NCBI GenBank assembly: GCA_018262795.1
Contig: JADFDM010000015.1
Coordinates: 9,253-73,252, forward strand
Reading direction: 5' to 3'
Length of the DNA: 64,000 nt
From: Sphingobacteriales bacterium
Lineage (GTDB): Bacteria; Bacteroidota; Bacteroidia; Chitinophagales; LD1
Shown here: in pieces, positions 1 through 64,000 of the stretch
Position numbering within the stretch: the first letter of the stretch is position 1
Layout of the letters: every line of letters begins with the position of its first letter
Position numbers and translations under genes: made by a program
Notes under the pieces: model-generated
The model's database searches: none
Seen by the model: the letters and a program-made list of their open reading frames with translations, nothing else
What the model was told of the DNA's origin: nothing

Positions 1-1
1 T

Positions 2-691
2 GCTGCCATTACTAATGTTACTTGCTATGGAGCAGCCAACGGAACTGCGGTGCTTGCTGTGAGTGGCGGAACACCGGCTTATGTTTTTACTTGGGGCAAT
101 TCAGTGGTTCCTGCCGCATTAGTTGCAGGCACTTATGATGTGACCGTGAGCGACAGTCACCAATGCACCGTTAGTGAAACTGTGACCATTACCCAACCGG
201 ATGAAATACAATTTGCCACGGCCTCTACCGATGCGACTGCCGGGGAGAACAATGGCAGCATCACGGTGAGCAATGTAAGCGGAGGAAGCGCTCCTTATAG
301 TTATCAGTGGAATACCGGTGACACTACTAATCCTTTCGTGAATCTTGCTCCCGGTTCGTTTACAGTTTCAGTGACGGATAATAATGGTTGTGTAAAAACG
401 GCTTCGGTAGTTGTAGGCCAAACTACCGGTATCGAAAACCCGAAAGTGGCGCAATCGTTTCAGTTGTATCCGAATCCTACATCCGGTAAAATTATTCTCG
501 CTGTGAATGAAGTGCTGCCCGAAACTAACATCGGACTGCGCAATATGTTAGGGCAGCTATTGCTTTCTGCAAATGTTACTGCTACCCAAACGGCACTTGA
601 CCTTTCTTACTTGCCTTCAGGGGTTTATTTCATGGAATTATACAAAGGTGAAACGGTCAAAAGTACGCTGCGTTTTGTGGTGAAGAAATAG
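2..691 (+). CDS. Secreted SprB-repeat protein with type-A T9SS C-terminal sorting domain (5' end outside window)
   Basis: The frame is open from nt 2 (AAITNVTCYGAANGTAVLAVSGGTPAYVFTW), so the GTG at 50 in the ORF track is internal. It has repeated C-x-G-x-x-NG...GG-x-x-PY-x-[YF]-x-W units typical of SprB repeats. The C-terminal ~80 aa (FQLYPNPTSGKIIL...LPSGVYFMELY) fit the Por/T9SS tail pattern. Confidence 0.75.
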   Translation, partial: AAITNVTCYGAANGTAVLAVSGGTPAYVFTWGNSVVPAALVAGTYDVTVSDSHQCTVSETVTITQPDEIQFATASTDATAGENNGSITVSNVSGGSAPYSYQWNTGDTTNPFVNLAPGSFTVSVTDNNGCVKTASVVVGQTTGIENPKVAQSFQLYPNPTSGKIILAVNEVLPETNIGLRNMLGQLLLSANVTATQTALDLSYLPSGVYFMELYKGETVKSTLRFVVKK

Positions 692-880
692 GAGGCGGCT
701 TCTCTCTTATTGTTGCGAGTTTAATATTGCCGTGAATTTCTTATACGGGTTAAAACCGAGGGGAAATACGGGGTTATCATGCGAAAGCATTCAATGAACC
801 AACAAAAATATAGAGTTCCCCTGCCACCTACGATGTGACAAAGCAAAAAGACAAGGTTGCCATGCTTCCGCTCTACTGGC

Positions 881-907
881 GCAAAAATACAGCCCGACAT
901 TTTCGGG
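881..907 (-). terminator. Candidate rho-independent terminator downstream of the PorP/SprF gene
   Basis: On the minus strand, a CCCGA-AAATG-TCGGG hairpin (893-907) is followed by CTGTATTTTTG (881-892). It lies about 65 nt after the stop at 971. The stem is short (5-6 bp). Confidence 0.35.
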
Positions 908-970
908 TAGAGTTCTTGTGCTGTTGTTTAGTTGCTATCCTCATTCTGCAGTTTGATTAAAACAGGGTTT

Positions 971-2071
971 TCAGAATCGGGGGCAATAGAGTTTCTTTCC
1001 ATTGAATTGTTTGTACCAACTTCCCACATGAACCAACGAAATTTCAAGTCCGCCATTCGCCTTAGCAGGCTTTATCAATTTAGAAAGGGTTACATCGTAG
1101 TTTATCAATAGCCGAGTTTGCTTAAACTGATACCCAATAATGGGTGACAAGGCATCCTTGATTCGATAATACGCTCCGATATAAAGTGTGTGCTCAATGT
1201 GCGAATGCGATTTTCCGTAAAGGCCATAGCCAAGCATACTGCCTAAGGTGATTTCACTGGCTTTTTTCTCATAAGTGTAATAGGCATTCACATCCAGCAA
1301 AACCTGCTCATTGATTTTATATTCTACTCCCGCGTTGGCCTGATAGCGAAAGCCGAGGCGCTCGTTTGAATTGTAAAAAGTATGCTTAGGCCGATTGAGA
1401 TGTAACATGGCAAAACCAAAATTCAGCTTCACCTGCTCCTGCACCTGTGCTCCAAAGTTGAGGCCGGCAGTGAGGTCCACCATACTGAAACTTTCTTTCT
1501 GATACGATTCATTGGTAGGCAGCGCCACATTGAAGCCTTCATCCTCTATCCACTGATTATTAAAATAGAATTTAGAAAAATCAATAGAGCGAATTTCGTA
1601 GCTAAGTCCTATGCCCGCAGAAAGAATGTAACGATGATCTTTATCGAATGCCTGATGGTAGGCATAGCTGAGTGTAAATCTGCGGGAAGTCAAGCGCCCG
1701 TCACCGGCTTCATCATTCAAAAAGTTGAAACCAATCCCCATCCAGCCCACTTTAATTTTTCGCTCGCCAAATGAAAAGTCAACATACGGGGTTTCGGTAT
1801 GATAATTAAAAACGGAAGGGTGTGTCGCCCAGGGCCACTGTGATTTAAAATTGAACCCGATGCGATAATTGCCATCGAAATAGCCCGTTTGACCCGGATT
1901 AATAATCAGTGGATTGGTAAAGAATTGCGTGAAATGAATATCCTGTGAAGAAGAGGAAAGAAACAAGAAGCAAGAAGCAAGAGCAGTGAACAACCTTTCC
2001 GCAATAGCCGAATGTTTTATCGCTCGCACTACTCCACTTTTGAGTTCAATATTTTGTGCGCTGCTTCTCAT
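971..2071 (-). CDS. PorP/SprF-family type IX secretion system membrane protein
   Basis: A hydrophobic N-terminus is followed by QDIHFTQFFTNPLIINPGQTG, the hallmark start of PorP/SprF proteins. The sequence has a beta-barrel-like alternating pattern and a terminal aromatic residue (..CPRF). An ATGA start/stop overlap joins it to the upstream type-B cargo gene. Confidence 0.8.
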   Translation of the reverse strand: MRSSAQNIELKSGVVRAIKHSAIAERLFTALASCFLFLSSSSQDIHFTQFFTNPLIINPGQTGYFDGNYRIGFNFKSQWPWATHPSVFNYHTETPYVDFSFGERKIKVGWMGIGFNFLNDEAGDGRLTSRRFTLSYAYHQAFDKDHRYILSAGIGLSYEIRSIDFSKFYFNNQWIEDEGFNVALPTNESYQKESFSMVDLTAGLNFGAQVQEQVKLNFGFAMLHLNRPKHTFYNSNERLGFRYQANAGVEYKINEQVLLDVNAYYTYEKKASEITLGSMLGYGLYGKSHSHIEHTLYIGAYYRIKDALSPIIGYQFKQTRLLINYDVTLSKLIKPAKANGGLEISLVHVGSWYKQFNGKKLYCPRF

Positions 2072-5000
2072 CGCAACAAAGTTATGTTACCCTTCAAGGG
2101 AACGGTGTCTCCATTAATCAGCTTCGCCTCTACGGCATAAGTATATACTTCCATCTCCTGCAACACGCCTTTATAGTATCCATTCCAGCCAATATTTTTG
2201 TCATGGGTTTCAAACACCTTTTCGCCCCAGCGATTATAGATGCGGAAGGTGAGATCTACAATTCCCTTCCCTTCAATTTTCACCACATCATTAATGCCAT
2301 CTCCGTTGGGAGAAAAAGCGTTGGGCACACCAATGAGCGCATGGTAGGAAATAAAAATATCGCGACAGGCGGTATCGCTACATGCATTATTGGAAGCCAC
2401 TATACACACGTGCATCCAACCGATATTTTCGTACGTGTGCACGGGGCTTTCTTCATCGGTGGCCGTGGTGCCATCGCCAAAATTCCACAACAAGTTGGTG
2501 TAGTAAAGACTTTTATTGTTGAAGGAAACGGGCGTTTCAAATTTAAAAGTATCATTGGGCACAATGAATCCTGCCAGCGGCTGCTCGAATACTTGAACCG
2601 ATTTTATCAGCGTGTCCACCACATCGCAGGTAGAGGAATCCACTATTATTAATCGCACCTGAAAAATATCGGGAGAGCCGTAATTGTGTGAAGGAGAATA
2701 TTGTGAAGAGGTAACGCCATCGCCAAAGCTCCAGGAGAATTGCGCATTCGGATTGCTGAGATTTGTAAACTCCACCGCGTTTCCGAAACAAACATCTTGG
2801 AAAGTAAAATCCACCGCTACGTTGGGCAGCAGCACCACTGTTTTAGCAATAGAATCTATGGGATGGCAGCGGTTGGTATCACTTACCACTAAGGTGATGG
2901 TATAGGAGGCCGGCTGCGTGTAGGTGTGCTGTTCGTTTACTTGAGTGGAAGAAATTCCATCTCCAAAATTCCAGAAATAATCAATGGCGTTCGTGCTTTG
3001 GTTCACTAAATCAATAAGCAGATTCGAGTCGCAGTCATTGAGCACACTCCACTGAAAATCGGCAATCACAGAATCATTGATAACGGTGATTTGGGCAAAA
3101 ACAGAATCGGCCCCTACACAGGCGTTGGTGTCCACTCCAATAAGAATCACATCAAAGATTCCGGTGTTGGTATAAATGTGTGAAACGCTTTTGCCGCTGG
3201 TGGAATCACCATCGCCAAAAAACCAATAATAATCGGTAGAGAGCAAAGCAGAGTTACCGGTGAACTGAGCCGTGAACGGCAAACAACCTCCGGTATCGGG
3301 CACAGTGATAGTAGTAATGAGCGGGAACAGACTGACTGCAATTTGTGCGGTGTCTATAGGCTTACAAATTTTATCGGCATCAGTGATGTAATGAGCAATG
3401 GTGTATGAGCCGCCTACGGTGTACATGTGCGAAGCAGAGTCGGAGGTAGCACTTGTGCCATCTCCAAAATCCCATATCTCTGAATCGGCTCCGGCATAAG
3501 TGGACCACACTTCTACCAGTACCGAATCGCAACCGTAGAAGGTTCTGGAAAAATGAAAGGAAGCATCGGCAAAAGAATCAATCACCGTGATATACGCATA
3601 AGCAGTATCGGCTTTATTGCAAGAAGAAGTATCGCTCACAATCAAGCTAACGGTGTAAACTCCGGCATCGTTGTAAGTGTGATTTGCCGGATTAGTGATA
3701 GCACTGTTTCCATCCCCAAAATTCCAATTGTAATGAGCCGTTGGATTAGCCGGTGCAGAAAAGTGTACGGCCAAAGGTTTGCACCCTGAAGTGTCGCTGG
3801 AATAAAAGTTAGCATGAAGCGTAGCGGGAATAAAAATGGGGGCAGAGAACGTGTCGAGTAAATTGCATTTAGAGGTATCGGAAACAATCAGTGTAATGGT
3901 ATGCGCCCCCGCTGATTGGTACTGGTGCTGCACCGCATGGGTGGTAAAGTTGGTTCCATCGCCCATTTCCCAATGGTATTGCGTAGTGGCGTAATTATTA
4001 GAGGAAACGCTGACCAAATTACTATCACAATCAATCAAGAGATTAGGCAGAAAATCAGCCGAGAGAGAATCGTCTCGCACCCACACCTCCACGTAAGCGG
4101 TATCGGCTAAATTGCAAGAGTTAGAGTCAATGCCAATCAACATAATGGTATAGGTGCCGGTATCGGTAAATACGTGCACCGGATTTTGTTGTATGGAAGA
4201 AGTTCCATCTCCGAAATACCAAGAAAAGGACTGGGCATTATTAATCGTTCCTTGAAAATTTACGGTGAGCGGAACACAACCGGTCGCTTTGGGGTAAGCG
4301 TTAATAGCCACATGAGTGCCGGATAGGTTAAAGGCAATTTTTAATCCGAGCAGATTGCAGTTTTGAGAGAGATTGCTGGGGGCCCAAACTCCGGGAGTGG
4401 TAGGAGTCAGAGAAGTGCCTCCGCAACCGGCACAAATTGCCTCGTAAATAACCCCTCGTTTATCGAAACGACTGGTTCCGCCATCCACGTGTTCAATAGC
4501 TCCATTCCCTCCGAAATAGGAGGCATACAGTAGGCTCTGTGCATTTTTTGATAGCACGAAAAAATAAAAGTCTGTGCCATCGGTAGAGGTTTGTGCAGCA
4601 TCGGGCGAAAGAGGCATGTGAAGCATCCCATTTTGAAAGCCTGAGAAGGTGGGGTTATTCGTTCCCCATCCGGCCACGTAAACATTTTCGCAAGTATCTA
4701 CCAAAAAAGCAGTGGGGGAAATATTGGGCAATCCGCTTCCATTCCCAAACACCGTGGAATAAAATACGCTGTTTAAAGCGGGGTTTGCTTTTACGATAAA
4801 TTGTCCGCTGTTGGGGTTAGAATACGGAGCATTTACCACCGGATATGTTCCGGTAGTTTGCCCCACCACATACACGTTGCCCGAAGCATCTAACTTCACA
4901 AAGTACACTTGATCATTTCCTGCGGTACCTATAAATGAAGAGGCGAGTAATTGAGTGCCGGTCGCATTGATTTGCGCTAAGAATCCATCATAAAGTCCCC

Positions 5001-6600
5001 CTTGATAGGTGGGGTGTAAGGTGCCATTGGTGGTGGGGAAGTTGGCACTCATGGTTCCACCGGCCACATACAAAGTGCCGTTGGGGCCAATGTCTAAGGA
5101 ATAACAGGCATCATCCTCAGAGCCGCCTAAATAGGTGCACCACAACAGTTGAGAGCAGTCGCTATTTAATTTAAATGCGCAGCCATCCTGATTACCCCCA
5201 AAGGTACTTTGAAAAGCTCCACTTGTCACCGGAAAATCGGAGGACTTTGTACAACTCGCCACATAAATATTTCCGTTGGCATCAATGTTTACTTCTCCCC
5301 TATTCTGGTCGCCATAGTTTCGTTTCAGATTTCCTGAAGTAAATTCCTGCGCTTCAAAATTGATTCCATCATCTAAACTACCCCCAATAAATGTAGAGCC
5401 TAACAAAGCAGTTCCTGCAGCATTCAGTTTTGTGACAACGATGTCTTCTTGTCCGTTTTGTATTTTGTCATATGCGGTGCTGCTCACCGGATAGTCTGCT
5501 GAAAAACTAACTCCGTAAATAATGAGGTTGTCCTGTGGATCTACCACTAATGAATGTGGGGTTTCATTATCGCTGCCACCGATATAAGTTGAATACAACA
5601 GTTGGCTACCATCGGCTGAAAATTTAGAAATACCCATATCGCAGGCAAAAGCAATTCCATTTCCGGTGCCGATATTCCCTCCCGTTCCTCCGCCAAAAAC
5701 TGTTTGAAAAGCACCGACCGTAGTTGGATAAGCACTGCCCGCAGGTGCCAAAGCATTCACGTAACCTCCCACGTACATATTCTCATGGTTGTCGTAAGTG
5801 GCAGTATAACCCCAGTTATCAGCCGTAGAACCCGTGTAGGTAGAAAAAACAATGGTGGGGTCAATCACTAAATCAAAGGAATGATTGTACCCCTGCGGGA
5901 AGCTAAATTTCACTTCATTTCCTTGCACCAAAAATTGACAAGCCACTTCTACTCTCTTTCCATCCATGAGTTGATAAGCTACCGGATTACTCTCTGTTAA
6001 GGTAGTGACGGAAGTTTCAATCTGTAGCCCTTTTCTCTTCAGTTTAATTTGATCGGCCCCTCGGTATCTAATTCCAATATCGTTTGTGTTCCCGTTGGGG
6101 TGAACGATAAAATCATATTTCAGTTGCTGCTCCCCCCGACTGTAAATCCTTAGATCAACCCCTTGATATAAATCGGAATAGCTTACCTGCTGAAATATCT
6201 TGACATCACATGCCCAATGCGAAGCATCGTTACCGATGTAGAAATTTGCATAATCAGAATAGGAGTCAGCTCCATTTATGACAGGATGAGAATTTGCTCC
6301 GATAAACTCCTCCTTGAATGCATGGCCGCGAATCACCACGTTTTCATTCGCCCCCGGGTGTTTAATTTTTGCCAAGTCTTTGAAAGAATAAAAAAAATAG
6401 TAGAAAGCATTTTTCTCTAATAGCAGTGTGCCGTCCGGCAACTGAGCGTGATACAAAATTCGGGGGTCCCACTGCCCCTTGTTTTCAGTAAAACGCAAGG
6501 GATTTGGGCGGCTACCCAACACAGAGGTTGATGCCTGCACAGAAAGTGACAAGCATAAAAAAACAGGGCATAATAAAAGGGTATGAAAATATGTTTTCAC
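2068..6600 (-). CDS. Giant secreted protein: N-terminal beta-propeller-like region, multiple PKD domains, T9SS type-B (gliding-motility C-terminal) sorting domain
   Basis: It has a signal peptide and an N-terminal RFTENKGQWDPRILY motif. About 9 repeats of the PKD pattern (W.FGDG..S....P.H.Y...G.Y.V.L.V.D...C) follow. The C-terminus is PNAFSPNGDGINDVVKIEG...FRIYNRWGEKVFE...GWNGYYKG...NITLLR. Confidence 0.85.
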   Translation of the reverse strand: MKTYFHTLLLCPVFLCLSLSVQASTSVLGSRPNPLRFTENKGQWDPRILYHAQLPDGTLLLEKNAFYYFFYSFKDLAKIKHPGANENVVIRGHAFKEEFIGANSHPVINGADSYSDYANFYIGNDASHWACDVKIFQQVSYSDLYQGVDLRIYSRGEQQLKYDFIVHPNGNTNDIGIRYRGADQIKLKRKGLQIETSVTTLTESNPVAYQLMDGKRVEVACQFLVQGNEVKFSFPQGYNHSFDLVIDPTIVFSTYTGSTADNWGYTATYDNHENMYVGGYVNALAPAGSAYPTTVGAFQTVFGGGTGGNIGTGNGIAFACDMGISKFSADGSQLLYSTYIGGSDNETPHSLVVDPQDNLIIYGVSFSADYPVSSTAYDKIQNGQEDIVVTKLNAAGTALLGSTFIGGSLDDGINFEAQEFTSGNLKRNYGDQNRGEVNIDANGNIYVASCTKSSDFPVTSGAFQSTFGGNQDGCAFKLNSDCSQLLWCTYLGGSEDDACYSLDIGPNGTLYVAGGTMSANFPTTNGTLHPTYQGGLYDGFLAQINATGTQLLASSFIGTAGNDQVYFVKLDASGNVYVVGQTTGTYPVVNAPYSNPNSGQFIVKANPALNSVFYSTVFGNGSGLPNISPTAFLVDTCENVYVAGWGTNNPTFSGFQNGMLHMPLSPDAAQTSTDGTDFYFFVLSKNAQSLLYASYFGGNGAIEHVDGGTSRFDKRGVIYEAICAGCGGTSLTPTTPGVWAPSNLSQNCNLLGLKIAFNLSGTHVAINAYPKATGCVPLTVNFQGTINNAQSFSWYFGDGTSSIQQNPVHVFTDTGTYTIMLIGIDSNSCNLADTAYVEVWVRDDSLSADFLPNLLIDCDSNLVSVSSNNYATTQYHWEMGDGTNFTTHAVQHQYQSAGAHTITLIVSDTSKCNLLDTFSAPIFIPATLHANFYSSDTSGCKPLAVHFSAPANPTAHYNWNFGDGNSAITNPANHTYNDAGVYTVSLIVSDTSSCNKADTAYAYITVIDSFADASFHFSRTFYGCDSVLVEVWSTYAGADSEIWDFGDGTSATSDSASHMYTVGGSYTIAHYITDADKICKPIDTAQIAVSLFPLITTITVPDTGGCLPFTAQFTGNSALLSTDYYWFFGDGDSTSGKSVSHIYTNTGIFDVILIGVDTNACVGADSVFAQITVINDSVIADFQWSVLNDCDSNLLIDLVNQSTNAIDYFWNFGDGISSTQVNEQHTYTQPASYTITLVVSDTNRCHPIDSIAKTVVLLPNVAVDFTFQDVCFGNAVEFTNLSNPNAQFSWSFGDGVTSSQYSPSHNYGSPDIFQVRLIIVDSSTCDVVDTLIKSVQVFEQPLAGFIVPNDTFKFETPVSFNNKSLYYTNLLWNFGDGTTATDEESPVHTYENIGWMHVCIVASNNACSDTACRDIFISYHALIGVPNAFSPNGDGINDVVKIEGKGIVDLTFRIYNRWGEKVFETHDKNIGWNGYYKGVLQEMEVYTYAVEAKLINGDTVPLKGNITLLR

Positions 6601-6724
6601 GTTAGGCCTTCGACCTTTAAAGATAGATAAAAACCCTTGCGGGTTGGAAGAACCAAATACTAAAGAATATCTTCTTTAAATAACAACGCCCCCGTAAAGG
6701 AGGCGTTGTTCAAAGTTTTGAATT

Positions 6725-9700
6725 TTAGCGTAGCAAAGTAAAGGAGCCATTTAGCTTAATATTCTTGGTGCTTCCCATATTCTGAGGATCAGGAACCCTT
6801 ACAATGATATAGTAAACGTAAGTATCTGCGGGTTGGCCTTTCCCGTTGAAACTGCCATCCCACGGTTCGGTGCCATTATGTATCATCGCTCCCCAACGGT
6901 CGTAAATTCTAAACTCAACGACCTGTTGGTATTCGCCTAATAACACTGGATAGAAGTTATCGTTCTTTCCATCACCGTTAGGTGTAAAGGCATTCGGCAT
7001 GGCAATCTTATCACCATAAAGAACAAACACGGTTACTTCTGCGGTATCTACACATTCATCTGAAATGTCTGTTACCACTACGGTATAATGAGTTTCATCT
7101 GTTGGAACCGCCATCGGGTTTTGAACAGTTGGGTCATTCAGACTTGATGTTGGTGTCCAATTGTAACTGAAATTAGTATTGTAATCTGTTACTACATTCA
7201 GTTGAGCGGTATCTCCCATCATGATAGTATCCGGAAGTGTAGTTGCCACCGCATTAATACATTTAATGAGAACGGTTGTAAATGCAGTGGCAGTGCAACC
7301 ATCCGCAGAAGTAGCCGTAACGCTATATATTTCAGAAGCATTGTTTGTAGAGTTAACCGTAAGTGTTGAATTGGTAGAACTGTCACTCCACACGTAAGTG
7401 TAGCCCTTTCCTGGAGCCGGATCTAAAGTTACAGCCACGCAACAACTAAGAACGAAAGGATCCATATTCAAAACCGGTGAGTCAGCTACATTTACCGTGA
7501 GCGTATCATAACTGATGCAACCGTTCAAATCAGCAGCAACCGTATAAGTGCCAGCCTGACTAACTTGAATAGTGGGAGTATTTGCTCCGGTGGGTTGCCA
7601 TGTATAATTCACCCCTGTTTCACTTCCTGCATTCAGCGTTGTTGCCCCTTGGTTAACACAAATAACTTCCGGAGTAGCGACAATGTTTGCAGTAGGATAT
7701 GGGCGATTAGCCACGGTGGCCGTATCAGATTTAACCTGACAACCATTTGCGTCCGTAGCGGTGTAGCTATATGTACCCGGAGTGGTTACCGTAATCGAAA
7801 CTCCGGTTTGGCTATTGCTCCATCCGTAATTGGTATAATTCACGTCTCCGTGAAGTATCACCGGCTGACCTGCACACACGTTGGTATCACTATAAGCAAA
7901 AACCGAACTTACCTGTAAGTTGGAAAGTGAGAATGTATCAGAAACATAATCGCAATGTCCGTCATTTACGGTTACCCAATAAGCTCCTGCTGTATTGACT
8001 GAAATAGTAGAAGTGGTGGCTCCGGTGTTCCAAGTATAAGTAACAAAAGAACCATTAGGGGCTACTGTAACGCTACTTCCCGGGCAAACGGTAGTGTCAT
8101 TGTTTAATAATACCTGAACCGGTTGATATTGATAAATAGTAATGCTATCATTTCCCGGACAAGCTCCATCATCTACTGTCACATAATACGTTCCGGTTTG
8201 AGAAACGGTAATGGAGGCCGTAGTATCTCCTCCGGGTTGCCATATATAAGTTAGATTATTTCCCTGTGCATTAGCAGTAAGGGTAGAAGAACTTCCCTGA
8301 CAAATAGTATCGGGAGATGCCGTCACATTTACAGCCAGAGCAGTGCTAAAAGTAACTGTTGCCGTATCAGAAACTACATTACACTGATGCTGATCCATCC
8401 CTGTGTAATAATAATCTCCGCTTATAGCTACCTGAATAGTATCCGTTTGCGAACCTGTGTTCCAAATTATTCCGGACAGATTAGAAACAGCCGATAGTAC
8501 AATTACATTGCCTTGACAAGCTCCTGCATCTGCTAAGTGCGGATGGCTATCTGGATAATTGGCTAATGTATAGGTGTTAGAAACGAGGTCACATGTTCCG
8601 TTATTGACCGTTACCGTGTAACTACCGGGCAGCAACACTGTATCACTGGAAGCTGAATTTCCGTCAGACCATATATAACTGATATAAGGACCGCCACTAG
8701 GAGTTAAAATCTGAGATTCCCCGGCACAAACAGTATCACTTGTCGGTAGATTTACCGGAGGGAACTGGTATTCATAAATCTCAATGGTATCGAAAGCCGG
8801 GCAGAAGAAATCGTTCACTTCTACAATATAAGTTCCTCCTTGAGTTACCGTAATTGCCGAAGAAGTATCTCCGGTAGGAGTCCATGAGTAACTTAAATTA
8901 CTACCCACCCCGTTTGCTGTGAGAACGCTGGATGAGCCGGGGCAAATAGAATCTAATGAAGCGGTGGCATTCACAGTCGGTGGCGCTTGGAAAGTAACGG
9001 TAGCCGTATCAGAATTCACCGGACAACCATTTACATCTGCGGCAGTGTAGTAGAATGTTCCGTTATTACTTACCACCACAGCTATCGTTGTATCCAGCGT
9101 ATTCCATAAAATATTTACCAAGCCATTTTCGGCAAATAGAATAACGTTATTTCCCAAACAAGCTCCGGTATCAGATAGAGTAGGTATCGGGGTTGGGAAA
9201 TTATTCAAATGCACATCATTTGAGGTCCAGTCACAAACACCATCATTCACGGTTACATTATAAGTGCCTGCAGAGGTTACGGTGATACTGGTAACTGCGC
9301 TGTCTCCATTTGACCAATTGTACGTTTGGAATGGTCCATTGGTTAAACTAAAGCTAACCGGCTCTCCATTACAAACAGTAGTATCGGCAGCCACCGTTGG
9401 TTGAGGATTAGGATATTCATAAACACTTACGGTATCGTATGAAGCACATACTGCATTGCTAACCGTCAGATAATAGGTTCCGGCTGCGGTAACAGTAATT
9501 GAAGAAGTGGTTTCATTCGTTGACCACTGATAAGACAAACCGGCAGGCGCCCCTGAGCTTAAAGTGGAAGAAGAACCAGGACAAATAGTATCAGGAGAAG
9601 CGGTAGCATTGACTACAGGCACTTGATTCTCTACTATGGTTGCTGTGTCTGAATGAATATAGCAACCATCGGCATCATTCGCACTATAATAATAATCTCC

Positions 9701-11653
9701 TGCGGTGCTCACGGCAATACTATTAGTGGTATCTCCATTACTCCAAAGAATGTTGGTATAGCTACTTTGAGCCACTTGCAGCGTAGCTTGGCTACCGGTG
9801 CAAAATCCAGTTCCGGGTAAAGTAGGATTCACGGGAACGAGAAACTGTATGTTGATGGTGTCAGATGAATAAGTGCACTGCCCTGTAGTTACCGTGACGG
9901 AAAAATCACCATTAGAACTGACACTGATAGTGGCGGTGGTATCTCCTGTTGACCATAGATAAGAGTCAAATGTTCCTCCCGATACTCCTAAAGTGTAAGG
10001 GCTATTTTCCGGGCAAACCTTCACATCCGGGCCTAACGAAAACTGTAAGTTAGTAGCTACATCTATGGTATGACTTGCCGATGCAGAGCATCCTGCTGCA
10101 TCTGAAATCGTCACGGTATAGTTCGTGGTCACAGTGGGGCTGGTGGTTACATATTCATTGGTTGGATTAGAAACCTGACCTGCCGGAGACCACTGATAGG
10201 TGAGTGGAGATACCCCATAATCATTCTTCGCAACCAGTGTGTCCATAGTCCCCGGGCAAACGGTGGCATTGTGAATGGATAATATCTCCGCATTTAAAGA
10301 GTCGGCATTTATATAGACAGACCTATTAGTGACACAAGTGCCGAAGGTAATGTTGGCGGTGTAATTAATATTAGATGTAATAGTAGCGACCGGATTAGCG
10401 ATGTTAGGATTAGATAATCCTGTAGTGGGTGTCCACGAATAAGTACCGCCACCTGTTGCTGTCAACTGAACTTGTTGTCCTAAACAAGCGGTTGAAGTTG
10501 AAGCATAAGCGGTATCAGCCGGTGGCTCATTAATATTTATAGTGGCGCTATCTACCGGTAAGCCGGAGCACGGATCATATATTGTAAGAGTGACCGTTTC
10601 AGTGCCTTCAGGAAGATTATCAGTTAATGGATCTACATAAACCAAAGCAGTACTTCCACCCGGATTCACATAAGCAGTACCGGAAAGTGGCGGATAATCT
10701 ACCCCGTTCGTAGCAGTTCCGCTGACGGTATAATTAATAGCTGTTGAACTCGTGGCAAGGCTAGGAACAGAAATAGTAAAGCCTCCGCCTACACAACCTT
10801 CAAAAGTGCTGGTAAAGCCAGGATCAAAAAAAGTGGTCACACTAGATGCCTGTGAAACAAATGAATTTGCCTCTAAAAATACTCCTGAATCAAAAACCCC
10901 ATCTGATACATCCGCAATGGCCAACTTTAAATGGTATGTCTGACAAGGCACCACAGATATGTGTGAGTTGAATACCGTAGTATAGCCATCATACACAATA
11001 AAACCACCGTTAGTATTGCTTATATAATATTGAGAGTACGCTAAAGAATTACATCCACTAGAGGAGTACCCTCCCCCCGGCTGGCCCGAATTCACTGCGT
11101 TGATTGCAACCGATAAACTGGAGTTAGGGATCAGAGCAATGTTTGAATTTGAGTAATTTCCTCCTCCGGGATTGGGCCCGGAGATAAAAAATCCAAACAC
11201 ATCATTATATTGTGAACAGACATACTCGGGGTACTCTTCCGAACCAAATACATACCTAAAATCCAAGACATTACCTTGCACCACAAAATCAAATTGAAGC
11301 ACCGAAGCATCCCGCGTAGGTGCTGAGGCGATCCCATTTAAGGTAGCATCTCCGGCTCCGGAATAATCTGTACTTGCAAATGCTGAACCGCCTTGTGGAA
11401 TAGAAGCTACGTTACCGGTGGATAAAACCACGCCTGAGTTGAAACCTAAATTAGCGGAATTTCCATTCGTAAAAGTTCCCGATTGGTTAGCGTTACCGGA
11501 GATCGTAGCATTGCTAATGGTAACACCACTTCCCACCAATGACTGTGCTATAGTAAGAGCATTATTGCTTTGTGTAACGCTTAACTGTGCAAAAACAGAA
11601 CCTGAAACACAAAAGGATAGGAGGATGAGAGAAAACAGTACCTTTTTAGTCAT
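6725..11653 (-). CDS. Giant adhesin-like protein: choice-of-anchor-L domain, long Ig-like repeat array, T9SS type-B sorting domain
   Basis: It has a signal peptide. The N-terminal VLQFDFVVQGNVLDFRYVFGSEEYPEYVCSQYNDVFGFFISGP matches my recollection of choice-of-anchor L. More than 15 Cys-containing ~71-aa modules follow. The C-terminus is PNAFTPNGDGKNDNFYP...FRIYDRWGAMIH...GSFTLLR. Confidence 0.85.
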   Translation of the reverse strand: MTKKVLFSLILLSFCVSGSVFAQLSVTQSNNALTIAQSLVGSGVTISNATISGNANQSGTFTNGNSANLGFNSGVVLSTGNVASIPQGGSAFASTDYSGAGDATLNGIASAPTRDASVLQFDFVVQGNVLDFRYVFGSEEYPEYVCSQYNDVFGFFISGPNPGGGNYSNSNIALIPNSSLSVAINAVNSGQPGGGYSSSGCNSLAYSQYYISNTNGGFIVYDGYTTVFNSHISVVPCQTYHLKLAIADVSDGVFDSGVFLEANSFVSQASSVTTFFDPGFTSTFEGCVGGGFTISVPSLATSSTAINYTVSGTATNGVDYPPLSGTAYVNPGGSTALVYVDPLTDNLPEGTETVTLTIYDPCSGLPVDSATININEPPADTAYASTSTACLGQQVQLTATGGGTYSWTPTTGLSNPNIANPVATITSNINYTANITFGTCVTNRSVYINADSLNAEILSIHNATVCPGTMDTLVAKNDYGVSPLTYQWSPAGQVSNPTNEYVTTSPTVTTNYTVTISDAAGCSASASHTIDVATNLQFSLGPDVKVCPENSPYTLGVSGGTFDSYLWSTGDTTATISVSSNGDFSVTVTTGQCTYSSDTINIQFLVPVNPTLPGTGFCTGSQATLQVAQSSYTNILWSNGDTTNSIAVSTAGDYYYSANDADGCYIHSDTATIVENQVPVVNATASPDTICPGSSSTLSSGAPAGLSYQWSTNETTSSITVTAAGTYYLTVSNAVCASYDTVSVYEYPNPQPTVAADTTVCNGEPVSFSLTNGPFQTYNWSNGDSAVTSITVTSAGTYNVTVNDGVCDWTSNDVHLNNFPTPIPTLSDTGACLGNNVILFAENGLVNILWNTLDTTIAVVVSNNGTFYYTAADVNGCPVNSDTATVTFQAPPTVNATASLDSICPGSSSVLTANGVGSNLSYSWTPTGDTSSAITVTQGGTYIVEVNDFFCPAFDTIEIYEYQFPPVNLPTSDTVCAGESQILTPSGGPYISYIWSDGNSASSDTVLLPGSYTVTVNNGTCDLVSNTYTLANYPDSHPHLADAGACQGNVIVLSAVSNLSGIIWNTGSQTDTIQVAISGDYYYTGMDQHQCNVVSDTATVTFSTALAVNVTASPDTICQGSSSTLTANAQGNNLTYIWQPGGDTTASITVSQTGTYYVTVDDGACPGNDSITIYQYQPVQVLLNNDTTVCPGSSVTVAPNGSFVTYTWNTGATTSTISVNTAGAYWVTVNDGHCDYVSDTFSLSNLQVSSVFAYSDTNVCAGQPVILHGDVNYTNYGWSNSQTGVSITVTTPGTYSYTATDANGCQVKSDTATVANRPYPTANIVATPEVICVNQGATTLNAGSETGVNYTWQPTGANTPTIQVSQAGTYTVAADLNGCISYDTLTVNVADSPVLNMDPFVLSCCVAVTLDPAPGKGYTYVWSDSSTNSTLTVNSTNNASEIYSVTATSADGCTATAFTTVLIKCINAVATTLPDTIMMGDTAQLNVVTDYNTNFSYNWTPTSSLNDPTVQNPMAVPTDETHYTVVVTDISDECVDTAEVTVFVLYGDKIAMPNAFTPNGDGKNDNFYPVLLGEYQQVVEFRIYDRWGAMIHNGTEPWDGSFNGKGQPADTYVYYIIVRVPDPQNMGSTKNIKLNGSFTLLR
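7484..9841 (-). repeat. Intragenic super-repeat: 214-aa (642-nt) unit of three Ig-like modules, about 3.6 copies
   Basis: The module-A anchor motifs TLPGTGFCTG, TLSDTGACLG, HLADAGACQG and AYSDTNVCAG start at aa 611, 825, 1039 and 1253 of the 1642-aa protein. That is an exact 214-aa period. The B module (NATASPDxICPGSSS) and C module (DTxVCxGE..) alternate in register. Confidence 0.7.
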
Positions 11654-12100
11654 ATCTATATCAAAAATTTAAAGAGCGCGTAAAGATAAACGGAAATTGG
11701 ATTCAGCCTAAAAAAAATTAGAAAATCTTATTTCATATTTCAAACTTTATCCTTTCGTAGAAGAGGTGGCCAATTCCCATCAGACTTAAAGCCCGCTCAC
11801 GGAGAAAATACGGGGTATGCTTCCAAAATCAACAGCAGAATTGCCATGGAATGTAGCCTCAGCTAACCCATTGACTGCAACAGCCACAAAAAAAACAACG
11901 ATCAACTACTGTCCCTTTCTATTTTTATTCTGTTATACCACCTGAAGAGAAAGTCACAAGAAACCACATTCCTTCCCTGCTATACCCATTTGTGAAATTA
12001 AGGTTCCCCCTCTCTTTTCGCAGTACTGCTGATAGTGTTTGAAGTGTTTGCGGATACGATTCATCTACAAACTCCTCCTACTTTCAATTAAATTTACTGC

Positions 12101-12904
12101 ATGAAGCAATCAGAGCCGGGCATTCAACTCAACAAGTTTATCAGTTCATCGGGCTTTTGTTCGCGCAGAGAAGCAGACCGCTATATCGAGGATGCCCGTG
12201 TGACTATCAACGATGAGATTGCGATGCCCGGGGCACGTGTGCAGCCCGGGGAAGTAGTGGCAGTGGATGGAGAGCGCATAAAAGTGAGCCGGAAGCAAAG
12301 CCTATATATCGCACTGAATAAACCGATGGGCATTACTTCGACCACCGACTTGAATGACCGCAACAACATCATCCGTTTTATCAACCATCCCAAACGCATC
12401 TTTCCTATTGGTCGCTTAGACAAAGATTCTGAAGGGTTGATATTGCTGACCAATGACGGTGACATCGTGAACAAAATACTGCGAGCGGGGAACGATCACG
12501 AAAAGGAATACATCGTGACGGTGAACAAAGCCCTTACGCCCGAATTTGCAAAACGCATGGCAGGCGGCCTTCGCATATTGGGCACCAAAACAAAACCTTG
12601 CATGGTGAGGCAGATGGGACACCGCAGCTTTCGTATCATTCTCACTGAAGGTCTGAACCGACAAATTCGCAGAATGTGCGAGGTGCTCGATTACGAAGTG
12701 ATGAGTTTAAAACGGGTGCGGATAATGAATATCAAGCTGGGAAATCTGGCAGTGGGCAAATGGCGCAATTTATCGTTTGCTGAAACAGAGGCGCTGAACA
12801 AAATGCTTTCCGACTCGGTGAAAACACAAGAGGCTTCAACCAAAAGGAAGAACAAAACTTCCAAACTGCGGCCTTACCGCCAAGCAGATCCAAATCGTTC
12901 ATAA
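12101..12904 (+). CDS. rluF: 23S rRNA pseudouridine synthase, RluF type (S4 domain + RsuA/RluF catalytic domain)
   Basis: LNKFISSSGFCSRREADRYIE (S4 domain), FPIGRLDKDSEGLILLTNDG (catalytic Asp), RAGNDHEKEY and GLNRQIRRMCE are collinear with E. coli RluF as I recall it. Confidence 0.88.
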   Translation: MKQSEPGIQLNKFISSSGFCSRREADRYIEDARVTINDEIAMPGARVQPGEVVAVDGERIKVSRKQSLYIALNKPMGITSTTDLNDRNNIIRFINHPKRIFPIGRLDKDSEGLILLTNDGDIVNKILRAGNDHEKEYIVTVNKALTPEFAKRMAGGLRILGTKTKPCMVRQMGHRSFRIILTEGLNRQIRRMCEVLDYEVMSLKRVRIMNIKLGNLAVGKWRNLSFAETEALNKMLSDSVKTQEASTKRKNKTSKLRPYRQADPNRS

Positions 12905-13047
12905 AAAGTAGGAGAATCCAAAATCGGGCAACCGGCCACTCACAACAGGCAACTGATTTCGTTCCGTATAAACACACGTGGTGCAAAGGTTTTAGAAACA
13001 AGACGCGGCAGTAAGGTGCCAACTATTGATTCACTATGGCCTACCGG

Positions 13048-14241
13048 TTAAAGGTTATTAGCAGTTTTGCGCTTGAGTCTTTTTACAAATAGGTAGGTGA
13101 TAATCCATGCTGTGAAGGCGCAGATGGCAGCCAGGGTGAAACTGCCCACTACATATTGCAGAAAATTTTGGCCAATCATTTCGGGTTTTAGGTTTTCGTT
13201 AAAGCTCAAACTTAGGGTATTGCTGCCCATCCATATACGGCCGGTTTGGTAGCTGCCAAAAACGATAAAGGGAATCATGGGCGGCACACTGATGTTGGAG
13301 GCCAGGATGGCAAGAGCTTTGTTGAGGTGGAAAAGCCAAGCGAAGAAAAGGACGAACCAGATTTGCAAACCCCAGAAGGGGGTGATGCCGAAGAACACGC
13401 CTACGGCCATGCTCCATGCTTTGGTGGTGGGGGTTTCGTGGGAGCGAATGAGGTATTGCTCAAAGATATGTTCCCACTTTTTTTCTCGGAGTGAGCGGAT
13501 AAAGTTGCGGGGTTTTATCCAGGCAAAGGTCCAGAATACGAACACGGTGTTGAGTACGCTGATGCGCGAAAAATCTTGAAAGGGGCGAAAGTGCGAAATG
13601 CGCTCCTGGGCAGGTGGGTAATATACTTTGATGGGGACGGCCAGCACGTTTATCCCGCTCCATGCAGCCCGCACAATGACTTCAATTTCGAACTCGTATT
13701 TGCGGGTAAAAAAACGGAGATGGCTGAGTTGCTTAATGGGATAAAGACGATAGCCGGATTGGGTGTCGGGCAGCGAAATGCCGGTTTCTAATTCGAACCA
13801 AAAGTTAGAGAATTTATTGCCGAAGCTGCTTTTGCCGGGCACGGTGCGCTGCTGCATGTTGCGCGCACCAATCACGATGGCATTTTTGTGTTGCTCGAGC
13901 ATGGCGAGCATGGTGGGAAGGTCTTCGGCATAGTGTTGCCCATCGGTATCTAAGGTGATGGCGTAATCGTATCCATCTTGAACGGCAAACTGAAAGCCTT
14001 GCCGCAAAGCCCAACCCTTCCCTCGGTTAGGGGCATAGCTATATAGCTTTATCTGCGGAAACTGTGCGAGAATTTCGAGGGTGTTATCGGTAGAGCCATC
14101 ATTGACCACTACTACCTGATGGGTGTATTGAAGCACCTCGTTGATTACAGCAGCAATGGTGTGGCTGTTGTTATAGGTAGGAAGCAATACACAGCAGCGA
14201 AGACTTTTAAACTTTTGCGGGCATGCCGATTTATCGCTCAT
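13048..14241 (-). CDS. Family-2 glycosyltransferase fused to DUF2062-type membrane domain (last gene of polyene-lipid cluster)
   Basis: The N-terminus has CCVLLPTYNNSHTI...VVVVNDGSTDNT...TLDTDGQH (GT2 fold, DxD). The C-terminal ~150 aa hold 3-4 TM helices (AWSMAVGVFFGITPFWGLQIWFVLFFAWLF). Its start overlaps the upstream dehydratase gene by 11 nt. Confidence 0.8.
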   Translation of the reverse strand: MSDKSACPQKFKSLRCCVLLPTYNNSHTIAAVINEVLQYTHQVVVVNDGSTDNTLEILAQFPQIKLYSYAPNRGKGWALRQGFQFAVQDGYDYAITLDTDGQHYAEDLPTMLAMLEQHKNAIVIGARNMQQRTVPGKSSFGNKFSNFWFELETGISLPDTQSGYRLYPIKQLSHLRFFTRKYEFEIEVIVRAAWSGINVLAVPIKVYYPPAQERISHFRPFQDFSRISVLNTVFVFWTFAWIKPRNFIRSLREKKWEHIFEQYLIRSHETPTTKAWSMAVGVFFGITPFWGLQIWFVLFFAWLFHLNKALAILASNISVPPMIPFIVFGSYQTGRIWMGSNTLSLSFNENLKPEMIGQNFLQYVVGSFTLAAICAFTAWIITYLFVKRLKRKTANNL

Positions 14242-14599
14242 TGAAATATCCTTTGAACTTGAACACGATGAGGTGGTTCCAGTGATAGCTGGCGGTGACC
14301 TGTGTTAGGTGATCTTCCAGTTTTTCTAATTTGAGTTCCATTGAAATGGTATCGTCAGTAATTGGGTTTACTAAGTGCAGAAATTTGATGTAGCCGGTTC
14401 GCTTCAACTCATATTTAAGGGGAGAGAGTTCGTTGAGCACTTCTTCTACCATTTGAATTTGACAAACCCCCGGCACTACCGGATTGCCGGGAAAGTGGCC
14501 TTCAAAAATAGCGTGGGCAGGATTCAGTTTTACGGTAGCGCGAATGAGGTTGCCCTCTTGTGATGAAGTGGTGATATGGTAAAAATTTTCGATAAGCAT
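14231..14599 (-). CDS. FabZ-like 3-hydroxyacyl-ACP dehydratase (hotdog fold)
   Basis: A 122-aa protein with FEGHFPGNPVVPGVCQIQMVEE, which matches the FabZ/FabA active-site His region. Confidence 0.75.
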   Translation of the reverse strand: MLIENFYHITTSSQEGNLIRATVKLNPAHAIFEGHFPGNPVVPGVCQIQMVEEVLNELSPLKYELKRTGYIKFLHLVNPITDDTISMELKLEKLEDHLTQVTASYHWNHLIVFKFKGYFNER

Positions 14600-14652
14600 G
14601 GATAAATGTTAATGAATAAAAAGATGCGAGAGGAAGTGGAGTTCGGTGGGGT

Positions 14653-14901
14653 TCATTTTACTGCTTTTACATTTTCCCCTTCCAGATATAATGTGTCAGG
14701 ATCAAAGTCAATATTGTTTTGCCACACTACTGTTGCTAAATAGGCACGAGCGGTAGTAAATAATGTGATATCCTGCAGCTTTTTGAAAACACCTATTCCC
14801 AAATAAGGGGTTACGTCAAATATTTTTTCTTCGCCATTTTTAAAGAAAAGGGGAAGTTTAAAATCTTTCAACGGTTTTACTTTTTCAACTCTTGGGTTCA
14901 T
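14653..14901 (-). CDS. DUF2442-family small protein
   Basis: An 82-aa protein. The pattern V.KVKPLKDFKL.L.F.NGEE..FD..PYL......L.D...F matches my recollection of DUF2442. It sits directly downstream of a DUF4160-like gene, the usual pairing. Confidence 0.65.
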   Translation of the reverse strand: MNPRVEKVKPLKDFKLPLFFKNGEEKIFDVTPYLGIGVFKKLQDITLFTTARAYLATVVWQNNIDFDPDTLYLEGENVKAVK

Positions 14902-14940
14902 ATTTTTTTATTGAAGCGGATCAATCTTAAAAATTTCATT

Positions 14941-15178
14941 TCAGAACACGGCTAATTCCCAGTTGGCCATTAGCTCTTCTTGATGAATCTCAATCCATAG
15001 CTTTGACCAATTTTACTTTGCCGGGAGGAAGGCTACTTTCTAATGCATCTCCGTTGGGTATCCTGAATATCATTTCGTGTTCTCCGTACTTTACAGGTAT
15101 GTAAGGATAGTTATGCTGTTTCGTATCCAGGTAATACATCGTTACAATTAATCCGTAGAACATTGAAAGGACCGGCAT
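14941..15178 (-). pseudogene. DUF4160-family gene disrupted by a 1-nt frameshift
   Basis: The listed ORF (14990-15178) ends ...PPGKVKLVKAMD*. The family's expected C-terminus, (K/L)WIEIHQEELMANWELAVF*, continues in another frame from about 14997 down to a TGA at 14941-14943. The junction LVK-gcta-TGG carries one extra nucleotide. Confidence 0.65.
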
Positions 15179-15244
15179 TTGTTGTAATTTTTTTAAGCGG
15201 CATAAAGTTAACGCAGAATGTAATTCTACCTAATCCTTTTACTA

Positions 15245-15886
15245 CTACTTCACCGCAAAAAGGCTGTCCTGCACCGCCCCGTTGATTTGCTTGGCCGAAA
15301 ATAGCAACACGGTGTTATCGCCCGAAGCTTCGTTCATTTCTATGCGAGTAGCAGTAAAATCTTTTTTGTCGAGCACAATCACAATGGTGCTGATAAAATT
15401 GTGCAAGGTTTTAGAAACAGGAGTCAACTCCACTTTAATGAGTGCGTTGCTTTCATAAAACTTGGGGATAAAATCTTTGCCGGCAAACAAGCTGCCATTA
15501 ATAGAACCGATTATAATATTGTTGAGTTGCTGAAACACCTTGCTGCGGTGCATGTCCATCTGAGTCGTTTTCTTCTCGTCCTGCATCAGCATTTTACCGT
15601 TGTTCATCACTATCAAATTCTTTACCGGTTGCTGATATTCCAAACGCACTCTGCCTTCTCTCTTAAAATAAAATTTGCCTTTCGATACTGCTTTCTCTGC
15701 CAGCATACTCATATTTTTCTCCTGTGTAAAATCACAGACAATGCTTTCTATTTTCTGTGAAGAAGCGGTGAGTTCGCTGCGCAGTTCAGCAGCATCTTTC
15801 ACCGGTGTAAAATTTTGTGATTGCCCCTTACAAAAGGTCAGCACAAACAAACTGAGCCAAAGAAAGGGAATATGTTTTTTCATCAT
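15245..15886 (-). CDS. LolA-like outer-membrane lipoprotein carrier family protein
   Basis: It has a signal peptide. FTQEKNMSMLAEKAVSKGKFYFKREGRVRLEYQQPVKNLIVMNNGKMLMQD follows the LolA-family pattern. A LolA-like gene is a standard component of aryl-polyene clusters. Confidence 0.7.
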   Translation of the reverse strand: MMKKHIPFLWLSLFVLTFCKGQSQNFTPVKDAAELRSELTASSQKIESIVCDFTQEKNMSMLAEKAVSKGKFYFKREGRVRLEYQQPVKNLIVMNNGKMLMQDEKKTTQMDMHRSKVFQQLNNIIIGSINGSLFAGKDFIPKFYESNALIKVELTPVSKTLHNFISTIVIVLDKKDFTATRIEMNEASGDNTVLLFSAKQINGAVQDSLFAVK

Positions 15887-15901
15887 TTACAGCTATTGAA
15901 A

Positions 15902-16684
15902 TTAGGTGCGATAAGGTTCTACTCCAAACATTTTATTTAAGCTCACTATTTTGAACCCGCGATTTTTTACTTCGCGAATAAAGTCAGAAAGTATGCCAAT
16001 AGTGTGTTGCCCCCAGTCGTGAAATAATATCACATCCCCATTCTCTAGATTTTTAAGAGATTTTTGGAGTAACTTCTCTGCTGATTTAGCTCCGGTATCG
16101 TAAGTGCGCACGCTCCAGCCAATGCTGTGGTAATTGCACTGTTTAATCGCCTTTGCGACTGCGGGATTTATAACTCCATACGGTGGGCGAAAAAAAGTCG
16201 TTCGCTTTCCGCTTACTCGAAATATTTCTTTCTCACACTTTTTCAAGTCGGCCGTCATTCTCTTTTTTAGATGTAGCGAAAACCAAAAGTCGTGATAAAA
16301 ACTGTGGTTGCCGATAAGGTGTCCTTCGGCCAGCATTCGGGTGACAAGGTCTTCGTTGCCGGAAATATTTTTCCCGATAAGAAAAAAGGCAGCGGGTACA
16401 TTTTCCGACTTCAGAATATCCAGAACCGCAGGAGTAAACTCGCGCAGGGGGCCGTCATCGAAGGTGATGGCAATTTGTTTTTTATCCGCACTTCCTTTAC
16501 ACAGCGACACCATGAAATAGTTGAGCTGCATAAAGTAAACTCCCCAAGAAACGGTGAGCAGAAAGCAGATGCACCAGAGCAGGTAGCTGTACCAAGGCAG
16601 GTCGTATTTCCAGTCGGCATAGAATAGAATAAGTATTGCCGCTGCATAAAAGAGGCGAGTGTGCAGGTGCTTATACATTGGCAA
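15902..16684 (-). CDS. Membrane-anchored polysaccharide deacetylase (NodB homology domain)
   Basis: Two N-terminal TM helices are followed by IAITFDDGP and LIGNHSFYH, the NodB motifs. Confidence 0.8.
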   Translation of the reverse strand: MPMYKHLHTRLFYAAAILILFYADWKYDLPWYSYLLWCICFLLTVSWGVYFMQLNYFMVSLCKGSADKKQIAITFDDGPLREFTPAVLDILKSENVPAAFFLIGKNISGNEDLVTRMLAEGHLIGNHSFYHDFWFSLHLKKRMTADLKKCEKEIFRVSGKRTTFFRPPYGVINPAVAKAIKQCNYHSIGWSVRTYDTGAKSAEKLLQKSLKNLENGDVILFHDWGQHTIGILSDFIREVKNRGFKIVSLNKMFGVEPYRT

Positions 16685-17759
16685 ACAACATCAGGGAATG
16701 ATTCGCCTTTAGTGAATTGTAAATCAAAATATTTCGCGGTTCGCGATTTCTGTTTTCCAGATAAAGCACCTCCGGGATTGTTTGTGTTTTCATCATTTTT
16801 GCAGCCAGCCAAGTGGCAAAAGAAGTAGCGGTCATATACTCGCCACAGAGATGTTTAAATGCCAGAATACTTTGTTCGCTAAAAGTATCGTGTGTCAAAA
16901 TATTATTCAGTCGGTCTGCTTTTGCGTCTCCGCAATGGCCACTTAATACTATATCTATCTCTTTAGGGGATAACCCATTATCGGAAAGGAAACCGAGTAC
17001 CGTGCGTTTCAAATCATTGGCATCGGCAGGAGCAGGAAAAGTTTTACAGGCTTTGATGGTGCCATAAGTAGGGTCACTTTTCTGCTTGGCCAGCACGAAG
17101 AATGCAGCACCTTCTCCGGCAATGGTTCCGCAGTGACTTTCACTGAAAAGTTTCAGATTGCTGCAAGGCTCTGCACGCAGCATATCCATACGCATCATTG
17201 ATCGATAGCTGTGGTCGCTCACCTCATCATAAGCTCCCACCAGAATATTGTCAAAACCCTCTTTCCCTAAAAGAAGGGCATCGGTAATAACACTTTCAAA
17301 AGAAAAACCTCGATGAGCAAACGTGTTGTTGTGCGCATGGCAACCCACCATCAATGCAATGTTGGAGCTAACTGTATTGTGTGTGCTCTGAATGAAAGAG
17401 GTGGGGCTCACAATCGTTTCCTCCGAATCAATTACGCTGTTCAAAAACTTCTGCGAAATATCCATGAGGCCATAGCCTGTTCCGGTAGAAATAGCTCCCG
17501 GAGTTTCTACTCCTGCATCTTTTAGTGCAAGAATACCGGCAGTGACACCAAACTTGATGATGCGCCCCATTCTGCGCATAGAGCCGGCATCGAAAAATTT
17601 GGAGTAATCTACATCTATACAAAAAATCTTATTGCTGTGATATTCCTTCACTTCGGGTAGAAATACCGAAGTGTCGGAGGTGGGCTGGGGAGAAAGGCAA
17701 ACTGTTCCGTTGATGTAAAGCATGTTCAGTTTACTTTTGAAAAGATAAGCGATGAACAA
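16671..17759 (-). CDS. Ketosynthase-like protein lacking the nucleophilic Cys (chain-length-factor-type partner)
   Basis: It has a thiolase-fold length and pattern. The position of the KS Cys reads FIQSTHNTVSSNIAL, so there is no Cys. It overlaps the upstream KS gene by 34 nt. Confidence 0.65.
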   Translation of the reverse strand: MFIAYLFKSKLNMLYINGTVCLSPQPTSDTSVFLPEVKEYHSNKIFCIDVDYSKFFDAGSMRRMGRIIKFGVTAGILALKDAGVETPGAISTGTGYGLMDISQKFLNSVIDSEETIVSPTSFIQSTHNTVSSNIALMVGCHAHNNTFAHRGFSFESVITDALLLGKEGFDNILVGAYDEVSDHSYRSMMRMDMLRAEPCSNLKLFSESHCGTIAGEGAAFFVLAKQKSDPTYGTIKACKTFPAPADANDLKRTVLGFLSDNGLSPKEIDIVLSGHCGDAKADRLNNILTHDTFSEQSILAFKHLCGEYMTATSFATWLAAKMMKTQTIPEVLYLENRNREPRNILIYNSLKANHSLMLFANV

Positions 17760-18922
17760 TTGCCGCCAAAGCCAAAGGAGTTAGACATCGCATGATTAAT
17801 TTCTACCCCTGTCATTAATTCTGTGACGGGTTTAAAAGGCACTTCCTTCATTTGTGCCGTCCAGCGCAAATGAGGAGGAATTATTTGATGCTCCATTGCC
17901 AGTAGGGAATAAACCGCTTCTACCCCACCGCAAGCGCCCAAGGTATGCCCAGTAAAGGTTTTGGTGGAACTGAATTTAGGTGGGGCAATTCCAAATATTC
18001 TTTCCATGGCAATGCTTTCTGATAAATCATTATTGTTGGTTCCTGTGCCGTGAACGTTGATGTAGCCTATGGCCTCATGGCGCAAGCCGGTCATAGCTAA
18101 AGCTCCCGTCATGGCTAAGTAGTTTCCTTTTCCCTCGGGCGATGAAGCGGTTTGGTGAAACGCATCGTTGGCATTGGCATAGCCGCTAAGACTTGCCATC
18201 ACTTTTTTAGGGAGCGTTTTTGCCACTCGCTCTGAAACAAGAACAATGTAACCCGCACCTTCTCCCAAGTTCAAGCCTTTTCGGGTTTCATTGTAAGGGG
18301 TACAGGGCTTATCATCCAAAATCATCAAGGAGTTGAAGCCGTTGAGGGTAAAGCGCGATAGTGCATCGGTGCCTCCGGCAAGCGCAATATCTAATAGATT
18401 GTTTTTAATCAGCCGCGCCCCTAACATAATGGAGTTGGCAGAAGAAGAACAGGCCGTGCTGATAGTGGTGACAAAATCTTTAATCCCCAACTGTGCGGCC
18501 ACAATATCCGTAATGGCTCCGGTGTCGTGTTGTTCTACTTCACTCAAATCAGCCTTCGTATGGTCCTCGTGAAAAGCCTTGAAAATATTTTCGGTGATAT
18601 CCATCCCACCTACCGTATTGGCAGAAAGGAAACCGATGCGCCATTTACCCGGTTCTGGAATTTGTGCATCTTGGAGTGCTTCGCGGGCGGCTATCATGCT
18701 GAACAGCCCGGTGCGCGATACCGTGCCCTCCAAGCCGGCCATTGCGGCCAATGCTGCATTGCTGAATTTGATTTCACCGGCAGGTAATTTACCGGCATAG
18801 TTTGTGCGCAGAATGGTAATATCGGAAATGCCTGAACGACCTTCATAAAACGATTGAAGGTTCTCTGCTACATTATTTCCAATGGCCGTTATCACTCCTT
18901 TTCCTGCAACAAACACCTGCAT
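17726..18922 (-). CDS. Beta-ketoacyl-ACP synthase (FabF-like, intact Cys-His-His)
   Basis: The triad is present: TISTACSSSANSI (Cys), INVHGTGTNNND (His), FTGHTLGACG (His). The C-terminus is NSFGFGGNCSSLIF. Confidence 0.85.
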   Translation of the reverse strand: MQVFVAGKGVITAIGNNVAENLQSFYEGRSGISDITILRTNYAGKLPAGEIKFSNAALAAMAGLEGTVSRTGLFSMIAAREALQDAQIPEPGKWRIGFLSANTVGGMDITENIFKAFHEDHTKADLSEVEQHDTGAITDIVAAQLGIKDFVTTISTACSSSANSIMLGARLIKNNLLDIALAGGTDALSRFTLNGFNSLMILDDKPCTPYNETRKGLNLGEGAGYIVLVSERVAKTLPKKVMASLSGYANANDAFHQTASSPEGKGNYLAMTGALAMTGLRHEAIGYINVHGTGTNNNDLSESIAMERIFGIAPPKFSSTKTFTGHTLGACGGVEAVYSLLAMEHQIIPPHLRWTAQMKEVPFKPVTELMTGVEINHAMSNSFGFGGNCSSLIFSKVN

Positions 18923-18933
18923 AGCCGGAAAAA

Positions 18934-19191
18934 TTATTTGGTTCGATGTGCTAAAATATATTCCGCAAAAGTTCTTACAGAATGAAAAATAGCCGGTCCG
19001 TCTGAGGGGTTTGCGAGTTTAATGCCGTAATGCTGTTGTAACAGTACAATCAATTCCAGCGCATCAATAGAGTCCAGCCCTAAACCCTCTACAAACAGAG
19101 GCTGGTCGTCTCCAATATCTTCCGGTTTTATATGCTGAAGATTCAGTTGTTCTACAATTTGCTTTTTAAGGGTAGCAATTAATTCTTCCAT
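18934..19191 (-). CDS. Acyl carrier protein
   Basis: An 85-aa protein with LGLDSIDALELI, the phosphopantetheine Ser motif. Confidence 0.85.
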   Translation of the reverse strand: MEELIATLKKQIVEQLNLQHIKPEDIGDDQPLFVEGLGLDSIDALELIVLLQQHYGIKLANPSDGPAIFHSVRTFAEYILAHRTK

Positions 19192-19808
19192 AGTTCTGAG
19201 TAAATTTTGGAGGTGTTGTTTGAATCGTGTATAGGGTTTGTCTTATTATCAATTAGTTCTGCTAAGTAAAAAAAAGCTTCTGCTTTATCCTCATAAAAAT
19301 CGGCCCAACCTGAAATACAGGCTTTTACTCTGCCGGAGCCAAACAAGGTGTTGATATACCCGGTTTGAAAAGATGCGTCAAATGTATCAAAAACAAAACA
19401 GGCCGATTCCCCTTTTACTCGGTTTCGGATGGTAATTTCTCCTATTAAGATGTTAGGCAATGTATATACAAACAATGCCGGGCTGGGAATATCAGCTACC
19501 GTTTCTGCATATCGAAGATCTGTGTCCAGGCTCGAATTGGCGCAAGAAAACACAATACCGATTTCTTCCGGTCGGTATTTTTCACTCCAGCCTTTTTCGC
19601 GCAGCAACACTTCAGCAGCCAAGAAGCCCGCTTTACTGAGATGATCCATCTTGTAAAACTTAGGATAGTTAAGCTCAAGTGCTTCGTAAGCATGTAGCAA
19701 AAAATCAGAAGCCGAAACTTCTGATTTTTTGCACACAACTAATCCATCTGAAACAATCTTGTTATTCCGAAGAGCGGTATAAGAGGTAATGGAAGGGGCT
19801 TTAGTCAT
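19179..19808 (-). CDS. Small KS-N-terminal-like protein (non-catalytic ketosynthase partner)
   Basis: A 209-aa protein with resemblance to a thiolase N-terminal half (IGIVFSCANSSLDTD, FVYTLPNILIGEITI) and no Cys-His-His triad. Such a protein is typical of aryl-polyene clusters. The family assignment is from memory. Confidence 0.5.
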   Translation of the reverse strand: MTKAPSITSYTALRNNKIVSDGLVVCKKSEVSASDFLLHAYEALELNYPKFYKMDHLSKAGFLAAEVLLREKGWSEKYRPEEIGIVFSCANSSLDTDLRYAETVADIPSPALFVYTLPNILIGEITIRNRVKGESACFVFDTFDASFQTGYINTLFGSGRVKACISGWADFYEDKAEAFFYLAELIDNKTNPIHDSNNTSKIYSELWKN

Positions 19809-21077
19809 TTATCCTCCTGCCTCGCTCTCTTCTAAATCTTTCATCTTCTTCTCAACATTAATCAGTCGGACCATTCGACTGAGGCTGGTGCGGTGATCTT
19901 TTACAAATGGATTGTCGGTATCCCACACATAGCCGGCTAACACCGAACACATTTGTCGAATCACGTCCATGTTGCGCTCTTCATTGAAAAACATTTTCTG
20001 TAAGGAGCCATCGTACCAAGCCATCACATAAGTACGGAAAACATCTATCCCATCAAGCATGGGGGTGGTATATTCTTTTTCCCAGTCCACGTTCTCGCCT
20101 TTCAACTGGCGCACCACTACGTTAGCGGCTAATTGCGATGAAGCTACCGCCAGTGTAACCCCTGAAGAAAATACAGGATCCAAAAATTCGGTCACGTTGC
20201 CGGTGAGTACATATCCGTCTCCATAAAACTTTTCGATGGATATAGACCAACCTTCGATGACACGGGGTTCAAAAATAAATTTAGAGTCTTTAAAGCGCTC
20301 TGCTATACTCCACTCAGAAGCAATCATGCTGCGAAGTTGTTCTTCGAGGGAACCTTTGAAGTCTTCGAAAAAAGGCGGATTACCGACAAAACCACAAGAG
20401 GTATTTCCATTGGAAAAAGGAATACACCAAACCCATACTTGAGATTGATGCTCGGCAATCAGGATGCGATCGGGTTCTATGTAATCATTCCTACGGGTAT
20501 CAACAATGTGGGTATATAATGCCTTTCGCGGTGGCAAATCGGATGGACGATCGAGTTTCAACAAACGGGGAATAACACGGCCATAGCCCGAACCATCTAC
20601 GATGAAGCGAGCTTCAATTTTCTTCTCAGACCCATCCTTACATTTCACTGTAGTGGTAGAGTTGCTGCCTTCAAACTGAATATCGGTAACAGTGGTTTCG
20701 TAATCAATGGGCACACCCATTTTCTCCACTTCATCGGCCAGTACTTTGTCGAAGTCGGCACGAGGAACTTGCCAGGTCCAGTTCCACCCTTTAGTGAATT
20801 GGTCAGAGAAATTGAAGTCCATCACTTTCTTTTCAGAGTTTACAAACTTAGCTCCTGATTTCTCTTGGTAGCCTTTTGTTTTCAGTGCAGGAAGAAATCC
20901 TGCCGCTTCTAAAGGCTCCATACATTTTGGCAAGAGGCTTTCTCCAATAACAAATCGCGGAAACTTTTCTTTTTCTACAATCTTCACCTTAAACCCTGCT
21001 TGGTTAATGATGGAGGCGGCTACCGTACCCGAAGGCCCTGCTCCTATCACTAATACATCAACTTTTTCTGTACTCAT
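19809..21077 (-). CDS. Flavin-dependent halogenase-like FAD protein
   Basis: It has VLVIGAGPSGTVAA (GxGxxG), KFPRFVIGESLLP, and WVWCIP (aa 215-220, nt 20418-20435), which matches the WxWxIP signature. Confidence 0.7.
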   Translation of the reverse strand: MSTEKVDVLVIGAGPSGTVAASIINQAGFKVKIVEKEKFPRFVIGESLLPKCMEPLEAAGFLPALKTKGYQEKSGAKFVNSEKKVMDFNFSDQFTKGWNWTWQVPRADFDKVLADEVEKMGVPIDYETTVTDIQFEGSNSTTTVKCKDGSEKKIEARFIVDGSGYGRVIPRLLKLDRPSDLPPRKALYTHIVDTRRNDYIEPDRILIAEHQSQVWVWCIPFSNGNTSCGFVGNPPFFEDFKGSLEEQLRSMIASEWSIAERFKDSKFIFEPRVIEGWSISIEKFYGDGYVLTGNVTEFLDPVFSSGVTLAVASSQLAANVVVRQLKGENVDWEKEYTTPMLDGIDVFRTYVMAWYDGSLQKMFFNEERNMDVIRQMCSVLAGYVWDTDNPFVKDHRTSLSRMVRLINVEKKMKDLEESEAGG

Positions 21078-21088
21078 AATAGCTTATT

Positions 21089-22222
21089 TTATTTTAACGA
21101 ATATACAATTGCTGCATTACAACCACCAAACCCGGAGGCAGTTTTTAATGTATGATTTTTATCAGTTCGCGAAAGTGTTTGGCTAATATTTATTTTTCCG
21201 GAGACTCCCATTTCCTCAAAATTTTTGCTGGGCAAAATCACTCCATTCAACAAAGATTGGTAGGAGATGATAGACTCTACTACTCCGGCAGCGCCCAATG
21301 TATGTCCAAAATGCCCCTTGAGACTGTGAAGCGGCACCGATGAAAGTGAGGCATGGGTAAAAGCTTTCGCTTCCATTTCATCATTAAAAAGGGTGGCGGT
21401 GCCGTGTGCTGAAATAAAAGCGAGATCCTCTGCAGATAGACCACTTTCACTCATCGCTTTCAATACGGCTCCGGCTAATTCCTCGCCCGTTCGTGAGGGG
21501 CCCGAAATATGGTTGGCATCATTGCTGGAGGCGTTCCCATTCACAACAACCTTCTTTTCAGTTGAAACATATTCTTCTTTAGCTGTGAGGACAATAGTGG
21601 CAGCACATTCCCCCAGGTTAATCCCGCTTCTGTTTTTATCAAATGGTTTACAAACATCACTACTCATGGCCTGCAGTGATTGAAAACCGGAAATAATAAA
21701 TTTGGAAAGCACATCAGCACCGGTGACTACGGCATGTCGGTATTGCCCCGTTTCAAGAAGGCGTTTTGCGACCATCACCGAAAGCACGCCTGAAATACAA
21801 GCATTTGAAATTACCAGCGGTGAATTGGACGCACCAAAATGAGAAGCTATTCGCTTAGCCGTTTGCGACAACGAAACTTTACTTCTTAGGGTATTTCTTT
21901 GCTTAGGGTTTTCAATTAATTCAATGTTTCCTTTAGTCGTAGAAAGAATAAAAATGGTTTCAGGCAATGACAAACTAATTTCGGTATCATTAAGTGCCTC
22001 TTTGATAGAAGCGATGCAATAGCTCTCGAACCTTGTATAGTCCTCCTGTAAGAAAAAATTTTCATCGCTAAACATGGCGGCAACAAAAGGAGTAGAGGAT
22101 AAGTGCTGATTATTTACAACACGGAGGCTCGTAGCCCCGGCCATCACTTTATCGAAGTTCTCTGCCGTAGAGTTTCCAAGCGGGGAAAAAATATTATCAG
22201 AAGCTATGTAAACCCTGCTCAT
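21089..22222 (-). CDS. Beta-ketoacyl-ACP synthase (intact Cys-His-His)
   Basis: The triad is present: VISNACISGVLSV, ISAHGTATLFND, LKGHFGHTLGAAG. Confidence 0.8.
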   Translation of the reverse strand: MSRVYIASDNIFSPLGNSTAENFDKVMAGATSLRVVNNQHLSSTPFVAAMFSDENFFLQEDYTRFESYCIASIKEALNDTEISLSLPETIFILSTTKGNIELIENPKQRNTLRSKVSLSQTAKRIASHFGASNSPLVISNACISGVLSVMVAKRLLETGQYRHAVVTGADVLSKFIISGFQSLQAMSSDVCKPFDKNRSGINLGECAATIVLTAKEEYVSTEKKVVVNGNASSNDANHISGPSRTGEELAGAVLKAMSESGLSAEDLAFISAHGTATLFNDEMEAKAFTHASLSSVPLHSLKGHFGHTLGAAGVVESIISYQSLLNGVILPSKNFEEMGVSGKINISQTLSRTDKNHTLKTASGFGGCNAAIVYSLK

Positions 22223-22651
22223 CTAAAGATTATTTTTCTTGCGCCAGTTGATGAATATTTCTGGTGTTACCAGCGCTAACTGCATCGTTCCATTCGCTAC
22301 AAATACCTGAGTGGTACTTCCCGTGCATACAATCTCGCCTGTGCTCTCCTTGCGTATGGTGTAATCGAAAATAATTTTAGCAGCATCGGTTTTCCGATAG
22401 ACACACTCAATCAGCGCCACCTCTTTATATTGGAGTGTTTTCCGAAAAAAACTCTCTAAGTGAACGATTGGGGTAGCATAGCCGTTTACATATAAGTCCA
22501 TATAATCCAGACCATATTTTTTGCCAAAGGCTTCGCGCCCCTCTTCAAAGTATTTTACATAATTGCCATGCCACACAATCCCTAAAGGGTCACATTCATT
22601 AAACCGAATTTCTTGGCGGGCTACAGCCGATATGCTTTTGGGTTTTTTCAT
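22223..22651 (-). CDS. 4HBT/YbgC-type acyl-(ACP/CoA) thioesterase
   Basis: A 142-aa hotdog protein with IRFNECDPLGIVWHGNYVKYFEEGREAF, the catalytic Asp region. Confidence 0.75.
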   Translation of the reverse strand: MKKPKSISAVARQEIRFNECDPLGIVWHGNYVKYFEEGREAFGKKYGLDYMDLYVNGYATPIVHLESFFRKTLQYKEVALIECVYRKTDAAKIIFDYTIRKESTGEIVCTGSTTQVFVANGTMQLALVTPEIFINWRKKNNL

Positions 22652-23121
22652 GCTTTATCAGAAACTTTCATTTCCTCTTTTTCGGGTTCTACAAAAATTT
22701 TCATCCTGCACGAAGCTATTTCTTCCTCCTTTACAAAAACTCTTCCTACAATGATGGAAACATCAAAAATCTTATTCTCAATAGTTATTTCTGTTTTCAA
22801 CTGCTCTCCTGCCAAGGGTAAACGAGAGCAAATAAAGTCCTTTACGTCTCCAATAAAGCCCAATGGAATTTTCTGGTTTGCCAAGAAACTTTCATAGCCC
22901 GCTTTTGCCGCACAGGTTTGGGCGATATTTTCAATCAATCCTCCCACAGAGAGTTGCCCTTTACAGCACATCACATGGGTTTCTGAAAAAGTGAAGGTGG
23001 CTACACAATGATTTTCGCTGACCGTTTCCAATGTGCTGATAAGTACAAACGGTGGCTTTTGCGGAAGAAGGGCTATTAATGATGGTCCGAAAATAGGTAA
23101 CACTGTCAGGGGGTTTTCCAA
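22648..23121 (-). CDS. Hotdog-fold dehydratase-like protein (ApeI/FabZ-related)
   Basis: A 157-aa protein with an N-terminal LLPQKPPFVLISTLE resembling the FabZ-type LPHRxPFLLVD start. It has 4-nt and 16-nt overlaps with its neighbours. Confidence 0.55.
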   Translation of the reverse strand: MENPLTVLPIFGPSLIALLPQKPPFVLISTLETVSENHCVATFTFSETHVMCCKGQLSVGGLIENIAQTCAAKAGYESFLANQKIPLGFIGDVKDFICSRLPLAGEQLKTEITIENKIFDVSIIVGRVFVKEEEIASCRMKIFVEPEKEEMKVSDKA

Positions 23122-23981
23122 AAATCAAAAAAGTTAAACCATTGTTCGGGGTACTTGCGCACCATTCCTTCCAGATCTCGCACATAATCTTCCATAATCT
23201 GCGCAGTAGTCGTTTCACGAGTGACATCTCGATGTGGTCGAGCAAAGCAATGATAATGAGTAGTCCCGGCTTTTAATCCGTACACAAAGGAGTAAGGCGC
23301 TTTGAACGATTTAATAATCTGAAATGGGCCAATGGGAAAGAGCGCTTTTGCCCCCACAAATTCTACCTGTGCCGTGCGAGCTCCCGGCATAAAACGATCT
23401 GCCGTCATACAAATAATTTCGTTGCGCTGAAGAGCTTCTCCGATTTGATAAATATGGGAAAGGTCGTCTTTAATCAGAATCATGTTATAATGTCGTCCAC
23501 CGGTGGTGTTCTCCAGTGTTTTTTTAATTTGTTCATGTTCAACATCATACACCAGCACATTGATACTGCTGTCATATTTCATCAAATACTCAGAAGCAAT
23601 TCCCCAGTTGCCGATGTGCGAACCCAATAGTATTCCCCCTCTTTTTTCGTCTATCATAGTTCGGAGGTTTTCTGCACCGAAGGATTCAGAGGTGATTTTG
23701 CCTCCCAGTCCGGCAGAAACCACTACCCGGTCAATGAGAGTTTGCCCAAGCAAGAGGTAGTTTTTATAAATCTTAAACACAGATTTTATGGAACTATACC
23801 CCATGCGGTGATGAAAGAAGTAGTACGACCAGCGCGAACTGCTCCATGAAAAAAGGAAATAATAGAACACTATAATGTACAAGAAAAAATAAGCGGGATA
23901 AACTCCGAAATACTTCAGTATAAGAATAAAAAACCGGTAACCGAATGCTGTCCCCTTAGACTTACCTGCCCATTGTGACAT
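23106..23981 (-). CDS. LpxL/HtrB-type lysophospholipid (lipid A-like) acyltransferase
   Basis: A 291-aa protein with two N-terminal TM helices. GGILLGSHIGNWGIASE, ICMTADR and the C-terminal YPEQWFNF resemble late lipid A acyltransferases. Confidence 0.65.
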   Translation of the reverse strand: MSQWAGKSKGTAFGYRFFILILKYFGVYPAYFFLYIIVFYYFLFSWSSSRWSYYFFHHRMGYSSIKSVFKIYKNYLLLGQTLIDRVVVSAGLGGKITSESFGAENLRTMIDEKRGGILLGSHIGNWGIASEYLMKYDSSINVLVYDVEHEQIKKTLENTTGGRHYNMILIKDDLSHIYQIGEALQRNEIICMTADRFMPGARTAQVEFVGAKALFPIGPFQIIKSFKAPYSFVYGLKAGTTHYHCFARPHRDVTRETTTAQIMEDYVRDLEGMVRKYPEQWFNFFDFWKTP

Positions 23982-24262
23982 TAGTTGACTATCGTTTGCT
24001 GTGATTTTCCGATCACATAATCATAGAGGTTCTGGAAAGTAATAATGCCGGTAAAATCTTCCTGTTTTACTTTAATTCCGAAATTACCTTCGAGAATTAC
24101 TACGAGGTCCACATAGTCTAAACTGTCGAGTTCAAGAGTTTCTTTTAGGGGAGCCTCCGGAGAGATTTTGGTTTCTTCTACTTCAAACTCTTCAATTAAA
24201 AATTCATTGATTTTGCTAATAATTTCTTCCTGCTTCATGGTGTTTGGTAGTGTTATTCCCAT
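23981..24262 (-). CDS. Acyl carrier protein
   Basis: A 93-aa protein with LELDSLDYVDLVV, the Ser attachment motif. Confidence 0.8.
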   Translation of the reverse strand: MGITLPNTMKQEEIISKINEFLIEEFEVEETKISPEAPLKETLELDSLDYVDLVVILEGNFGIKVKQEDFTGIITFQNLYDYVIGKSQQTIVN

Positions 24263-25473
24263 TTGCGAACAATGAGCGAAGAGTTGGTTCCGCCAAAGCC
24301 AAATGAGTTGGACAAAAATACATCAATATTCTTCTCTTTCGTAACCGGTATGATGTTGAGTTTAACCGAATGTTCATCGGGAGTTTCAAAATTGATATTG
24401 GGGGCTATAAAGTTATTCTGCATCATCAACATAGAGTAAACGATTTCGCTTGCTCCGGCCATCCAACATTCATGGCCGGTCATAGATTTGGTACTGCTCA
24501 CGGGAGGTTTGTATGAACCGAACACCGCGTTCAGTGCTTGTGCTTCGCTGGCATCGCCCTGTGGAGTAGAGGTGGCGTGGGCATTGATGTAATCTATTTC
24601 ATCGGCCTTCACATTCGAATCTTTCAGTGACATCATGAGTGAGCGAACCGGGCCATCTACGGTGGGATTGCTAATGTGCCCCCCATTAGAAGAGAAGCCG
24701 TAACCGATAATCTCGCCCAATATTTTGGCTCCGCGTTTCTTCGCAGAGTCTAAAGATTCAATGATTACAGTTGCAGATCCTCCGCTCGGTATTAATCCAT
24801 CTCTGCTTTTATCAAAAGGGCGAGAAGCCTTTGTAGGTTGGTCTTCACGTATGGAGAAGGCCGATAAAGCATCAAAAGCCCCCATGCTGTATATATTAAT
24901 CTCTTGCGCTCCTCCGCATACTACGCGATCTTGATAGCCATGCCGGATTAAGAAATAACCCAAACCTATACTGTGGGAGCCACTGGCACAGGCCGCACTC
25001 ACCGTAAAATTGATGCCTTTCAGTTTGAAGATAGTAGCCAGATTCATGTTTACCGTGCTATTCATGGTCTGAAACACCGCACCACTGCCAACAAACATGG
25101 TGTTCTTTTTTTCTCTTATGATGTCTGTGCTCTCAACTACCGCTTGTGCAGTGCTGTCGTTTCCGAAAATAATGCCGGTTTCGTGATGTTCGAGATATTC
25201 CTGGTCCATATTGGACTGTAGCAGCGCTTCCAAAGTAGCTAAGTAGGCATACTCTCCTTGTTAGGGCAACATAATTCGTGATCTGCGATCGAGCAAACCT
25301 TTCAATTGCGGTTTCTCTACCATTCCCGTAAGCCCCGAACGATAGCCAAATTCTTTCCGTGCAGGATCTAAAACAATCCCTGATTTCCCCTTATAAAGCG
25401 ATTCCTTTACTTCCGTCTGATTTTTGCCAATGCAGGAATAAATTCCAAGACCGGTTATCACCACTCTGTTCAT
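24253..25473 (-). pseudogene. FabB-like beta-ketoacyl-ACP synthase interrupted by a single in-frame TAA (25261-25263)
   Basis: Track ORFs 25261-25473 and 24253-25233 are in the same frame. Read-through gives ..LDRRSRIMLP*QGEYAYLATLEALLQS.., collinear with the FabB N-terminus. The catalytic residues SAACASGSH, NAHATSTPQGD and MTGHECWMAGA are intact. Confidence 0.75.
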
Positions 25474-25573
25474 GATACAATACTATCTTTTTCAAATTTC
25501 TACTGCAAGAGGTAATGAAGCGCCAAGTAAGAAAATGCACAAACTGGGCGGTTAGATATGGCTAAACAAAGGT

Positions 25574-26683
25574 TTAGTTGCTGAAGAGTTCAGCATTGTC
25601 AAACCACATATCTCCTATCACATTGCCCTTCGTATCCAGAAAGCCCCATCTCTTGTCTTTTTTCACGCGAGCAACTCCACCGATAAAACCTTTATCCTGT
25701 TTGCCTTTTACGAATCCGAATGCAACAGAAATATCGTATTGAGCGGGGATAACCAACTTACCGGTTAGGTCAATGAATCCCCATTGTTTCACTTTGATAG
25801 GAGCCAGCCCGTCTGCGCTGAAAATTTCGGCATCAGGGTAAGAAGGTTGAACCACGAAAGAACCGGAGGTATTGATATACCCCCATTGGTCATTGATACA
25901 TACGGGAGCAAGGCCTTTTGAAAATTCGCGAGCTTTATCAAACTTGGGGTCTATGACCCACTTCCCTGTTAAATCAATGAATCCAACTTTTTTGTCTTTA
26001 CGGGCATAGGTCAAGTTCTGTTCGTCAAAATCCCATATCTTATTGATACCCGGAAGCACATTGAATTTTCCGTTAATCACGAGGCCATAAGTATCTCCCA
26101 ATTTTGCCCAGGCTACTCCTTTGTAATAATCGCCAATATCGTCATAAGCCGGCTCAATAATTACTTTACCGCTTTTGTCAATAATGCCCCATTTGTCATT
26201 TTGTTTTACCCGAGCATAATTCCCTTCAAATGGTTTAACCGCTTGATAGTATGCTTGAATTACAATTTGCCCTTTTGTATTGATAGCTCCTATTTTATCT
26301 CCCATTCTGAAAAACGCTAAACCATCATCAAAGTCATAATATTTATCGGTGGGGGGAGTGCTTATCATTTCTCCTTTCTTGTTGATATAAAACCACTTTT
26401 TATCCTTTGCTACCACACAAATGCCGCTGTTGAAATACTTGGCATCATCATAAGTGGGTTGAATCATTACTTCGCCTTTGGTATTGATAAACCCCCACTT
26501 GCCGTTTTGGCGAATAGCTGCGTACCCGTCTGAAAAACTTTTAGCCACTTCATATTTAAGCGGTATAGCCCAAGCTCCAGTTTTAGTGATGTACCCATAA
26601 ATTTTCCCCATACGCACTAAAGCCAAATCCTGCCCATTGGCCATCTGAGTGCTGATGAATAATAAAAGGATCAGTTTTTTCAT
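25574..26683 (-). CDS. Secreted WG-repeat (KWG) protein
   Basis: About 11 repeats of the ..GKWGFI(N/D)..G..VI.P.YD.A..F..G.A.V.. pattern. The likely true start is MKKLILLLFISTQMANG at 26683; the track start at 26779 adds an implausible leader. Confidence 0.75.
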   Translation of the reverse strand: MKKLILLLFISTQMANGQDLALVRMGKIYGYITKTGAWAIPLKYEVAKSFSDGYAAIRQNGKWGFINTKGEVMIQPTYDDAKYFNSGICVVAKDKKWFYINKKGEMISTPPTDKYYDFDDGLAFFRMGDKIGAINTKGQIVIQAYYQAVKPFEGNYARVKQNDKWGIIDKSGKVIIEPAYDDIGDYYKGVAWAKLGDTYGLVINGKFNVLPGINKIWDFDEQNLTYARKDKKVGFIDLTGKWVIDPKFDKAREFSKGLAPVCINDQWGYINTSGSFVVQPSYPDAEIFSADGLAPIKVKQWGFIDLTGKLVIPAQYDISVAFGFVKGKQDKGFIGGVARVKKDKRWGFLDTKGNVIGDMWFDNAELFSN

Positions 26684-27032
26684 ATTGGTATGTTTAGAGT
26701 GGAAATGTAGTGATTTAAACGATATTATTATTAGAAAATGAAATTGTAGAGTTAAAAACCGAGTTCGAAAACTGAGCATTCATTGTCTTCTTCCTGATTG
26801 AGCGTAGCTTTTGTTGATGATGGATAAAGGAGTTTTAACGCTGGGCAAAAATTGATTGGCTATTGAAATTATAAGATTGGGATTGAAGACTTTTATACTG
26901 CTAAAGCGAGCGAAAAAGGGCGGTTTTATGACCCTCCCTTGGCCTTGCTTATGTGCAAGGAGATGGAGAAATATTAAATAAAGCAAAAGCCGGTTCCGCT
27001 CTTAAAAAATGGTGCTACAGGGAAATTGACTA

Positions 27033-27437
27033 TTAACTCACCGGATTGAGTACGATACTGAAAATTTTGTATTGACTCATATCGCGACCATAGTAGAATT
27101 TATCGAGCGCCTCGTACATATTTGATGCTCTGAAGTAGGATGTATGCAGACGATTTTCCCCCATCTTAATCCATTGAATGGTCATGCTGCTTTCGTTGTG
27201 ATAGTTCTGCACAATGTAGTCCAGCATTTTCTTGAGCGCATCTATTTTATCGGTGCCAAGGATGGTATGGAATAGGAATGACTGGTCGTGCTTGGGGTTT
27301 ACTGTAACTAAATCCAAGCGAACGGTTTCGTTCTTCTCCTTATAATTAAAAATAAGATTCTGCGGATCAAGTCCTAAGCGCGTTGCTACCTCCTTTTGAT
27401 AGTGAGCTATTTCAACATTTTGATCGGGTCGGGTCAT
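27033..27437 (-). CDS. Hypothetical 134-aa protein downstream of ClpP paralogue
   Basis: A clean ORF on the same strand, 110 nt after clpP. I recognise no motif in it. Confidence 0.45.
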   Translation of the reverse strand: MTRPDQNVEIAHYQKEVATRLGLDPQNLIFNYKEKNETVRLDLVTVNPKHDQSFLFHTILGTDKIDALKKMLDYIVQNYHNESSMTIQWIKMGENRLHTSYFRASNMYEALDKFYYGRDMSQYKIFSIVLNPVS

Positions 27438-27547
27438 AATACATATTCAAAGGGGTACTGAAAGTAAATATCAATGTGCCGCCAGTACTTTAAAAAGAAG
27501 CAATAGCTTATCAAGCTCAGTTTCTTACTGTTATCAGTATATTTTTG

Positions 27548-28165
27548 CTAACTCAACTTGTCGGCCACCTTATCTACGATACCAAACTTCACGGCTTCTT
27601 GCGCATTCATCCAAAAGTCGCGGTCAAAGTCTTTCATAATCTGCTCAAAAGTTTTGCCGCAGTTTTTTGCCAGCACTTGTGCACTCAATTCCTTAGTTTT
27701 TTGAATTTCCTTAGCGGTGATTTCAATATCGGTAGCTTGTCCGTACATGCCACCCAATGAAGGTTGGTGTATCATCACCCTTCCATTGGGCCATATTTGC
27801 CGGCTGCCTTTTTTGCCTCCGCTTAGCAAAATAGATCCCATAGAGGCCGCTAAGCCCATACAGATAGTATGTACCGGGGAAGAAATCATTTGCATAGTAT
27901 CATATATCACCATTCCGGAAGTAACCACACCGCCCGGGCTGTTGATGTAAAAGAAAATTTCTTTCCCAGGATCATTGGCTTCCAGAAACAAAAGTCGGTT
28001 TACTACTTTTTCAGATGACTCATCGGTGACGGGTCCCCATAAAAAGACTCTGCGTTGCTCCAGGAATTTGTTGTCGAACTTCATCATTCCTCCGGCAAAC
28101 TTCTCGATCAATTTATCGGGTTCCATACCGGGAGTCTCCGGCTCATCTTCCATTCTATAATTCAT
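27548..28165 (-). CDS. clpP: ATP-dependent Clp protease proteolytic subunit, divergent-N-terminus paralogue
   Basis: The Ser-His-Asp triad is present: [31 protein letters not shown] (Ser), RVMIHQPS (His), [18 protein letters not shown] (Asp). The ATG at 28165 is preferred over the GTG at 28186 because of the upstream TATTTTTG box. Confidence 0.85.
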
Positions 28166-28191
28166 AAATAGTTTTGGTTTTAACACAAAGT

Positions 28192-28199
28192 CAAAAATA
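28192..28199 (-). promoter_or_regulatory. Candidate Bacteroidota -7 promoter box (TATTTTTG) for clpP
   Basis: The reverse complement of caaaaata is TATTTTTG, which fits the TAnnTTTG consensus. It lies 26 nt upstream of the ATG at 28165. I saw no clear -33 TTG. Confidence 0.3.
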
Positions 28200-28330
28200 G
28201 AATATTTTGCATGGCGTGGTAATCTGCTTTTCTATTATTCTCCATTTTTAAAATCAATGTGTAGCGGCTTAGCTAACAAATTCATTCGGGCAACCTCAAA
28301 AGGATTTTATCTTTGAATAAACAATTTGAT

Positions 28331-28663
28331 ATGGAGGAAGAACAAAAACCAGCTGAGCCGGAAGATGGCCATGTGAAAATAAAGAAGACGTACTTGCTAT
28401 GGGGAGGCATCGTATTAGTAGCCGGCATAGCGCTTTTTTTTATTTTAAAACCTTCCTCGACCGAAAAGTCATCCTTAAAACCACCTACCTATCAACGAGA
28501 TGAGCCGACACAGCCGCAGATCATGAAGGAAGATTTTCAGCAGAAAATACAAGAAATGATAGACAGCGGAATGACGGTGAATGAAATTTCGCGGGAGACC
28601 GGGGTGCGCAAAGACCTGATTCGAAAAATTAAAAAAGAGAAAGCAGCCGCGCAGAAGCCTTGA
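28331..28663 (+). CDS. Small hypothetical protein: acidic N-terminus, one TM helix, basic helix-turn-helix-like tail
   Basis: It has LLWGGIVLVAGIALFFIL (TM helix) and a C-terminal GMTVNEISRETGVRKDLIRKIKKEK. The ATG at 28331 is preferred over the TTG at 28313. Confidence 0.4.
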   Translation: MEEEQKPAEPEDGHVKIKKTYLLWGGIVLVAGIALFFILKPSSTEKSSLKPPTYQRDEPTQPQIMKEDFQQKIQEMIDSGMTVNEISRETGVRKDLIRKIKKEKAAAQKP

Positions 28664-28734
28664 ATTCTTATCCGCTTTTTGTTGAAAAAATACTTCGCGT
28701 AAGCTGTTTGTTCTGTGCATTTTAGCGGCTATTA

Positions 28735-29535
28735 ATGATACCACTTTCTCTGTTTGATAATACTTCAGCTCCTGCACTAACATCGAAAGATGAGGTAAAC
28801 GGCATTCAACGACAATTTGAGATTGTGGTGAATGGGGAAAATATTCCTGTTCGTATTTTGTTTGAACCTCGCTTTAATAATCGAGTAACGGTGAACAAGA
28901 AAGGTATTCTGCTGCGCGTTAACGAAAAGCAGGAGAAAGCCGAGCAGCGCAAAAGTATTGATACCCTGCTGAAGTGGGCGAAAAATAAATTAGGCGACAA
29001 ACCCGAATTGCTCGACAGCCTTCCGCAGCGCAAATATGTAAATGGAGAAATTTTGCAAGTAGGGGAACAAGAGTTCGTTATTTCTATACATTACCACAGC
29101 GCAGCCAATTCCACGGCTAAACTGTTCCGAAATAACATTGTTCTATCGCTGGCAAAAGGACTTACCCCCGAGTCGGAAGCCAATGCCTGTTCATATTTGG
29201 TAGCGAAATGCTTGTGCCGCTTTTTTCAACCGCTCATCAGTGAACGGCTACATGATTTTAACCATCGGTTTTTTAAGAAACAGTTGGGCACAGTCAAAAT
29301 GAAATACGCCACCAGTTTTTGGGGGCATTGCTCTGCACAGGGCAATATTGTTATTTCAATTCGTCTGCTATTTGCTCCTCGCTCGGTAGTGGACTATGTG
29401 TTAATACACGAATTGGCTCACTTAGTACATCACAACCATTCTTCTCGCTTTTGGAAATTAGTAGAGACAGTGATGCCTTCCTATGAAAATGCTGAAAAGC
29501 ATTTAAAAGATCACAACTACTTGTATTACTTATAA
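28735..29535 (+). CDS. YgjP-like (DUF45/M48-type) metal-dependent hydrolase
   Basis: A C-terminal VLIHELAHLVHHNHSSRFWKLVETVMPSY (HExxH plus the SxxFW pattern) in a ~266-aa protein. Confidence 0.7.
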   Translation: MIPLSLFDNTSAPALTSKDEVNGIQRQFEIVVNGENIPVRILFEPRFNNRVTVNKKGILLRVNEKQEKAEQRKSIDTLLKWAKNKLGDKPELLDSLPQRKYVNGEILQVGEQEFVISIHYHSAANSTAKLFRNNIVLSLAKGLTPESEANACSYLVAKCLCRFFQPLISERLHDFNHRFFKKQLGTVKMKYATSFWGHCSAQGNIVISIRLLFAPRSVVDYVLIHELAHLVHHNHSSRFWKLVETVMPSYENAEKHLKDHNYLYYL

Positions 29536-29574
29536 ACTAACACTTGTTTGGTTCACTCGCGAACAGTATATTCG

Positions 29575-29588
29575 CTAACAGTTGTTAG
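29575..29588 (+). promoter_or_regulatory. Candidate TetR/PaaR operator palindrome CTAACA-GT-TGTTAG
   Basis: Perfect 6-bp inverted arms lie immediately upstream of the TetR ATG (29591). The sequence resembles the Thermus PaaR consensus CNAACGNNCGTTNG as I recall it. A second palindrome, GCGAA-N7-TTCGC, sits at 29559-29575. Confidence 0.4.
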
Positions 29589-29590
29589 CC

Positions 29591-30169
29591 ATGAGCACCA
29601 CTACATTAAGCACAAAAGACAATATTCGCCATACAGCCGAAAAGCTTTTCCGCGAGAGAGGATATGCTGCTATTGGTATGCGGGAGCTGGCACGTGAAGT
29701 AGGAATTGAAGCTCCGAGTATTTACAACCATTATAAGTCAAAGGATGATTTGTTACGTGAAATTTGCTTCGACATAGCCGAGCAATTTTTCAAAGCCTTT
29801 GAAATAGCCGAGAGAATACACGAAAAGCCCGGCAAAAAAATAAAGCAGTTGATGAAAGCGCACGTAAGTGTGATTGCCCGAAATCTTGAAGCCTCAGAAG
29901 TGTTTTTCAATGAATGGATGTTTCTGCAAGAGCCGCATCTATCTGACTTTAAGAAGCAACGGTACGAATACGAAATGAAATTTCGGGAAGCGATTGAAGC
30001 GGGAATGAAACAGGGAAGTTTCAAAAAGATGAATTCAAAATTAGTTGCTTTTGCAATTTTTTCCTCCTTAAATGCCACCTATGATTTGCTTAAAAACAAT
30101 GAACCGATGGCGGAGGAGAACATCGCGGAAGACATTGCCAATCTTTTATTAAAAGGACTTAAAGAGTAA
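29591..30169 (+). CDS. TetR/AcrR-family transcriptional regulator (possible PaaR-type)
   Basis: N-terminal HTH: [44 protein letters not shown]. It ends 20 nt upstream of paaA on the same strand. Confidence 0.85.
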
Positions 30170-30189
30170 TTAAAAAAAACAAAACCATT

Positions 30190-31176
30190 ATGTACGGAAG
30201 CACTAATATTACAGAGGAAGATGCCCGAAGAATGAATGTAAGCGATGAAGAGCCGGAGAAATTACTGGCCTTTGAAGATCGGATAGCCCGCGGTGAAAAG
30301 ATTGAACCGGGCGACTGGATGCCGAAGGAATACCGAAGGCAGTTGCTTCGAATGATTGAGCAACATGCCCACAGTGAAATTGTAGGCGCACTTCCCGAAG
30401 GCACTTGGATTACCCGCGCTCCTAATTTCAGGCGCAAGCTGGCTTTAATTGCCAAGGTGCAGGACGAAATTGGCCATGGGCAATTATTGTATTCTGCGGC
30501 TGAAACGCTGGGGAAAACTCGTGAACAAATGCTGGAAGACTTGCTGAACGGCAAGAGCAAATACTCCAATGTATTTAACTATCCGGCTAAAACTTGGGCC
30601 GACATAGCTGTGATTGGATTTTTAGTAGATGGAGCGGCTATCGTTAATCAAGTCATTAATTCCAAAGGCTCTTATGGGCCTTACTGTCGGGCATTGGAAA
30701 GAATATGTTACGAGGAAAGTTTTCATTTAAAACAAGGACACGATAATGTGGTTTATCTCGCCACCGGCACCAAACATCAGCGAGCCATTCTACAAGATGC
30801 CATTAATCGCTGGTACCGCCCGCTGTTACACTTCTTTGGGCCACCCGATAAAATGAGTGCCCACAGTGAAAAATTGATGAAATGGAAAGTAAAGCTGGCT
30901 TCCAATGATGATATGCGCAATCAGTTTCTCGATCAGTATGTGCCCAAAATTTTAGAGTTAGACATTACTTTTCCCGACCCTAATCTTCGGAAAAACAACG
31001 ATGGTATTTGGGAATTCAGCGACCCAGATTGGGAGGAGTTTAAACGAGTAATAAACGGTGGCGGCCCTTGTAATGCCGAGCGATTAGAAGTCAGAAGGTA
31101 TGCTGAGGAAGCAGGCCGTTGGGTGCGCCAAGCACTCTTGAATCCGCAAGAGAAATATCAAGTTCCATTAGCTTAA
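30190..31176 (+). CDS. paaA: 1,2-phenylacetyl-CoA epoxidase, catalytic subunit A
   Basis: [57 protein letters not shown] and [11 protein letters not shown] are collinear with E. coli PaaA. Confidence 0.92.
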
Positions 31177-31191
31177 AAAAAGAAGAATAGC

Positions 31192-31563
31192 ATGAGTTCA
31201 TTAGATCCCCGAGTCAATCGGCTCGACACAAAAAAAGTAAAGGATGGAGAGCTACACACTAACTCCCATCTGATTACCTGGGAGGTATTCCATCAGGAAA
31301 AGCGCGGCAAACAAGTGACCCATTGCGGCATTGTTCACGCTTCCACACCCGAAATAGCATTGGTGCTTGCCAAAGAACAATTTGCTCGCAGAGGGAAGAC
31401 CACTAATCTTTGGGTAGCTAAAACCACAGATATTTATACTTTTTCCTCAGAGGACGAAGATATTTTTGAAACCACTCCGGAGAAAACTTTCCGGGAACCG
31501 GGCGCTTATAAAGTGCGCGGAAGAATTGAAAAATTTCAGAAAGAAAATAAAGCTGACGTATGA
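31192..31563 (+). CDS. paaB: 1,2-phenylacetyl-CoA epoxidase subunit B
   Basis: WEVFHQEKRGKQVTHCGIVHASTPEIALVLAKEQFARRGKTTNLWV matches the PaaB pattern, and the gene sits in the paaB position. Confidence 0.85.
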   Translation: MSSLDPRVNRLDTKKVKDGELHTNSHLITWEVFHQEKRGKQVTHCGIVHASTPEIALVLAKEQFARRGKTTNLWVAKTTDIYTFSSEDEDIFETTPEKTFREPGAYKVRGRIEKFQKENKADV

Positions 31564-32318
31564 ATAACAACGCTGTGAAAGAATTACTGTATAAAATGGC
31601 TGATGACGCACTAATAATCGGCCATCGCAATTCAGAATGGACCGGTATAGGACCTATGTTGGAAGAAGACTTGGCGTTTTCTTCTATTGCTCAAGACAAA
31701 ATAGGCCATGCGCTGGCACTTTACACCATACTGCACGATGTGTTGGGCGAACCGCATCCCGATCAACTGGGCTTTATGAGAAAGGAAAAAGATTTCCACT
31801 GCTGCCAATACGTGGAACAGCCTATTGGCGAATATGACTTCAGTCTAATGAGGCAGTTTCTTTTTGACAATGCCGAATTACTGCGCTATGAGGCACTCAC
31901 TCGATCTTCTTTTGAGCCTTTGGCACAGTTAGCTCGCAAAGCGAAAGGAGAAATAAAATACCACGTGATGCATGGCGATACTTTTATGAAGCAACTCGGC
32001 AACGGCTCAGAAGAAAGCCAGGCTCGCTTACAAAGTGCATTAAACAATTCCTGGCATCTGGCACTTGGAATCTTTGAAAATAGTGAGTTTGAAAAGGAGT
32101 TGATACAAGAAGGAATTTTTACCGGAGAAGAAGAATTGAAAAGAAAGTGGCTGGAGAAAATCACTCCCACCCTTGAAGCGGCAAATCTTAAATTACCCGC
32201 AACCGAAGAAAATAAAATAGTGTATGGTGGTCGAAAAGGTTCCCATTCAGAATTTCTAACTCCCTTGTTAAATGAAATGACCGAAGTGGTTCGTACAGAT
32301 ATAGACGCAGAATGGTAA
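31560..32318 (+). CDS. paaC: 1,2-phenylacetyl-CoA epoxidase subunit C
   Basis: A 252-aa protein with LLYKMADDALIIGHRNSEWTGIGPMLEEDLAFSSIAQDKIGHA, a ferritin-like PaaC pattern. It has a 4-nt overlap with paaB. Confidence 0.85.
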   Translation: MNNNAVKELLYKMADDALIIGHRNSEWTGIGPMLEEDLAFSSIAQDKIGHALALYTILHDVLGEPHPDQLGFMRKEKDFHCCQYVEQPIGEYDFSLMRQFLFDNAELLRYEALTRSSFEPLAQLARKAKGEIKYHVMHGDTFMKQLGNGSEESQARLQSALNNSWHLALGIFENSEFEKELIQEGIFTGEEELKRKWLEKITPTLEAANLKLPATEENKIVYGGRKGSHSEFLTPLLNEMTEVVRTDIDAEW

Positions 32319-32322
32319 ATAA

Positions 32323-32829
32323 ATGGCGGAAGTAAAAAACATAAGCGAAGAAGAGGTATGGTCAGCTCTCGAAAATGTAAAAGACCCGGAGATTCCTGTG
32401 ATTTCTATTGTGGAAATGGGAATGATAACTGGAGTAGAGTTGACTTCCACTTCAAAATGCGTGGTCACTATGACTCCTACCTTTGTAGGTTGCCCGGCTA
32501 TTGGCATGATGAAAAAAGATATTGCCGAACAGATGACCAAATTAGGATTTGAAGAAGTGGAAGTACGGGTTGACTTAGCCACAAGCTGGACCAGCGACCG
32601 CATGCAACCGGAGGCAAAAAGAAAACTTGAGAAATTTGGACTGGCTCCCCCTCCCTCTTTATTAGCAGACGAAGAACTCAGCGAAGAAGTGCTCAATCGA
32701 GTTCGCTGTCCGCATTGCGGAAGCACAGATACCACCCTGCGATCATCTTTTGGTTCTACCCTTTGCAGAGCCATTCGCTTTTGTTTTCACTGCAAGCAGG
32801 GCTTTGAGCAGTTTAAACCCGTTCAGTAA
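32323..32829 (+). CDS. paaD: 1,2-phenylacetyl-CoA epoxidase subunit D (DUF59 domain + C-terminal Cys cluster)
   Basis: It has VWSALENVKDPEIPVISIVEMGMI (DUF59) and a C-terminal RCPHCGS...CRAIRFCFHCKQGFEQFK. Confidence 0.85.
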   Translation: MAEVKNISEEEVWSALENVKDPEIPVISIVEMGMITGVELTSTSKCVVTMTPTFVGCPAIGMMKKDIAEQMTKLGFEEVEVRVDLATSWTSDRMQPEAKRKLEKFGLAPPPSLLADEELSEEVLNRVRCPHCGSTDTTLRSSFGSTLCRAIRFCFHCKQGFEQFKPVQ

Positions 32830-32850
32830 AAATATGCTTGCTATGATTCT

Positions 32851-32882
32851 ATGAAGGCCGAGTGGCCTCACTCTTCATTTTT
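32851..32882 (+). terminator. Candidate rho-independent terminator after paaD
   Basis: ATGAAG-GCC-gagt-GGC-ctcact-CTTCAT gives a 6+3 bp stem with an internal loop, followed by a TTTTT run. Confidence 0.45.
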
Positions 32883-32961
32883 GAAAACCACAGCGCTTCT
32901 TCCCTCCTTTATCTTTTGCATTTTAATAACATAAAACATACCTTCCGTAAAAATTAGGCGC

Positions 32962-34833
32962 ATGAAGCAGTTGTACTTTTTGTTCTTGCTCTGGATAAGC
33001 TCACCAGTTTTTTCGACCGCATCCGATGTAAATCTATTAAACGATAGCGCTGCATCACTTTTAAACTCCAACCCTAAAGAAGCGCTCAAGCAAGCCCGCC
33101 ATGCAAAACTGGAAGCAGAAAAAGCAAAAGATGAATTCGGAGTAGATCGCGCCTTTGCACTAATAGGGGTGGCTCATTATAAAATAGATCATTATGACAG
33201 TGCTAAATTTTATTTGAACCGAGCCATTGACTTGGCAGAAGAAAATTCAGATTCCATTTCTTTGGCGTACGCTACTTATTGGAAAGGGAATATAGAGTTG
33301 TTTAAAGGATCATACTCAAAAGCGTTGGATCTATATCAGAAAGTTTATACCCTTTCAATGAAAACAGGGGATAAACAAAATATGACCCGCGCCATTGACG
33401 GGAAAGCATCTATCTATGAATCGCTGGACGAAACCGATAAAGCAGAAGAGTATTACCTCGAAGCATTGAAAATCGCCCAAGAATCAGACTTTGACGAGTG
33501 GATACCAACAGTCACCTTTTCATTGGGCAACATTGCTTATAAAAAGGGGAAAATAGAGGAGGCAATAAAAAAGTATCAAGAGGCTATACGCCTATCCGAT
33601 GCAAGTGGCAACTTGAACAATAAGGCGAACTGCCTACAGCAATTAGCCTCCATTTATTATGAGCAGAATAAGTCAGAGGAAGCGATAGAATTTATTCGGC
33701 AGGCGATGGATATTTTCAAGGAAACCGGTTCCGCTTCTTCCTTCAGTTACAGCCGGCTGCTGATGAGTGCTATTCTATTAAAGGATAAAGAATGGGATTT
33801 GGCCATTAAGCTGGCACAAAACTCATTAGAGGAAGGGAAAGCGAAAAAAGATGTTGCCTTACAACGAGATGCTGCTGAAATTCTCTATTATGCTTATCGG
33901 GGGAAAAAGAGCACTGCCGAAGCACTCGACTTCCACATTATGTTTCATCAACTCTCTGAAAGTAAACACCGGGAGGAGTTGACCAAAAAATTGACGCAGA
34001 TGGAATTGCAATCTAATTTCGAAAATGAACGAAAGATTGATAAAGCGCGTCAAGAAAAATTAAATGCCGAAATGAATGCCCGCATAGGAGAAGAAAAATT
34101 GATGAAGAAGGCGGTCATCATTGGTTTTATTTTTATTGCCCTGATAGCCGCAGTAGCCATTTTTGCTTTTATGCAAAAGCGCAAAGATACCCGACTGATT
34201 GATGCTGAAAAAAGAAAGAGCGATGAACTACTCAGAAGCCTGTTGCCCCATACACTGATTGCAGAAGTACAAGAACAACGCAAACACTTGAGCAATAATC
34301 ACTGTACCGTCATCTTTGCCGATATTAAAAATTCATCCGGATCGACAGAAACTATTAAAGCAGAAAGAGCGCTTTTCACTAAAACATTCAATGCTATTTT
34401 AGCAAAACATCAATTAGAAAGTATCAAAGGTGATGATGAGGTATTGATGGGAATAGGGCAAAATGGAACCTCGGCCAAACACTTAGCGACCAGCGTGATT
34501 CGAGGTGGAATTGAACTGTTGGAATTTGCTAAAATGAGAAAGGCAGAAAATCAGAAAAACGGAAATCCTTTTCTTGAAATCGGTATTGGCATTCATACCG
34601 GTTCCGTTATTGCAGGAATCGTTGGTTTAAAAACCTCCGGCCACGATATTTGGGGCGATACCGTAAACATTGCCGCCAGGATAGAACAACACGGCATGGC
34701 GGGGAAAGTCAATATTTCATCGGCTACCTATTCTTTTGTAAAGGATGATTTCAATTGTGTGCACTATGGCAACATTCCCATCAGCGGTGACGGAGAGCTT
34801 GAAATGTATTTTATTGATTTGTCACTGGCTTAA
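32962..34833 (+). CDS. Membrane-anchored TPR-sensor class III nucleotide cyclase (divergent first catalytic half)
   Basis: A signal peptide and a ~340-aa TPR-like ectodomain are followed by a coiled coil and a TM helix (AVIIGFIFIALIAAVAIFAF). The cyclase domain has VIFADIKNSS, SIKGDDEVLMG and IGIHTGSVIAGIVGLKTSGHDIWGDTVNIAARIE. Confidence 0.8.
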   Translation: MKQLYFLFLLWISSPVFSTASDVNLLNDSAASLLNSNPKEALKQARHAKLEAEKAKDEFGVDRAFALIGVAHYKIDHYDSAKFYLNRAIDLAEENSDSISLAYATYWKGNIELFKGSYSKALDLYQKVYTLSMKTGDKQNMTRAIDGKASIYESLDETDKAEEYYLEALKIAQESDFDEWIPTVTFSLGNIAYKKGKIEEAIKKYQEAIRLSDASGNLNNKANCLQQLASIYYEQNKSEEAIEFIRQAMDIFKETGSASSFSYSRLLMSAILLKDKEWDLAIKLAQNSLEEGKAKKDVALQRDAAEILYYAYRGKKSTAEALDFHIMFHQLSESKHREELTKKLTQMELQSNFENERKIDKARQEKLNAEMNARIGEEKLMKKAVIIGFIFIALIAAVAIFAFMQKRKDTRLIDAEKRKSDELLRSLLPHTLIAEVQEQRKHLSNNHCTVIFADIKNSSGSTETIKAERALFTKTFNAILAKHQLESIKGDDEVLMGIGQNGTSAKHLATSVIRGGIELLEFAKMRKAENQKNGNPFLEIGIGIHTGSVIAGIVGLKTSGHDIWGDTVNIAARIEQHGMAGKVNISSATYSFVKDDFNCVHYGNIPISGDGELEMYFIDLSLA

Positions 34834-34889
34834 CCAGTATTATTATTTACTTTGTCACCTCAGTTAGGCTCAAATTCATCTATTCACTT

Positions 34890-36179
34890 ATGTACCGTTT
34901 CTCTAAACTACTGCTTCTCTTTTTGTTGACGATAGGCTTCTTCCCGATGTATGCGCAATCGGGAAATAGCTCTAAACAGAAACAATTAGAAGAGATTAAG
35001 AAGCAGATTCAGGAAGATCAGAAAACCATTCTGCAACAACAGGAGTGGAATGACCAGTCTGCCCAACAAGAAATCAAAAAGTTAAATCAGGAAAACAAGA
35101 AGAAGAGTTTAGAAGTGCAATCTTCTAAGCAGGAGGCACAAAGCGCCAAGCAGGAAGCCCAGAAAGCCAAATTGGAATTACAGAACAAGCAGGTGGAGTT
35201 ATTGGAAACTCAGATAAAAATTGATTCTGCTAAAAGTATTCTGGACGAAACAGAAGCCCGGTTACAGTCGGCTGAAATGATTAACAAACGGATTTTAGAG
35301 GAGAAGCAAAGACAGGACGACAGCGTAAAAATTCTGAAGAAAGAACAGGAATTACAGGATGTTCAATTACAAGCCAAGCAGGTAGAACTGACTGCTCAGA
35401 AAGCAAAAAACGCTTTCTACATCATTATCGCAGGCATCTCTTTAACTCTCTTCTCCATCATCATTGTATTATTTCTGGGTCGGCAAAAAACGCTTCGTGA
35501 TTTAGGGGAGAAAAACAAAGTAATAGAAGAAGAAAAAAGAAAGAGCGATGAGTTGCTGCTCAACATTCTTCCCGAAGAAGTGATGCACGAATTAAAAGCG
35601 CATGGCAAAACTCAGGCGCGCAATTACTCGAAGGCTTCGGTGCTGTTTGCCGATATCAAAGACTTCACTTCCATCAGCGAGCGCTTAACTCCCGATGAAC
35701 TGATAGAGGGCTTAGACACCTATTTTGAACGATTCGATAAAATCATTGAGAAGCACAACATTGAGAAGATAAAGACCATAGGCGATGCTTATGTATGTGC
35801 CGGGGGCGTGCCTACCAAAAGTGAGGATAATGCTTTTGATGTAGTGCAGGCCGCACTTGATTTTCAAAAGGAAATTGAACGACTGCGGGTTGAACGTACT
35901 GCAAAAGGGAAAATTCCGTTTGAGTTCCGCATAGGTATCCATACCGGTCAGTTAGTTGCGGGAGTTATCGGTATTCGGAAGTTTGCCTATGATATTTGGG
36001 GCGATACCGTGAACATGGCCGCCCGGATGCAGCAGGCCGGAGAACCCGGAAAGATTAATATTTCAGGAGCCACCTATGAAATTGTAAAGCATAGATTTGT
36101 TTGCACCCCTCGTGGAAAGCATGAAGCAAAGAACAAAGGAGCCGTTGAAATGTATTTCGTTGAAAAGGCCATAAGCTGA
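34890..36179 (+). CDS. Membrane-anchored coiled-coil class III adenylate cyclase (all canonical catalytic residues)
   Basis: A signal peptide and a Q/K/E-rich coiled coil are followed by a TM helix (FYIIIAGISLTLFSIIIVLFLG). The cyclase domain has VLFADIKDFT, IKTIGDAYV and IGIHTGQLVAGVIGIRKFAYDIWGDTVNMAARMQ. Confidence 0.85.
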   Translation: MYRFSKLLLLFLLTIGFFPMYAQSGNSSKQKQLEEIKKQIQEDQKTILQQQEWNDQSAQQEIKKLNQENKKKSLEVQSSKQEAQSAKQEAQKAKLELQNKQVELLETQIKIDSAKSILDETEARLQSAEMINKRILEEKQRQDDSVKILKKEQELQDVQLQAKQVELTAQKAKNAFYIIIAGISLTLFSIIIVLFLGRQKTLRDLGEKNKVIEEEKRKSDELLLNILPEEVMHELKAHGKTQARNYSKASVLFADIKDFTSISERLTPDELIEGLDTYFERFDKIIEKHNIEKIKTIGDAYVCAGGVPTKSEDNAFDVVQAALDFQKEIERLRVERTAKGKIPFEFRIGIHTGQLVAGVIGIRKFAYDIWGDTVNMAARMQQAGEPGKINISGATYEIVKHRFVCTPRGKHEAKNKGAVEMYFVEKAIS

Positions 36180-36208
36180 TTATTAAATAATTTTATTTTT
36201 ATCCCTTC

Positions 36209-36799
36209 ATGAGGACGTTTGAAGAAGTAGAAACGCATATCATCGGCAAGTTAAAAAGAGAGCTTCCGAAAGACTTATATTACCACGGGCTTCACCACAC
36301 CCTGGATGTTCTACGCTCTGCCCAAATGATAGGGAAAGAAGAGAAGATTAATGACGAGGAAATGTTTCTATTGAAAGTAGCTGTGCTGTATCACGATTCG
36401 GGGTTCACCAAAACATATAAAAACCATGAGGAAGCGGGTTGTGAAATGGCTCGCGAAGACCTTCCTGCATTTGGATTTACAGAGAATGAAATAGAGAAGA
36501 TATGTGGCATGATAATGGCCACCAAAATTCCCCAAAATCCCAAAACGAAATTAGAATTCATTATTGCCGATGCTGATTTGGAATACCTCGGGACCGATCA
36601 GTTTGACAAAGTAGGCAGAACCTTGTATGAAGAAATGAAGATTTATGTGAATTTGGAGGGGGAGCGCCAATGGAACATCATCCAAATGAACTTTTTAAAA
36701 TCACACCACTACTTTACCGATTTCTGCAAAAAGAACAGGGAAGATGCAAAGCAGAAACATCTACAGGAGATTATTCGCATGGTGAATAGCTACGATTAA
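36209..36799 (+). CDS. HD-superfamily phosphohydrolase (possible cNMP phosphodiesterase)
   Basis: A 196-aa protein with YYHGLHHTLDVLRSA ... VAVLYHDSGF, the H..HD metal-binding pattern. It starts 30 nt downstream of the second cyclase. Confidence 0.7.
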   Translation: MRTFEEVETHIIGKLKRELPKDLYYHGLHHTLDVLRSAQMIGKEEKINDEEMFLLKVAVLYHDSGFTKTYKNHEEAGCEMAREDLPAFGFTENEIEKICGMIMATKIPQNPKTKLEFIIADADLEYLGTDQFDKVGRTLYEEMKIYVNLEGERQWNIIQMNFLKSHHYFTDFCKKNREDAKQKHLQEIIRMVNSYD

Positions 36800-37260
36800 T
36801 TTTTGCCCTGCTCGGTAGATTTTATATTTTGGGCTCGCAGCCTTCTGCAAAGTGTCTTTATAATTCCTTTGGCTACCTCAATTCGGCTCTCCATTATTTC
36901 ATAAAATGGCTCCTGATCTAATTTTAGCAACAAGGCTTCTGTTTGCGTAGTAGCACTGGCAGAACGGGTTTCCGTATCTAAGAGCGACATCTCTCCGAAA
37001 AAATCATTCTCCTTAGAGATAGCAAGCGTATGCTCGTTCTTATGAATGCGCACCTCCCCTTTGAATATGATATACATGCACTGCCCCACCTCTCCTTCCT
37101 TGAAAATATTTTGGTTCTTCTCAAACTCCACCTCTTCCAATATCTCGGCTACTTCGGCCAGCACGGTTTCAGGTGTTTCTTCAAACAGGCTAAGCGATTT
37201 GAGCAACAGCACTTTCTCAATCAGCAATAAGCGGTTTTCGTGTTCTTGTACTTGAGCCAT
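36796..37260 (-). CDS. Stand-alone cyclic-nucleotide-binding (CNB) domain protein
   Basis: A 154-aa protein with IFKEGEVGQCMYIIFKGEVRI ... FFGEMSLLDTETRSASA, the phosphate-binding cassette. It has no DNA-binding or other effector domain. Its start is 1 nt after the stop of the upstream membrane-protein gene. Confidence 0.85.
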   Translation of the reverse strand: MAQVQEHENRLLLIEKVLLLKSLSLFEETPETVLAEVAEILEEVEFEKNQNIFKEGEVGQCMYIIFKGEVRIHKNEHTLAISKENDFFGEMSLLDTETRSASATTQTEALLLKLDQEPFYEIMESRIEVAKGIIKTLCRRLRAQNIKSTEQGKN

Positions 37261-37261
37261 A

Positions 37262-40006
37262 TCAGTTTAATTCTGCCAGAATTTTTGAGGCGGTTTCGTG
37301 AATTAGTTTGTCCGTTTCATTTTGGACTTTATGGAGCCACACTTTTTTGTTTCCGCCTTTGTAAAAGATCAGCGAATAGATAGCTGCCGCCCGCGTCCAG
37401 CGATGGTAATGATGATGTTTATTACTTAAAATTTCTTCGATGGTGCTCTCGTAGCTGACTTGCTCTTTAAAGTACGGGCTCAATGTATTACAGCGATCTT
37501 CTACTCCGGCCGATTCAAATATGACAATAAATTTAAGGGAGATTTCTTTGGGCACTTCAATCTCAATGATCTCCAGCGCATTGGCGATACTCTCTTTCTT
37601 TTTTATCAGAAAAGCATTTTTGGCTTTTATCATTTTCTCCTTGTCATACACAAATGAAAACAACAGCAACATTGAATCTCTGATTTCATCCAGTTCGAGG
37701 TGTAGCGCATCTGCCAATACACGGCTCGACTTTGGCAACTCCCTGATCATAAAAAGGATGCGAATAGCCGAAGTGAGGTATTGATTCATCAGTTCGATGT
37801 GGTGTTGTAGATGATGGGGCTGCGATTTAAATTCGCAGAGATGCAGAGAGTGGAAAATAAGCCTGCGCATGGTTGGAAGTTTCCACACCAAATCGTCCAA
37901 CAGGTTAATAGCCGCCTCGCTTCCTATTCTTCCGCAGAGTAAAATAAGTTTCGATTGTTGTTGATGGCTGAGCTTGTGTTGCAGCAAAGCGTTGCGGATT
38001 TGCAAGAGCGACTGATCCCCTAAACCCAACAGTGCTTCCAACGCTTGACGTTCATTTTTAGTTGCCAGAAAAAACTGCATCACCGGCTCTGCTAAATTTT
38101 TATTTTTCACCTTCCCCGAAGCCGCTATAGCCGCTAAAACTACACTATCATCTTCATCCTGCATCAACCGAAGCAATGGTTTATAAAACGAAGCCACTTC
38201 GAGGTCCCCTATAATTTCTGCCGCCAGCTTTCGGTCTGCGGCATTTGAAGAGTCCAGCAGGTTCAGCAATTTTTGCCCTGCCGTAACTACAGCACCAATA
38301 CCGCCACTGGTCATAAAGCCGGTGATAGAAGCCTTGACCAAGCCCCGGTCACTTTCGTTCAGAAACATATCCATGTCGCTCACCTCATCGGGCTGTAGCA
38401 TACACTTAGCTTTCACCGCTTCCGCCAACAAAGTGGCCTCCCTTTTTTGTTCGATAATTTCGTCAATGAAAGGGAGCGCCTCTGTCAACTTTCTACGCTC
38501 TACTAATTTCAGTGCTTCCATTTTCACTTCTTCAATGGGATGTTTCAGCGCCATCAAAATAATTTTATCCTTATCGGAGGAATATTGTTTGTCTAAAAGA
38601 TGAAGGATATAAATGGCCTCGCCTCTTTCTCCGTTGGTGATTTTCTCTATCAACACCTGACGGGTTTTTTCATTTTCCAAATCAATTTCCTGCCCTATAG
38701 AATACCTTCGATTCAGCGCCTTCATCAACGTTTTCACATATTCTGTATCCACCAAAAAAATCATGACCACCCAAACTATGAGCAGGGTAAAAAGCATATA
38801 ACTCAACTGAAACAAATCCACTCTACCTGAAATTTTCAGCAGACTGAATAACATAAAACCACTAAAGGCTAAGGCAAAGGGATCCATCACTCCCTTTACA
38901 ATCATGTGACCTTTCAATCGCAAAGGAGAAGTAAGCGGCTGCATCAGTGAAAGAAAGACCGGGTCTTGCAACGAAGTTTTGAGCACCTCAGTCACTATAG
39001 CCATGATTCCGAAAATATAGAGGATAGCTATTTTTTCGTGTGATATGACAGGGAGAAAAATAATGACAATGAGAAAGACAAAGAGGATAATCGGGCTGAC
39101 GAGTAATGCTCCTTTGGTTCCGAGGCGACTGGTAATTCGACCTGTAAAAATGAGTCGGATAAAAATGGCCAGCACCCTTCCTCCGGCATAGAACATAGCA
39201 ATAAATCCGGCTAACTGTTCATTGGTATGTGTTTCGTGTTTTATTTCTGAATAAAAGGAGAAACTGATAATGGTTACACAGGTCATCACAATAAATGAAA
39301 GTCCGGCCACCATCGCAATCATGCGGTTGCCAAAAAATCCTTTTGCGATGTCACGCAGTGTTACCGATGCGCGGTGTGGTGCATGTTCGTGCGCTACATG
39401 AATATCGAGCTTGCCCGCTTTGCTCAAGCGGTAATAAAAAATGAGCGCTGTCAGGATGGACAAACTGGAAAGAATAAGCAGATTGATGCTTCCTACAAAA
39501 GGGATTAAAACCGGCACTGCCGTATAGCCTATCAGCTTTGCCGGAATATCGCCTGCCCCAATCATGCCGAACAATCGCTTGCTTTGGCGAATATCAAATA
39601 ACAGCGCAGCCACTCCCCAAAACTCCAGATTGCTGAGCAGGTATATCACATAATACCAAGAGAACATCAGGAAAATGAATACGGGGCTGTTGATGAAACT
39701 GAATTGCAGACGGAAGGCGAGAATACTGAGCGCAATAGTGACGATAACTGCCGGCACCAGTCTTTTGATGTGCATGGAATGCTCGAACTTGCTATATATC
39801 CAACCGGTAACCCAAAGCAACAGTGCCGAAAACATATACACTTCGGGTAGCTTATGTATTTCAAAATGTGTTAGAAATAAAGCAAAGGCTACAGTGTTGA
39901 AAATGGCCACTCCGGCCCCCTGAAAAAACTGTAACAAAAAAAGGTTGGTCACTAACCACGACTCATCGCTGCGGATATTAAATAGAGATAGTAAACGGTT
40001 TCGCAT
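37262..40006 (-). CDS. Polytopic TLC/Npt-like (MFS-type) membrane domain fused to a HEAT-repeat domain
   Basis: The N-terminal ~430 aa hold about 11-12 TM helices and EFWGVAALLFDIRQSKRLFGMIGAGDIPAKLIGY, which resembles the FW...ANxI...AKRFYxLFGxGAN motif of ATP/ADP-translocase-like proteins. The C-terminal ~480 aa are helical repeats (e.g. AADRKLAAEIIGDLEVASFYKPLLRLMQDEDDSVVLAAIAASG). Confidence 0.6.
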   Translation of the reverse strand: MRNRLLSLFNIRSDESWLVTNLFLLQFFQGAGVAIFNTVAFALFLTHFEIHKLPEVYMFSALLLWVTGWIYSKFEHSMHIKRLVPAVIVTIALSILAFRLQFSFINSPVFIFLMFSWYYVIYLLSNLEFWGVAALLFDIRQSKRLFGMIGAGDIPAKLIGYTAVPVLIPFVGSINLLILSSLSILTALIFYYRLSKAGKLDIHVAHEHAPHRASVTLRDIAKGFFGNRMIAMVAGLSFIVMTCVTIISFSFYSEIKHETHTNEQLAGFIAMFYAGGRVLAIFIRLIFTGRITSRLGTKGALLVSPIILFVFLIVIIFLPVISHEKIAILYIFGIMAIVTEVLKTSLQDPVFLSLMQPLTSPLRLKGHMIVKGVMDPFALAFSGFMLFSLLKISGRVDLFQLSYMLFTLLIVWVVMIFLVDTEYVKTLMKALNRRYSIGQEIDLENEKTRQVLIEKITNGERGEAIYILHLLDKQYSSDKDKIILMALKHPIEEVKMEALKLVERRKLTEALPFIDEIIEQKREATLLAEAVKAKCMLQPDEVSDMDMFLNESDRGLVKASITGFMTSGGIGAVVTAGQKLLNLLDSSNAADRKLAAEIIGDLEVASFYKPLLRLMQDEDDSVVLAAIAASGKVKNKNLAEPVMQFFLATKNERQALEALLGLGDQSLLQIRNALLQHKLSHQQQSKLILLCGRIGSEAAINLLDDLVWKLPTMRRLIFHSLHLCEFKSQPHHLQHHIELMNQYLTSAIRILFMIRELPKSSRVLADALHLELDEIRDSMLLLFSFVYDKEKMIKAKNAFLIKKKESIANALEIIEIEVPKEISLKFIVIFESAGVEDRCNTLSPYFKEQVSYESTIEEILSNKHHHYHRWTRAAAIYSLIFYKGGNKKVWLHKVQNETDKLIHETASKILAELN

Positions 40007-40056
40007 GAGTGCTGAATAGCGGCTAAGATAGTTTTTTGGCTGGAAGAAAAAGGCGG

Positions 40057-40563
40057 CTACTTGCGCTTGGCCAGCTTCTTTTTGTAAAATTCTTTGTCGG
40101 CAGTGTAAATGGTTTTAGTGAAGGTGGCATATACTTTCCCGGCTTCATCTTCAAAGTGCAGGGGCAAATCGAATATGTATTCGCCCTTCATCTCAATCTG
40201 GTGTTTAATCTCCGCCACCTTCTCTTCTGTAATCAGGAAGCGGCATTTTACTCTTTTCGTAATTGGCCTTACAAACTTTACGGAAGCGGCCTTGTCCCAC
40301 ACCACATAGTCTTTCCCTAATATCTCCATCAACATCAGCATATAATATGGATCAATGGAACTATAAATGCTGCCACCAAAAACCGTAGCCACTCGGTTGC
40401 GAGTTCGGATGTTTAGTTTCAAACTCACATGCACTTCGCGAAAGTCGCCAGAAATAAATTGCACCTTTCCTCCACTGCACCAAATGCAGGGCCAGTAGTT
40501 AAAAACCCAACGCATTCGCCTCGTGCGAAATGATTCTATTTTTTCGGTAGTGTATAATTTCAT
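40057..40563 (-). CDS. DUF4442-like hotdog-fold protein (putative thioesterase-like)
   Basis: A 168-aa protein. VHVSLKLNIRTRNRVATVFGGSIYSSIDPYYMLML and VWDKAASVKFVRP resemble DUF4442/YiiD-C proteins. The assignment is from memory. Confidence 0.5.
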   Translation of the reverse strand: MKLYTTEKIESFRTRRMRWVFNYWPCIWCSGGKVQFISGDFREVHVSLKLNIRTRNRVATVFGGSIYSSIDPYYMLMLMEILGKDYVVWDKAASVKFVRPITKRVKCRFLITEEKVAEIKHQIEMKGEYIFDLPLHFEDEAGKVYATFTKTIYTADKEFYKKKLAKRK

Positions 40564-40572
40564 AGAGCAAGA

Positions 40573-40638
40573 GTGAAAAGTGACGGGTGACGGGTGACAA
40601 GTGAAATAAGTGACGGGTGATAGGTAACAGGGTGAATG
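40573..40638. repeat. Short degenerate array of GTGACGG heptads (left arm of the inverted pair)
   Basis: The sequence reads gtgaaaa-gtgacgg-gtgacgg-gtgacaa-gtgaaataa-gtgacgg-gtgatag-gtaacag-ggtgaat. It is the reverse complement of the unit repeated at 41053-41306. Confidence 0.8.
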
Positions 40639-40645
40639 AAATACA

Positions 40646-41017
40646 TTAGTTGTTGCTTTTGGTTTGGAGGGTTTTCAGGGTAGTGTTAAGGCCTGCAATA
40701 ATCTTATTGATGAGTTGTATTCTTTCCCCGGCAAGTTCTTCGCCCAATAAAAACCGTGAGCGGGTATAGCCTCCTTTGGTTTCGCGGGCAGAGCCACGTG
40801 CATAGCGCAGAAACTGCGGATACTCCTTCCCGAATCCTCTTCCGTAACCTTCTTCAATATTTGCCGCTATAGAATAGGCCGAGCGAGTCAGCTGTTCCGC
40901 TATCTTCTTCCCCCTAATATCCTTTATCATCTTTTCCGAATCCACTTTCCAGAACAAATCCCATAGCTCCATAGCCAGTTTGTAAACTCCGAAATTTTCC
41001 AGATTATCCTTTTCCAT
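40646..41017 (-). CDS. Four-helix-bundle protein (23S rRNA intervening-sequence protein / Avd family)
   Basis: FGVYKLAMELWDLFW ... AEQLTRSAYSIAANIEEGYGRGFGKEYPQFLRYARGSARET matches the TIGR02436-type pattern. The ATG at 41017 (MEKDNLENF) is preferred, because the track's N-terminal MTGDGWRVKGKG is only a translation of the repeat array. Confidence 0.8.
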   Translation of the reverse strand: MEKDNLENFGVYKLAMELWDLFWKVDSEKMIKDIRGKKIAEQLTRSAYSIAANIEEGYGRGFGKEYPQFLRYARGSARETKGGYTRSRFLLGEELAGERIQLINKIIAGLNTTLKTLQTKSNN

Positions 41018-41052
41018 CTTTTCGCTTTCTATAAAAGTAAAACCTTTCCCCT

Positions 41053-41306
41053 TCACCCGCCACCCGTCACCCGTCACCCGTCACCCGTCACCCCGTCACC
41101 CGTCACCCGTCACCCCGTCACCCGTCACCCGTCACCCGTCACCCCGCCACCCCGCCACCTGTCACCCCGCCACCTATCACCCGCCACCCCGCCACCTGTC
41201 ACCCGCCACCCCGTCACCTGTCACCCGCCACCCGTCACCTGTCACCTGTCACCCGTCACCCCGCCACCCGCCACCCCGCCACCCGCCACCCCGTCACCCC
41301 GCTACA
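41053..41306. repeat. Tandem array of about 35 units of CCGTCAC / CCGCCAC / CTGTCAC (7-8 nt), C-rich on the + strand
   Basis: By direct reading the array is cgtcacc x many, interspersed with ccgtcacc, c(c)gccacc, tgtcacc and tatcacc. It ends 50 nt before the aminopeptidase ATG. Confidence 0.9.
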
Positions 41307-41355
41307 CATCCCATTCTCACTTTCTTCTATTTTCGCACCCAAAACAAACTGCTTT

Positions 41356-42480
41356 ATGTCAAACCAAGTTAGGGAGAAAAGTGTTCTGCTCGAAAAATAT
41401 GCGCGCCTGTTAGTGAACTATTGTTTAGAAGTGAAGCCGAGCGATAAGGTATATATTAACTCCTCTTATTTAGCGGAGCCTTTACTGATAGAAGTAGCTA
41501 AAAAAGTGTATAAAGCCGGAGGCATTCCCGTTTTCAACATCGAGATAAAAGGATTAGGAAATGCCCTGATGGAATTTGCGGGCGAAGCGCAGTTGGGCTG
41601 GGTGAATCCTATGAAGCAATACATTATGGAGCACTTTGACTGTTACCTAAACATCCGCGCGCCCTTTGAAAAAGGAGATGACGAAAAAGAACCGGATCAA
41701 CCCGAAAAATTCAAACTATTACAGCAGGCGCAGCAACCAATCAACCGCATTTACTTTGAGCGAATTGGCAATGGCAGCATGCGCAGATGCTTGTGCCAAT
41801 ATCCCACACAAGCCGGTGCCGATGATGCTGAGATGAGCTTAGAAGAGTATGAGAATTTTGTGTTTGGCGCTTGCCAATTATTTGCCGAAGATCCGGTGGC
41901 CAAATGGTTAGAAGTGCGCAAAATTCAGCAAGTGTATGTGGACTACCTAAACAAGGTGGAGCACGTGGAATACAAGGGGCCGAATATTGATATCCACTTT
42001 TCGGTGAAAGACCGCTTGTGGATGAACAGCGATGGCCGCGCCAACATGCCGAGCGGGGAGGTGTTCAGCGCACCGATTGAGGACAGTGTGAATGGCTGGG
42101 CCTACTTCAACTACCCGACTATTTATATGGGGAAGGATGTAAAAGGGGTGCGCTTAGAAGTGAAGGATGGCGAGGTGATAAACTGGGAGGCCTCGCAAGG
42201 GCAGGATATTCTCGACAAGGTGTTTGCCATCGAAGGGGCTCGCCATTGGGGCGAAGTCGCCATAGGTACTAACTACAACATACAGCGCACCACTCGCAAT
42301 ATTCTGTTCGATGAAAAAATTGGTGGCAGCATACACATGGCCGTAGGGCAGAGCTATAAACAATGCGGAGGCAAAAATGAAAGCACCGTGCATTGGGATA
42401 TGATTACCGACATGAAAGACGGTGGGCAAATAATAGCCGATGGCATTAAGATTTATGAGAATGGCAAGTTTTTGATTTGA
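41356..42480 (+). CDS. M29-family aminopeptidase (AmpS/PepS/aminopeptidase T type)
   Basis: A 374-aa protein with an N-terminal LLEKYARLLVNYCLEVKPSDKVYI and a C-terminal GGSIHMAVGQSY...VHWDMI, typical of M29 aminopeptidases. Confidence 0.8.
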   Translation: MSNQVREKSVLLEKYARLLVNYCLEVKPSDKVYINSSYLAEPLLIEVAKKVYKAGGIPVFNIEIKGLGNALMEFAGEAQLGWVNPMKQYIMEHFDCYLNIRAPFEKGDDEKEPDQPEKFKLLQQAQQPINRIYFERIGNGSMRRCLCQYPTQAGADDAEMSLEEYENFVFGACQLFAEDPVAKWLEVRKIQQVYVDYLNKVEHVEYKGPNIDIHFSVKDRLWMNSDGRANMPSGEVFSAPIEDSVNGWAYFNYPTIYMGKDVKGVRLEVKDGEVINWEASQGQDILDKVFAIEGARHWGEVAIGTNYNIQRTTRNILFDEKIGGSIHMAVGQSYKQCGGKNESTVHWDMITDMKDGGQIIADGIKIYENGKFLI

Positions 42481-42553
42481 GGAGAGGGCGTGAAAAGGGC
42501 GCTTATGAAAGGGAAGTGAGGGAACAACCTTTGCTGACGAGTTTTAGAGATAA

Positions 42554-42604
42554 CCAGTATTGAGCTACGCCATGCGGAGTACTACTTTCATAGCTCAATA
42601 CTGG
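42554..42604. terminator. Perfect 14-bp hairpin between convergent genes (bidirectional terminator candidate)
   Basis: CCAGTATTGAGCTA (42554-42567), a 23-nt loop, then TAGCTCAATACTGG (42591-42604). There is no strong T-run on either side. Confidence 0.45.
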
Positions 42605-42624
42605 AATCTACATCAAATTACTGT

Positions 42625-43287
42625 TTAGAATTTTTCGGGGGACTGTTTTGCAATACCTTCAGATAGCATGGTGGCAAAATGTGTCATGTGGTCAAATGCT
42701 AAGTCATAGTCAATAACTGCCTGATCATAATTTTGCTGAAGCAAGTCAACAGAGTAGGCGACCGTTTGTGTAATATGCATATCCATCTCTGCACCCATAT
42801 CATTTTGTGACAAGTATTGCGGATTGGCTGCCGAAAGAAAGTCTGCAATTTCTTTGGCATTTGCCCGCCAATTTATTATTGCTTGATTTAGCGCTGCTTG
42901 ATCATTGTTTTTTGCGGCCTGTAGCACCGGCACAGCACCATTGATATGACCTTTGAGAAAGGTAGTCAACTGGTCTCCGGCTGCCTGACCATAATAGGGC
43001 ACGATAGAAGCTCCGATATCCTCTTGGTTTTTTAATAATCTATTGAGTTGCGCTTGCAATCCTCCCGGATTATTAAAATAAGCATCTACGGTAGCAAAGG
43101 TCCATTGCATGTGGTCGGCCCACAATTTGTGCATCGAATTATCGAAAGTGCGATAACTATCTGTCCTCAGCGGACCCGGCCCTTCGTCTTTTTTGCAGCT
43201 TGAAAAGGGGAGCGTCATTACGGTTATAAATAACAATAGCATAGTTTGGCTTTTTAAGCCTTTGGGTAAATGTTGAGATGTAAACAT
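42625..43287 (-). CDS. Hypothetical helical lipoprotein
   Basis: It has a lipobox-like LPFSSC. The mature part is predicted all-helical, with two H-containing repeats (LWADHMQW, EMDMHITQT). The start may instead be the internal MLLLF at 43242. Confidence 0.45.
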   Translation of the reverse strand: MFTSQHLPKGLKSQTMLLLFITVMTLPFSSCKKDEGPGPLRTDSYRTFDNSMHKLWADHMQWTFATVDAYFNNPGGLQAQLNRLLKNQEDIGASIVPYYGQAAGDQLTTFLKGHINGAVPVLQAAKNNDQAALNQAIINWRANAKEIADFLSAANPQYLSQNDMGAEMDMHITQTVAYSVDLLQQNYDQAVIDYDLAFDHMTHFATMLSEGIAKQSPEKF

Positions 43288-43585
43288 GACTTTACTTTTT
43301 AGAATGATTAGAATAAATTGAATTAGACAGATTAGAGTAAGAGAGAATTAAAAAGGTTACAATTCATTTTCTGGCCTCCGGCAAGTGAACCTTCGGAGAC
43401 ATAAAAATTAGGGGCGAGATATTTTTTGATGTGATTGGCTGTGGAAGTGTGAAGTTGTTACCTTGCCCTTTGCGCGCAAGATTAATCACCTAAGCGGGTG
43501 AGAAGGAGCGAGTTTAACCAGAGAGTAATCTCCAACAGCATCCCTACTGAGTTTATTTTCATCGGTAATATTATTTTTGCCGGAA

Positions 43586-44128
43586 ATGAAGCGTCTATTT
43601 TCTTTTCTGTTTGTGGCCGCGGTAGTGTTGTCACTTTTTTCTTCTTGCAAGAAACTACATGAACTTACCCAGTTTTACATGGATTACGATGCCTCCTACA
43701 CATACTCGGCTGGGGTTCCGCTCCATCTACCACTCACCCTCAGCACTCCTGATGTAACAACTAATGCCGAACAGGAATTTGCTATCAATGATACCCGGAA
43801 AGATCTGATAGAAAGTATTTTGCTAAAGCAATTAAGCCTACAAATTACTTCCCCATCCAACGCCACTTTTTCATTTCTCAAAGCTGTGGACGTTTATATA
43901 TCAGCCGATAATTTGCCCGAAGTTCGCGTAGCGCATAAGGACAACATTCCCGACAATATAGGAGCACAGTTAGATCTGGACATAGACAATGTGGAACTAC
44001 AAGAGTATGTAAAGGCAGATGCTTTCAAACTGAAAGTAGTCAGCACTACCGATCAACTTATCACGACAGATGTATCCGTCAATATCTACTCTAATTTTTT
44101 TGTGGATGCCAAAATTCTTGGCTTGTAA
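43586..44128 (+). CDS. Hypothetical lipoprotein
   Basis: MKRLFSFLFVAAVVLSLFSSCKK is a signal peptide plus lipobox. I recognise no family. The ATG at 43586 is preferred over the TTG at 43577. Confidence 0.45.
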   Translation: MKRLFSFLFVAAVVLSLFSSCKKLHELTQFYMDYDASYTYSAGVPLHLPLTLSTPDVTTNAEQEFAINDTRKDLIESILLKQLSLQITSPSNATFSFLKAVDVYISADNLPEVRVAHKDNIPDNIGAQLDLDIDNVELQEYVKADAFKLKVVSTTDQLITTDVSVNIYSNFFVDAKILGL

Positions 44129-44776
44129 TCTACTCGAGTTCTATTCGTCACTACTGCTATTGTTTGAATTCTCTGACCGAGGCTCCACATACTTTCAAAT
44201 AGTCGAATAATATACATGGCATTGTATTTACCGAGAACGGTCCTTTGATAAGAATGACATACTCTACTTCTGTCTTTTAACTTAGTAAGTATCCGAAAGC
44301 TCTTAAAACATAATCCTTTGGGTAGCATTCCTCGAATGATGTAAAGAATCAAATATGGATTGCAGTGAGTGCCTATGCCCCCATTGCCAACCGAAGAAAC
44401 GATTCGAACTTAAACAATCACTGTACCAAATTCTACAGATTTAAAGCAGTAGTATTTTTGAGAAACTTTTCATTCAGCAACTACTGTAGCCGGCAGTAGT
44501 ATAAAATCACAAAGGCCTAAACCCTAATCAGTTCTATACCTTCGAATAATATCTAAATGCTGCGGAGAGAACATATTGTTTCAAAACGTTAACAGAATAT
44601 AAGTTGCCGACTTCTACTGAACAATGTTCTGCTATAAATGTTTCTAACTTCATAGCATCTGTTTTGCAAATTTGTCCTTCCTTGATGTAAGTTGTTCCAT
44701 CTCAGAGGTGGTATTGAGTCAGCGATTTTCACAGGCAATTATTGCAATATTTTAGAGTAATTAATTTTAGACAGTT

Positions 44777-46432
44777 ATGAAGATAAGCCCTTATGCAGGC
44801 AAACCGGCAGAACCATTCATGCTGGTAGATGTAAATAAATTGATCAGTGCCTATTACTGCAATATTCCGGAGGCATCGGTCGCTTCACAAAGAGTAGTTT
44901 TTGGCACTTCGGGGCACCGTGGTAGTTCCTTTGATTCTGCATTTAACGAGTGGCATATTGTTGCCATCAGTCAGGCTATTTGCGATTACAGAAAGCAAAT
45001 GAAGATTGAAGGACCTTTATTTTTAGGTTTCGACACTCATGCACTTTCAAAACCTGCATTTATGACTGCGGTAGAAGTGCTCGCTGCAAACGGTGTAGCG
45101 TTAATCATAGCTAAGAATGACGAATACACCCCCACACCGGTTATCTCTCATGCAATTCTTGCTTATAACAAAGGTCGCTCTTCCGGATTTGCAGATGGGA
45201 TTGTAATTACTCCTTCGCATAATCCTCCGAAAGACGGAGGTTTTAAATATAATCCGCCCAACGGTGGACCGGCCGGAAGTGAGGTGACAAAATGGATAGA
45301 AAACAAAGCCAATGAATTTCTGGAAAACAAACTTAAAGGAGTGCCAAGGCAAGCGTTTGAAAACGCCTCCAAAGCAGCCACTACTCAGCGGTACGATTTT
45401 ATGACTCCCTATATTAATGACCTCTCCCAGGTTGTAAACTTAGAAGCTATCCGACATTCAAAAATTAGAATTGGGGTGGACCCACTCGGAGGAGCAGGTG
45501 TGCATTATTGGGAGCCGATTGCGGAACGATATGGGTTGGATTTTACAATCGTTAATAAAGAGGTAGATCCTACTTTCTCATTTATGACAGTGGATTGGGA
45601 TGGACAAATACGAATGGATCCGTCTTCGGCTTATGCGATGCAGAGCTTGATAAAAATGAAAGACCGATTCGATATTTCTTTTGCCTGCGACACGGATCAC
45701 GATCGGCATGGAATTGTGACGAAAAGTTCGGGCTTGCTTCCTCCCAATCATTATTTATCGGTCGCTGCTTTATATCTTTTCGGAAATCGCCCGTTGTGGA
45801 ATAAAAATGCGGCTATCGGCAAAACCTTAGTGAGCAGTGCGATGATAGATCGGGTAGCTACTAAAATGAAGCGAAAAGTATATGAAGTGCCGGTGGGTTT
45901 TAAATGGTTTGTGGATGGACTTTTGGATGGTTCACTGGGCTTTGTAGGGGAGGAAAGTGCGGGGGCTTCCTTTGTGCGTTTTAATGGAAACGTGTGGACG
46001 ACAGATAAAGACGGAATAGTACCCGCGTTACTATCGGCTGAAATTACCGCCACTATCGGTAAAGATCCCGGAGAAATTTATCGCGATTTGGAAGGTGAGT
46101 TTGGCAAAGCTGTGTATCAGCGAGTGGAAGCACCGGCTACTACAGCGCAGAAGAAAATATTGCTTCAACTTTCTCCTTCAGACATCACCGATAAAGAATT
46201 GGCGGGAGAACCGATTATACAAACGCTTACCACGGCTCCGGGAAATAAAGCAGCTATTGGTGGAATAAAAGTGCTGGCTAAAAATGGATGGTTTGCCGCT
46301 CGCCCTTCCGGCACTGAAGACATTTATAAAATTTATGCGGAGAGTTTTCTGAATGAAGCACACCTTGAAAAAATTCTGAAAGAGGCGCAACATATTGTAG
46401 ATAACACTTTAAACAGAAAAGTGCCGAGTTGA
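44777..46432 (+). CDS. pgm: Phosphoglucomutase (alpha-D-glucose phosphate-specific)
   Basis: FGTSGHRGSS and ITPSHNPPKDGGFKYNPPNGGPA (phosphoserine loop) in a 551-aa protein, collinear with E. coli Pgm. Confidence 0.9.
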   Translation: MKISPYAGKPAEPFMLVDVNKLISAYYCNIPEASVASQRVVFGTSGHRGSSFDSAFNEWHIVAISQAICDYRKQMKIEGPLFLGFDTHALSKPAFMTAVEVLAANGVALIIAKNDEYTPTPVISHAILAYNKGRSSGFADGIVITPSHNPPKDGGFKYNPPNGGPAGSEVTKWIENKANEFLENKLKGVPRQAFENASKAATTQRYDFMTPYINDLSQVVNLEAIRHSKIRIGVDPLGGAGVHYWEPIAERYGLDFTIVNKEVDPTFSFMTVDWDGQIRMDPSSAYAMQSLIKMKDRFDISFACDTDHDRHGIVTKSSGLLPPNHYLSVAALYLFGNRPLWNKNAAIGKTLVSSAMIDRVATKMKRKVYEVPVGFKWFVDGLLDGSLGFVGEESAGASFVRFNGNVWTTDKDGIVPALLSAEITATIGKDPGEIYRDLEGEFGKAVYQRVEAPATTAQKKILLQLSPSDITDKELAGEPIIQTLTTAPGNKAAIGGIKVLAKNGWFAARPSGTEDIYKIYAESFLNEAHLEKILKEAQHIVDNTLNRKVPS

Positions 46433-46480
46433 ATGATAGAAGCGACTACCTAAATCCTTTAAAGAGTTGATATATAGCCA

Positions 46481-49400
46481 ATGAATTTGAAAGTGAAAAA
46501 TCTTCATGAACTTTTGTCGCAACTAAATGACCTTGTCAAAGGAACATCGTCTGAAATTAGTGCGCAAAACGAAGCTCCTATACGTTCAGAACTATTTAAC
46601 TCTGACCAAATGCTTCAGCATTGTCCGGCCTTGGCAAAGTCGCATAAGCTGAGCAAGAAAAAGATACCCGACCGCCTACTACCTCGGCTTGCCAATAATG
46701 AAAGAGTACTGCTTCAAGTACGCCAATCACTTACCAAATCTATGAAGCAGGATTATCAAATGAGCGCTGCCGGAGAGTGGCTCTTAGATAATTTCTATTT
46801 GATTGAGGAGCAAATTCGACTGGCAAAAAAACATCTTCCGAAGGGCTATAGTGAAGGCTTGCCGCAGTTGCAGGAAGGGGCATCAGCAGGGTTGCCACGA
46901 GTGTATGACATTGTGCTCGAATTGATTTCCCACAGCGATGGAAGAATAGACAAGGAAAGCATCAGCGAATTTATTAAATCGTATAACGCGATTACCCACC
47001 TAAAGTTAGGGGAGTTGTGGGCCATTCCGATTATGGTGCGGCTGGCGCTAATCGAAAATTTGCGAAGAGTGGCGGCATTAGTTGCGGTCAGTGATGCACA
47101 GAGAAATTTGGCTGATTACTGGGCTAAAGAATTATCAGATACCGCAGAGAACAAACCTCAGAATTTAATTTTGGTGTTGGCCGATATGGCGCGATCGAAC
47201 CCTCCATTAGAGCGTGCTTTTGTTGCCGAGTTTACGCGCCAACTTCGCGGCAAGGGACCCACGCTTGCGCAAGCACTCAATTGGATGGAACAGCGGTTAG
47301 CGGAGAACGGCCAAACGAGTAATGAATTGGTGCAAGATGAAAACCAGCAGCAGGCAGCAGATCAGGTTTCTGTGAGCAACAGTATTGCGAGTTTAAGAGA
47401 GTTAAGTGCTATTGACTGGCGGCTTTTTGTGGAAGAGCATAGCATCGTTGAGCAAATTCTTCGCGAGGATGCTATTTACCCGCAAATGGATTTTTCGACT
47501 CGCGACCGGTATAGGCATGTGATAGAGCACCTTGCAAAAAATTCAGAATTGTCGGAAGAAGAAGTGGCGAGAGTTGCGGTGCAACTCGCACAAGACGATG
47601 CTAAAAAAGAAATGCCGGATGCCAAAACTTCGCATGTTGGGTATTACCTTATCAGTAAAGGATTAGAACAAACCGAAAGAAAGACAGAGAAGCGAATCCG
47701 TTTTTCAGAGCGGCTGAGAAAAGCCACTGCAAAATTCTCTCTGACTTTTTATTTGGGCAGTATATTATTGATAGCGTCCGCCATTACTGCGGGGGTTATT
47801 TATGAGATGGTTTTGCATATTTCTGATTATCGCATCATCACCATCATCGGGATACTTTGTTTTGTTTGTGCCAGTCAGCTCGCCATCAGTTTTGTCAACT
47901 TCTTTTCCAGCCTAATAGTTCAGCCGGCACTATTACCTCGTATGGATTACTCGGAAGAAATTCCTGAACAGCATCGCTCCTTAATCGTGATTCCTTGTAT
48001 GCTCACGAGTATTGCGGATATAGACCTTTTAGCAGAGACTTTAGAAGTTCACTTTCTCGCGAACAAAGAAAATAATTTACACTTCGCCCTTCTTACAGAT
48101 TTTAAAGATGCGCCACAGCAAGAAATGCCGGAAGATCAAGAGCTGCTGCATTTTGTTCAACATAGAATAAAGGAATTAATCGAAAAATATTCGGAGCAGC
48201 GCAGCGATTTATTTTTCCTATTTCACCGATCTAGGAAATGGAACCCTGCGGGAGGTATTTGGATGGGGTATGAGCGGAAGCGCGGTAAGCTGGAGGAATT
48301 GAACAGTTTTCTTCGCGGAGGTGCCAAGGATTGTTTTTCGCTGATAGTAGGCGAGCAATCAGTGCTGCAAAAAATAAAGTATGTGATTACGCTGGATGCA
48401 GATACTCAACTGCCTCGCGATGCGGCTTGGAAAATGATTGGAGCAATGGCGCATCCATTAAATGAAGCGGTGTATGACCCGAATAAAAAGCGAGTGGTGG
48501 ACGGCTATGGGATTTTGCAGCCGCGGGTGTCGGTGAGCTTGCCCGATATTCATAGTTCACTTTACACCCGCATGAACGGTAACGAGCCGGGGATTGACCC
48601 ATATACCCGGGCTGTTTCCGACATCTATCAAGATATTTTTCAGGAAGGTTCATTTATTGGTAAGGGGATTTACGATGTAGATATATTTTTGAAAGCCTTG
48701 CATGATAAGTTTCCGGAGAATCGGATTCTCAGCCATGACTTACTTGAAGGATGTTATACCCGGTCGGGCTTGTTGAGCGATGTTCAACTTTACGAAAAAT
48801 ATCCTTCGGGGTATCTCACCGACATGCAAAGAAGGCATCGTTGGATTCGGGGCGATTGGCAAATTATGGCGTGGATTCTGCCGATAGTACCCGGCTCAGA
48901 TTTTCGGTGGCACCGCAATCCTCTGTCAGGGTTATCGAGATGGAAAATCTTTGATAACCTTCGCAGAAGCCTTACCCCACTTGCCTTCACCGCCTTCCTA
49001 ATTATTGGCTGGACGGTATTGCCCGCTTCAGGAATATGGACCCTTCTTATTACCGGCATTATTATTCTGCCCGGCATTGTGTTTACCCTCTGGGATATAA
49101 TGCGCAAGCCCAAAGATGTGATTCTGCGCCATCACCTGATACTCTCTTCAGTTAGTGCCGGCAAAACAGCGCTGGAAACTTTTTTTACAGTCATCTGCCT
49201 TCCATACGAAGCGTATATTAATCTGGATGCAATTCTCCGCACCACTTGGCGAATTATTTTTTCGCATAAGAATCTACTTCGATGGAAATCACTCAGCGTA
49301 AATGAATATGGCAAGCGAGAAACACTGATTGCCTCTTATCTATCTATGTGGGCAGAACCGGCTGCGGGATTAATCATTTTTATTTGGCTAAGTATTTTGA

Positions 49401-52400
49401 ATCCTTTAGCACTACCGGTGGCAGCGCCTGTGTTGTTACTGTGGGTGATAGCTCCGTTCATCACTTGGAACTTCAGCTTGCCGATGAAGCCGAAAAAATC
49501 GGAGCTGACCACTTTACAAAATATCTTTCTTCGAAAAATAGCCAGAAAAACATGGTTCTTTTTTGATCAGTTAGTAACGGCTGATGATAATTGGTTGCCT
49601 CCTGATAATTTTCAAGAAGTTCCGCAGGCAGTTATAGCGCATCGCACTTCACCCACCAACATCGGATTATATCTGCTATCCAATTTAACGGCACATGATT
49701 TTGGATATATCACCACTGCCCAATTGATAGATCGAACTACCAATACCATTGCCAGTATGAAGAAACTGGAGCGGTATCGCGGTCATTTTTATAACTGGTA
49801 CGATACTCAATCACTTCGACCACTTGCTCCGCGATATATTTCAACAGTGGATAGTGGCAATCTGGCCGGTCACTTACTTACGGTGCGACAAGGAGTACTA
49901 AATATCCTGAACAAAAAAATAATTGCATCTCCTCTTTTTTGTGGCCTCAGAGACACCTTGAATGTACTGAAAAATGAACTTAAAAAGACTGATTTAGATT
50001 CTTTGAAACCTTTTAATGAGGAGTTAAAAGCAGCATTATCAAATGAAGATAAAACGCTGGAATCAATGAAGTCTCGGCTGGAAAATCTCCAACAAAGCTT
50101 TACTCAAATTGCTTCGATAGATACGGCAGATAATACGACTGCAACTCGTTGGAAAAATTCGTTGGAAGCTATGGTAACTGCCGCTTTGGAAGAGTTGAAA
50201 AATATGACCCCTTGGATATTTTTACCGCCCCCTCCCGAAAAATTTAATGACTTACTGAGCTTCAAGCATATCCCCACTTTATCGGATCTCTCAAAATGGT
50301 ACCAATCGGTTTTAGAAAAAATTTCAGATTTAATAGCTGCCGAAAATAATGCCGGAGAAAAGGAATGGTTATCCAAACTTCAAATTCAACTAACAGAAGC
50401 TGCAAAGACGATAGAAAGCCAACAATCATCTATAGAGGAATTAGCGGAAGAGTGTAATGAATTTTCGCAAATGGAATTAGATTTTCTGTATGACAAAACA
50501 AAAGACTTACTCACCATTGGCTATAATGTGGAGGATCACCGATGCGATCCGAGTTATTATGATTTGCTGGCTTCCGAAGCTCGGTTGGGAATTTTTGTTG
50601 GCATTGCACAGGGAAGATTACCGCAGAAGAGTTGGTTTGCTTTAGGCAGATTACTGACAAATGTGGACGGGCATCCTATCCTCCTTTCATGGAGTGGTTC
50701 TATGTTTGAATATCTGATGCCCAAGCTGGTTTTGCCTACTTACCCAAACACGCTAATGGATCAAAGCTACAAGGAAGCGGTGGATAGGCAGATAAACTAT
50801 GGTCGGCAACAAAATGTTCCGTGGGGAATTTCGGAGAGTTGCTACAACGCCCGTGACAATAATCAGAATTATCAGTACAAAGCATTCGGAGTACCGGGCT
50901 TAGGCCTGAAAAGAGGGTTAGGAGAGGATTTAGTCATTGCACCGTACGCTACCGTAATGGCATTAATGGTAAACGCGAAGAAGGCTTGCGAGAACCTACA
51001 GCAGATGGCTATCAAAGGATTTGAAGGCGATTATGGATTTTACGAATCTATAGACTTTACTCCTTCTCGGGTGCCTCCGGGTCAAACGCTCGCCATTGTA
51101 CATACGTATATGGCACATCACCAAGGCATGAGTTTTCTGTCGCTTGCTTATGCCCTTCTTAATCAACCCATGCAAAAACTCTTTATGGCTGACCCCTCCT
51201 TTCAAGCCACCCTCTTATTACTGCAAGAGCGCATTCCTAAAGCTTCTACTTTCTATAAGCATACGACAGAAATTGCCGAAATTCAGAAGACCAGCAAAGA
51301 GCCGGAAGTGAAGATTATCAATACCCCCAACACTTCGGTGCCGGCCGTGCAATTATTGTCGAACGGTCGCTACCATGTGATGGTAACCAATGCCGGAGGT
51401 GGTTACAGCAAATGGAAAAACTTAGCCGTAACGCGCTGGCGCGAAGATACCACCTGCGACAACTGGGGAGTATTTTGTTACCTCCGCGATAATGCAACCA
51501 ATCACTTTTGGTCGGTGGCACATCAGCCAACTTTAAAAACGGGGAAAAACTTTGAAGTCGCTTTTTCGCAGGGGCGAGCTGACCTGCACATGGTGCAAAA
51601 CAATATCGTGTCGCACATCGAGATGGTGGTTTCACCGGAAGATGATATTGAAATGCGAAGAGTGCATCTCACGAACCTTTCGAGCAAGCGCAGAACACTC
51701 GACATTACCACTTATGCCGAAGTGGTGATTGCGCCTCCTGCCGATGACGAGGCACACCCGGCCTTCAGTAATCTATTTGTTCAAACTGAAATTTTGCCGA
51801 ATCATCACGCGATTCTCTGCACCAGAAGACCGCGCTCGTCCGAAGAGAAGCCTCCCTGGATGTTTCACATGGTCAAACTGCACGGAAAGGACATTACAGA
51901 TATTTCGTACGAAACAGACCGCCTGAAGTTTCTTGGAAGAGGCAACACCTTGACCAACCCTGCTGCTATGCAAAGCGAAGGCAAACTTTCAGGCAGCCAA
52001 GGACCGGTGCTCGATCCGGTGGTATCCATTCGGGTTCCGATAACGTTGGAGCCGGATGAAACTATTACGCTGGATATGGTCATTGGAATGGCTGAAACGC
52101 GAGAGATATGTCAAAATCTGGTGGATAAATATCAGGATAAACATCATAAAGATCGTGTATTCGAGTTGGCATGGGCGCATAATCAAATTATTACCCGACA
52201 GATTAATGCCAGCAACTCCGATGCACAATTATACAATCGCTTGGCCGGGTCTATCATATTCAACAATCGGTCACAGCGGGCGGATCCCTCCATTCTCATC
52301 AGAAATCAACGCGGCCAGTCCGGACTTTGGCCGTACTCTATTTCAGGCGATCTGCCAATTGTATTGCTAAAAATTGAAGAAGAAACAGAGATTGAATTGG

Positions 52401-55162
52401 TTCGGCAATTGGTACAGGCTCATGCCTATTGGCAATTGAAAGGCTTGATGGTAGATCTTGTAATCTGGAACGAAAAGCATGGAGGATATCGCCAACTACT
52501 GCACAATCAAATTGCAGAATTACTCAGCTCTCAACCAAATAACCAGCAGGGAAAAGTGTACCTAAGAACTGGAGAGCAAATGTCGGAAGAAGATCAAATT
52601 CTGTTTCAAACGGTGGCAAGAGTAGTTATCACCGGAAGCGGAGGCTCCCTCGCAGATCATATCCTCCGAAAAAATCCAGCAAAATTGCCCATCCCTCAAA
52701 TTGCTCCGGCAAAAACTTACATCCCATCTACTAAACCGATTTCTCCCCCAGAAGATCTCGTATTCTTTAATGGCTTCGGAGGTTTCTCGCAAGATGGGAA
52801 AGAATATGTAATCCATATTCCCGATGGCAACATGACTCCTGCCCCTTGGGTCAATGTTATTGCTAATCCAAACTTCGGAACCGTTGTTTCAGAAAGTGGT
52901 CAGTCCTATACCTGGAACGAAAATGCACACGAGTTCCGCCTTACCCCCTGGCATAATGACCAAGTATCAGATGCTGCCGGAGAAACATTTTATCTGCGCG
53001 ATGAAGAAACAGGGCATGTGTGGTCGCCCACTGCTTTGCCGCGTAAAGGCATCCATGGCTATCTCGTGCGCCATGGATTTGGCTACAGCATTTTTGAACA
53101 TGAAGAAGACGGAATACACTCTGAACTGTGTGTATATGTGGACTTGGAAAGTTCTATAAAATTTTCTGTTCTTAAACTGAAAAATAATTCAGAGAGGGCA
53201 AGGCGCATTTCTGTGACCGGATATATGGAAGTAGTGTTAGGCGATTTGAGAACCAAAACTTCCATGTATTTAGTCACAGAGTTCAACTCTGACACGGGAG
53301 CACTATTTGCCAAAAACCCTTACAATACCGAATTCCCCGGAAGAGTAGTGTTTTTTGATACCGATGAAACGGTGAAGACCTACACCGGTGATCGCTCAGA
53401 GTTTATAGGTCGCAATGGCAATTTACAAAATCCAGATGCACTGCTTCGCACTAAACTATCGGGCAAAACGGGTGTGGGCTTAGACCCTTGTTTAGCGATG
53501 CAAGTAACTGTTGATTTGTTTGATGGACAAGAACGCGAAATAATATTCAAACTTGGAGCCGGAGTCACTATGGACGAAGCAAGGAAAACGGTGCTTCAAT
53601 TTAAAGGCTCTGACAAAGCGAAAGAAGCACTGAATCGAGTTAGAGCGCATTGGCAAAACACTTTGGATACTATGCAGGTAGAAACTCCTGATGCTTCGAC
53701 CAATCTTTTAAGCAACGGATGGTTAGTGTATCAAACGATCTCTTGTCGTTTATGGGGCCGCAGCGGATTTTACCAATCAGGTGGCGCTTTCGGTTTCAGA
53801 GATCAGTTGCAGGATGTGATGGCTTTGACCCACGCGGCACCGCAGTTAACGAGGGCACAAATTATTCTTTCCGCTTCGCGCCAATTTGCAGAGGGCGATG
53901 CACAACATTGGTGGCACCCTCCTATGGGCAGAGGAGTAAGAACTCGCTGTTCCGATGATTATCTATGGCTTCCGTTTGCAGTATGCCACTATGTTTCTGC
54001 TACAGGCGATACCGATATTTTACAAGAGAAAATTCCTTTTCTGAAAGGACGAGTACTCAATCCGGGAGAAGACTCTTATTATGAGTTGGCTACTGCTTCA
54101 AGAATTGCAGAGTCCTTGTATAAACATTGTGTAAAGGCAATTACACATGGCTTGCAATTTGGCGCGAATGGATTGCCGCTGATGGGAATGGGCGATTGGA
54201 ACGATGGAATGGATCAGGTAGGCAAAGATGGGAAAGGCGAAAGTGTGTGGCTGGCATTTTTCCTTTATGATATTCTGAACCGATTTGCGGAGATAGCTCG
54301 GCAAAATCAGGATACAACTTTTGCCGACCGATGTACAGAAGAGGCAAAAAAACTACAAGAAAATATTGCTAAGTGCGCTTGGGATGGCGAATGGTATTTG
54401 AGAGCTTTCTTCGATGATGGCTCCCCACTCGGAGCCTCCACTAATCCGGAATGTAAGATAGATTCCATTGCACAAAGTTGGTCTGTCTTGTCAGGAGCCG
54501 GAGATGCTAAGCACACAACACAAGCGCTCGAGAGTGCCTATTCGCATTTAGTAAAAAAGGACGATGCTTTGATAAAACTGCTGACTCCTGCATTCGATAA
54601 ATCTGATTTAGAACCGGGATACATCAAAGGCTATTTGCCGGGAGTGCGGGAGAATGGAGGTCAATATACCCATGCCGCAGTTTGGTTAGTAATGGCTTTT
54701 GCCAAAGCCGGAAACAGGGAGCGCACTTGGGAGTTGTTGCAAGATATCTATCCGATAAATCACGGAAGAACAGCCGATGAAATTGCAACCTACACAGTAG
54801 AGCCTTATGTGACTGCGGGCGATGTGTATGCCGAAACTCCTCACACCGGCAAAGGTGGCTGGACTTGGTACACCGGCTCCGCAGGGTGGATGTACCAACT
54901 GATCACAAAATCATTTCTCGGTATTATTAAAGAAGGCAATACGCTAAAATTCAACCCTTGCATTCCTGCTGAATGGACTTCGTTCAAAGTTCACTATCGG
55001 TTTGGAAAAGCCGTTTACCACATCGAGGTAATGCAAGCGCAAGGCACAGGAGAAATGTCGGTAACGCTTGACAATGCAAAACAACCTGATGGAACACTTC
55101 CCTTGACCGATGACGGAGCAGAACATAATGTAGCGGTGAAAGTGTTTGCAAAGTCTGCCTAA
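46481..55162 (+). CDS. cgs: Cyclic beta-1,2-glucan synthase (Cgs/NdvB/ChvB type: TM region + GT84 + GH94-like phosphorylase domain)
   Basis: A 2893-aa protein. The GT region has VITLDADTQLPRD and QRRHRWIRGDWQ and is flanked by TM helices. The C-terminal GH94-type region has DYLWLP, GDWNDGM and WTWYTGSAGWMYQ. Size and order match Cgs/NdvB. Confidence 0.85.
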   Translation: MNLKVKNLHELLSQLNDLVKGTSSEISAQNEAPIRSELFNSDQMLQHCPALAKSHKLSKKKIPDRLLPRLANNERVLLQVRQSLTKSMKQDYQMSAAGEWLLDNFYLIEEQIRLAKKHLPKGYSEGLPQLQEGASAGLPRVYDIVLELISHSDGRIDKESISEFIKSYNAITHLKLGELWAIPIMVRLALIENLRRVAALVAVSDAQRNLADYWAKELSDTAENKPQNLILVLADMARSNPPLERAFVAEFTRQLRGKGPTLAQALNWMEQRLAENGQTSNELVQDENQQQAADQVSVSNSIASLRELSAIDWRLFVEEHSIVEQILREDAIYPQMDFSTRDRYRHVIEHLAKNSELSEEEVARVAVQLAQDDAKKEMPDAKTSHVGYYLISKGLEQTERKTEKRIRFSERLRKATAKFSLTFYLGSILLIASAITAGVIYEMVLHISDYRIITIIGILCFVCASQLAISFVNFFSSLIVQPALLPRMDYSEEIPEQHRSLIVIPCMLTSIADIDLLAETLEVHFLANKENNLHFALLTDFKDAPQQEMPEDQELLHFVQHRIKELIEKYSEQRSDLFFLFHRSRKWNPAGGIWMGYERKRGKLEELNSFLRGGAKDCFSLIVGEQSVLQKIKYVITLDADTQLPRDAAWKMIGAMAHPLNEAVYDPNKKRVVDGYGILQPRVSVSLPDIHSSLYTRMNGNEPGIDPYTRAVSDIYQDIFQEGSFIGKGIYDVDIFLKALHDKFPENRILSHDLLEGCYTRSGLLSDVQLYEKYPSGYLTDMQRRHRWIRGDWQIMAWILPIVPGSDFRWHRNPLSGLSRWKIFDNLRRSLTPLAFTAFLIIGWTVLPASGIWTLLITGIIILPGIVFTLWDIMRKPKDVILRHHLILSSVSAGKTALETFFTVICLPYEAYINLDAILRTTWRIIFSHKNLLRWKSLSVNEYGKRETLIASYLSMWAEPAAGLIIFIWLSILNPLALPVAAPVLLLWVIAPFITWNFSLPMKPKKSELTTLQNIFLRKIARKTWFFFDQLVTADDNWLPPDNFQEVPQAVIAHRTSPTNIGLYLLSNLTAHDFGYITTAQLIDRTTNTIASMKKLERYRGHFYNWYDTQSLRPLAPRYISTVDSGNLAGHLLTVRQGVLNILNKKIIASPLFCGLRDTLNVLKNELKKTDLDSLKPFNEELKAALSNEDKTLESMKSRLENLQQSFTQIASIDTADNTTATRWKNSLEAMVTAALEELKNMTPWIFLPPPPEKFNDLLSFKHIPTLSDLSKWYQSVLEKISDLIAAENNAGEKEWLSKLQIQLTEAAKTIESQQSSIEELAEECNEFSQMELDFLYDKTKDLLTIGYNVEDHRCDPSYYDLLASEARLGIFVGIAQGRLPQKSWFALGRLLTNVDGHPILLSWSGSMFEYLMPKLVLPTYPNTLMDQSYKEAVDRQINYGRQQNVPWGISESCYNARDNNQNYQYKAFGVPGLGLKRGLGEDLVIAPYATVMALMVNAKKACENLQQMAIKGFEGDYGFYESIDFTPSRVPPGQTLAIVHTYMAHHQGMSFLSLAYALLNQPMQKLFMADPSFQATLLLLQERIPKASTFYKHTTEIAEIQKTSKEPEVKIINTPNTSVPAVQLLSNGRYHVMVTNAGGGYSKWKNLAVTRWREDTTCDNWGVFCYLRDNATNHFWSVAHQPTLKTGKNFEVAFSQGRADLHMVQNNIVSHIEMVVSPEDDIEMRRVHLTNLSSKRRTLDITTYAEVVIAPPADDEAHPAFSNLFVQTEILPNHHAILCTRRPRSSEEKPPWMFHMVKLHGKDITDISYETDRLKFLGRGNTLTNPAAMQSEGKLSGSQGPVLDPVVSIRVPITLEPDETITLDMVIGMAETREICQNLVDKYQDKHHKDRVFELAWAHNQIITRQINASNSDAQLYNRLAGSIIFNNRSQRADPSILIRNQRGQSGLWPYSISGDLPIVLLKIEEETEIELVRQLVQAHAYWQLKGLMVDLVIWNEKHGGYRQLLHNQIAELLSSQPNNQQGKVYLRTGEQMSEEDQILFQTVARVVITGSGGSLADHILRKNPAKLPIPQIAPAKTYIPSTKPISPPEDLVFFNGFGGFSQDGKEYVIHIPDGNMTPAPWVNVIANPNFGTVVSESGQSYTWNENAHEFRLTPWHNDQVSDAAGETFYLRDEETGHVWSPTALPRKGIHGYLVRHGFGYSIFEHEEDGIHSELCVYVDLESSIKFSVLKLKNNSERARRISVTGYMEVVLGDLRTKTSMYLVTEFNSDTGALFAKNPYNTEFPGRVVFFDTDETVKTYTGDRSEFIGRNGNLQNPDALLRTKLSGKTGVGLDPCLAMQVTVDLFDGQEREIIFKLGAGVTMDEARKTVLQFKGSDKAKEALNRVRAHWQNTLDTMQVETPDASTNLLSNGWLVYQTISCRLWGRSGFYQSGGAFGFRDQLQDVMALTHAAPQLTRAQIILSASRQFAEGDAQHWWHPPMGRGVRTRCSDDYLWLPFAVCHYVSATGDTDILQEKIPFLKGRVLNPGEDSYYELATASRIAESLYKHCVKAITHGLQFGANGLPLMGMGDWNDGMDQVGKDGKGESVWLAFFLYDILNRFAEIARQNQDTTFADRCTEEAKKLQENIAKCAWDGEWYLRAFFDDGSPLGASTNPECKIDSIAQSWSVLSGAGDAKHTTQALESAYSHLVKKDDALIKLLTPAFDKSDLEPGYIKGYLPGVRENGGQYTHAAVWLVMAFAKAGNRERTWELLQDIYPINHGRTADEIATYTVEPYVTAGDVYAETPHTGKGGWTWYTGSAGWMYQLITKSFLGIIKEGNTLKFNPCIPAEWTSFKVHYRFGKAVYHIEVMQAQGTGEMSVTLDNAKQPDGTLPLTDDGAEHNVAVKVFAKSA

Positions 55163-55422
55163 TTCTCCTCTCATAGAATGCTTAGCCATTAAATTTTTCA
55201 CAATAGTTGTAAAAGTCCACTCCCATTTGTGCCTACTTTCGCAACTATATACCCGTAGAAATGTTTTTTAGACTGAGTTCTTTCCTCTAAAAAGGTTTAA
55301 AAAGGAATTTGCCGAAAAAGATAAATGTTCGGTTCACACAATGCACCTGTCCTCTTAGGATGCGCATATAGATTGATTTTTACAAGTGGCATTCGTGTCA
55401 CTTTAATCTGATAAAAAGAAAG

Positions 55423-57447
55423 ATGATGAAACCAACTGACCTTGTCGAAAAGAGCATTAACACCATTCGTTGTTTGGCAATAGATGCGGTTCAAAAAGCC
55501 AACTCCGGTCATCCGGGAACTCCCATGGCACTGGCTCCCGCTGCTTATGCTTTATGGATGAATGTGATGAGGTATAATCCGCAAAACCCTCAATGGTTTA
55601 ACCGCGATCGGTTCGTACTTTCTAACGGGCACGCCAGCATGTTGCAATACGCCATGCTACATCTAACCGGCTATAAACTTTCGTTAGATGACATTAAAAA
55701 TTTCCGCCAATGGGATAGCATTACTCCTGGTCATCCCGAACATGGTTTAACTCCCGGCATCGAAACCACCACTGGTCCGTTGGGGCAGGGAATAATGACA
55801 GCCGTAGGCATGGCAATTGCCGAAGCGCATCTCGCTGCTTGTTTTAATCAAGAAGACAACAAAATTGTGGATCACTACACCTACGTATTTTGCAGCGATG
55901 GCGATTTAATGGAAGGGGCTTCGCACGAAGCCGGTTCACTGGCAGGGCATTTGGGCTTGGGCAAACTGATTTGCTTATACGATAACAACCACATCACCAT
56001 TGAAGGCGATACCGACCTCGCCTATTCCGATAATGTAGCCAAGCGGTTCGAAGCATACCATTGGCAGGTAGAAGACCTCGGAGAGAGAAGTAACGATGTG
56101 GAAGCCATTGCTGCTGCTTATCAGCGAGCAAAAGAAAAAACTGATCAGCCGAGCTTGATTATACTGCGCACGCATATTGGTTACGGCTCGCCTAACAAAC
56201 AAGATACTGCTGCTGCGCATGGCTCGGCATTGGGGGAAGAAGAAGTGAAACTCACTAAAAAGTTTTACGGCTGGCCCGAAGAAGAAAAATTTTTGGTGCC
56301 CGATGAAGTAAAGCAGCACATGCAAAAAACAGTAGCCGGTGAAAAGTTAGAAAATGATTGGAACAATGCTTTTGAAGCTTACAAAAAGAAGTATCCTGAT
56401 TTGGCGGCTCAATTTGAAGCGTATCTGAAACAAGATTTGCCGAAAGGATGGGATAAAAACTTACCCAATTATAAACCGGAAGACGGCCCCAAAGCCACCC
56501 GCGCAATTTCCTCTGCTTTTATAAATGCAGTGGCACAAGAAATTCCTTGGTTAATAGGTGGCAGTGGCGATTTGGAGCCTTCCACCGAAACTAAAATCAA
56601 ATCATCGGGATACATAGAAGTGGGGAAATACGAGAACCGAAACATGCACTGGGGCATTCGCGAACATGGGATGTGTGCTGCCAGTTCCGGAATAAATCTA
56701 CACGGAGGTCTTCGCCCATTCGCAGCTACCTTCTTTGTGTTTTCCGACTATGCACGGCCGGCTATCCGTTTAGCTTGCATTATGCAGTTGCCGGTGATTT
56801 ATGTAATGACGCATGATTCCATCGGCTTGGGCGAAGATGGCACCACCCACCAGCCAATAGAGCAGTTAGCTTCTCTCCGCGCAATGCCGCACCTTCATGT
56901 TATCCGTCCGGCTGACGCGAATGAAGCAGTCTATGCCTGGAAAGCTGCCATTGAAAGAAAAGATGGGCCGACCATGCTGGTGCTGACAAGACAGAAGTTG
57001 CCAATTTTCGACCGCACAAAATTATCTCCGGCAGAAGAAGTTCTAAAGGGAGCTTATATTTTATCACACGAAAAAGATAATAGCATTCCCCCCGATGTCA
57101 TCTTGATGGCAACAGGCTCAGAAGTGCAGTTGATAATAGAAGCGCAAACCGAATTATGGCTGGAGGGGATAAACGCACGAGTAGTGAGTATGCCTAGCTG
57201 GGAAATTTTTCGCAAGCAACCGGAATGGTACCAACGCGAAGTAATGCCACCATCGGTAAAAAGACGTGTGGCTGTGGAAGCGGCTTCCTCGCAAGGCTGG
57301 AGAGAATGGGTGGGCGATGAAGGCAAAGTGATAGCAATAGACCGCTTTGGAGCCAGTGCCCCCTATCAAGAAATTTATGAGCACTTCGGTATCACTACGG
57401 CAAACATTGTAAGCACAGTAAAAAAAATGATAAAGGCAAAATCATGA
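55423..57447 (+). CDS. tkt: Transketolase
   Basis: ANSGHPGTPMALAP, FCSDGDLMEGASHEA and HDSIGLGEDGTTHQPIEQ in a 674-aa protein. Confidence 0.92.
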   Translation: MMKPTDLVEKSINTIRCLAIDAVQKANSGHPGTPMALAPAAYALWMNVMRYNPQNPQWFNRDRFVLSNGHASMLQYAMLHLTGYKLSLDDIKNFRQWDSITPGHPEHGLTPGIETTTGPLGQGIMTAVGMAIAEAHLAACFNQEDNKIVDHYTYVFCSDGDLMEGASHEAGSLAGHLGLGKLICLYDNNHITIEGDTDLAYSDNVAKRFEAYHWQVEDLGERSNDVEAIAAAYQRAKEKTDQPSLIILRTHIGYGSPNKQDTAAAHGSALGEEEVKLTKKFYGWPEEEKFLVPDEVKQHMQKTVAGEKLENDWNNAFEAYKKKYPDLAAQFEAYLKQDLPKGWDKNLPNYKPEDGPKATRAISSAFINAVAQEIPWLIGGSGDLEPSTETKIKSSGYIEVGKYENRNMHWGIREHGMCAASSGINLHGGLRPFAATFFVFSDYARPAIRLACIMQLPVIYVMTHDSIGLGEDGTTHQPIEQLASLRAMPHLHVIRPADANEAVYAWKAAIERKDGPTMLVLTRQKLPIFDRTKLSPAEEVLKGAYILSHEKDNSIPPDVILMATGSEVQLIIEAQTELWLEGINARVVSMPSWEIFRKQPEWYQREVMPPSVKRRVAVEAASSQGWREWVGDEGKVIAIDRFGASAPYQEIYEHFGITTANIVSTVKKMIKAKS

Positions 57448-57911
57448 AAGTCGTTATCGCATCCGACCATGCAGGTTTCACCTACAAAACCTTGCTCGTA
57501 AAAGATTTGCAGCAGGCAGGTTACGAAGTAATAGACCTCGGCACACACGGCAATACCCCCGATGATGATTACCCCGATTATGCCGAAGCTTTGGCTTTAG
57601 CCATTCTAAAAAAACAAGCAGAAAGGGGAATCCTGATTTGTGGTAGCGGAGTAGGCGTGTCGGTAGCTGCCAATAAATTTAGAGGGATTAGAGCAGGGGT
57701 TTGTCACGACACTTATTCCGCACACCAATGTGTAGAACACGATAATGTAAATGTGCTTTGCATAGGCGAGCGCATTATCGGTATTGAATTGGCGCGTGAA
57801 ATTGTTTTCGCATTTCTAAAAGCTGTTTACAGTCATGCACCAAGGCATCAACGAAGGTTAGATAAAATAGAAGCTATTGAAAATAAAAACATGAAGGAGG
57901 AACGACTATGA
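57444..57911 (+). CDS. rpiB: Ribose-5-phosphate isomerase B
   Basis: MKVVIASDHAGF and ILICGSGVGVSVAANK in a 155-aa protein. It has a 4-nt overlap with tkt. Confidence 0.9.
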   Translation: MKVVIASDHAGFTYKTLLVKDLQQAGYEVIDLGTHGNTPDDDYPDYAEALALAILKKQAERGILICGSGVGVSVAANKFRGIRAGVCHDTYSAHQCVEHDNVNVLCIGERIIGIELAREIVFAFLKAVYSHAPRHQRRLDKIEAIENKNMKEERL

Positions 57912-60739
57912 ATAATTTAATAGAACTACTTAATTGCGGACAAAGTTATTGGTTAGATAATTTGGCTCGGAAGAAAATAACCGGTGGCGAAATTCAGAAA
58001 AGAGTGAGCGAGCAAGGATTGCGCGGCATCACCTCCAACCCGAGCATTTTCAATAAAGCTATTATTGGTAGCAATGATTATGACGAGCAGATAAAAGACT
58101 TGGTAAAAGAGGGAAAAACTATAGAGCAAATTTATGATGCACTCACCATAAAAGATGTGCAGGATGCCTGTGATATTCTCGCATCGGTTTATAAATCATC
58201 TAACGGGCTCGATGGTTTTGTAAGCCTCGAAGTATCGCCCTACTTAGCACGTGACACACAAAGAACCATCAGCGAAGCAAGGCGGCTATTTAAAGCAGTG
58301 GGAAGAGACAATTGCATGATTAAAATACCGGGCACTAAAGAAGGATTGCCGGCTATTGAGCAAATGCTGTATGAAGGAATAAACATCAACATCACGCTGC
58401 TTTTTTCAGTGGAGCGATATGTGGAGGTAGCAGCAGCTTTTATCCGTGCACTTAACCACCGCCTGGCAGAGGGGAAAGCAGTCAATCACATAAACTCCGT
58501 TGCCAGTGTTTTCGTCAGCAGAATTGATACCTTGGTAGATCAGTTGCTCGGGCAGCGAATCATTCCCTCTCAGGTGAATTCAGCGCTTACAGCACTGTTT
58601 GGCAAAGCCGGCATTAATAGCGCAAGAGTAGCGTATCAGCAATTCACACAAATCTTCAGCAGCAGCAACTGGAAAGAATTAGAAAAAAATGGTGGGTCTG
58701 TTCAGCGGCTTTTGTGGGCAAGCACCAGTAATAAAGACCCATTGTTCAGCGATGTGCGCTATGTGGAAACGCTCATTGGAAAAGATACCGTCAACACCTT
58801 GACCGATGAAACTATCACCGCATTTGCCGACCATGGAAACTTGAAAGCAAATACCATTGAAGACGGACTTGATGAGGCGCAACAATTATTTTCTCAACTT
58901 TCTGACTTCGACATTGATATAAATTTTGTCACGCAACAATTAGAGGATGAAGGAATCGAAAAATTCATAAAGGCTTACAATGAATTAATGGATAGTTTGG
59001 CAGCGAAGAGAGCGAGCATATTGGGTGAAAAATTTTCTCCGCAAAAAATTAGTGCTTCAAGTTTTACGCAAGAGGTAAAGCAAACTTATAGTTCGTTAGA
59101 TGAAAAACGGATGGGCAAACGGCTGCTCGCAAAAGATGCCACACTTTGGGAAACGGAACCAAAGGAAGTGACGGCAATACTCAATCGCCTCGGCTGGTTA
59201 AACTTGCCGGATAACTTTCTTCCGGTAACAGAAAATATAATCGCCTTTGCCGAACAGGTAAAAACCGAAGGATATGAATATGCTGTTTTGCTGGGCATGG
59301 GTGGCAGCAGCTTGTGTAGCGAAGTAGCCCGTGAAACTTTTGGCACACGGAAAGGCTACCCTCAATTACTCGTGTTAGACAACACTTCTCCGGAAGCCAT
59401 TAAAGATTTGGAAAAGAAAATTGTTCTTGAAAAAACCTTATTTATAGTCGCAAGTAAATCGGGAGGAACAAAAGAGACGATCAGCTTTTTTAAGTATTTC
59501 TATCACCGCTTAGCGGAAAAAACAAAGAGCAAATCGGGAAATAATTTTGTTGCTATCACTGATGCAGGTACTCCCTTAGTGAAGTTAGCCGAGACCTATA
59601 AGTTTAGAAAAGTGTTTATTAACCCGTCAGATATAGGGGGTCGGTATTCTGTTCTCTCCGACTTTGGAATATTGCCAATGGCACTGATGGGTATAGATGT
59701 GAACGCCCTACTTACCAACGCAAAACAAATGAAAGAAAGTTGCAGCCCTGCGGTACCCACAGCATCCAATCCGGGAATAAGTTTAGGCGTATTGTTGGGC
59801 ATTTGCCAAAAGCATGGGCGCGATAAAATCACTTTTGTTTTATCCTCTTCTGTCAGTTCATTTGGCTTATGGTTAGAGCAATTGATTGCAGAGAGTACCG
59901 GAAAAGAAGGCCGCGGACTAATTCCAATTGAAGGCGAAAAAATAGGAACGCCAAAAGATTATAGCGATGACCGCGTCTTTGTTCACCTCCACTTAGCCAC
60001 TGATGATAATGGAAGCGATGCACAAAAAATTTCCGATCTGGAGAAAGCCGGACACCCGGTCGTAAGAATACAGTTATCAGATAAAATAGAACTGGGCGGA
60101 GAATTTTTTCGCTGGGAAGTAGCTATTGCCATTGCAGGAATGATCATGAATTTGAATCCCTTTAATGAACCGAACGTGGCAGAGAGTAAAAAGAATACAG
60201 ATAATTTGTTAGAGGATTGGAAGAGTAAGGGAGTTTTCAAAAAAGAAAGTCCAATAGTAACTGTAGGAGATGTTTCTATCTACGGATCAGAGACTCAGAT
60301 TAAAACAAAAAATGCTGATTCCTCTATAAGGAATGTTCTTTCCGCTTTCGCTGCGCTCGCAAAGCCGCACGACTACATCGCTCTACTCCCCTATTTTGTG
60401 CTGACCGATTACCGGATGCAAATATTTCAAAACTGGCGGCTACAGTTAAGAGAGAAAATAAAAGTGGCTACTACACTTCGCACCGGCCCCCGTTATCTTC
60501 ATTCTACCGGTCAGTTACATAAAGGCGGCCCGGCAACCGGTTTGTATATTATCTTGATTGGAGAAGAAACCGAAGAGATGCCGATACCGGATGAAAAATT
60601 TGGTTTTGGGGTATTACACGAAGCGCAAGCACTCGGAGATTTTCGTTCCTTAACTGGAAAAAACCGCAGAGTGATCTATGTTACGCTGGGTAAAAATATG
60701 GATGAACAACTAAAAAGTATAGCCCAGGCTTTTGCTTAA
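57908..60739 (+). CDS. Bifunctional transaldolase / glucose-6-phosphate isomerase fusion
   Basis: The N-terminus has GQSYWLDNLARK..GLRGITSNPSIF..MIKIPGT (transaldolase). The C-terminal ~540 aa have LLGMGGSSLCSEV, FIVASKSGGTKET and GGRYSVLS (PGI SIS-type motifs). Confidence 0.85.
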   Translation: MNNLIELLNCGQSYWLDNLARKKITGGEIQKRVSEQGLRGITSNPSIFNKAIIGSNDYDEQIKDLVKEGKTIEQIYDALTIKDVQDACDILASVYKSSNGLDGFVSLEVSPYLARDTQRTISEARRLFKAVGRDNCMIKIPGTKEGLPAIEQMLYEGININITLLFSVERYVEVAAAFIRALNHRLAEGKAVNHINSVASVFVSRIDTLVDQLLGQRIIPSQVNSALTALFGKAGINSARVAYQQFTQIFSSSNWKELEKNGGSVQRLLWASTSNKDPLFSDVRYVETLIGKDTVNTLTDETITAFADHGNLKANTIEDGLDEAQQLFSQLSDFDIDINFVTQQLEDEGIEKFIKAYNELMDSLAAKRASILGEKFSPQKISASSFTQEVKQTYSSLDEKRMGKRLLAKDATLWETEPKEVTAILNRLGWLNLPDNFLPVTENIIAFAEQVKTEGYEYAVLLGMGGSSLCSEVARETFGTRKGYPQLLVLDNTSPEAIKDLEKKIVLEKTLFIVASKSGGTKETISFFKYFYHRLAEKTKSKSGNNFVAITDAGTPLVKLAETYKFRKVFINPSDIGGRYSVLSDFGILPMALMGIDVNALLTNAKQMKESCSPAVPTASNPGISLGVLLGICQKHGRDKITFVLSSSVSSFGLWLEQLIAESTGKEGRGLIPIEGEKIGTPKDYSDDRVFVHLHLATDDNGSDAQKISDLEKAGHPVVRIQLSDKIELGGEFFRWEVAIAIAGMIMNLNPFNEPNVAESKKNTDNLLEDWKSKGVFKKESPIVTVGDVSIYGSETQIKTKNADSSIRNVLSAFAALAKPHDYIALLPYFVLTDYRMQIFQNWRLQLREKIKVATTLRTGPRYLHSTGQLHKGGPATGLYIILIGEETEEMPIPDEKFGFGVLHEAQALGDFRSLTGKNRRVIYVTLGKNMDEQLKSIAQAFA

Positions 60740-60748
60740 ATATTCAAA

Positions 60749-61378
60749 ATGACTTTCCATAAACCATCCACCTTATTCTTAGACATTGGCGGAGTGTTAC
60801 TCACCAATGGTTGGGGAGCCGACTCTCGCCAAAGAGCCGCAGAAAAATTTGCATTCAATATGACTGAAGTGGAAGAGCGCCATCAAGAATGTTGGAATAC
60901 GTTTGAAATAGGCAAGATGAATTTAGAGGAGTATCTGAATGAAGTCATCTTTTATCAGCCCCAAAATTTTTCGAAACAAGACTATATCGCTTTCATGTTC
61001 GACCAGTCGAAACCACTTAAAGGAGCCATTGAATATTTTATAGAGTTGAAGCAAAACCACGGCTTTAAAGTAATTGCACTGAGTAATGAAGTGCGCGAGT
61101 TAAACGAATACCGTATCAAAAAATTCAAACTCAACGAATTGTTTGATGCTTATATCTCCTCTTGCTATGTGGGGTTGCGAAAACCGGATAGCCGTATCTA
61201 TAAAATGGCTTGTGATATTTCGCAAACATCTCCCGCAAATGCAATCTTTATAGACGACCGAATTTTAAATGTAGAAGTGGCAAGAAATCTTGAAATACCT
61301 TCACTGCATTACACGGGCTTGGAAAGTGCGAAAGAATATTTTGAAACAGTTGGATTTAAAATAACAGCAAATGAATAA
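60749..61378 (+). CDS. HAD-superfamily phosphatase (YihX-like DxG-type first motif)
   Basis: LFLDIGGVL, ALSNE, GLRKPDSRIY and IFIDDR are the four HAD motifs. The layout resembles E. coli YihX (glucose-1-phosphate phosphatase) as I recall it. Confidence 0.7.
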   Translation: MTFHKPSTLFLDIGGVLLTNGWGADSRQRAAEKFAFNMTEVEERHQECWNTFEIGKMNLEEYLNEVIFYQPQNFSKQDYIAFMFDQSKPLKGAIEYFIELKQNHGFKVIALSNEVRELNEYRIKKFKLNELFDAYISSCYVGLRKPDSRIYKMACDISQTSPANAIFIDDRILNVEVARNLEIPSLHYTGLESAKEYFETVGFKITANE

Positions 61379-62783
61379 CACGAAATTTGATTATGGCATG
61401 ATTGGGTTGGGCACTATGGGTCGCAATTTGGTTTACAATATGTGTGATCACGGTTTCTCTGTAGCCGGATTTGACAAGAATTCATCGCAAGTGAAAACAT
61501 TGGTACAAGAAGCCGGAGAAAGAAAAGTTATAGGCACTCAATCACCTGAAGAGTTTGTGCAATCCTTGAAAGAGCCGCGAACAATTATCCTATTAGTGCC
61601 TGCGGGAGCTATCGTGGATGCGGTAATCAATGAACTGAAACCACTATTGAGAAAGGACGATCTTCTTATAGATGGCGGCAACTCTCACTACACCGATACC
61701 AATCGCAGAATAGAAGAACTAACAAAAGAGAGCATTCATTTTATGGGGGTGGGAGTCTCGGGTGGTGAATCGGGTGCGCGGTATGGCCCCAGCATTATGC
61801 CGGGTGGCGATAAGAAAGTTTACGAAAGAGTAGCGCCTATGCTTGAAGCTGTTTCGGCAAAGGTGAATAATGAACCCTGTGTAGCTTGGTTGGGCAATGG
61901 CTCTGCCGGTCATTATGTAAAGATGGTGCACAATGGAATTGAATACGCACTCATGCAACTGATTACTGAAACCTATCTGCTACTGAAGCAAGCAGCCGGG
62001 ATGAATAATGACGAGATACATAAAACATTTGCCACTTGGAACACCTGCCGCTTACAATCGTTTTTGATACAAATCACCGCCACCATCTTCACCCAAAAAG
62101 ATGATTTAACCAATCACCGATTAGTGGATATGATATTAGATGCTGCCCATCAGAAAGGAACCGGTGCGTGGACATCGGAAGATGCTTTAGCAATACAAGT
62201 GCCCGTGCCGGGGATTGATGCGGCAGTTACTGCGCGAAATCTCTCCGCTTTAAAAACGGAAAGAGTTACAGCAAGTCAAAAACTAAAAGGACCTGCGTCA
62301 AATATTATCTCTGATAAAAATGAATTTGTAGCAACCTTGGAAACTGCCCTTTACTTTTCTATGATAACGGCTTACGCACAAGGAATGGCTTTACTGCAAC
62401 AGGCATCGAAGGAATATCAGTACGATTTAGATTTTGCTGAAATAGCAAAAATATGGCGAGGTGGTTGCATTATTCGCGCTAACTTCTTAGATCAAATTCG
62501 CAGTGCTTATCAAGAACAACCCAACCTGCAAAATTTGATGATGAATGAAGCGATTGCCTTCGAACTGACAGAATCACAAAGTGCTATCCGGAAAGTGATT
62601 CAAATAGCGGTTGAAAACGGGCATCCTATTCCCGGGCTAATGGCTTCCCTGGCCTATTATGATGGATACCGCAGCGAATGGCTACCCGCCAATCTTTTAC
62701 AAGCACAACGCGATTATTTTGGCGCTCACACGTATGAAAGGACCGACCGCGAAGGCGTATTTCATACCCATTGGGCAGAATAA
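61371..62783 (+). CDS. gnd: 6-phosphogluconate dehydrogenase (decarboxylating)
   Basis: MIGLGTMGRNLVYNM (Rossmann fold), GGNSHYTDT, GVSGGESGARYGPSIMPGG and GHYVKMVHNGIEYA in a 470-aa protein. Confidence 0.9.
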   Translation: MNNTKFDYGMIGLGTMGRNLVYNMCDHGFSVAGFDKNSSQVKTLVQEAGERKVIGTQSPEEFVQSLKEPRTIILLVPAGAIVDAVINELKPLLRKDDLLIDGGNSHYTDTNRRIEELTKESIHFMGVGVSGGESGARYGPSIMPGGDKKVYERVAPMLEAVSAKVNNEPCVAWLGNGSAGHYVKMVHNGIEYALMQLITETYLLLKQAAGMNNDEIHKTFATWNTCRLQSFLIQITATIFTQKDDLTNHRLVDMILDAAHQKGTGAWTSEDALAIQVPVPGIDAAVTARNLSALKTERVTASQKLKGPASNIISDKNEFVATLETALYFSMITAYAQGMALLQQASKEYQYDLDFAEIAKIWRGGCIIRANFLDQIRSAYQEQPNLQNLMMNEAIAFELTESQSAIRKVIQIAVENGHPIPGLMASLAYYDGYRSEWLPANLLQAQRDYFGAHTYERTDREGVFHTHWAE

Positions 62784-62795
62784 AAAAAACAGATT

Positions 62796-64000
62796 ATGGA
62801 AACAATAACAAAACCGGGACCTACCATCATCGTCATATTCGGAGCCACCGGAGATTTGACAAGACGCAAACTAATTCCCGCCATTTTTAATCTGTATTTA
62901 GATAAATGGATACCTGAAAAGTTTGCCGTGATTGGCGTAAGCCGCAAAGAAATTGCCGATGTAGATTTCAGAAAGTTTCTGCACGATGCAGTAGATGACT
63001 TCTCCCGAAGAGGGAAACCTAAAAAACCCGACTGGGATTCGTTTGCTGAAAACCTTTCTTATTTGAAAGGAGAGTTTCATGAAAACGTGACCTACGAAAG
63101 GGTGGGTAAAAAAATAAGTCAGTTAGAGAAAGCTTGGAAAACTACTGCCACCCGCGTTTTCTACACAGCTGTTCCTCCCATGTTTTTTGAGCAAATCGCT
63201 ACAAAAATTGGAGAGTCGGGACTATCGAAAGACCAAGAGAAAAGTCGAATTGTCATTGAAAAACCCTTTGGGCATGACTTGGAAAGCGCCATGCACTTGA
63301 ATAAACTCTTGCACGGTATGTTTTGCGAAAACCAGATTTACCGCATTGATCATTATCTGGGAAAAGAAACAGTTCAGAATATTCTCGCCTTTCGGTTTGC
63401 AAATGCTTTGTTCGAGCCTATTTGGAATCGCAATTACATTGACCATATTCAAATGACGGTGTCAGAGCAATTAGGTATAGGAACACGGGGCAACTACTAT
63501 GAAACAGCCGGGGCACTTCGCGATATGATTCAGAATCACATTTTGCAATTGGTTTGTCTAATCGCTATGGAACCGCCTGTTTCTTTTGATGCCGATGAAG
63601 TGCGAAATCGCAAAGTAGATGTGCTGAATGCCATTAAAAGAATCAAGGAAGAAGATGCACATAAATTTGCCGTTAGAGGACAATACGGTGAAGGTTGGAT
63701 TCAGGGCAAAAAAGTGAAAGGCTATCGGCAGGAGCAGGATGTAAATAAAAATTCTACCAGAGAAACTTTTGCAGCCGTCAAATTCTATATTGATAACTGG
63801 CGTTGGCAAGGGGTTCCCATTTATCTCCGCACCGGGAAACGGATGAATGAAACACTCTCTGTGATAACTATTCAATTTAAGCACGTTCCCCATCAATCTT
63901 TTCCTTCAAAGGCAGTGGGAAACTGGCAACCTAACCGATTGGTGTTAAACATTCAGCCGCACATGGGCATTCGTCTGCGCTTTCAGGCAAAGCGTCCCGG
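62796..64000 (+). CDS. zwf: Glucose-6-phosphate 1-dehydrogenase (3' end outside window; absent from the ORF track because no stop is reached)
   Basis: From the ATG at 62796: METITKPGPTIIVIFGATGDLTRRKLIPAIFNLY..., then EKPFGHDLESA and YRIDHYLGKETVQN, the G6PD active-site signature. The frame is open to nt 64000. Confidence 0.9.
   Translation, partial: METITKPGPTIIVIFGATGDLTRRKLIPAIFNLYLDKWIPEKFAVIGVSRKEIADVDFRKFLHDAVDDFSRRGKPKKPDWDSFAENLSYLKGEFHENVTYERVGKKISQLEKAWKTTATRVFYTAVPPMFFEQIATKIGESGLSKDQEKSRIVIEKPFGHDLESAMHLNKLLHGMFCENQIYRIDHYLGKETVQNILAFRFANALFEPIWNRNYIDHIQMTVSEQLGIGTRGNYYETAGALRDMIQNHILQLVCLIAMEPPVSFDADEVRNRKVDVLNAIKRIKEEDAHKFAVRGQYGEGWIQGKKVKGYRQEQDVNKNSTRETFAAVKFYIDNWRWQGVPIYLRTGKRMNETLSVITIQFKHVPHQSFPSKAVGNWQPNRLVLNIQPHMGIRLRFQAKRP

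Follow-up and report, generated by a model that had tools for sequence, protein, structure and literature searches.

In textbook accounts, NTT carriers mark energy parasitism and plastids. A second point of reference is the SbtA-SbtB pair of cyanobacteria, in which the gene directly after that of a transporter codes for a small sensor of nucleotides and cAMP. SbtB is thought to regulate SbtA by binding to its cytoplasmic face.

NTT-HEAT proteins with an adjacent or fused cNBD, function unknown, are described by Major, Embley & Williams (2017, Genome Biol Evol 9:480, PMC5381601). There, Bacteroidetes are among the sampled taxa, NTT-HEAT is also placed in cyanobacteria, Chlamydia trachomatis, and oomycetes, and it is proposed, from the adjacency of the cNBD, that cAMP tunes NTT transport. 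The first-pass annotation of the DNA studied here had placed TLC-HEAT(-CNB) architectures in database annotations and knew of no functional characterization of them. They are in fact in the literature, as the 2017 article already presents them. The literature search returned no functional study of an NTT-HEAT protein and nothing relevant on the TLC/HEAT/CNB combination. The NTT-HEAT branch, which comprises 3078 clusters (50% identity) at E<=1e-30, has had no known function since its description.

In Chitinophagales, genes for making, probably degrading, and sensing a cyclic nucleotide surround NTT-HEAT, which gives a vague idea the form of a concrete circuit that can be tested. The NTT-HEAT protein of the present locus aligns over its full length (E 1e-146 to 1e-273) with TLC-positive, CNB-fused proteins, and therefore it very likely lies within the NTT-HEAT(-cNBD) clade of Major et al. 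2017. The linkage of HD and cyclase genes to NTT-HEAT/CNB appears not to have been reported before, as far as the available part of that article extends.

Gene Content and Genomic Setting

The window, that is, the whole analyzed stretch of 64,000 nucleotides, contains the five-gene island and the neighboring DUF4442 gene listed in table 1. An ORF check placed all ORFs of the island, which is carried by a Chitinophagales chromosome, where the first-pass annotation had located them.

Table 1. Genes and domains of the NTT-HEAT locus, with positions in the window
Feature	Position	Strand	Description
cyc1	32962-34833	+	623 aa; signal-like N-terminal segment, periplasmic TPR, TM helix, class III cyclase domain
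cyc2	34890-36179	+	429 aa; Q/K/E-rich coiled coil between a signal-like segment and a TM helix, then a class III adenylate cyclase domain
HD (HD-D)	36209-36799	+	196 aa; HD-superfamily metal-dependent phosphohydrolase; candidate cAMP phosphodiesterase
CNB	36796-37260	-	154 aa; stand-alone cNMP_binding domain; predicted cAMP receptor subunit of NTT-HEAT
NTT-HEAT	37262-40006	-	914 aa; 12 TM helices and HEAT solenoid
NTT/TLC-like 12-TM MFS domain of NTT-HEAT (aa 1-437)	38696-40006	-	
Predicted cytoplasmic HEAT-repeat solenoid of NTT-HEAT (aa 445-914 and stop codon)	37262-38674	-	
DUF4442 hotdog-fold protein	40057-40563	-	Pfam DUF4442 E 1e-15; 50 nt upstream of NTT-HEAT

The earlier reading of the genes is borne out. 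The two neighboring TM-anchored class III cyclases, one with TPR and the other with a Q/K/E-rich coiled coil, are recovered by ORFs and Pfam, and the HD-superfamily hydrolase announced about 30 nt after cyc2 (Pfam HD, E 7e-8) follows it at a measured distance of 29 nt. The 914-aa protein combines a polytopic membrane domain of 12 TM helices with HEAT repeats (HEAT_2), and the 154-aa protein is a cNMP-binding domain alone (cNMP_binding, E 6e-21), with no output or other domain. The sequence motifs quoted from these proteins, including EFWG...SKRLFG, were found in them, and the DUF4442 gene lies directly upstream of NTT-HEAT on the same minus strand, as had been stated. The junction of NTT-HEAT and CNB reads ...AAC TGA T ATG GCT..., in agreement with a start of CNB one nucleotide past the NTT-HEAT stop. 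The stop codons of HD and CNB overlap in a shared TTAA.

The DUF4442 gene is a peripheral, clade-specific neighbor. Within the 58-90% identity clade, many loci but not all have it upstream of NTT-HEAT, and in the 33-38% identity clade it never adjoins NTT-HEAT. Counts of sigma-70 promoters and intrinsic terminators did not exceed the shuffle expectation, in a scan that does not cover Bacteroidota promoters. One terminator-like site, only suggestive, is located between paaD and cyc1. Recent horizontal acquisition of the island was considered and is ruled out by the flat GC content, the housekeeping flanks, and the conserved synteny.

The Membrane Domain and the HEAT Solenoid

The NTT-HEAT protein of this locus has no match to Pfam TLC (PF03219) even at E<=10 and its membrane domain has no NCBIfam match, while MFS_1 is reached at E 2.5e-5, under the Pfam cut-off. 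Since a direct TLC assignment is missing, the identity of the domain rests on profile and fold evidence. In detail, a membrane-domain profile of 23 sequences, searched against the whole PDB, gave a sole match, which is 9j3n (C. pneumoniae NTT1), with E 1.4e-10 over about 300 positions. The EFWG...SKRLFG stretch aligns with LMFWGFANE...AKRFYALFG of this Chlamydia protein, and the PL...R/K...K motif, aligned to PLDQEQKVKGK of the NTTs, retains its basic residues.

The AF2 model (mean pLDDT 80.3) shows the membrane domain as 12 long helices. Its top five Foldseek matches (9j3n, 9j3m, 9j3l, 9j3o, and 9j3j) are all NTTs, with E 7e-8 to 2e-6 and target-normalized TM-scores of 0.63-0.71, and they rank before every other MFS transporter, MelB, PiPT, ferroportin, and VMAT included. 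Identity to the solved NTTs is 14-17%. Two relatives with 40-42% identity (P0124 and P0128) exceed the Pfam TLC gathering score, and so do the full-length homologues P0320, P0388, P0415, and P0418. The membrane domain is thus assigned by homology to the TLC/NTT superfamily (PF03219, TC 2.A.12), and as modeled it has a 12-TM MFS fold nearest to the solved NTT structures. The TLC/Npt-like character first suggested for it is upheld by the NTT1 profile match, the NTT-only Foldseek top five, and the TLC-positive relatives, with the single sequence itself falling below the TLC model.

Charged TM residues are needed for nucleotide transport by NTTs, that is, K155, E245, E385, and K527 in AtNTT1. Across the 23 sequences, down to 38% identity, many polar and charged residues of the membrane domain are invariant: E75, D153, K157, K256, R277, R363, H367, K371, and D375.

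The HEAT half is about 470 aa long and well conserved. HEAT_2 is matched with E 2.4e-11 by the isolated residues 437-914 and with E 8e-10 on the full protein, and the HEAT profile matches alphaRep/HEAT proteins with E down to 1e-26. The AF2 model forms paired helices, mostly at pLDDT 80-93. With 12 TM helices, the N- and C-termini share one side of the membrane, and the N-terminus is Arg-rich; therefore, the HEAT domain is predicted to be cytoplasmic.

The Cyclases, the CNB Protein, and the HD Hydrolase

Cyc2 is matched by Pfam Guanylate_cyc with E 6e-55 (186 bits) and by mammalian AC8 with E 5e-56. Its motifs FADIKDF, IKTIGDAY, and YDIWGDTVNMAARM, aligned to C1 and C2 of AC8/AC9, provide the complete set of six canonical residues: the two metal Asp, Lys/Asp as the pair that specifies adenine, and Asn/Arg for the transition state. 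Cyc1, in which Pfam finds Guanylate_cyc (E 5e-28) and numerous TPR families, has the same set in FADIKN, IK--GDDEV, and HDIWGDTVNIAARI, as aligned to mammalian AC domains, with a 2-residue deletion beside the second Asp. Judged by these alignments, both proteins are class III cyclases, and their catalytic residues are of the adenine type. They have a juxtamembrane motif in common (EKRKSDELLxxxLP), and orthologues of cyc1 adjoin cyc2 in eight further loci (L002, L004, L011, L014, L020, L021, L024, and L050).

The best PDB matches of CNB are the CNB domains of PKG/PKA. Its phosphate-binding cassette, FFGEMSLLDTETRSASA, is intact (Gly-Glu ... Arg-Ser/Thr-Ala), the G, E, R, S, and A being at least 98% conserved among 73 orthologues, and its ligand is presumably cAMP.

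The HD protein belongs to a family with two paralog clades and falls in the "downstream" one. The residues of the H...HD...D metal site are invariant across the family, and the family-invariant positions in total are H26, H30, D33, H62, D63, H73, E74, D121, D123, Q159, and F162. Searched against the PDB, the family profile matches the YpgQ-like hydrolases 2pq7, 3dto, and 3b57, with E 5e-5 to 2.5e-4 over residues ~22-138 only, and PDE5 with E ~0.13 in the N-terminal half only. In a per-member Pfam scan, PDEase_I matched only 4 of 26 members, weakly (best E 0.018). The Foldseek search of the AF2 model (pLDDT 95.9) returned 2pq7 (E 2e-4), YpgQ 5dqw (E 2e-3, target-normalized TM-score 0.67), and PDE5 (E 3e-3, query-normalized TM-score 0.69), with YpgQ and PDE5 ranked about equally and both weak. 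The C-terminal third (residues ~138-196, with invariant Q159, F162, H166, and Y168) has no sequence match to YpgQ or PDE families. Neither by sequence nor by fold can YpgQ-like NTP hydrolases and the cores of class I PDEs be told apart here, and HD is a candidate cNMP phosphodiesterase on the basis of its context.

Conservation of the Neighborhood

Neighborhoods were counted in those Chitinophagales loci that extend 4 kb or more to each side (n = 48) and in a looser set, for which 1.5 kb to each side was enough (n = 63). Co-occurrence of the genes past this genome, which had been set beforehand as a refuting test of the first reading, is found at graded frequencies. CNB is directly downstream of NTT-HEAT in 46 of the 48 loci (61/63 in the looser set). 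L015 and L018 have no CNB at all. An HD-family gene of one or the other paralog clade is contiguous in 35/48, and a class III cyclase is located within 10 kb in half of the loci (24/48). The exact five-gene layout was found again in at least eight MAGs. The arrangement in general, seen in dozens of Chitinophagales genomes, is not due to chance.

Whether orthologues fuse CNB to the HEAT protein was another question raised from the sequence, and such fusions are common: of the 128 full-length cluster representatives, 53 carry a CNB homologue joined to the C-terminal end of HEAT. In two loci (L087 and L088), an HD-family gene adjoins the fused NTT-HEAT-cNBD gene. There are also NTT-HEAT variants of 1250-1300 aa with additional HEAT repeats and no CNB.

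The arrangement of the remaining genes differs between clades. In the close clade, the block paaABCD - cyc1 - cyc2 - HD is kept, with NTT-HEAT/CNB beside it or not. For instance, in L083 and L093, HD-D remains with the cyclase pair and NTT-HEAT/CNB is about 20 kb away or outside the locus sequence examined. In the clade of 33-38% identity, 35 loci have an HD paralog that directly precedes NTT-HEAT and is transcribed in the same direction, often without a nearby cyclase. In the distant clade and the fused forms, cyclases with GAF, REC, or long TPR regions and HD genes flank NTT-HEAT/CNB in varied orders and orientations. The sensor domains of the flanking cyclases (TPR, GAF, or REC) are unrelated, which argues for functional linkage and not for inherited synteny alone. 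Around P0164 and P0165, two remote relatives that are TLC-positive, there is neither CNB nor HD nor a cyclase, and their contexts are for this reason uninformative.

Proposed Mechanism and Alternative Explanations

The domain identities, the adenine-type cyclase residues, the cNMP cassette, the NTT-like sequence and fold, the conserved gene linkage, and the frequent fusion of CNB to HEAT are observed. They point to a self-contained cAMP signaling module with a membrane transporter, and not a transcription factor, as its effector, a reading to which we give a probability of about 0.5. Cyc1, through its periplasmic TPR, and cyc2, through its periplasmic coiled coil, would produce cytoplasmic cAMP upon envelope or extracellular cues. 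CNB would bind cAMP and, in the unfused form, dock on the cytoplasmic HEAT solenoid at the C-terminus of the 12-TM NTT-like domain, and this docking would turn transport on or off. The cargo, by the precedent of NTT carriers, would most likely be an anionic nucleotide, and hydrolysis of cAMP by HD would reset the system. A more specific form of this reading is offered tentatively and well short of an even chance. It holds that apparently free-living Bacteroidota use the periplasm-sensing cyclases, the soluble CNB docked on HEAT, and the NTT-type carrier as three parts of one device for cAMP-gated nucleotide uptake or exchange at the inner membrane, which is reset by a so far unrecognized, minimal (~195 aa) HD-type cAMP phosphodiesterase family of two paralogs.

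The role of HD is where a competing explanation has most to offer. The HD proteins may be nucleotide phosphohydrolases (a YpgQ-like NTP pyrophosphohydrolase or a nucleotidase) that process the cargo of the NTT, so that the operon HD -> NTT-HEAT -> CNB would combine the genes of enzyme, carrier, and regulator; the core of signaling and transport is the same under it. The nearest sequence and structure relatives, which include YpgQ (5dqw) and the homologues 2pq7, 3dto, and 3b57, agree with this, as does the co-directional upstream paralog of the 33-38% clade, often cyclase-free, and the literature search gave no bacterial HD-type cAMP phosphodiesterase. However, once the genes are separated, HD-D keeps with the cyclase pair and not with the transporter, class I PDE cores equal YpgQ in Foldseek (query-normalized TM-score 0.69), and the family has beyond the metal site an invariant Q-x-x-F pair, which may resemble the glutamine/phenylalanine clamp of PDEs. 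Cargo processing is the less likely account. The membrane protein itself can also be read differently, and this we consider improbable: the NTT-like domain may export or import cAMP itself, with CNB as a cytoplasmic binding or hand-off protein, or it may have lost transport and act as a membrane receptor and scaffold, with HEAT recruiting further partners in dependence on cAMP. Its divergence (no Pfam TLC match and the low identity to solved NTTs), a conserved HEAT domain larger than a simple docking pad requires, and the longer variants with more HEAT repeats and no CNB are in line with such roles. The many invariant polar and charged membrane residues, on the contrary, are those expected of a working substrate path, the basic residues of the PL...R/K...K motif are kept relative to the NTTs, and we know of no NTT that transports cyclic nucleotides.

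If the cyclases and HD were neighbors merely by inherited synteny beside the paa operon, functional coupling would be confined to CNB and NTT-HEAT. The block that the close clade keeps with or without NTT-HEAT/CNB speaks for this, together with the 13/48 loci without a contiguous HD and the 24/48 with no cyclase within 10 kb. Nevertheless, the distant clade and the fused forms are again flanked by cyclases and HD genes of other architectures, orders, and orientations, and a single ancestral gene order cannot account for these varied arrangements; such an origin is very unlikely. A Pycsar-like antiphage system, in which an infection-triggered cyclase and a CNB effector kill through the membrane protein, was suggested by weak PADLOC matches of both cyclases to PycC (best E 4.6e-15, 53.6 bits) and of CNB to the CNB part of PycTIR (E 4.7e-20). 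These matches are at domain level only, cyc2 being far stronger on Guanylate_cyc and AC8 and carrying the purine (Lys/Asp) specificity residues. Moreover, both cyclases sit in the membrane as sensors and have periplasmic domains, an effector domain of TIR or TM type is absent from CNB, NTT-HEAT and HD have no PADLOC match, and the genes are syntenic, vertically conserved chromosomal genes amid housekeeping genes, with flat GC. The purine-type cyclase residues, the missing effector domain, and the housekeeping context effectively refute a defense role, the chance of which is negligible.

Significance

If the transporter-directed cAMP module is real, NTT-HEAT would be the first NTT shown to be under regulation, its clade would gain a first function, and Bacteroidota would have their first known cAMP effector that acts post-translationally. 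The HEAT solenoid would represent a new mode of control for an MFS carrier, HD possibly a new family of bacterial cAMP phosphodiesterases, and the whole a lead on the uncharacterized NTT-HEAT protein of Chlamydia trachomatis. Several carriers of the genes are cultured (Flavihumibacter cheonanensis, Flavihumibacter fluminis, Terrimonas pollutisoli, and Terrimonas sp. R1), so that genetics and biochemistry are feasible.

Comparison with Known Systems

In the NTT-HEAT proteins of Major et al. 2017, as here, the NTT-like membrane domain comes first and the HEAT repeats form the C-terminal part, and, as in the NTT-HEAT-cNBD forms of that article, the cNBD gene follows within a few nucleotides or is fused. 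The available part of the article makes no mention of linkage to an HD hydrolase or a class III cyclase, whereas here both recur as neighbors.

The canonical NTTs (C. pneumoniae NTT1/Npt1 and AtNTT1; PF03219; 9j3j-9j3o) have the 12-TM MFS fold closest to that of NTT-HEAT, and the FWG...KR(L/F)(F/Y)...G and PL...K/R motifs are common to both. Members of the NTT-HEAT family are labeled by JGI as ATP/ADP translocase or AAA-family antiporter. Canonical NTTs, however, have no counterpart to the 470-aa HEAT solenoid and the dedicated CNB partner, and they belong to obligate intracellular parasites or plastids, whereas the hosts of NTT-HEAT are apparently free-living Chitinophagales, cultured strains included.

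With YpgQ-like hydrolases and class I PDEs, HD has the H...HD...D metal site in common. It matches 2pq7, 3dto, and 3b57 weakly by profile, and its fold resembles YpgQ (5dqw) as well as the cores of PDE5 and PDE2. PDEase_I gave no significant match.

In gene order, the stand-alone sensor gene directly downstream of the transporter recalls SbtA-SbtB. SbtB, however, is a PII-like protein instead of a CNB domain, SbtA transports bicarbonate and lacks HEAT, and the pair, unlike this island, is not known to have a linked cyclase or hydrolase.

The CNB domain of SthK matches CNB at E about 1e-9 to 1e-10. In SthK/MloK1, what the fused CNB domain directly governs is transport through the membrane protein and not transcription, and the same is proposed here for CNB. 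SthK/MloK1 are tetrameric ion channels with a C-linker, whereas in this genome CNB is a separate polypeptide, its partner would be an MFS carrier, and the HEAT solenoid would act as the coupling element.

Gene Layout and Genomic Surroundings

The five genes of the island and the adjoining DUF4442 gene sit exactly at the positions assigned in the first-pass annotation, and its domain calls for the island genes were upheld by Pfam (see table). Two adjacent class III cyclase genes (cyc1 and cyc2) and the gene of the HD protein (HD-D) converge on the genes of the cNMP-binding protein (CNB) and of NTT-HEAT, in which a nucleotide-transporter-like membrane domain precedes a HEAT solenoid. The spacing of 1 nt reported between the NTT-HEAT stop and the CNB start was confirmed, the junction reading TGA T ATG. 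HD and CNB, which converge, have overlapping stop codons, with no terminator between the two genes in the window. A tight convergence of HD and CNB is also found in loci L084 (10-nt overlap) and L092 (1-nt gap). With such packing, the cyclase/HD and NTT-HEAT/CNB units might interfere with each other's transcription or be subject to antisense read-through.

Features of the window and of homologous loci (E values from Pfam)
Feature	Locus	Position	Strand	Content
Very large secreted proteins of 1535 aa and 1647 aa	window	2071-6675, 6728-11668	both -	CHU_C type IX secretion signals
TetR gene and paaABCD (phenylacetyl-CoA oxygenase subunits)	window	29582-32829	+	directly upstream of cyc1
Terminator-like hairpin	window	32860-32873		between paaD and cyc1
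cyc1, 623 aa	window	32962-34833	+	TPR repeats; Guanylate_cyc, E 5e-28
cyc1 juxtamembrane segment	window	34150-34260		EKRKSDELL(R/L)xxLP
cyc2, 429 aa	window	34890-36179	+	Guanylate_cyc, E 6e-55
cyc2 juxtamembrane segment	window	35490-35600		EKRKSDELL(R/L)xxLP
HD-D, 196 aa	window	36209-36799	+	HD, E 7e-8
Stop codon overlap, HD and CNB	window	36796-36799		TTAA
CNB, 154 aa	window	36796-37260	-	cNMP_binding, E 6e-21, sole domain
NTT-HEAT, 914 aa	window	37262-40006	-	HEAT_2, E 8e-10
DUF4442 gene	window	40057-40563	-	DUF4442, E 1e-15
23S_rRNA_IVP / TIGR02436 gene	window	40646-41077	-	small four-helix bundle; upstream of DUF4442
ORF, 2894 aa	window	46478-55159	+	two GH94 supersandwich stretches, GH94 catalytic domain, glucoamylase-like domain
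ORF, 950 aa, fused TAL-PGI enzyme	window	57887-60736	+	transaldolase domain (E 1e-84), phosphoglucose-isomerase domain
23S_rRNA_IVP / TIGR02436 gene	L017	4579-4965		between NTT-HEAT and CNB
23S_rRNA_IVP / TIGR02436 gene	L019	12778-13200		between NTT-HEAT and CNB
23S_rRNA_IVP / TIGR02436 gene	L082/L083	2199-2582		between paaA and paaB
156-aa gene	L015	12772-13242	convergent	slot after NTT-HEAT; no Pfam match

The window is ordinary Bacteroidota chromosome, and its GC content is flat over the island. L002, from a Chitinophagales MAG, is most closely related, with 90% protein identity and an identical gene order. The neighbors include T9SS cargo proteins, one of which combines its CHU_C signal with a DUF7948 domain and seven PKD stretches, a giant glucan synthase-like GH94 protein, which resembles a cyclic beta-1,2-glucan synthase, and a transketolase gene shortly upstream of the TAL-PGI fusion. 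Inserted in operons otherwise conserved, the small 23S_rRNA_IVP / TIGR02436 genes resemble small mobile or selfish cassettes in their behavior.

The Membrane Domain of NTT-HEAT

The first-pass annotation had called this domain TLC/Npt-like. Taken alone, the sequence of the protein does not bear this out, as Pfam TLC gave no match to it even at E<=10, NCBIfam gave none to the membrane domain, and MFS_1, below threshold, was the sole Pfam match. The profile, the fold and the relatives, on the other hand, sustain it. In detail, a profile built from the first 440 residues of 23 family members, searched against the whole PDB, matched a single entry, the Chlamydia pneumoniae NTT1 (9j3n, E 1.4e-10, ~300 positions). 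In this match the motif singled out previously, EFWG...SKRLFG, aligns on the NTT motif LMFWGFANE...AKRFYALFG. The AlphaFold2 model (mean pLDDT 80.3) shows 12 long helices and, after them, a solenoid of helical repeats, and its top five Foldseek matches are all five solved NTT structures (9j3n, 9j3m, 9j3l, 9j3o, and 9j3j; E 7e-8 to 2e-6, target-normalized TM-score 0.63-0.71), with other MFS transporters all ranking below. The Pfam TLC gathering score is passed by relatives 40-42% identical to the membrane domain, one of which is named Npt1/Npt2 family nucleotide transporter by NCBI, and by full-length homologues elsewhere. Family members are labeled ATP/ADP translocase or AAA-family antiporter by JGI pipelines. 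Because these three independent lines agree, the domain is accepted as a predicted divergent NTT-like carrier domain.

Cyclases and the cNMP-Binding Protein

Both cyclases possess a signal-like hydrophobic N-terminal segment and one TM helix right before the catalytic domain. With this arrangement, the cyclase domains should lie in the cytoplasm, and the TPR domain of cyc1 and the coiled coil of cyc2 in the periplasm. The full canonical class III residue set, including the adenine-specifying Lys/Asp pair, is present in cyc2 (FADIKDF, IKTIGDAY, YDIWGDTVNMAARM), whose closest PDB matches are the mammalian AC8, AC9, and AC5 (E ~1e-55). The canonical residues of cyc2 are found in cyc1 as well, but with a two-residue deletion beside the second metal Asp. 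Just past the TM helix the two proteins have in common a near-identical motif, EKRKSDELLxxxLP, in which we see a likeness to the cyclase transducer element known from class IIIa/b enzymes; over this segment of cyc2 (residues 198-235) there is a weak HNOBA match. The common motif, together with the conserved gene pairing, hints at a putative cyc1-cyc2 heterodimer.

The phosphate-binding cassette of CNB is intact (FFGEMSLL...TRSASA): in 73 CNB orthologues, conservation of the Gly, Glu, Arg, Ser, and Ala is at least 98%. The nearest solved relatives are the CNB domains of PKG and PKA. From this cassette and the adenine-type residues of the cyclases we infer the ligand preference, and cAMP is the predicted messenger of the island.

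Conservation of the Neighborhood

The gene association of the window recurs in the Chitinophagales, where a scan of one genome per species gave 80 loci, which were then searched with the proteins of the window. Of the 63 loci whose flanks extend at least 1.5 kb either way, 61 have CNB directly downstream of NTT-HEAT, and 47 have an adjacent HD-family gene (35 upstream and co-directional, 18 downstream and convergent, 6 both). Where at least 4 kb was available on both sides (48 loci), CNB was contiguous in 46, HD in 35, and a class III cyclase in 14, while a cyclase lay within 10 kb in 24. This last frequency of 50% compares with ~5% expected by chance, a rough estimate which assumes a 5-Mb genome with some ten cyclase genes. 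The exact five-gene layout of the island is also found in at least eight loci (L002, L004, L011, L014, L020, L021, L024, and L050). In L015 and L018, NTT-HEAT has no CNB gene downstream, and in the former the slot is occupied by the 156-aa gene.

The neighbor-joining tree of the HD genes showed two paralog clades, which match the position of the gene. HD-U is the first gene of an HD, NTT-HEAT, CNB operon in Ferruginibacter, Flavihumibacter, Terrimonas, and Flavisolibacter, and HD-D, the type of the window, is located downstream of the cyclases, converging on CNB. The block paaABCD-(DUF6265)-TPR-cyclase-cyclase-HD-D is intact in two other MAGs even without adjacent NTT-HEAT/CNB; this pair is ~20 kb away in L083 and was not found within the locus examined in L093. 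HD-D is thus tied to the cyclases.

Fusions of CNB to the HEAT Protein

An exhaustive profile search of the NTT-HEAT family retrieved 3078 cluster representatives at E<=1e-30. Within the best 150 of these, 53 of the 128 full-length representatives contain a fused C-terminal CNB domain, recognized by an HMM of the stand-alone CNB proteins, so that the fusion which the first-pass annotation had proposed to look for does exist; Pfam upholds it in P0301, P0311, P0320, and P0415. An HD-family gene accompanies fused genes too, upstream in L087, and downstream and convergent in L088, where a TPR-cyclase lies upstream. These Rosetta-stone fusions are the strongest evidence that CNB may act on the transporter by physical contact with its HEAT end.

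The NTT-HEAT proteins of one sub-group, 1217-1308 aa long, are extended in the HEAT region and lack a fused CNB (representatives P0351, P0388, P0392, P0394, P0400, P0411, P0418, P0429, P0433, and P0434). In L091, such a long protein is followed on the same strand first by a stand-alone CNB gene and next by a receiver-domain cyclase.

Proposed Mechanism and Alternatives

The favored reading of the island, to which we give about even odds (roughly 0.5), is a cAMP-gated carrier reset by HD-D. Envelope-sensing cyclases would make cAMP; CNB, on binding it, would dock onto the cytoplasmic HEAT solenoid; transport through the NTT-like domain would thereby be switched, and HD-D would reset the signal. 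The earlier interpretation, a cyclic nucleotide that gates transport or a HEAT scaffold rather than transcription, is supported when the role of HD is set aside.

For the HD family, the invariant residues (H26, H30, D33, H62, D63, H73, E74, D121, D123, Q159, F162, and others) include the usual H...HD...D metal-binding pattern. Its profile reaches only uncharacterized or YpgQ-like HD hydrolases (2pq7, 3dto, and 3b57; E 5e-5 to 2.5e-4), with PDE5 at E ~0.13, and PDEase_I matches 4 of the 26 members (best E 0.018). The predicted structure is very confident (pLDDT 95.9), and its Foldseek matches are weak and mixed: 2pq7 (2e-4), YpgQ (2e-3), and PDE5 (3e-3, query-normalized TM-score 0.69). That the HD proteins act on the transported nucleotide and not on cAMP is a tentative alternative, rather unlikely in our estimate. 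We consider it improbable that the NTT-like domain carries cAMP itself or serves as a receptor or scaffold. It is very unlikely that functional coupling is limited to CNB and NTT-HEAT with the remainder as inherited synteny: the sensor modules of the flanking cyclases in other lineages are unrelated (TPR, GAF, and receiver domains), which argues for functional linkage over inherited gene order. A Pycsar-like defense system is rejected as scarcely credible, because the residues of the cyclases are of purine type and their sensors periplasmic, an effector domain is absent, and the genomic context is of housekeeping type.

Relation to Known NTT-HEAT Proteins

No functional work on NTT-HEAT after 2017 was found in our literature search. 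Fusions of NTT and HEAT were described by Major, Embley & Williams 2017 (PMC5381601), who sampled Bacteroidetes among other taxa. The passages of that paper drawn on here report a cNBD gene a few nucleotides downstream of NTT-HEAT as well as three-domain fusions, and propose that ATP uptake through NTT could be tuned by cAMP from an adenylate cyclase; they make no mention of HD genes of two paralog types or varied class III cyclases as recurrently linked genes. On this basis, the finding belongs at its core to a published, uncharacterized family, and its architecture is not new. A complete conserved circuit in cultured strains makes the role of NTT-HEAT proteins, a long-standing question, directly testable.
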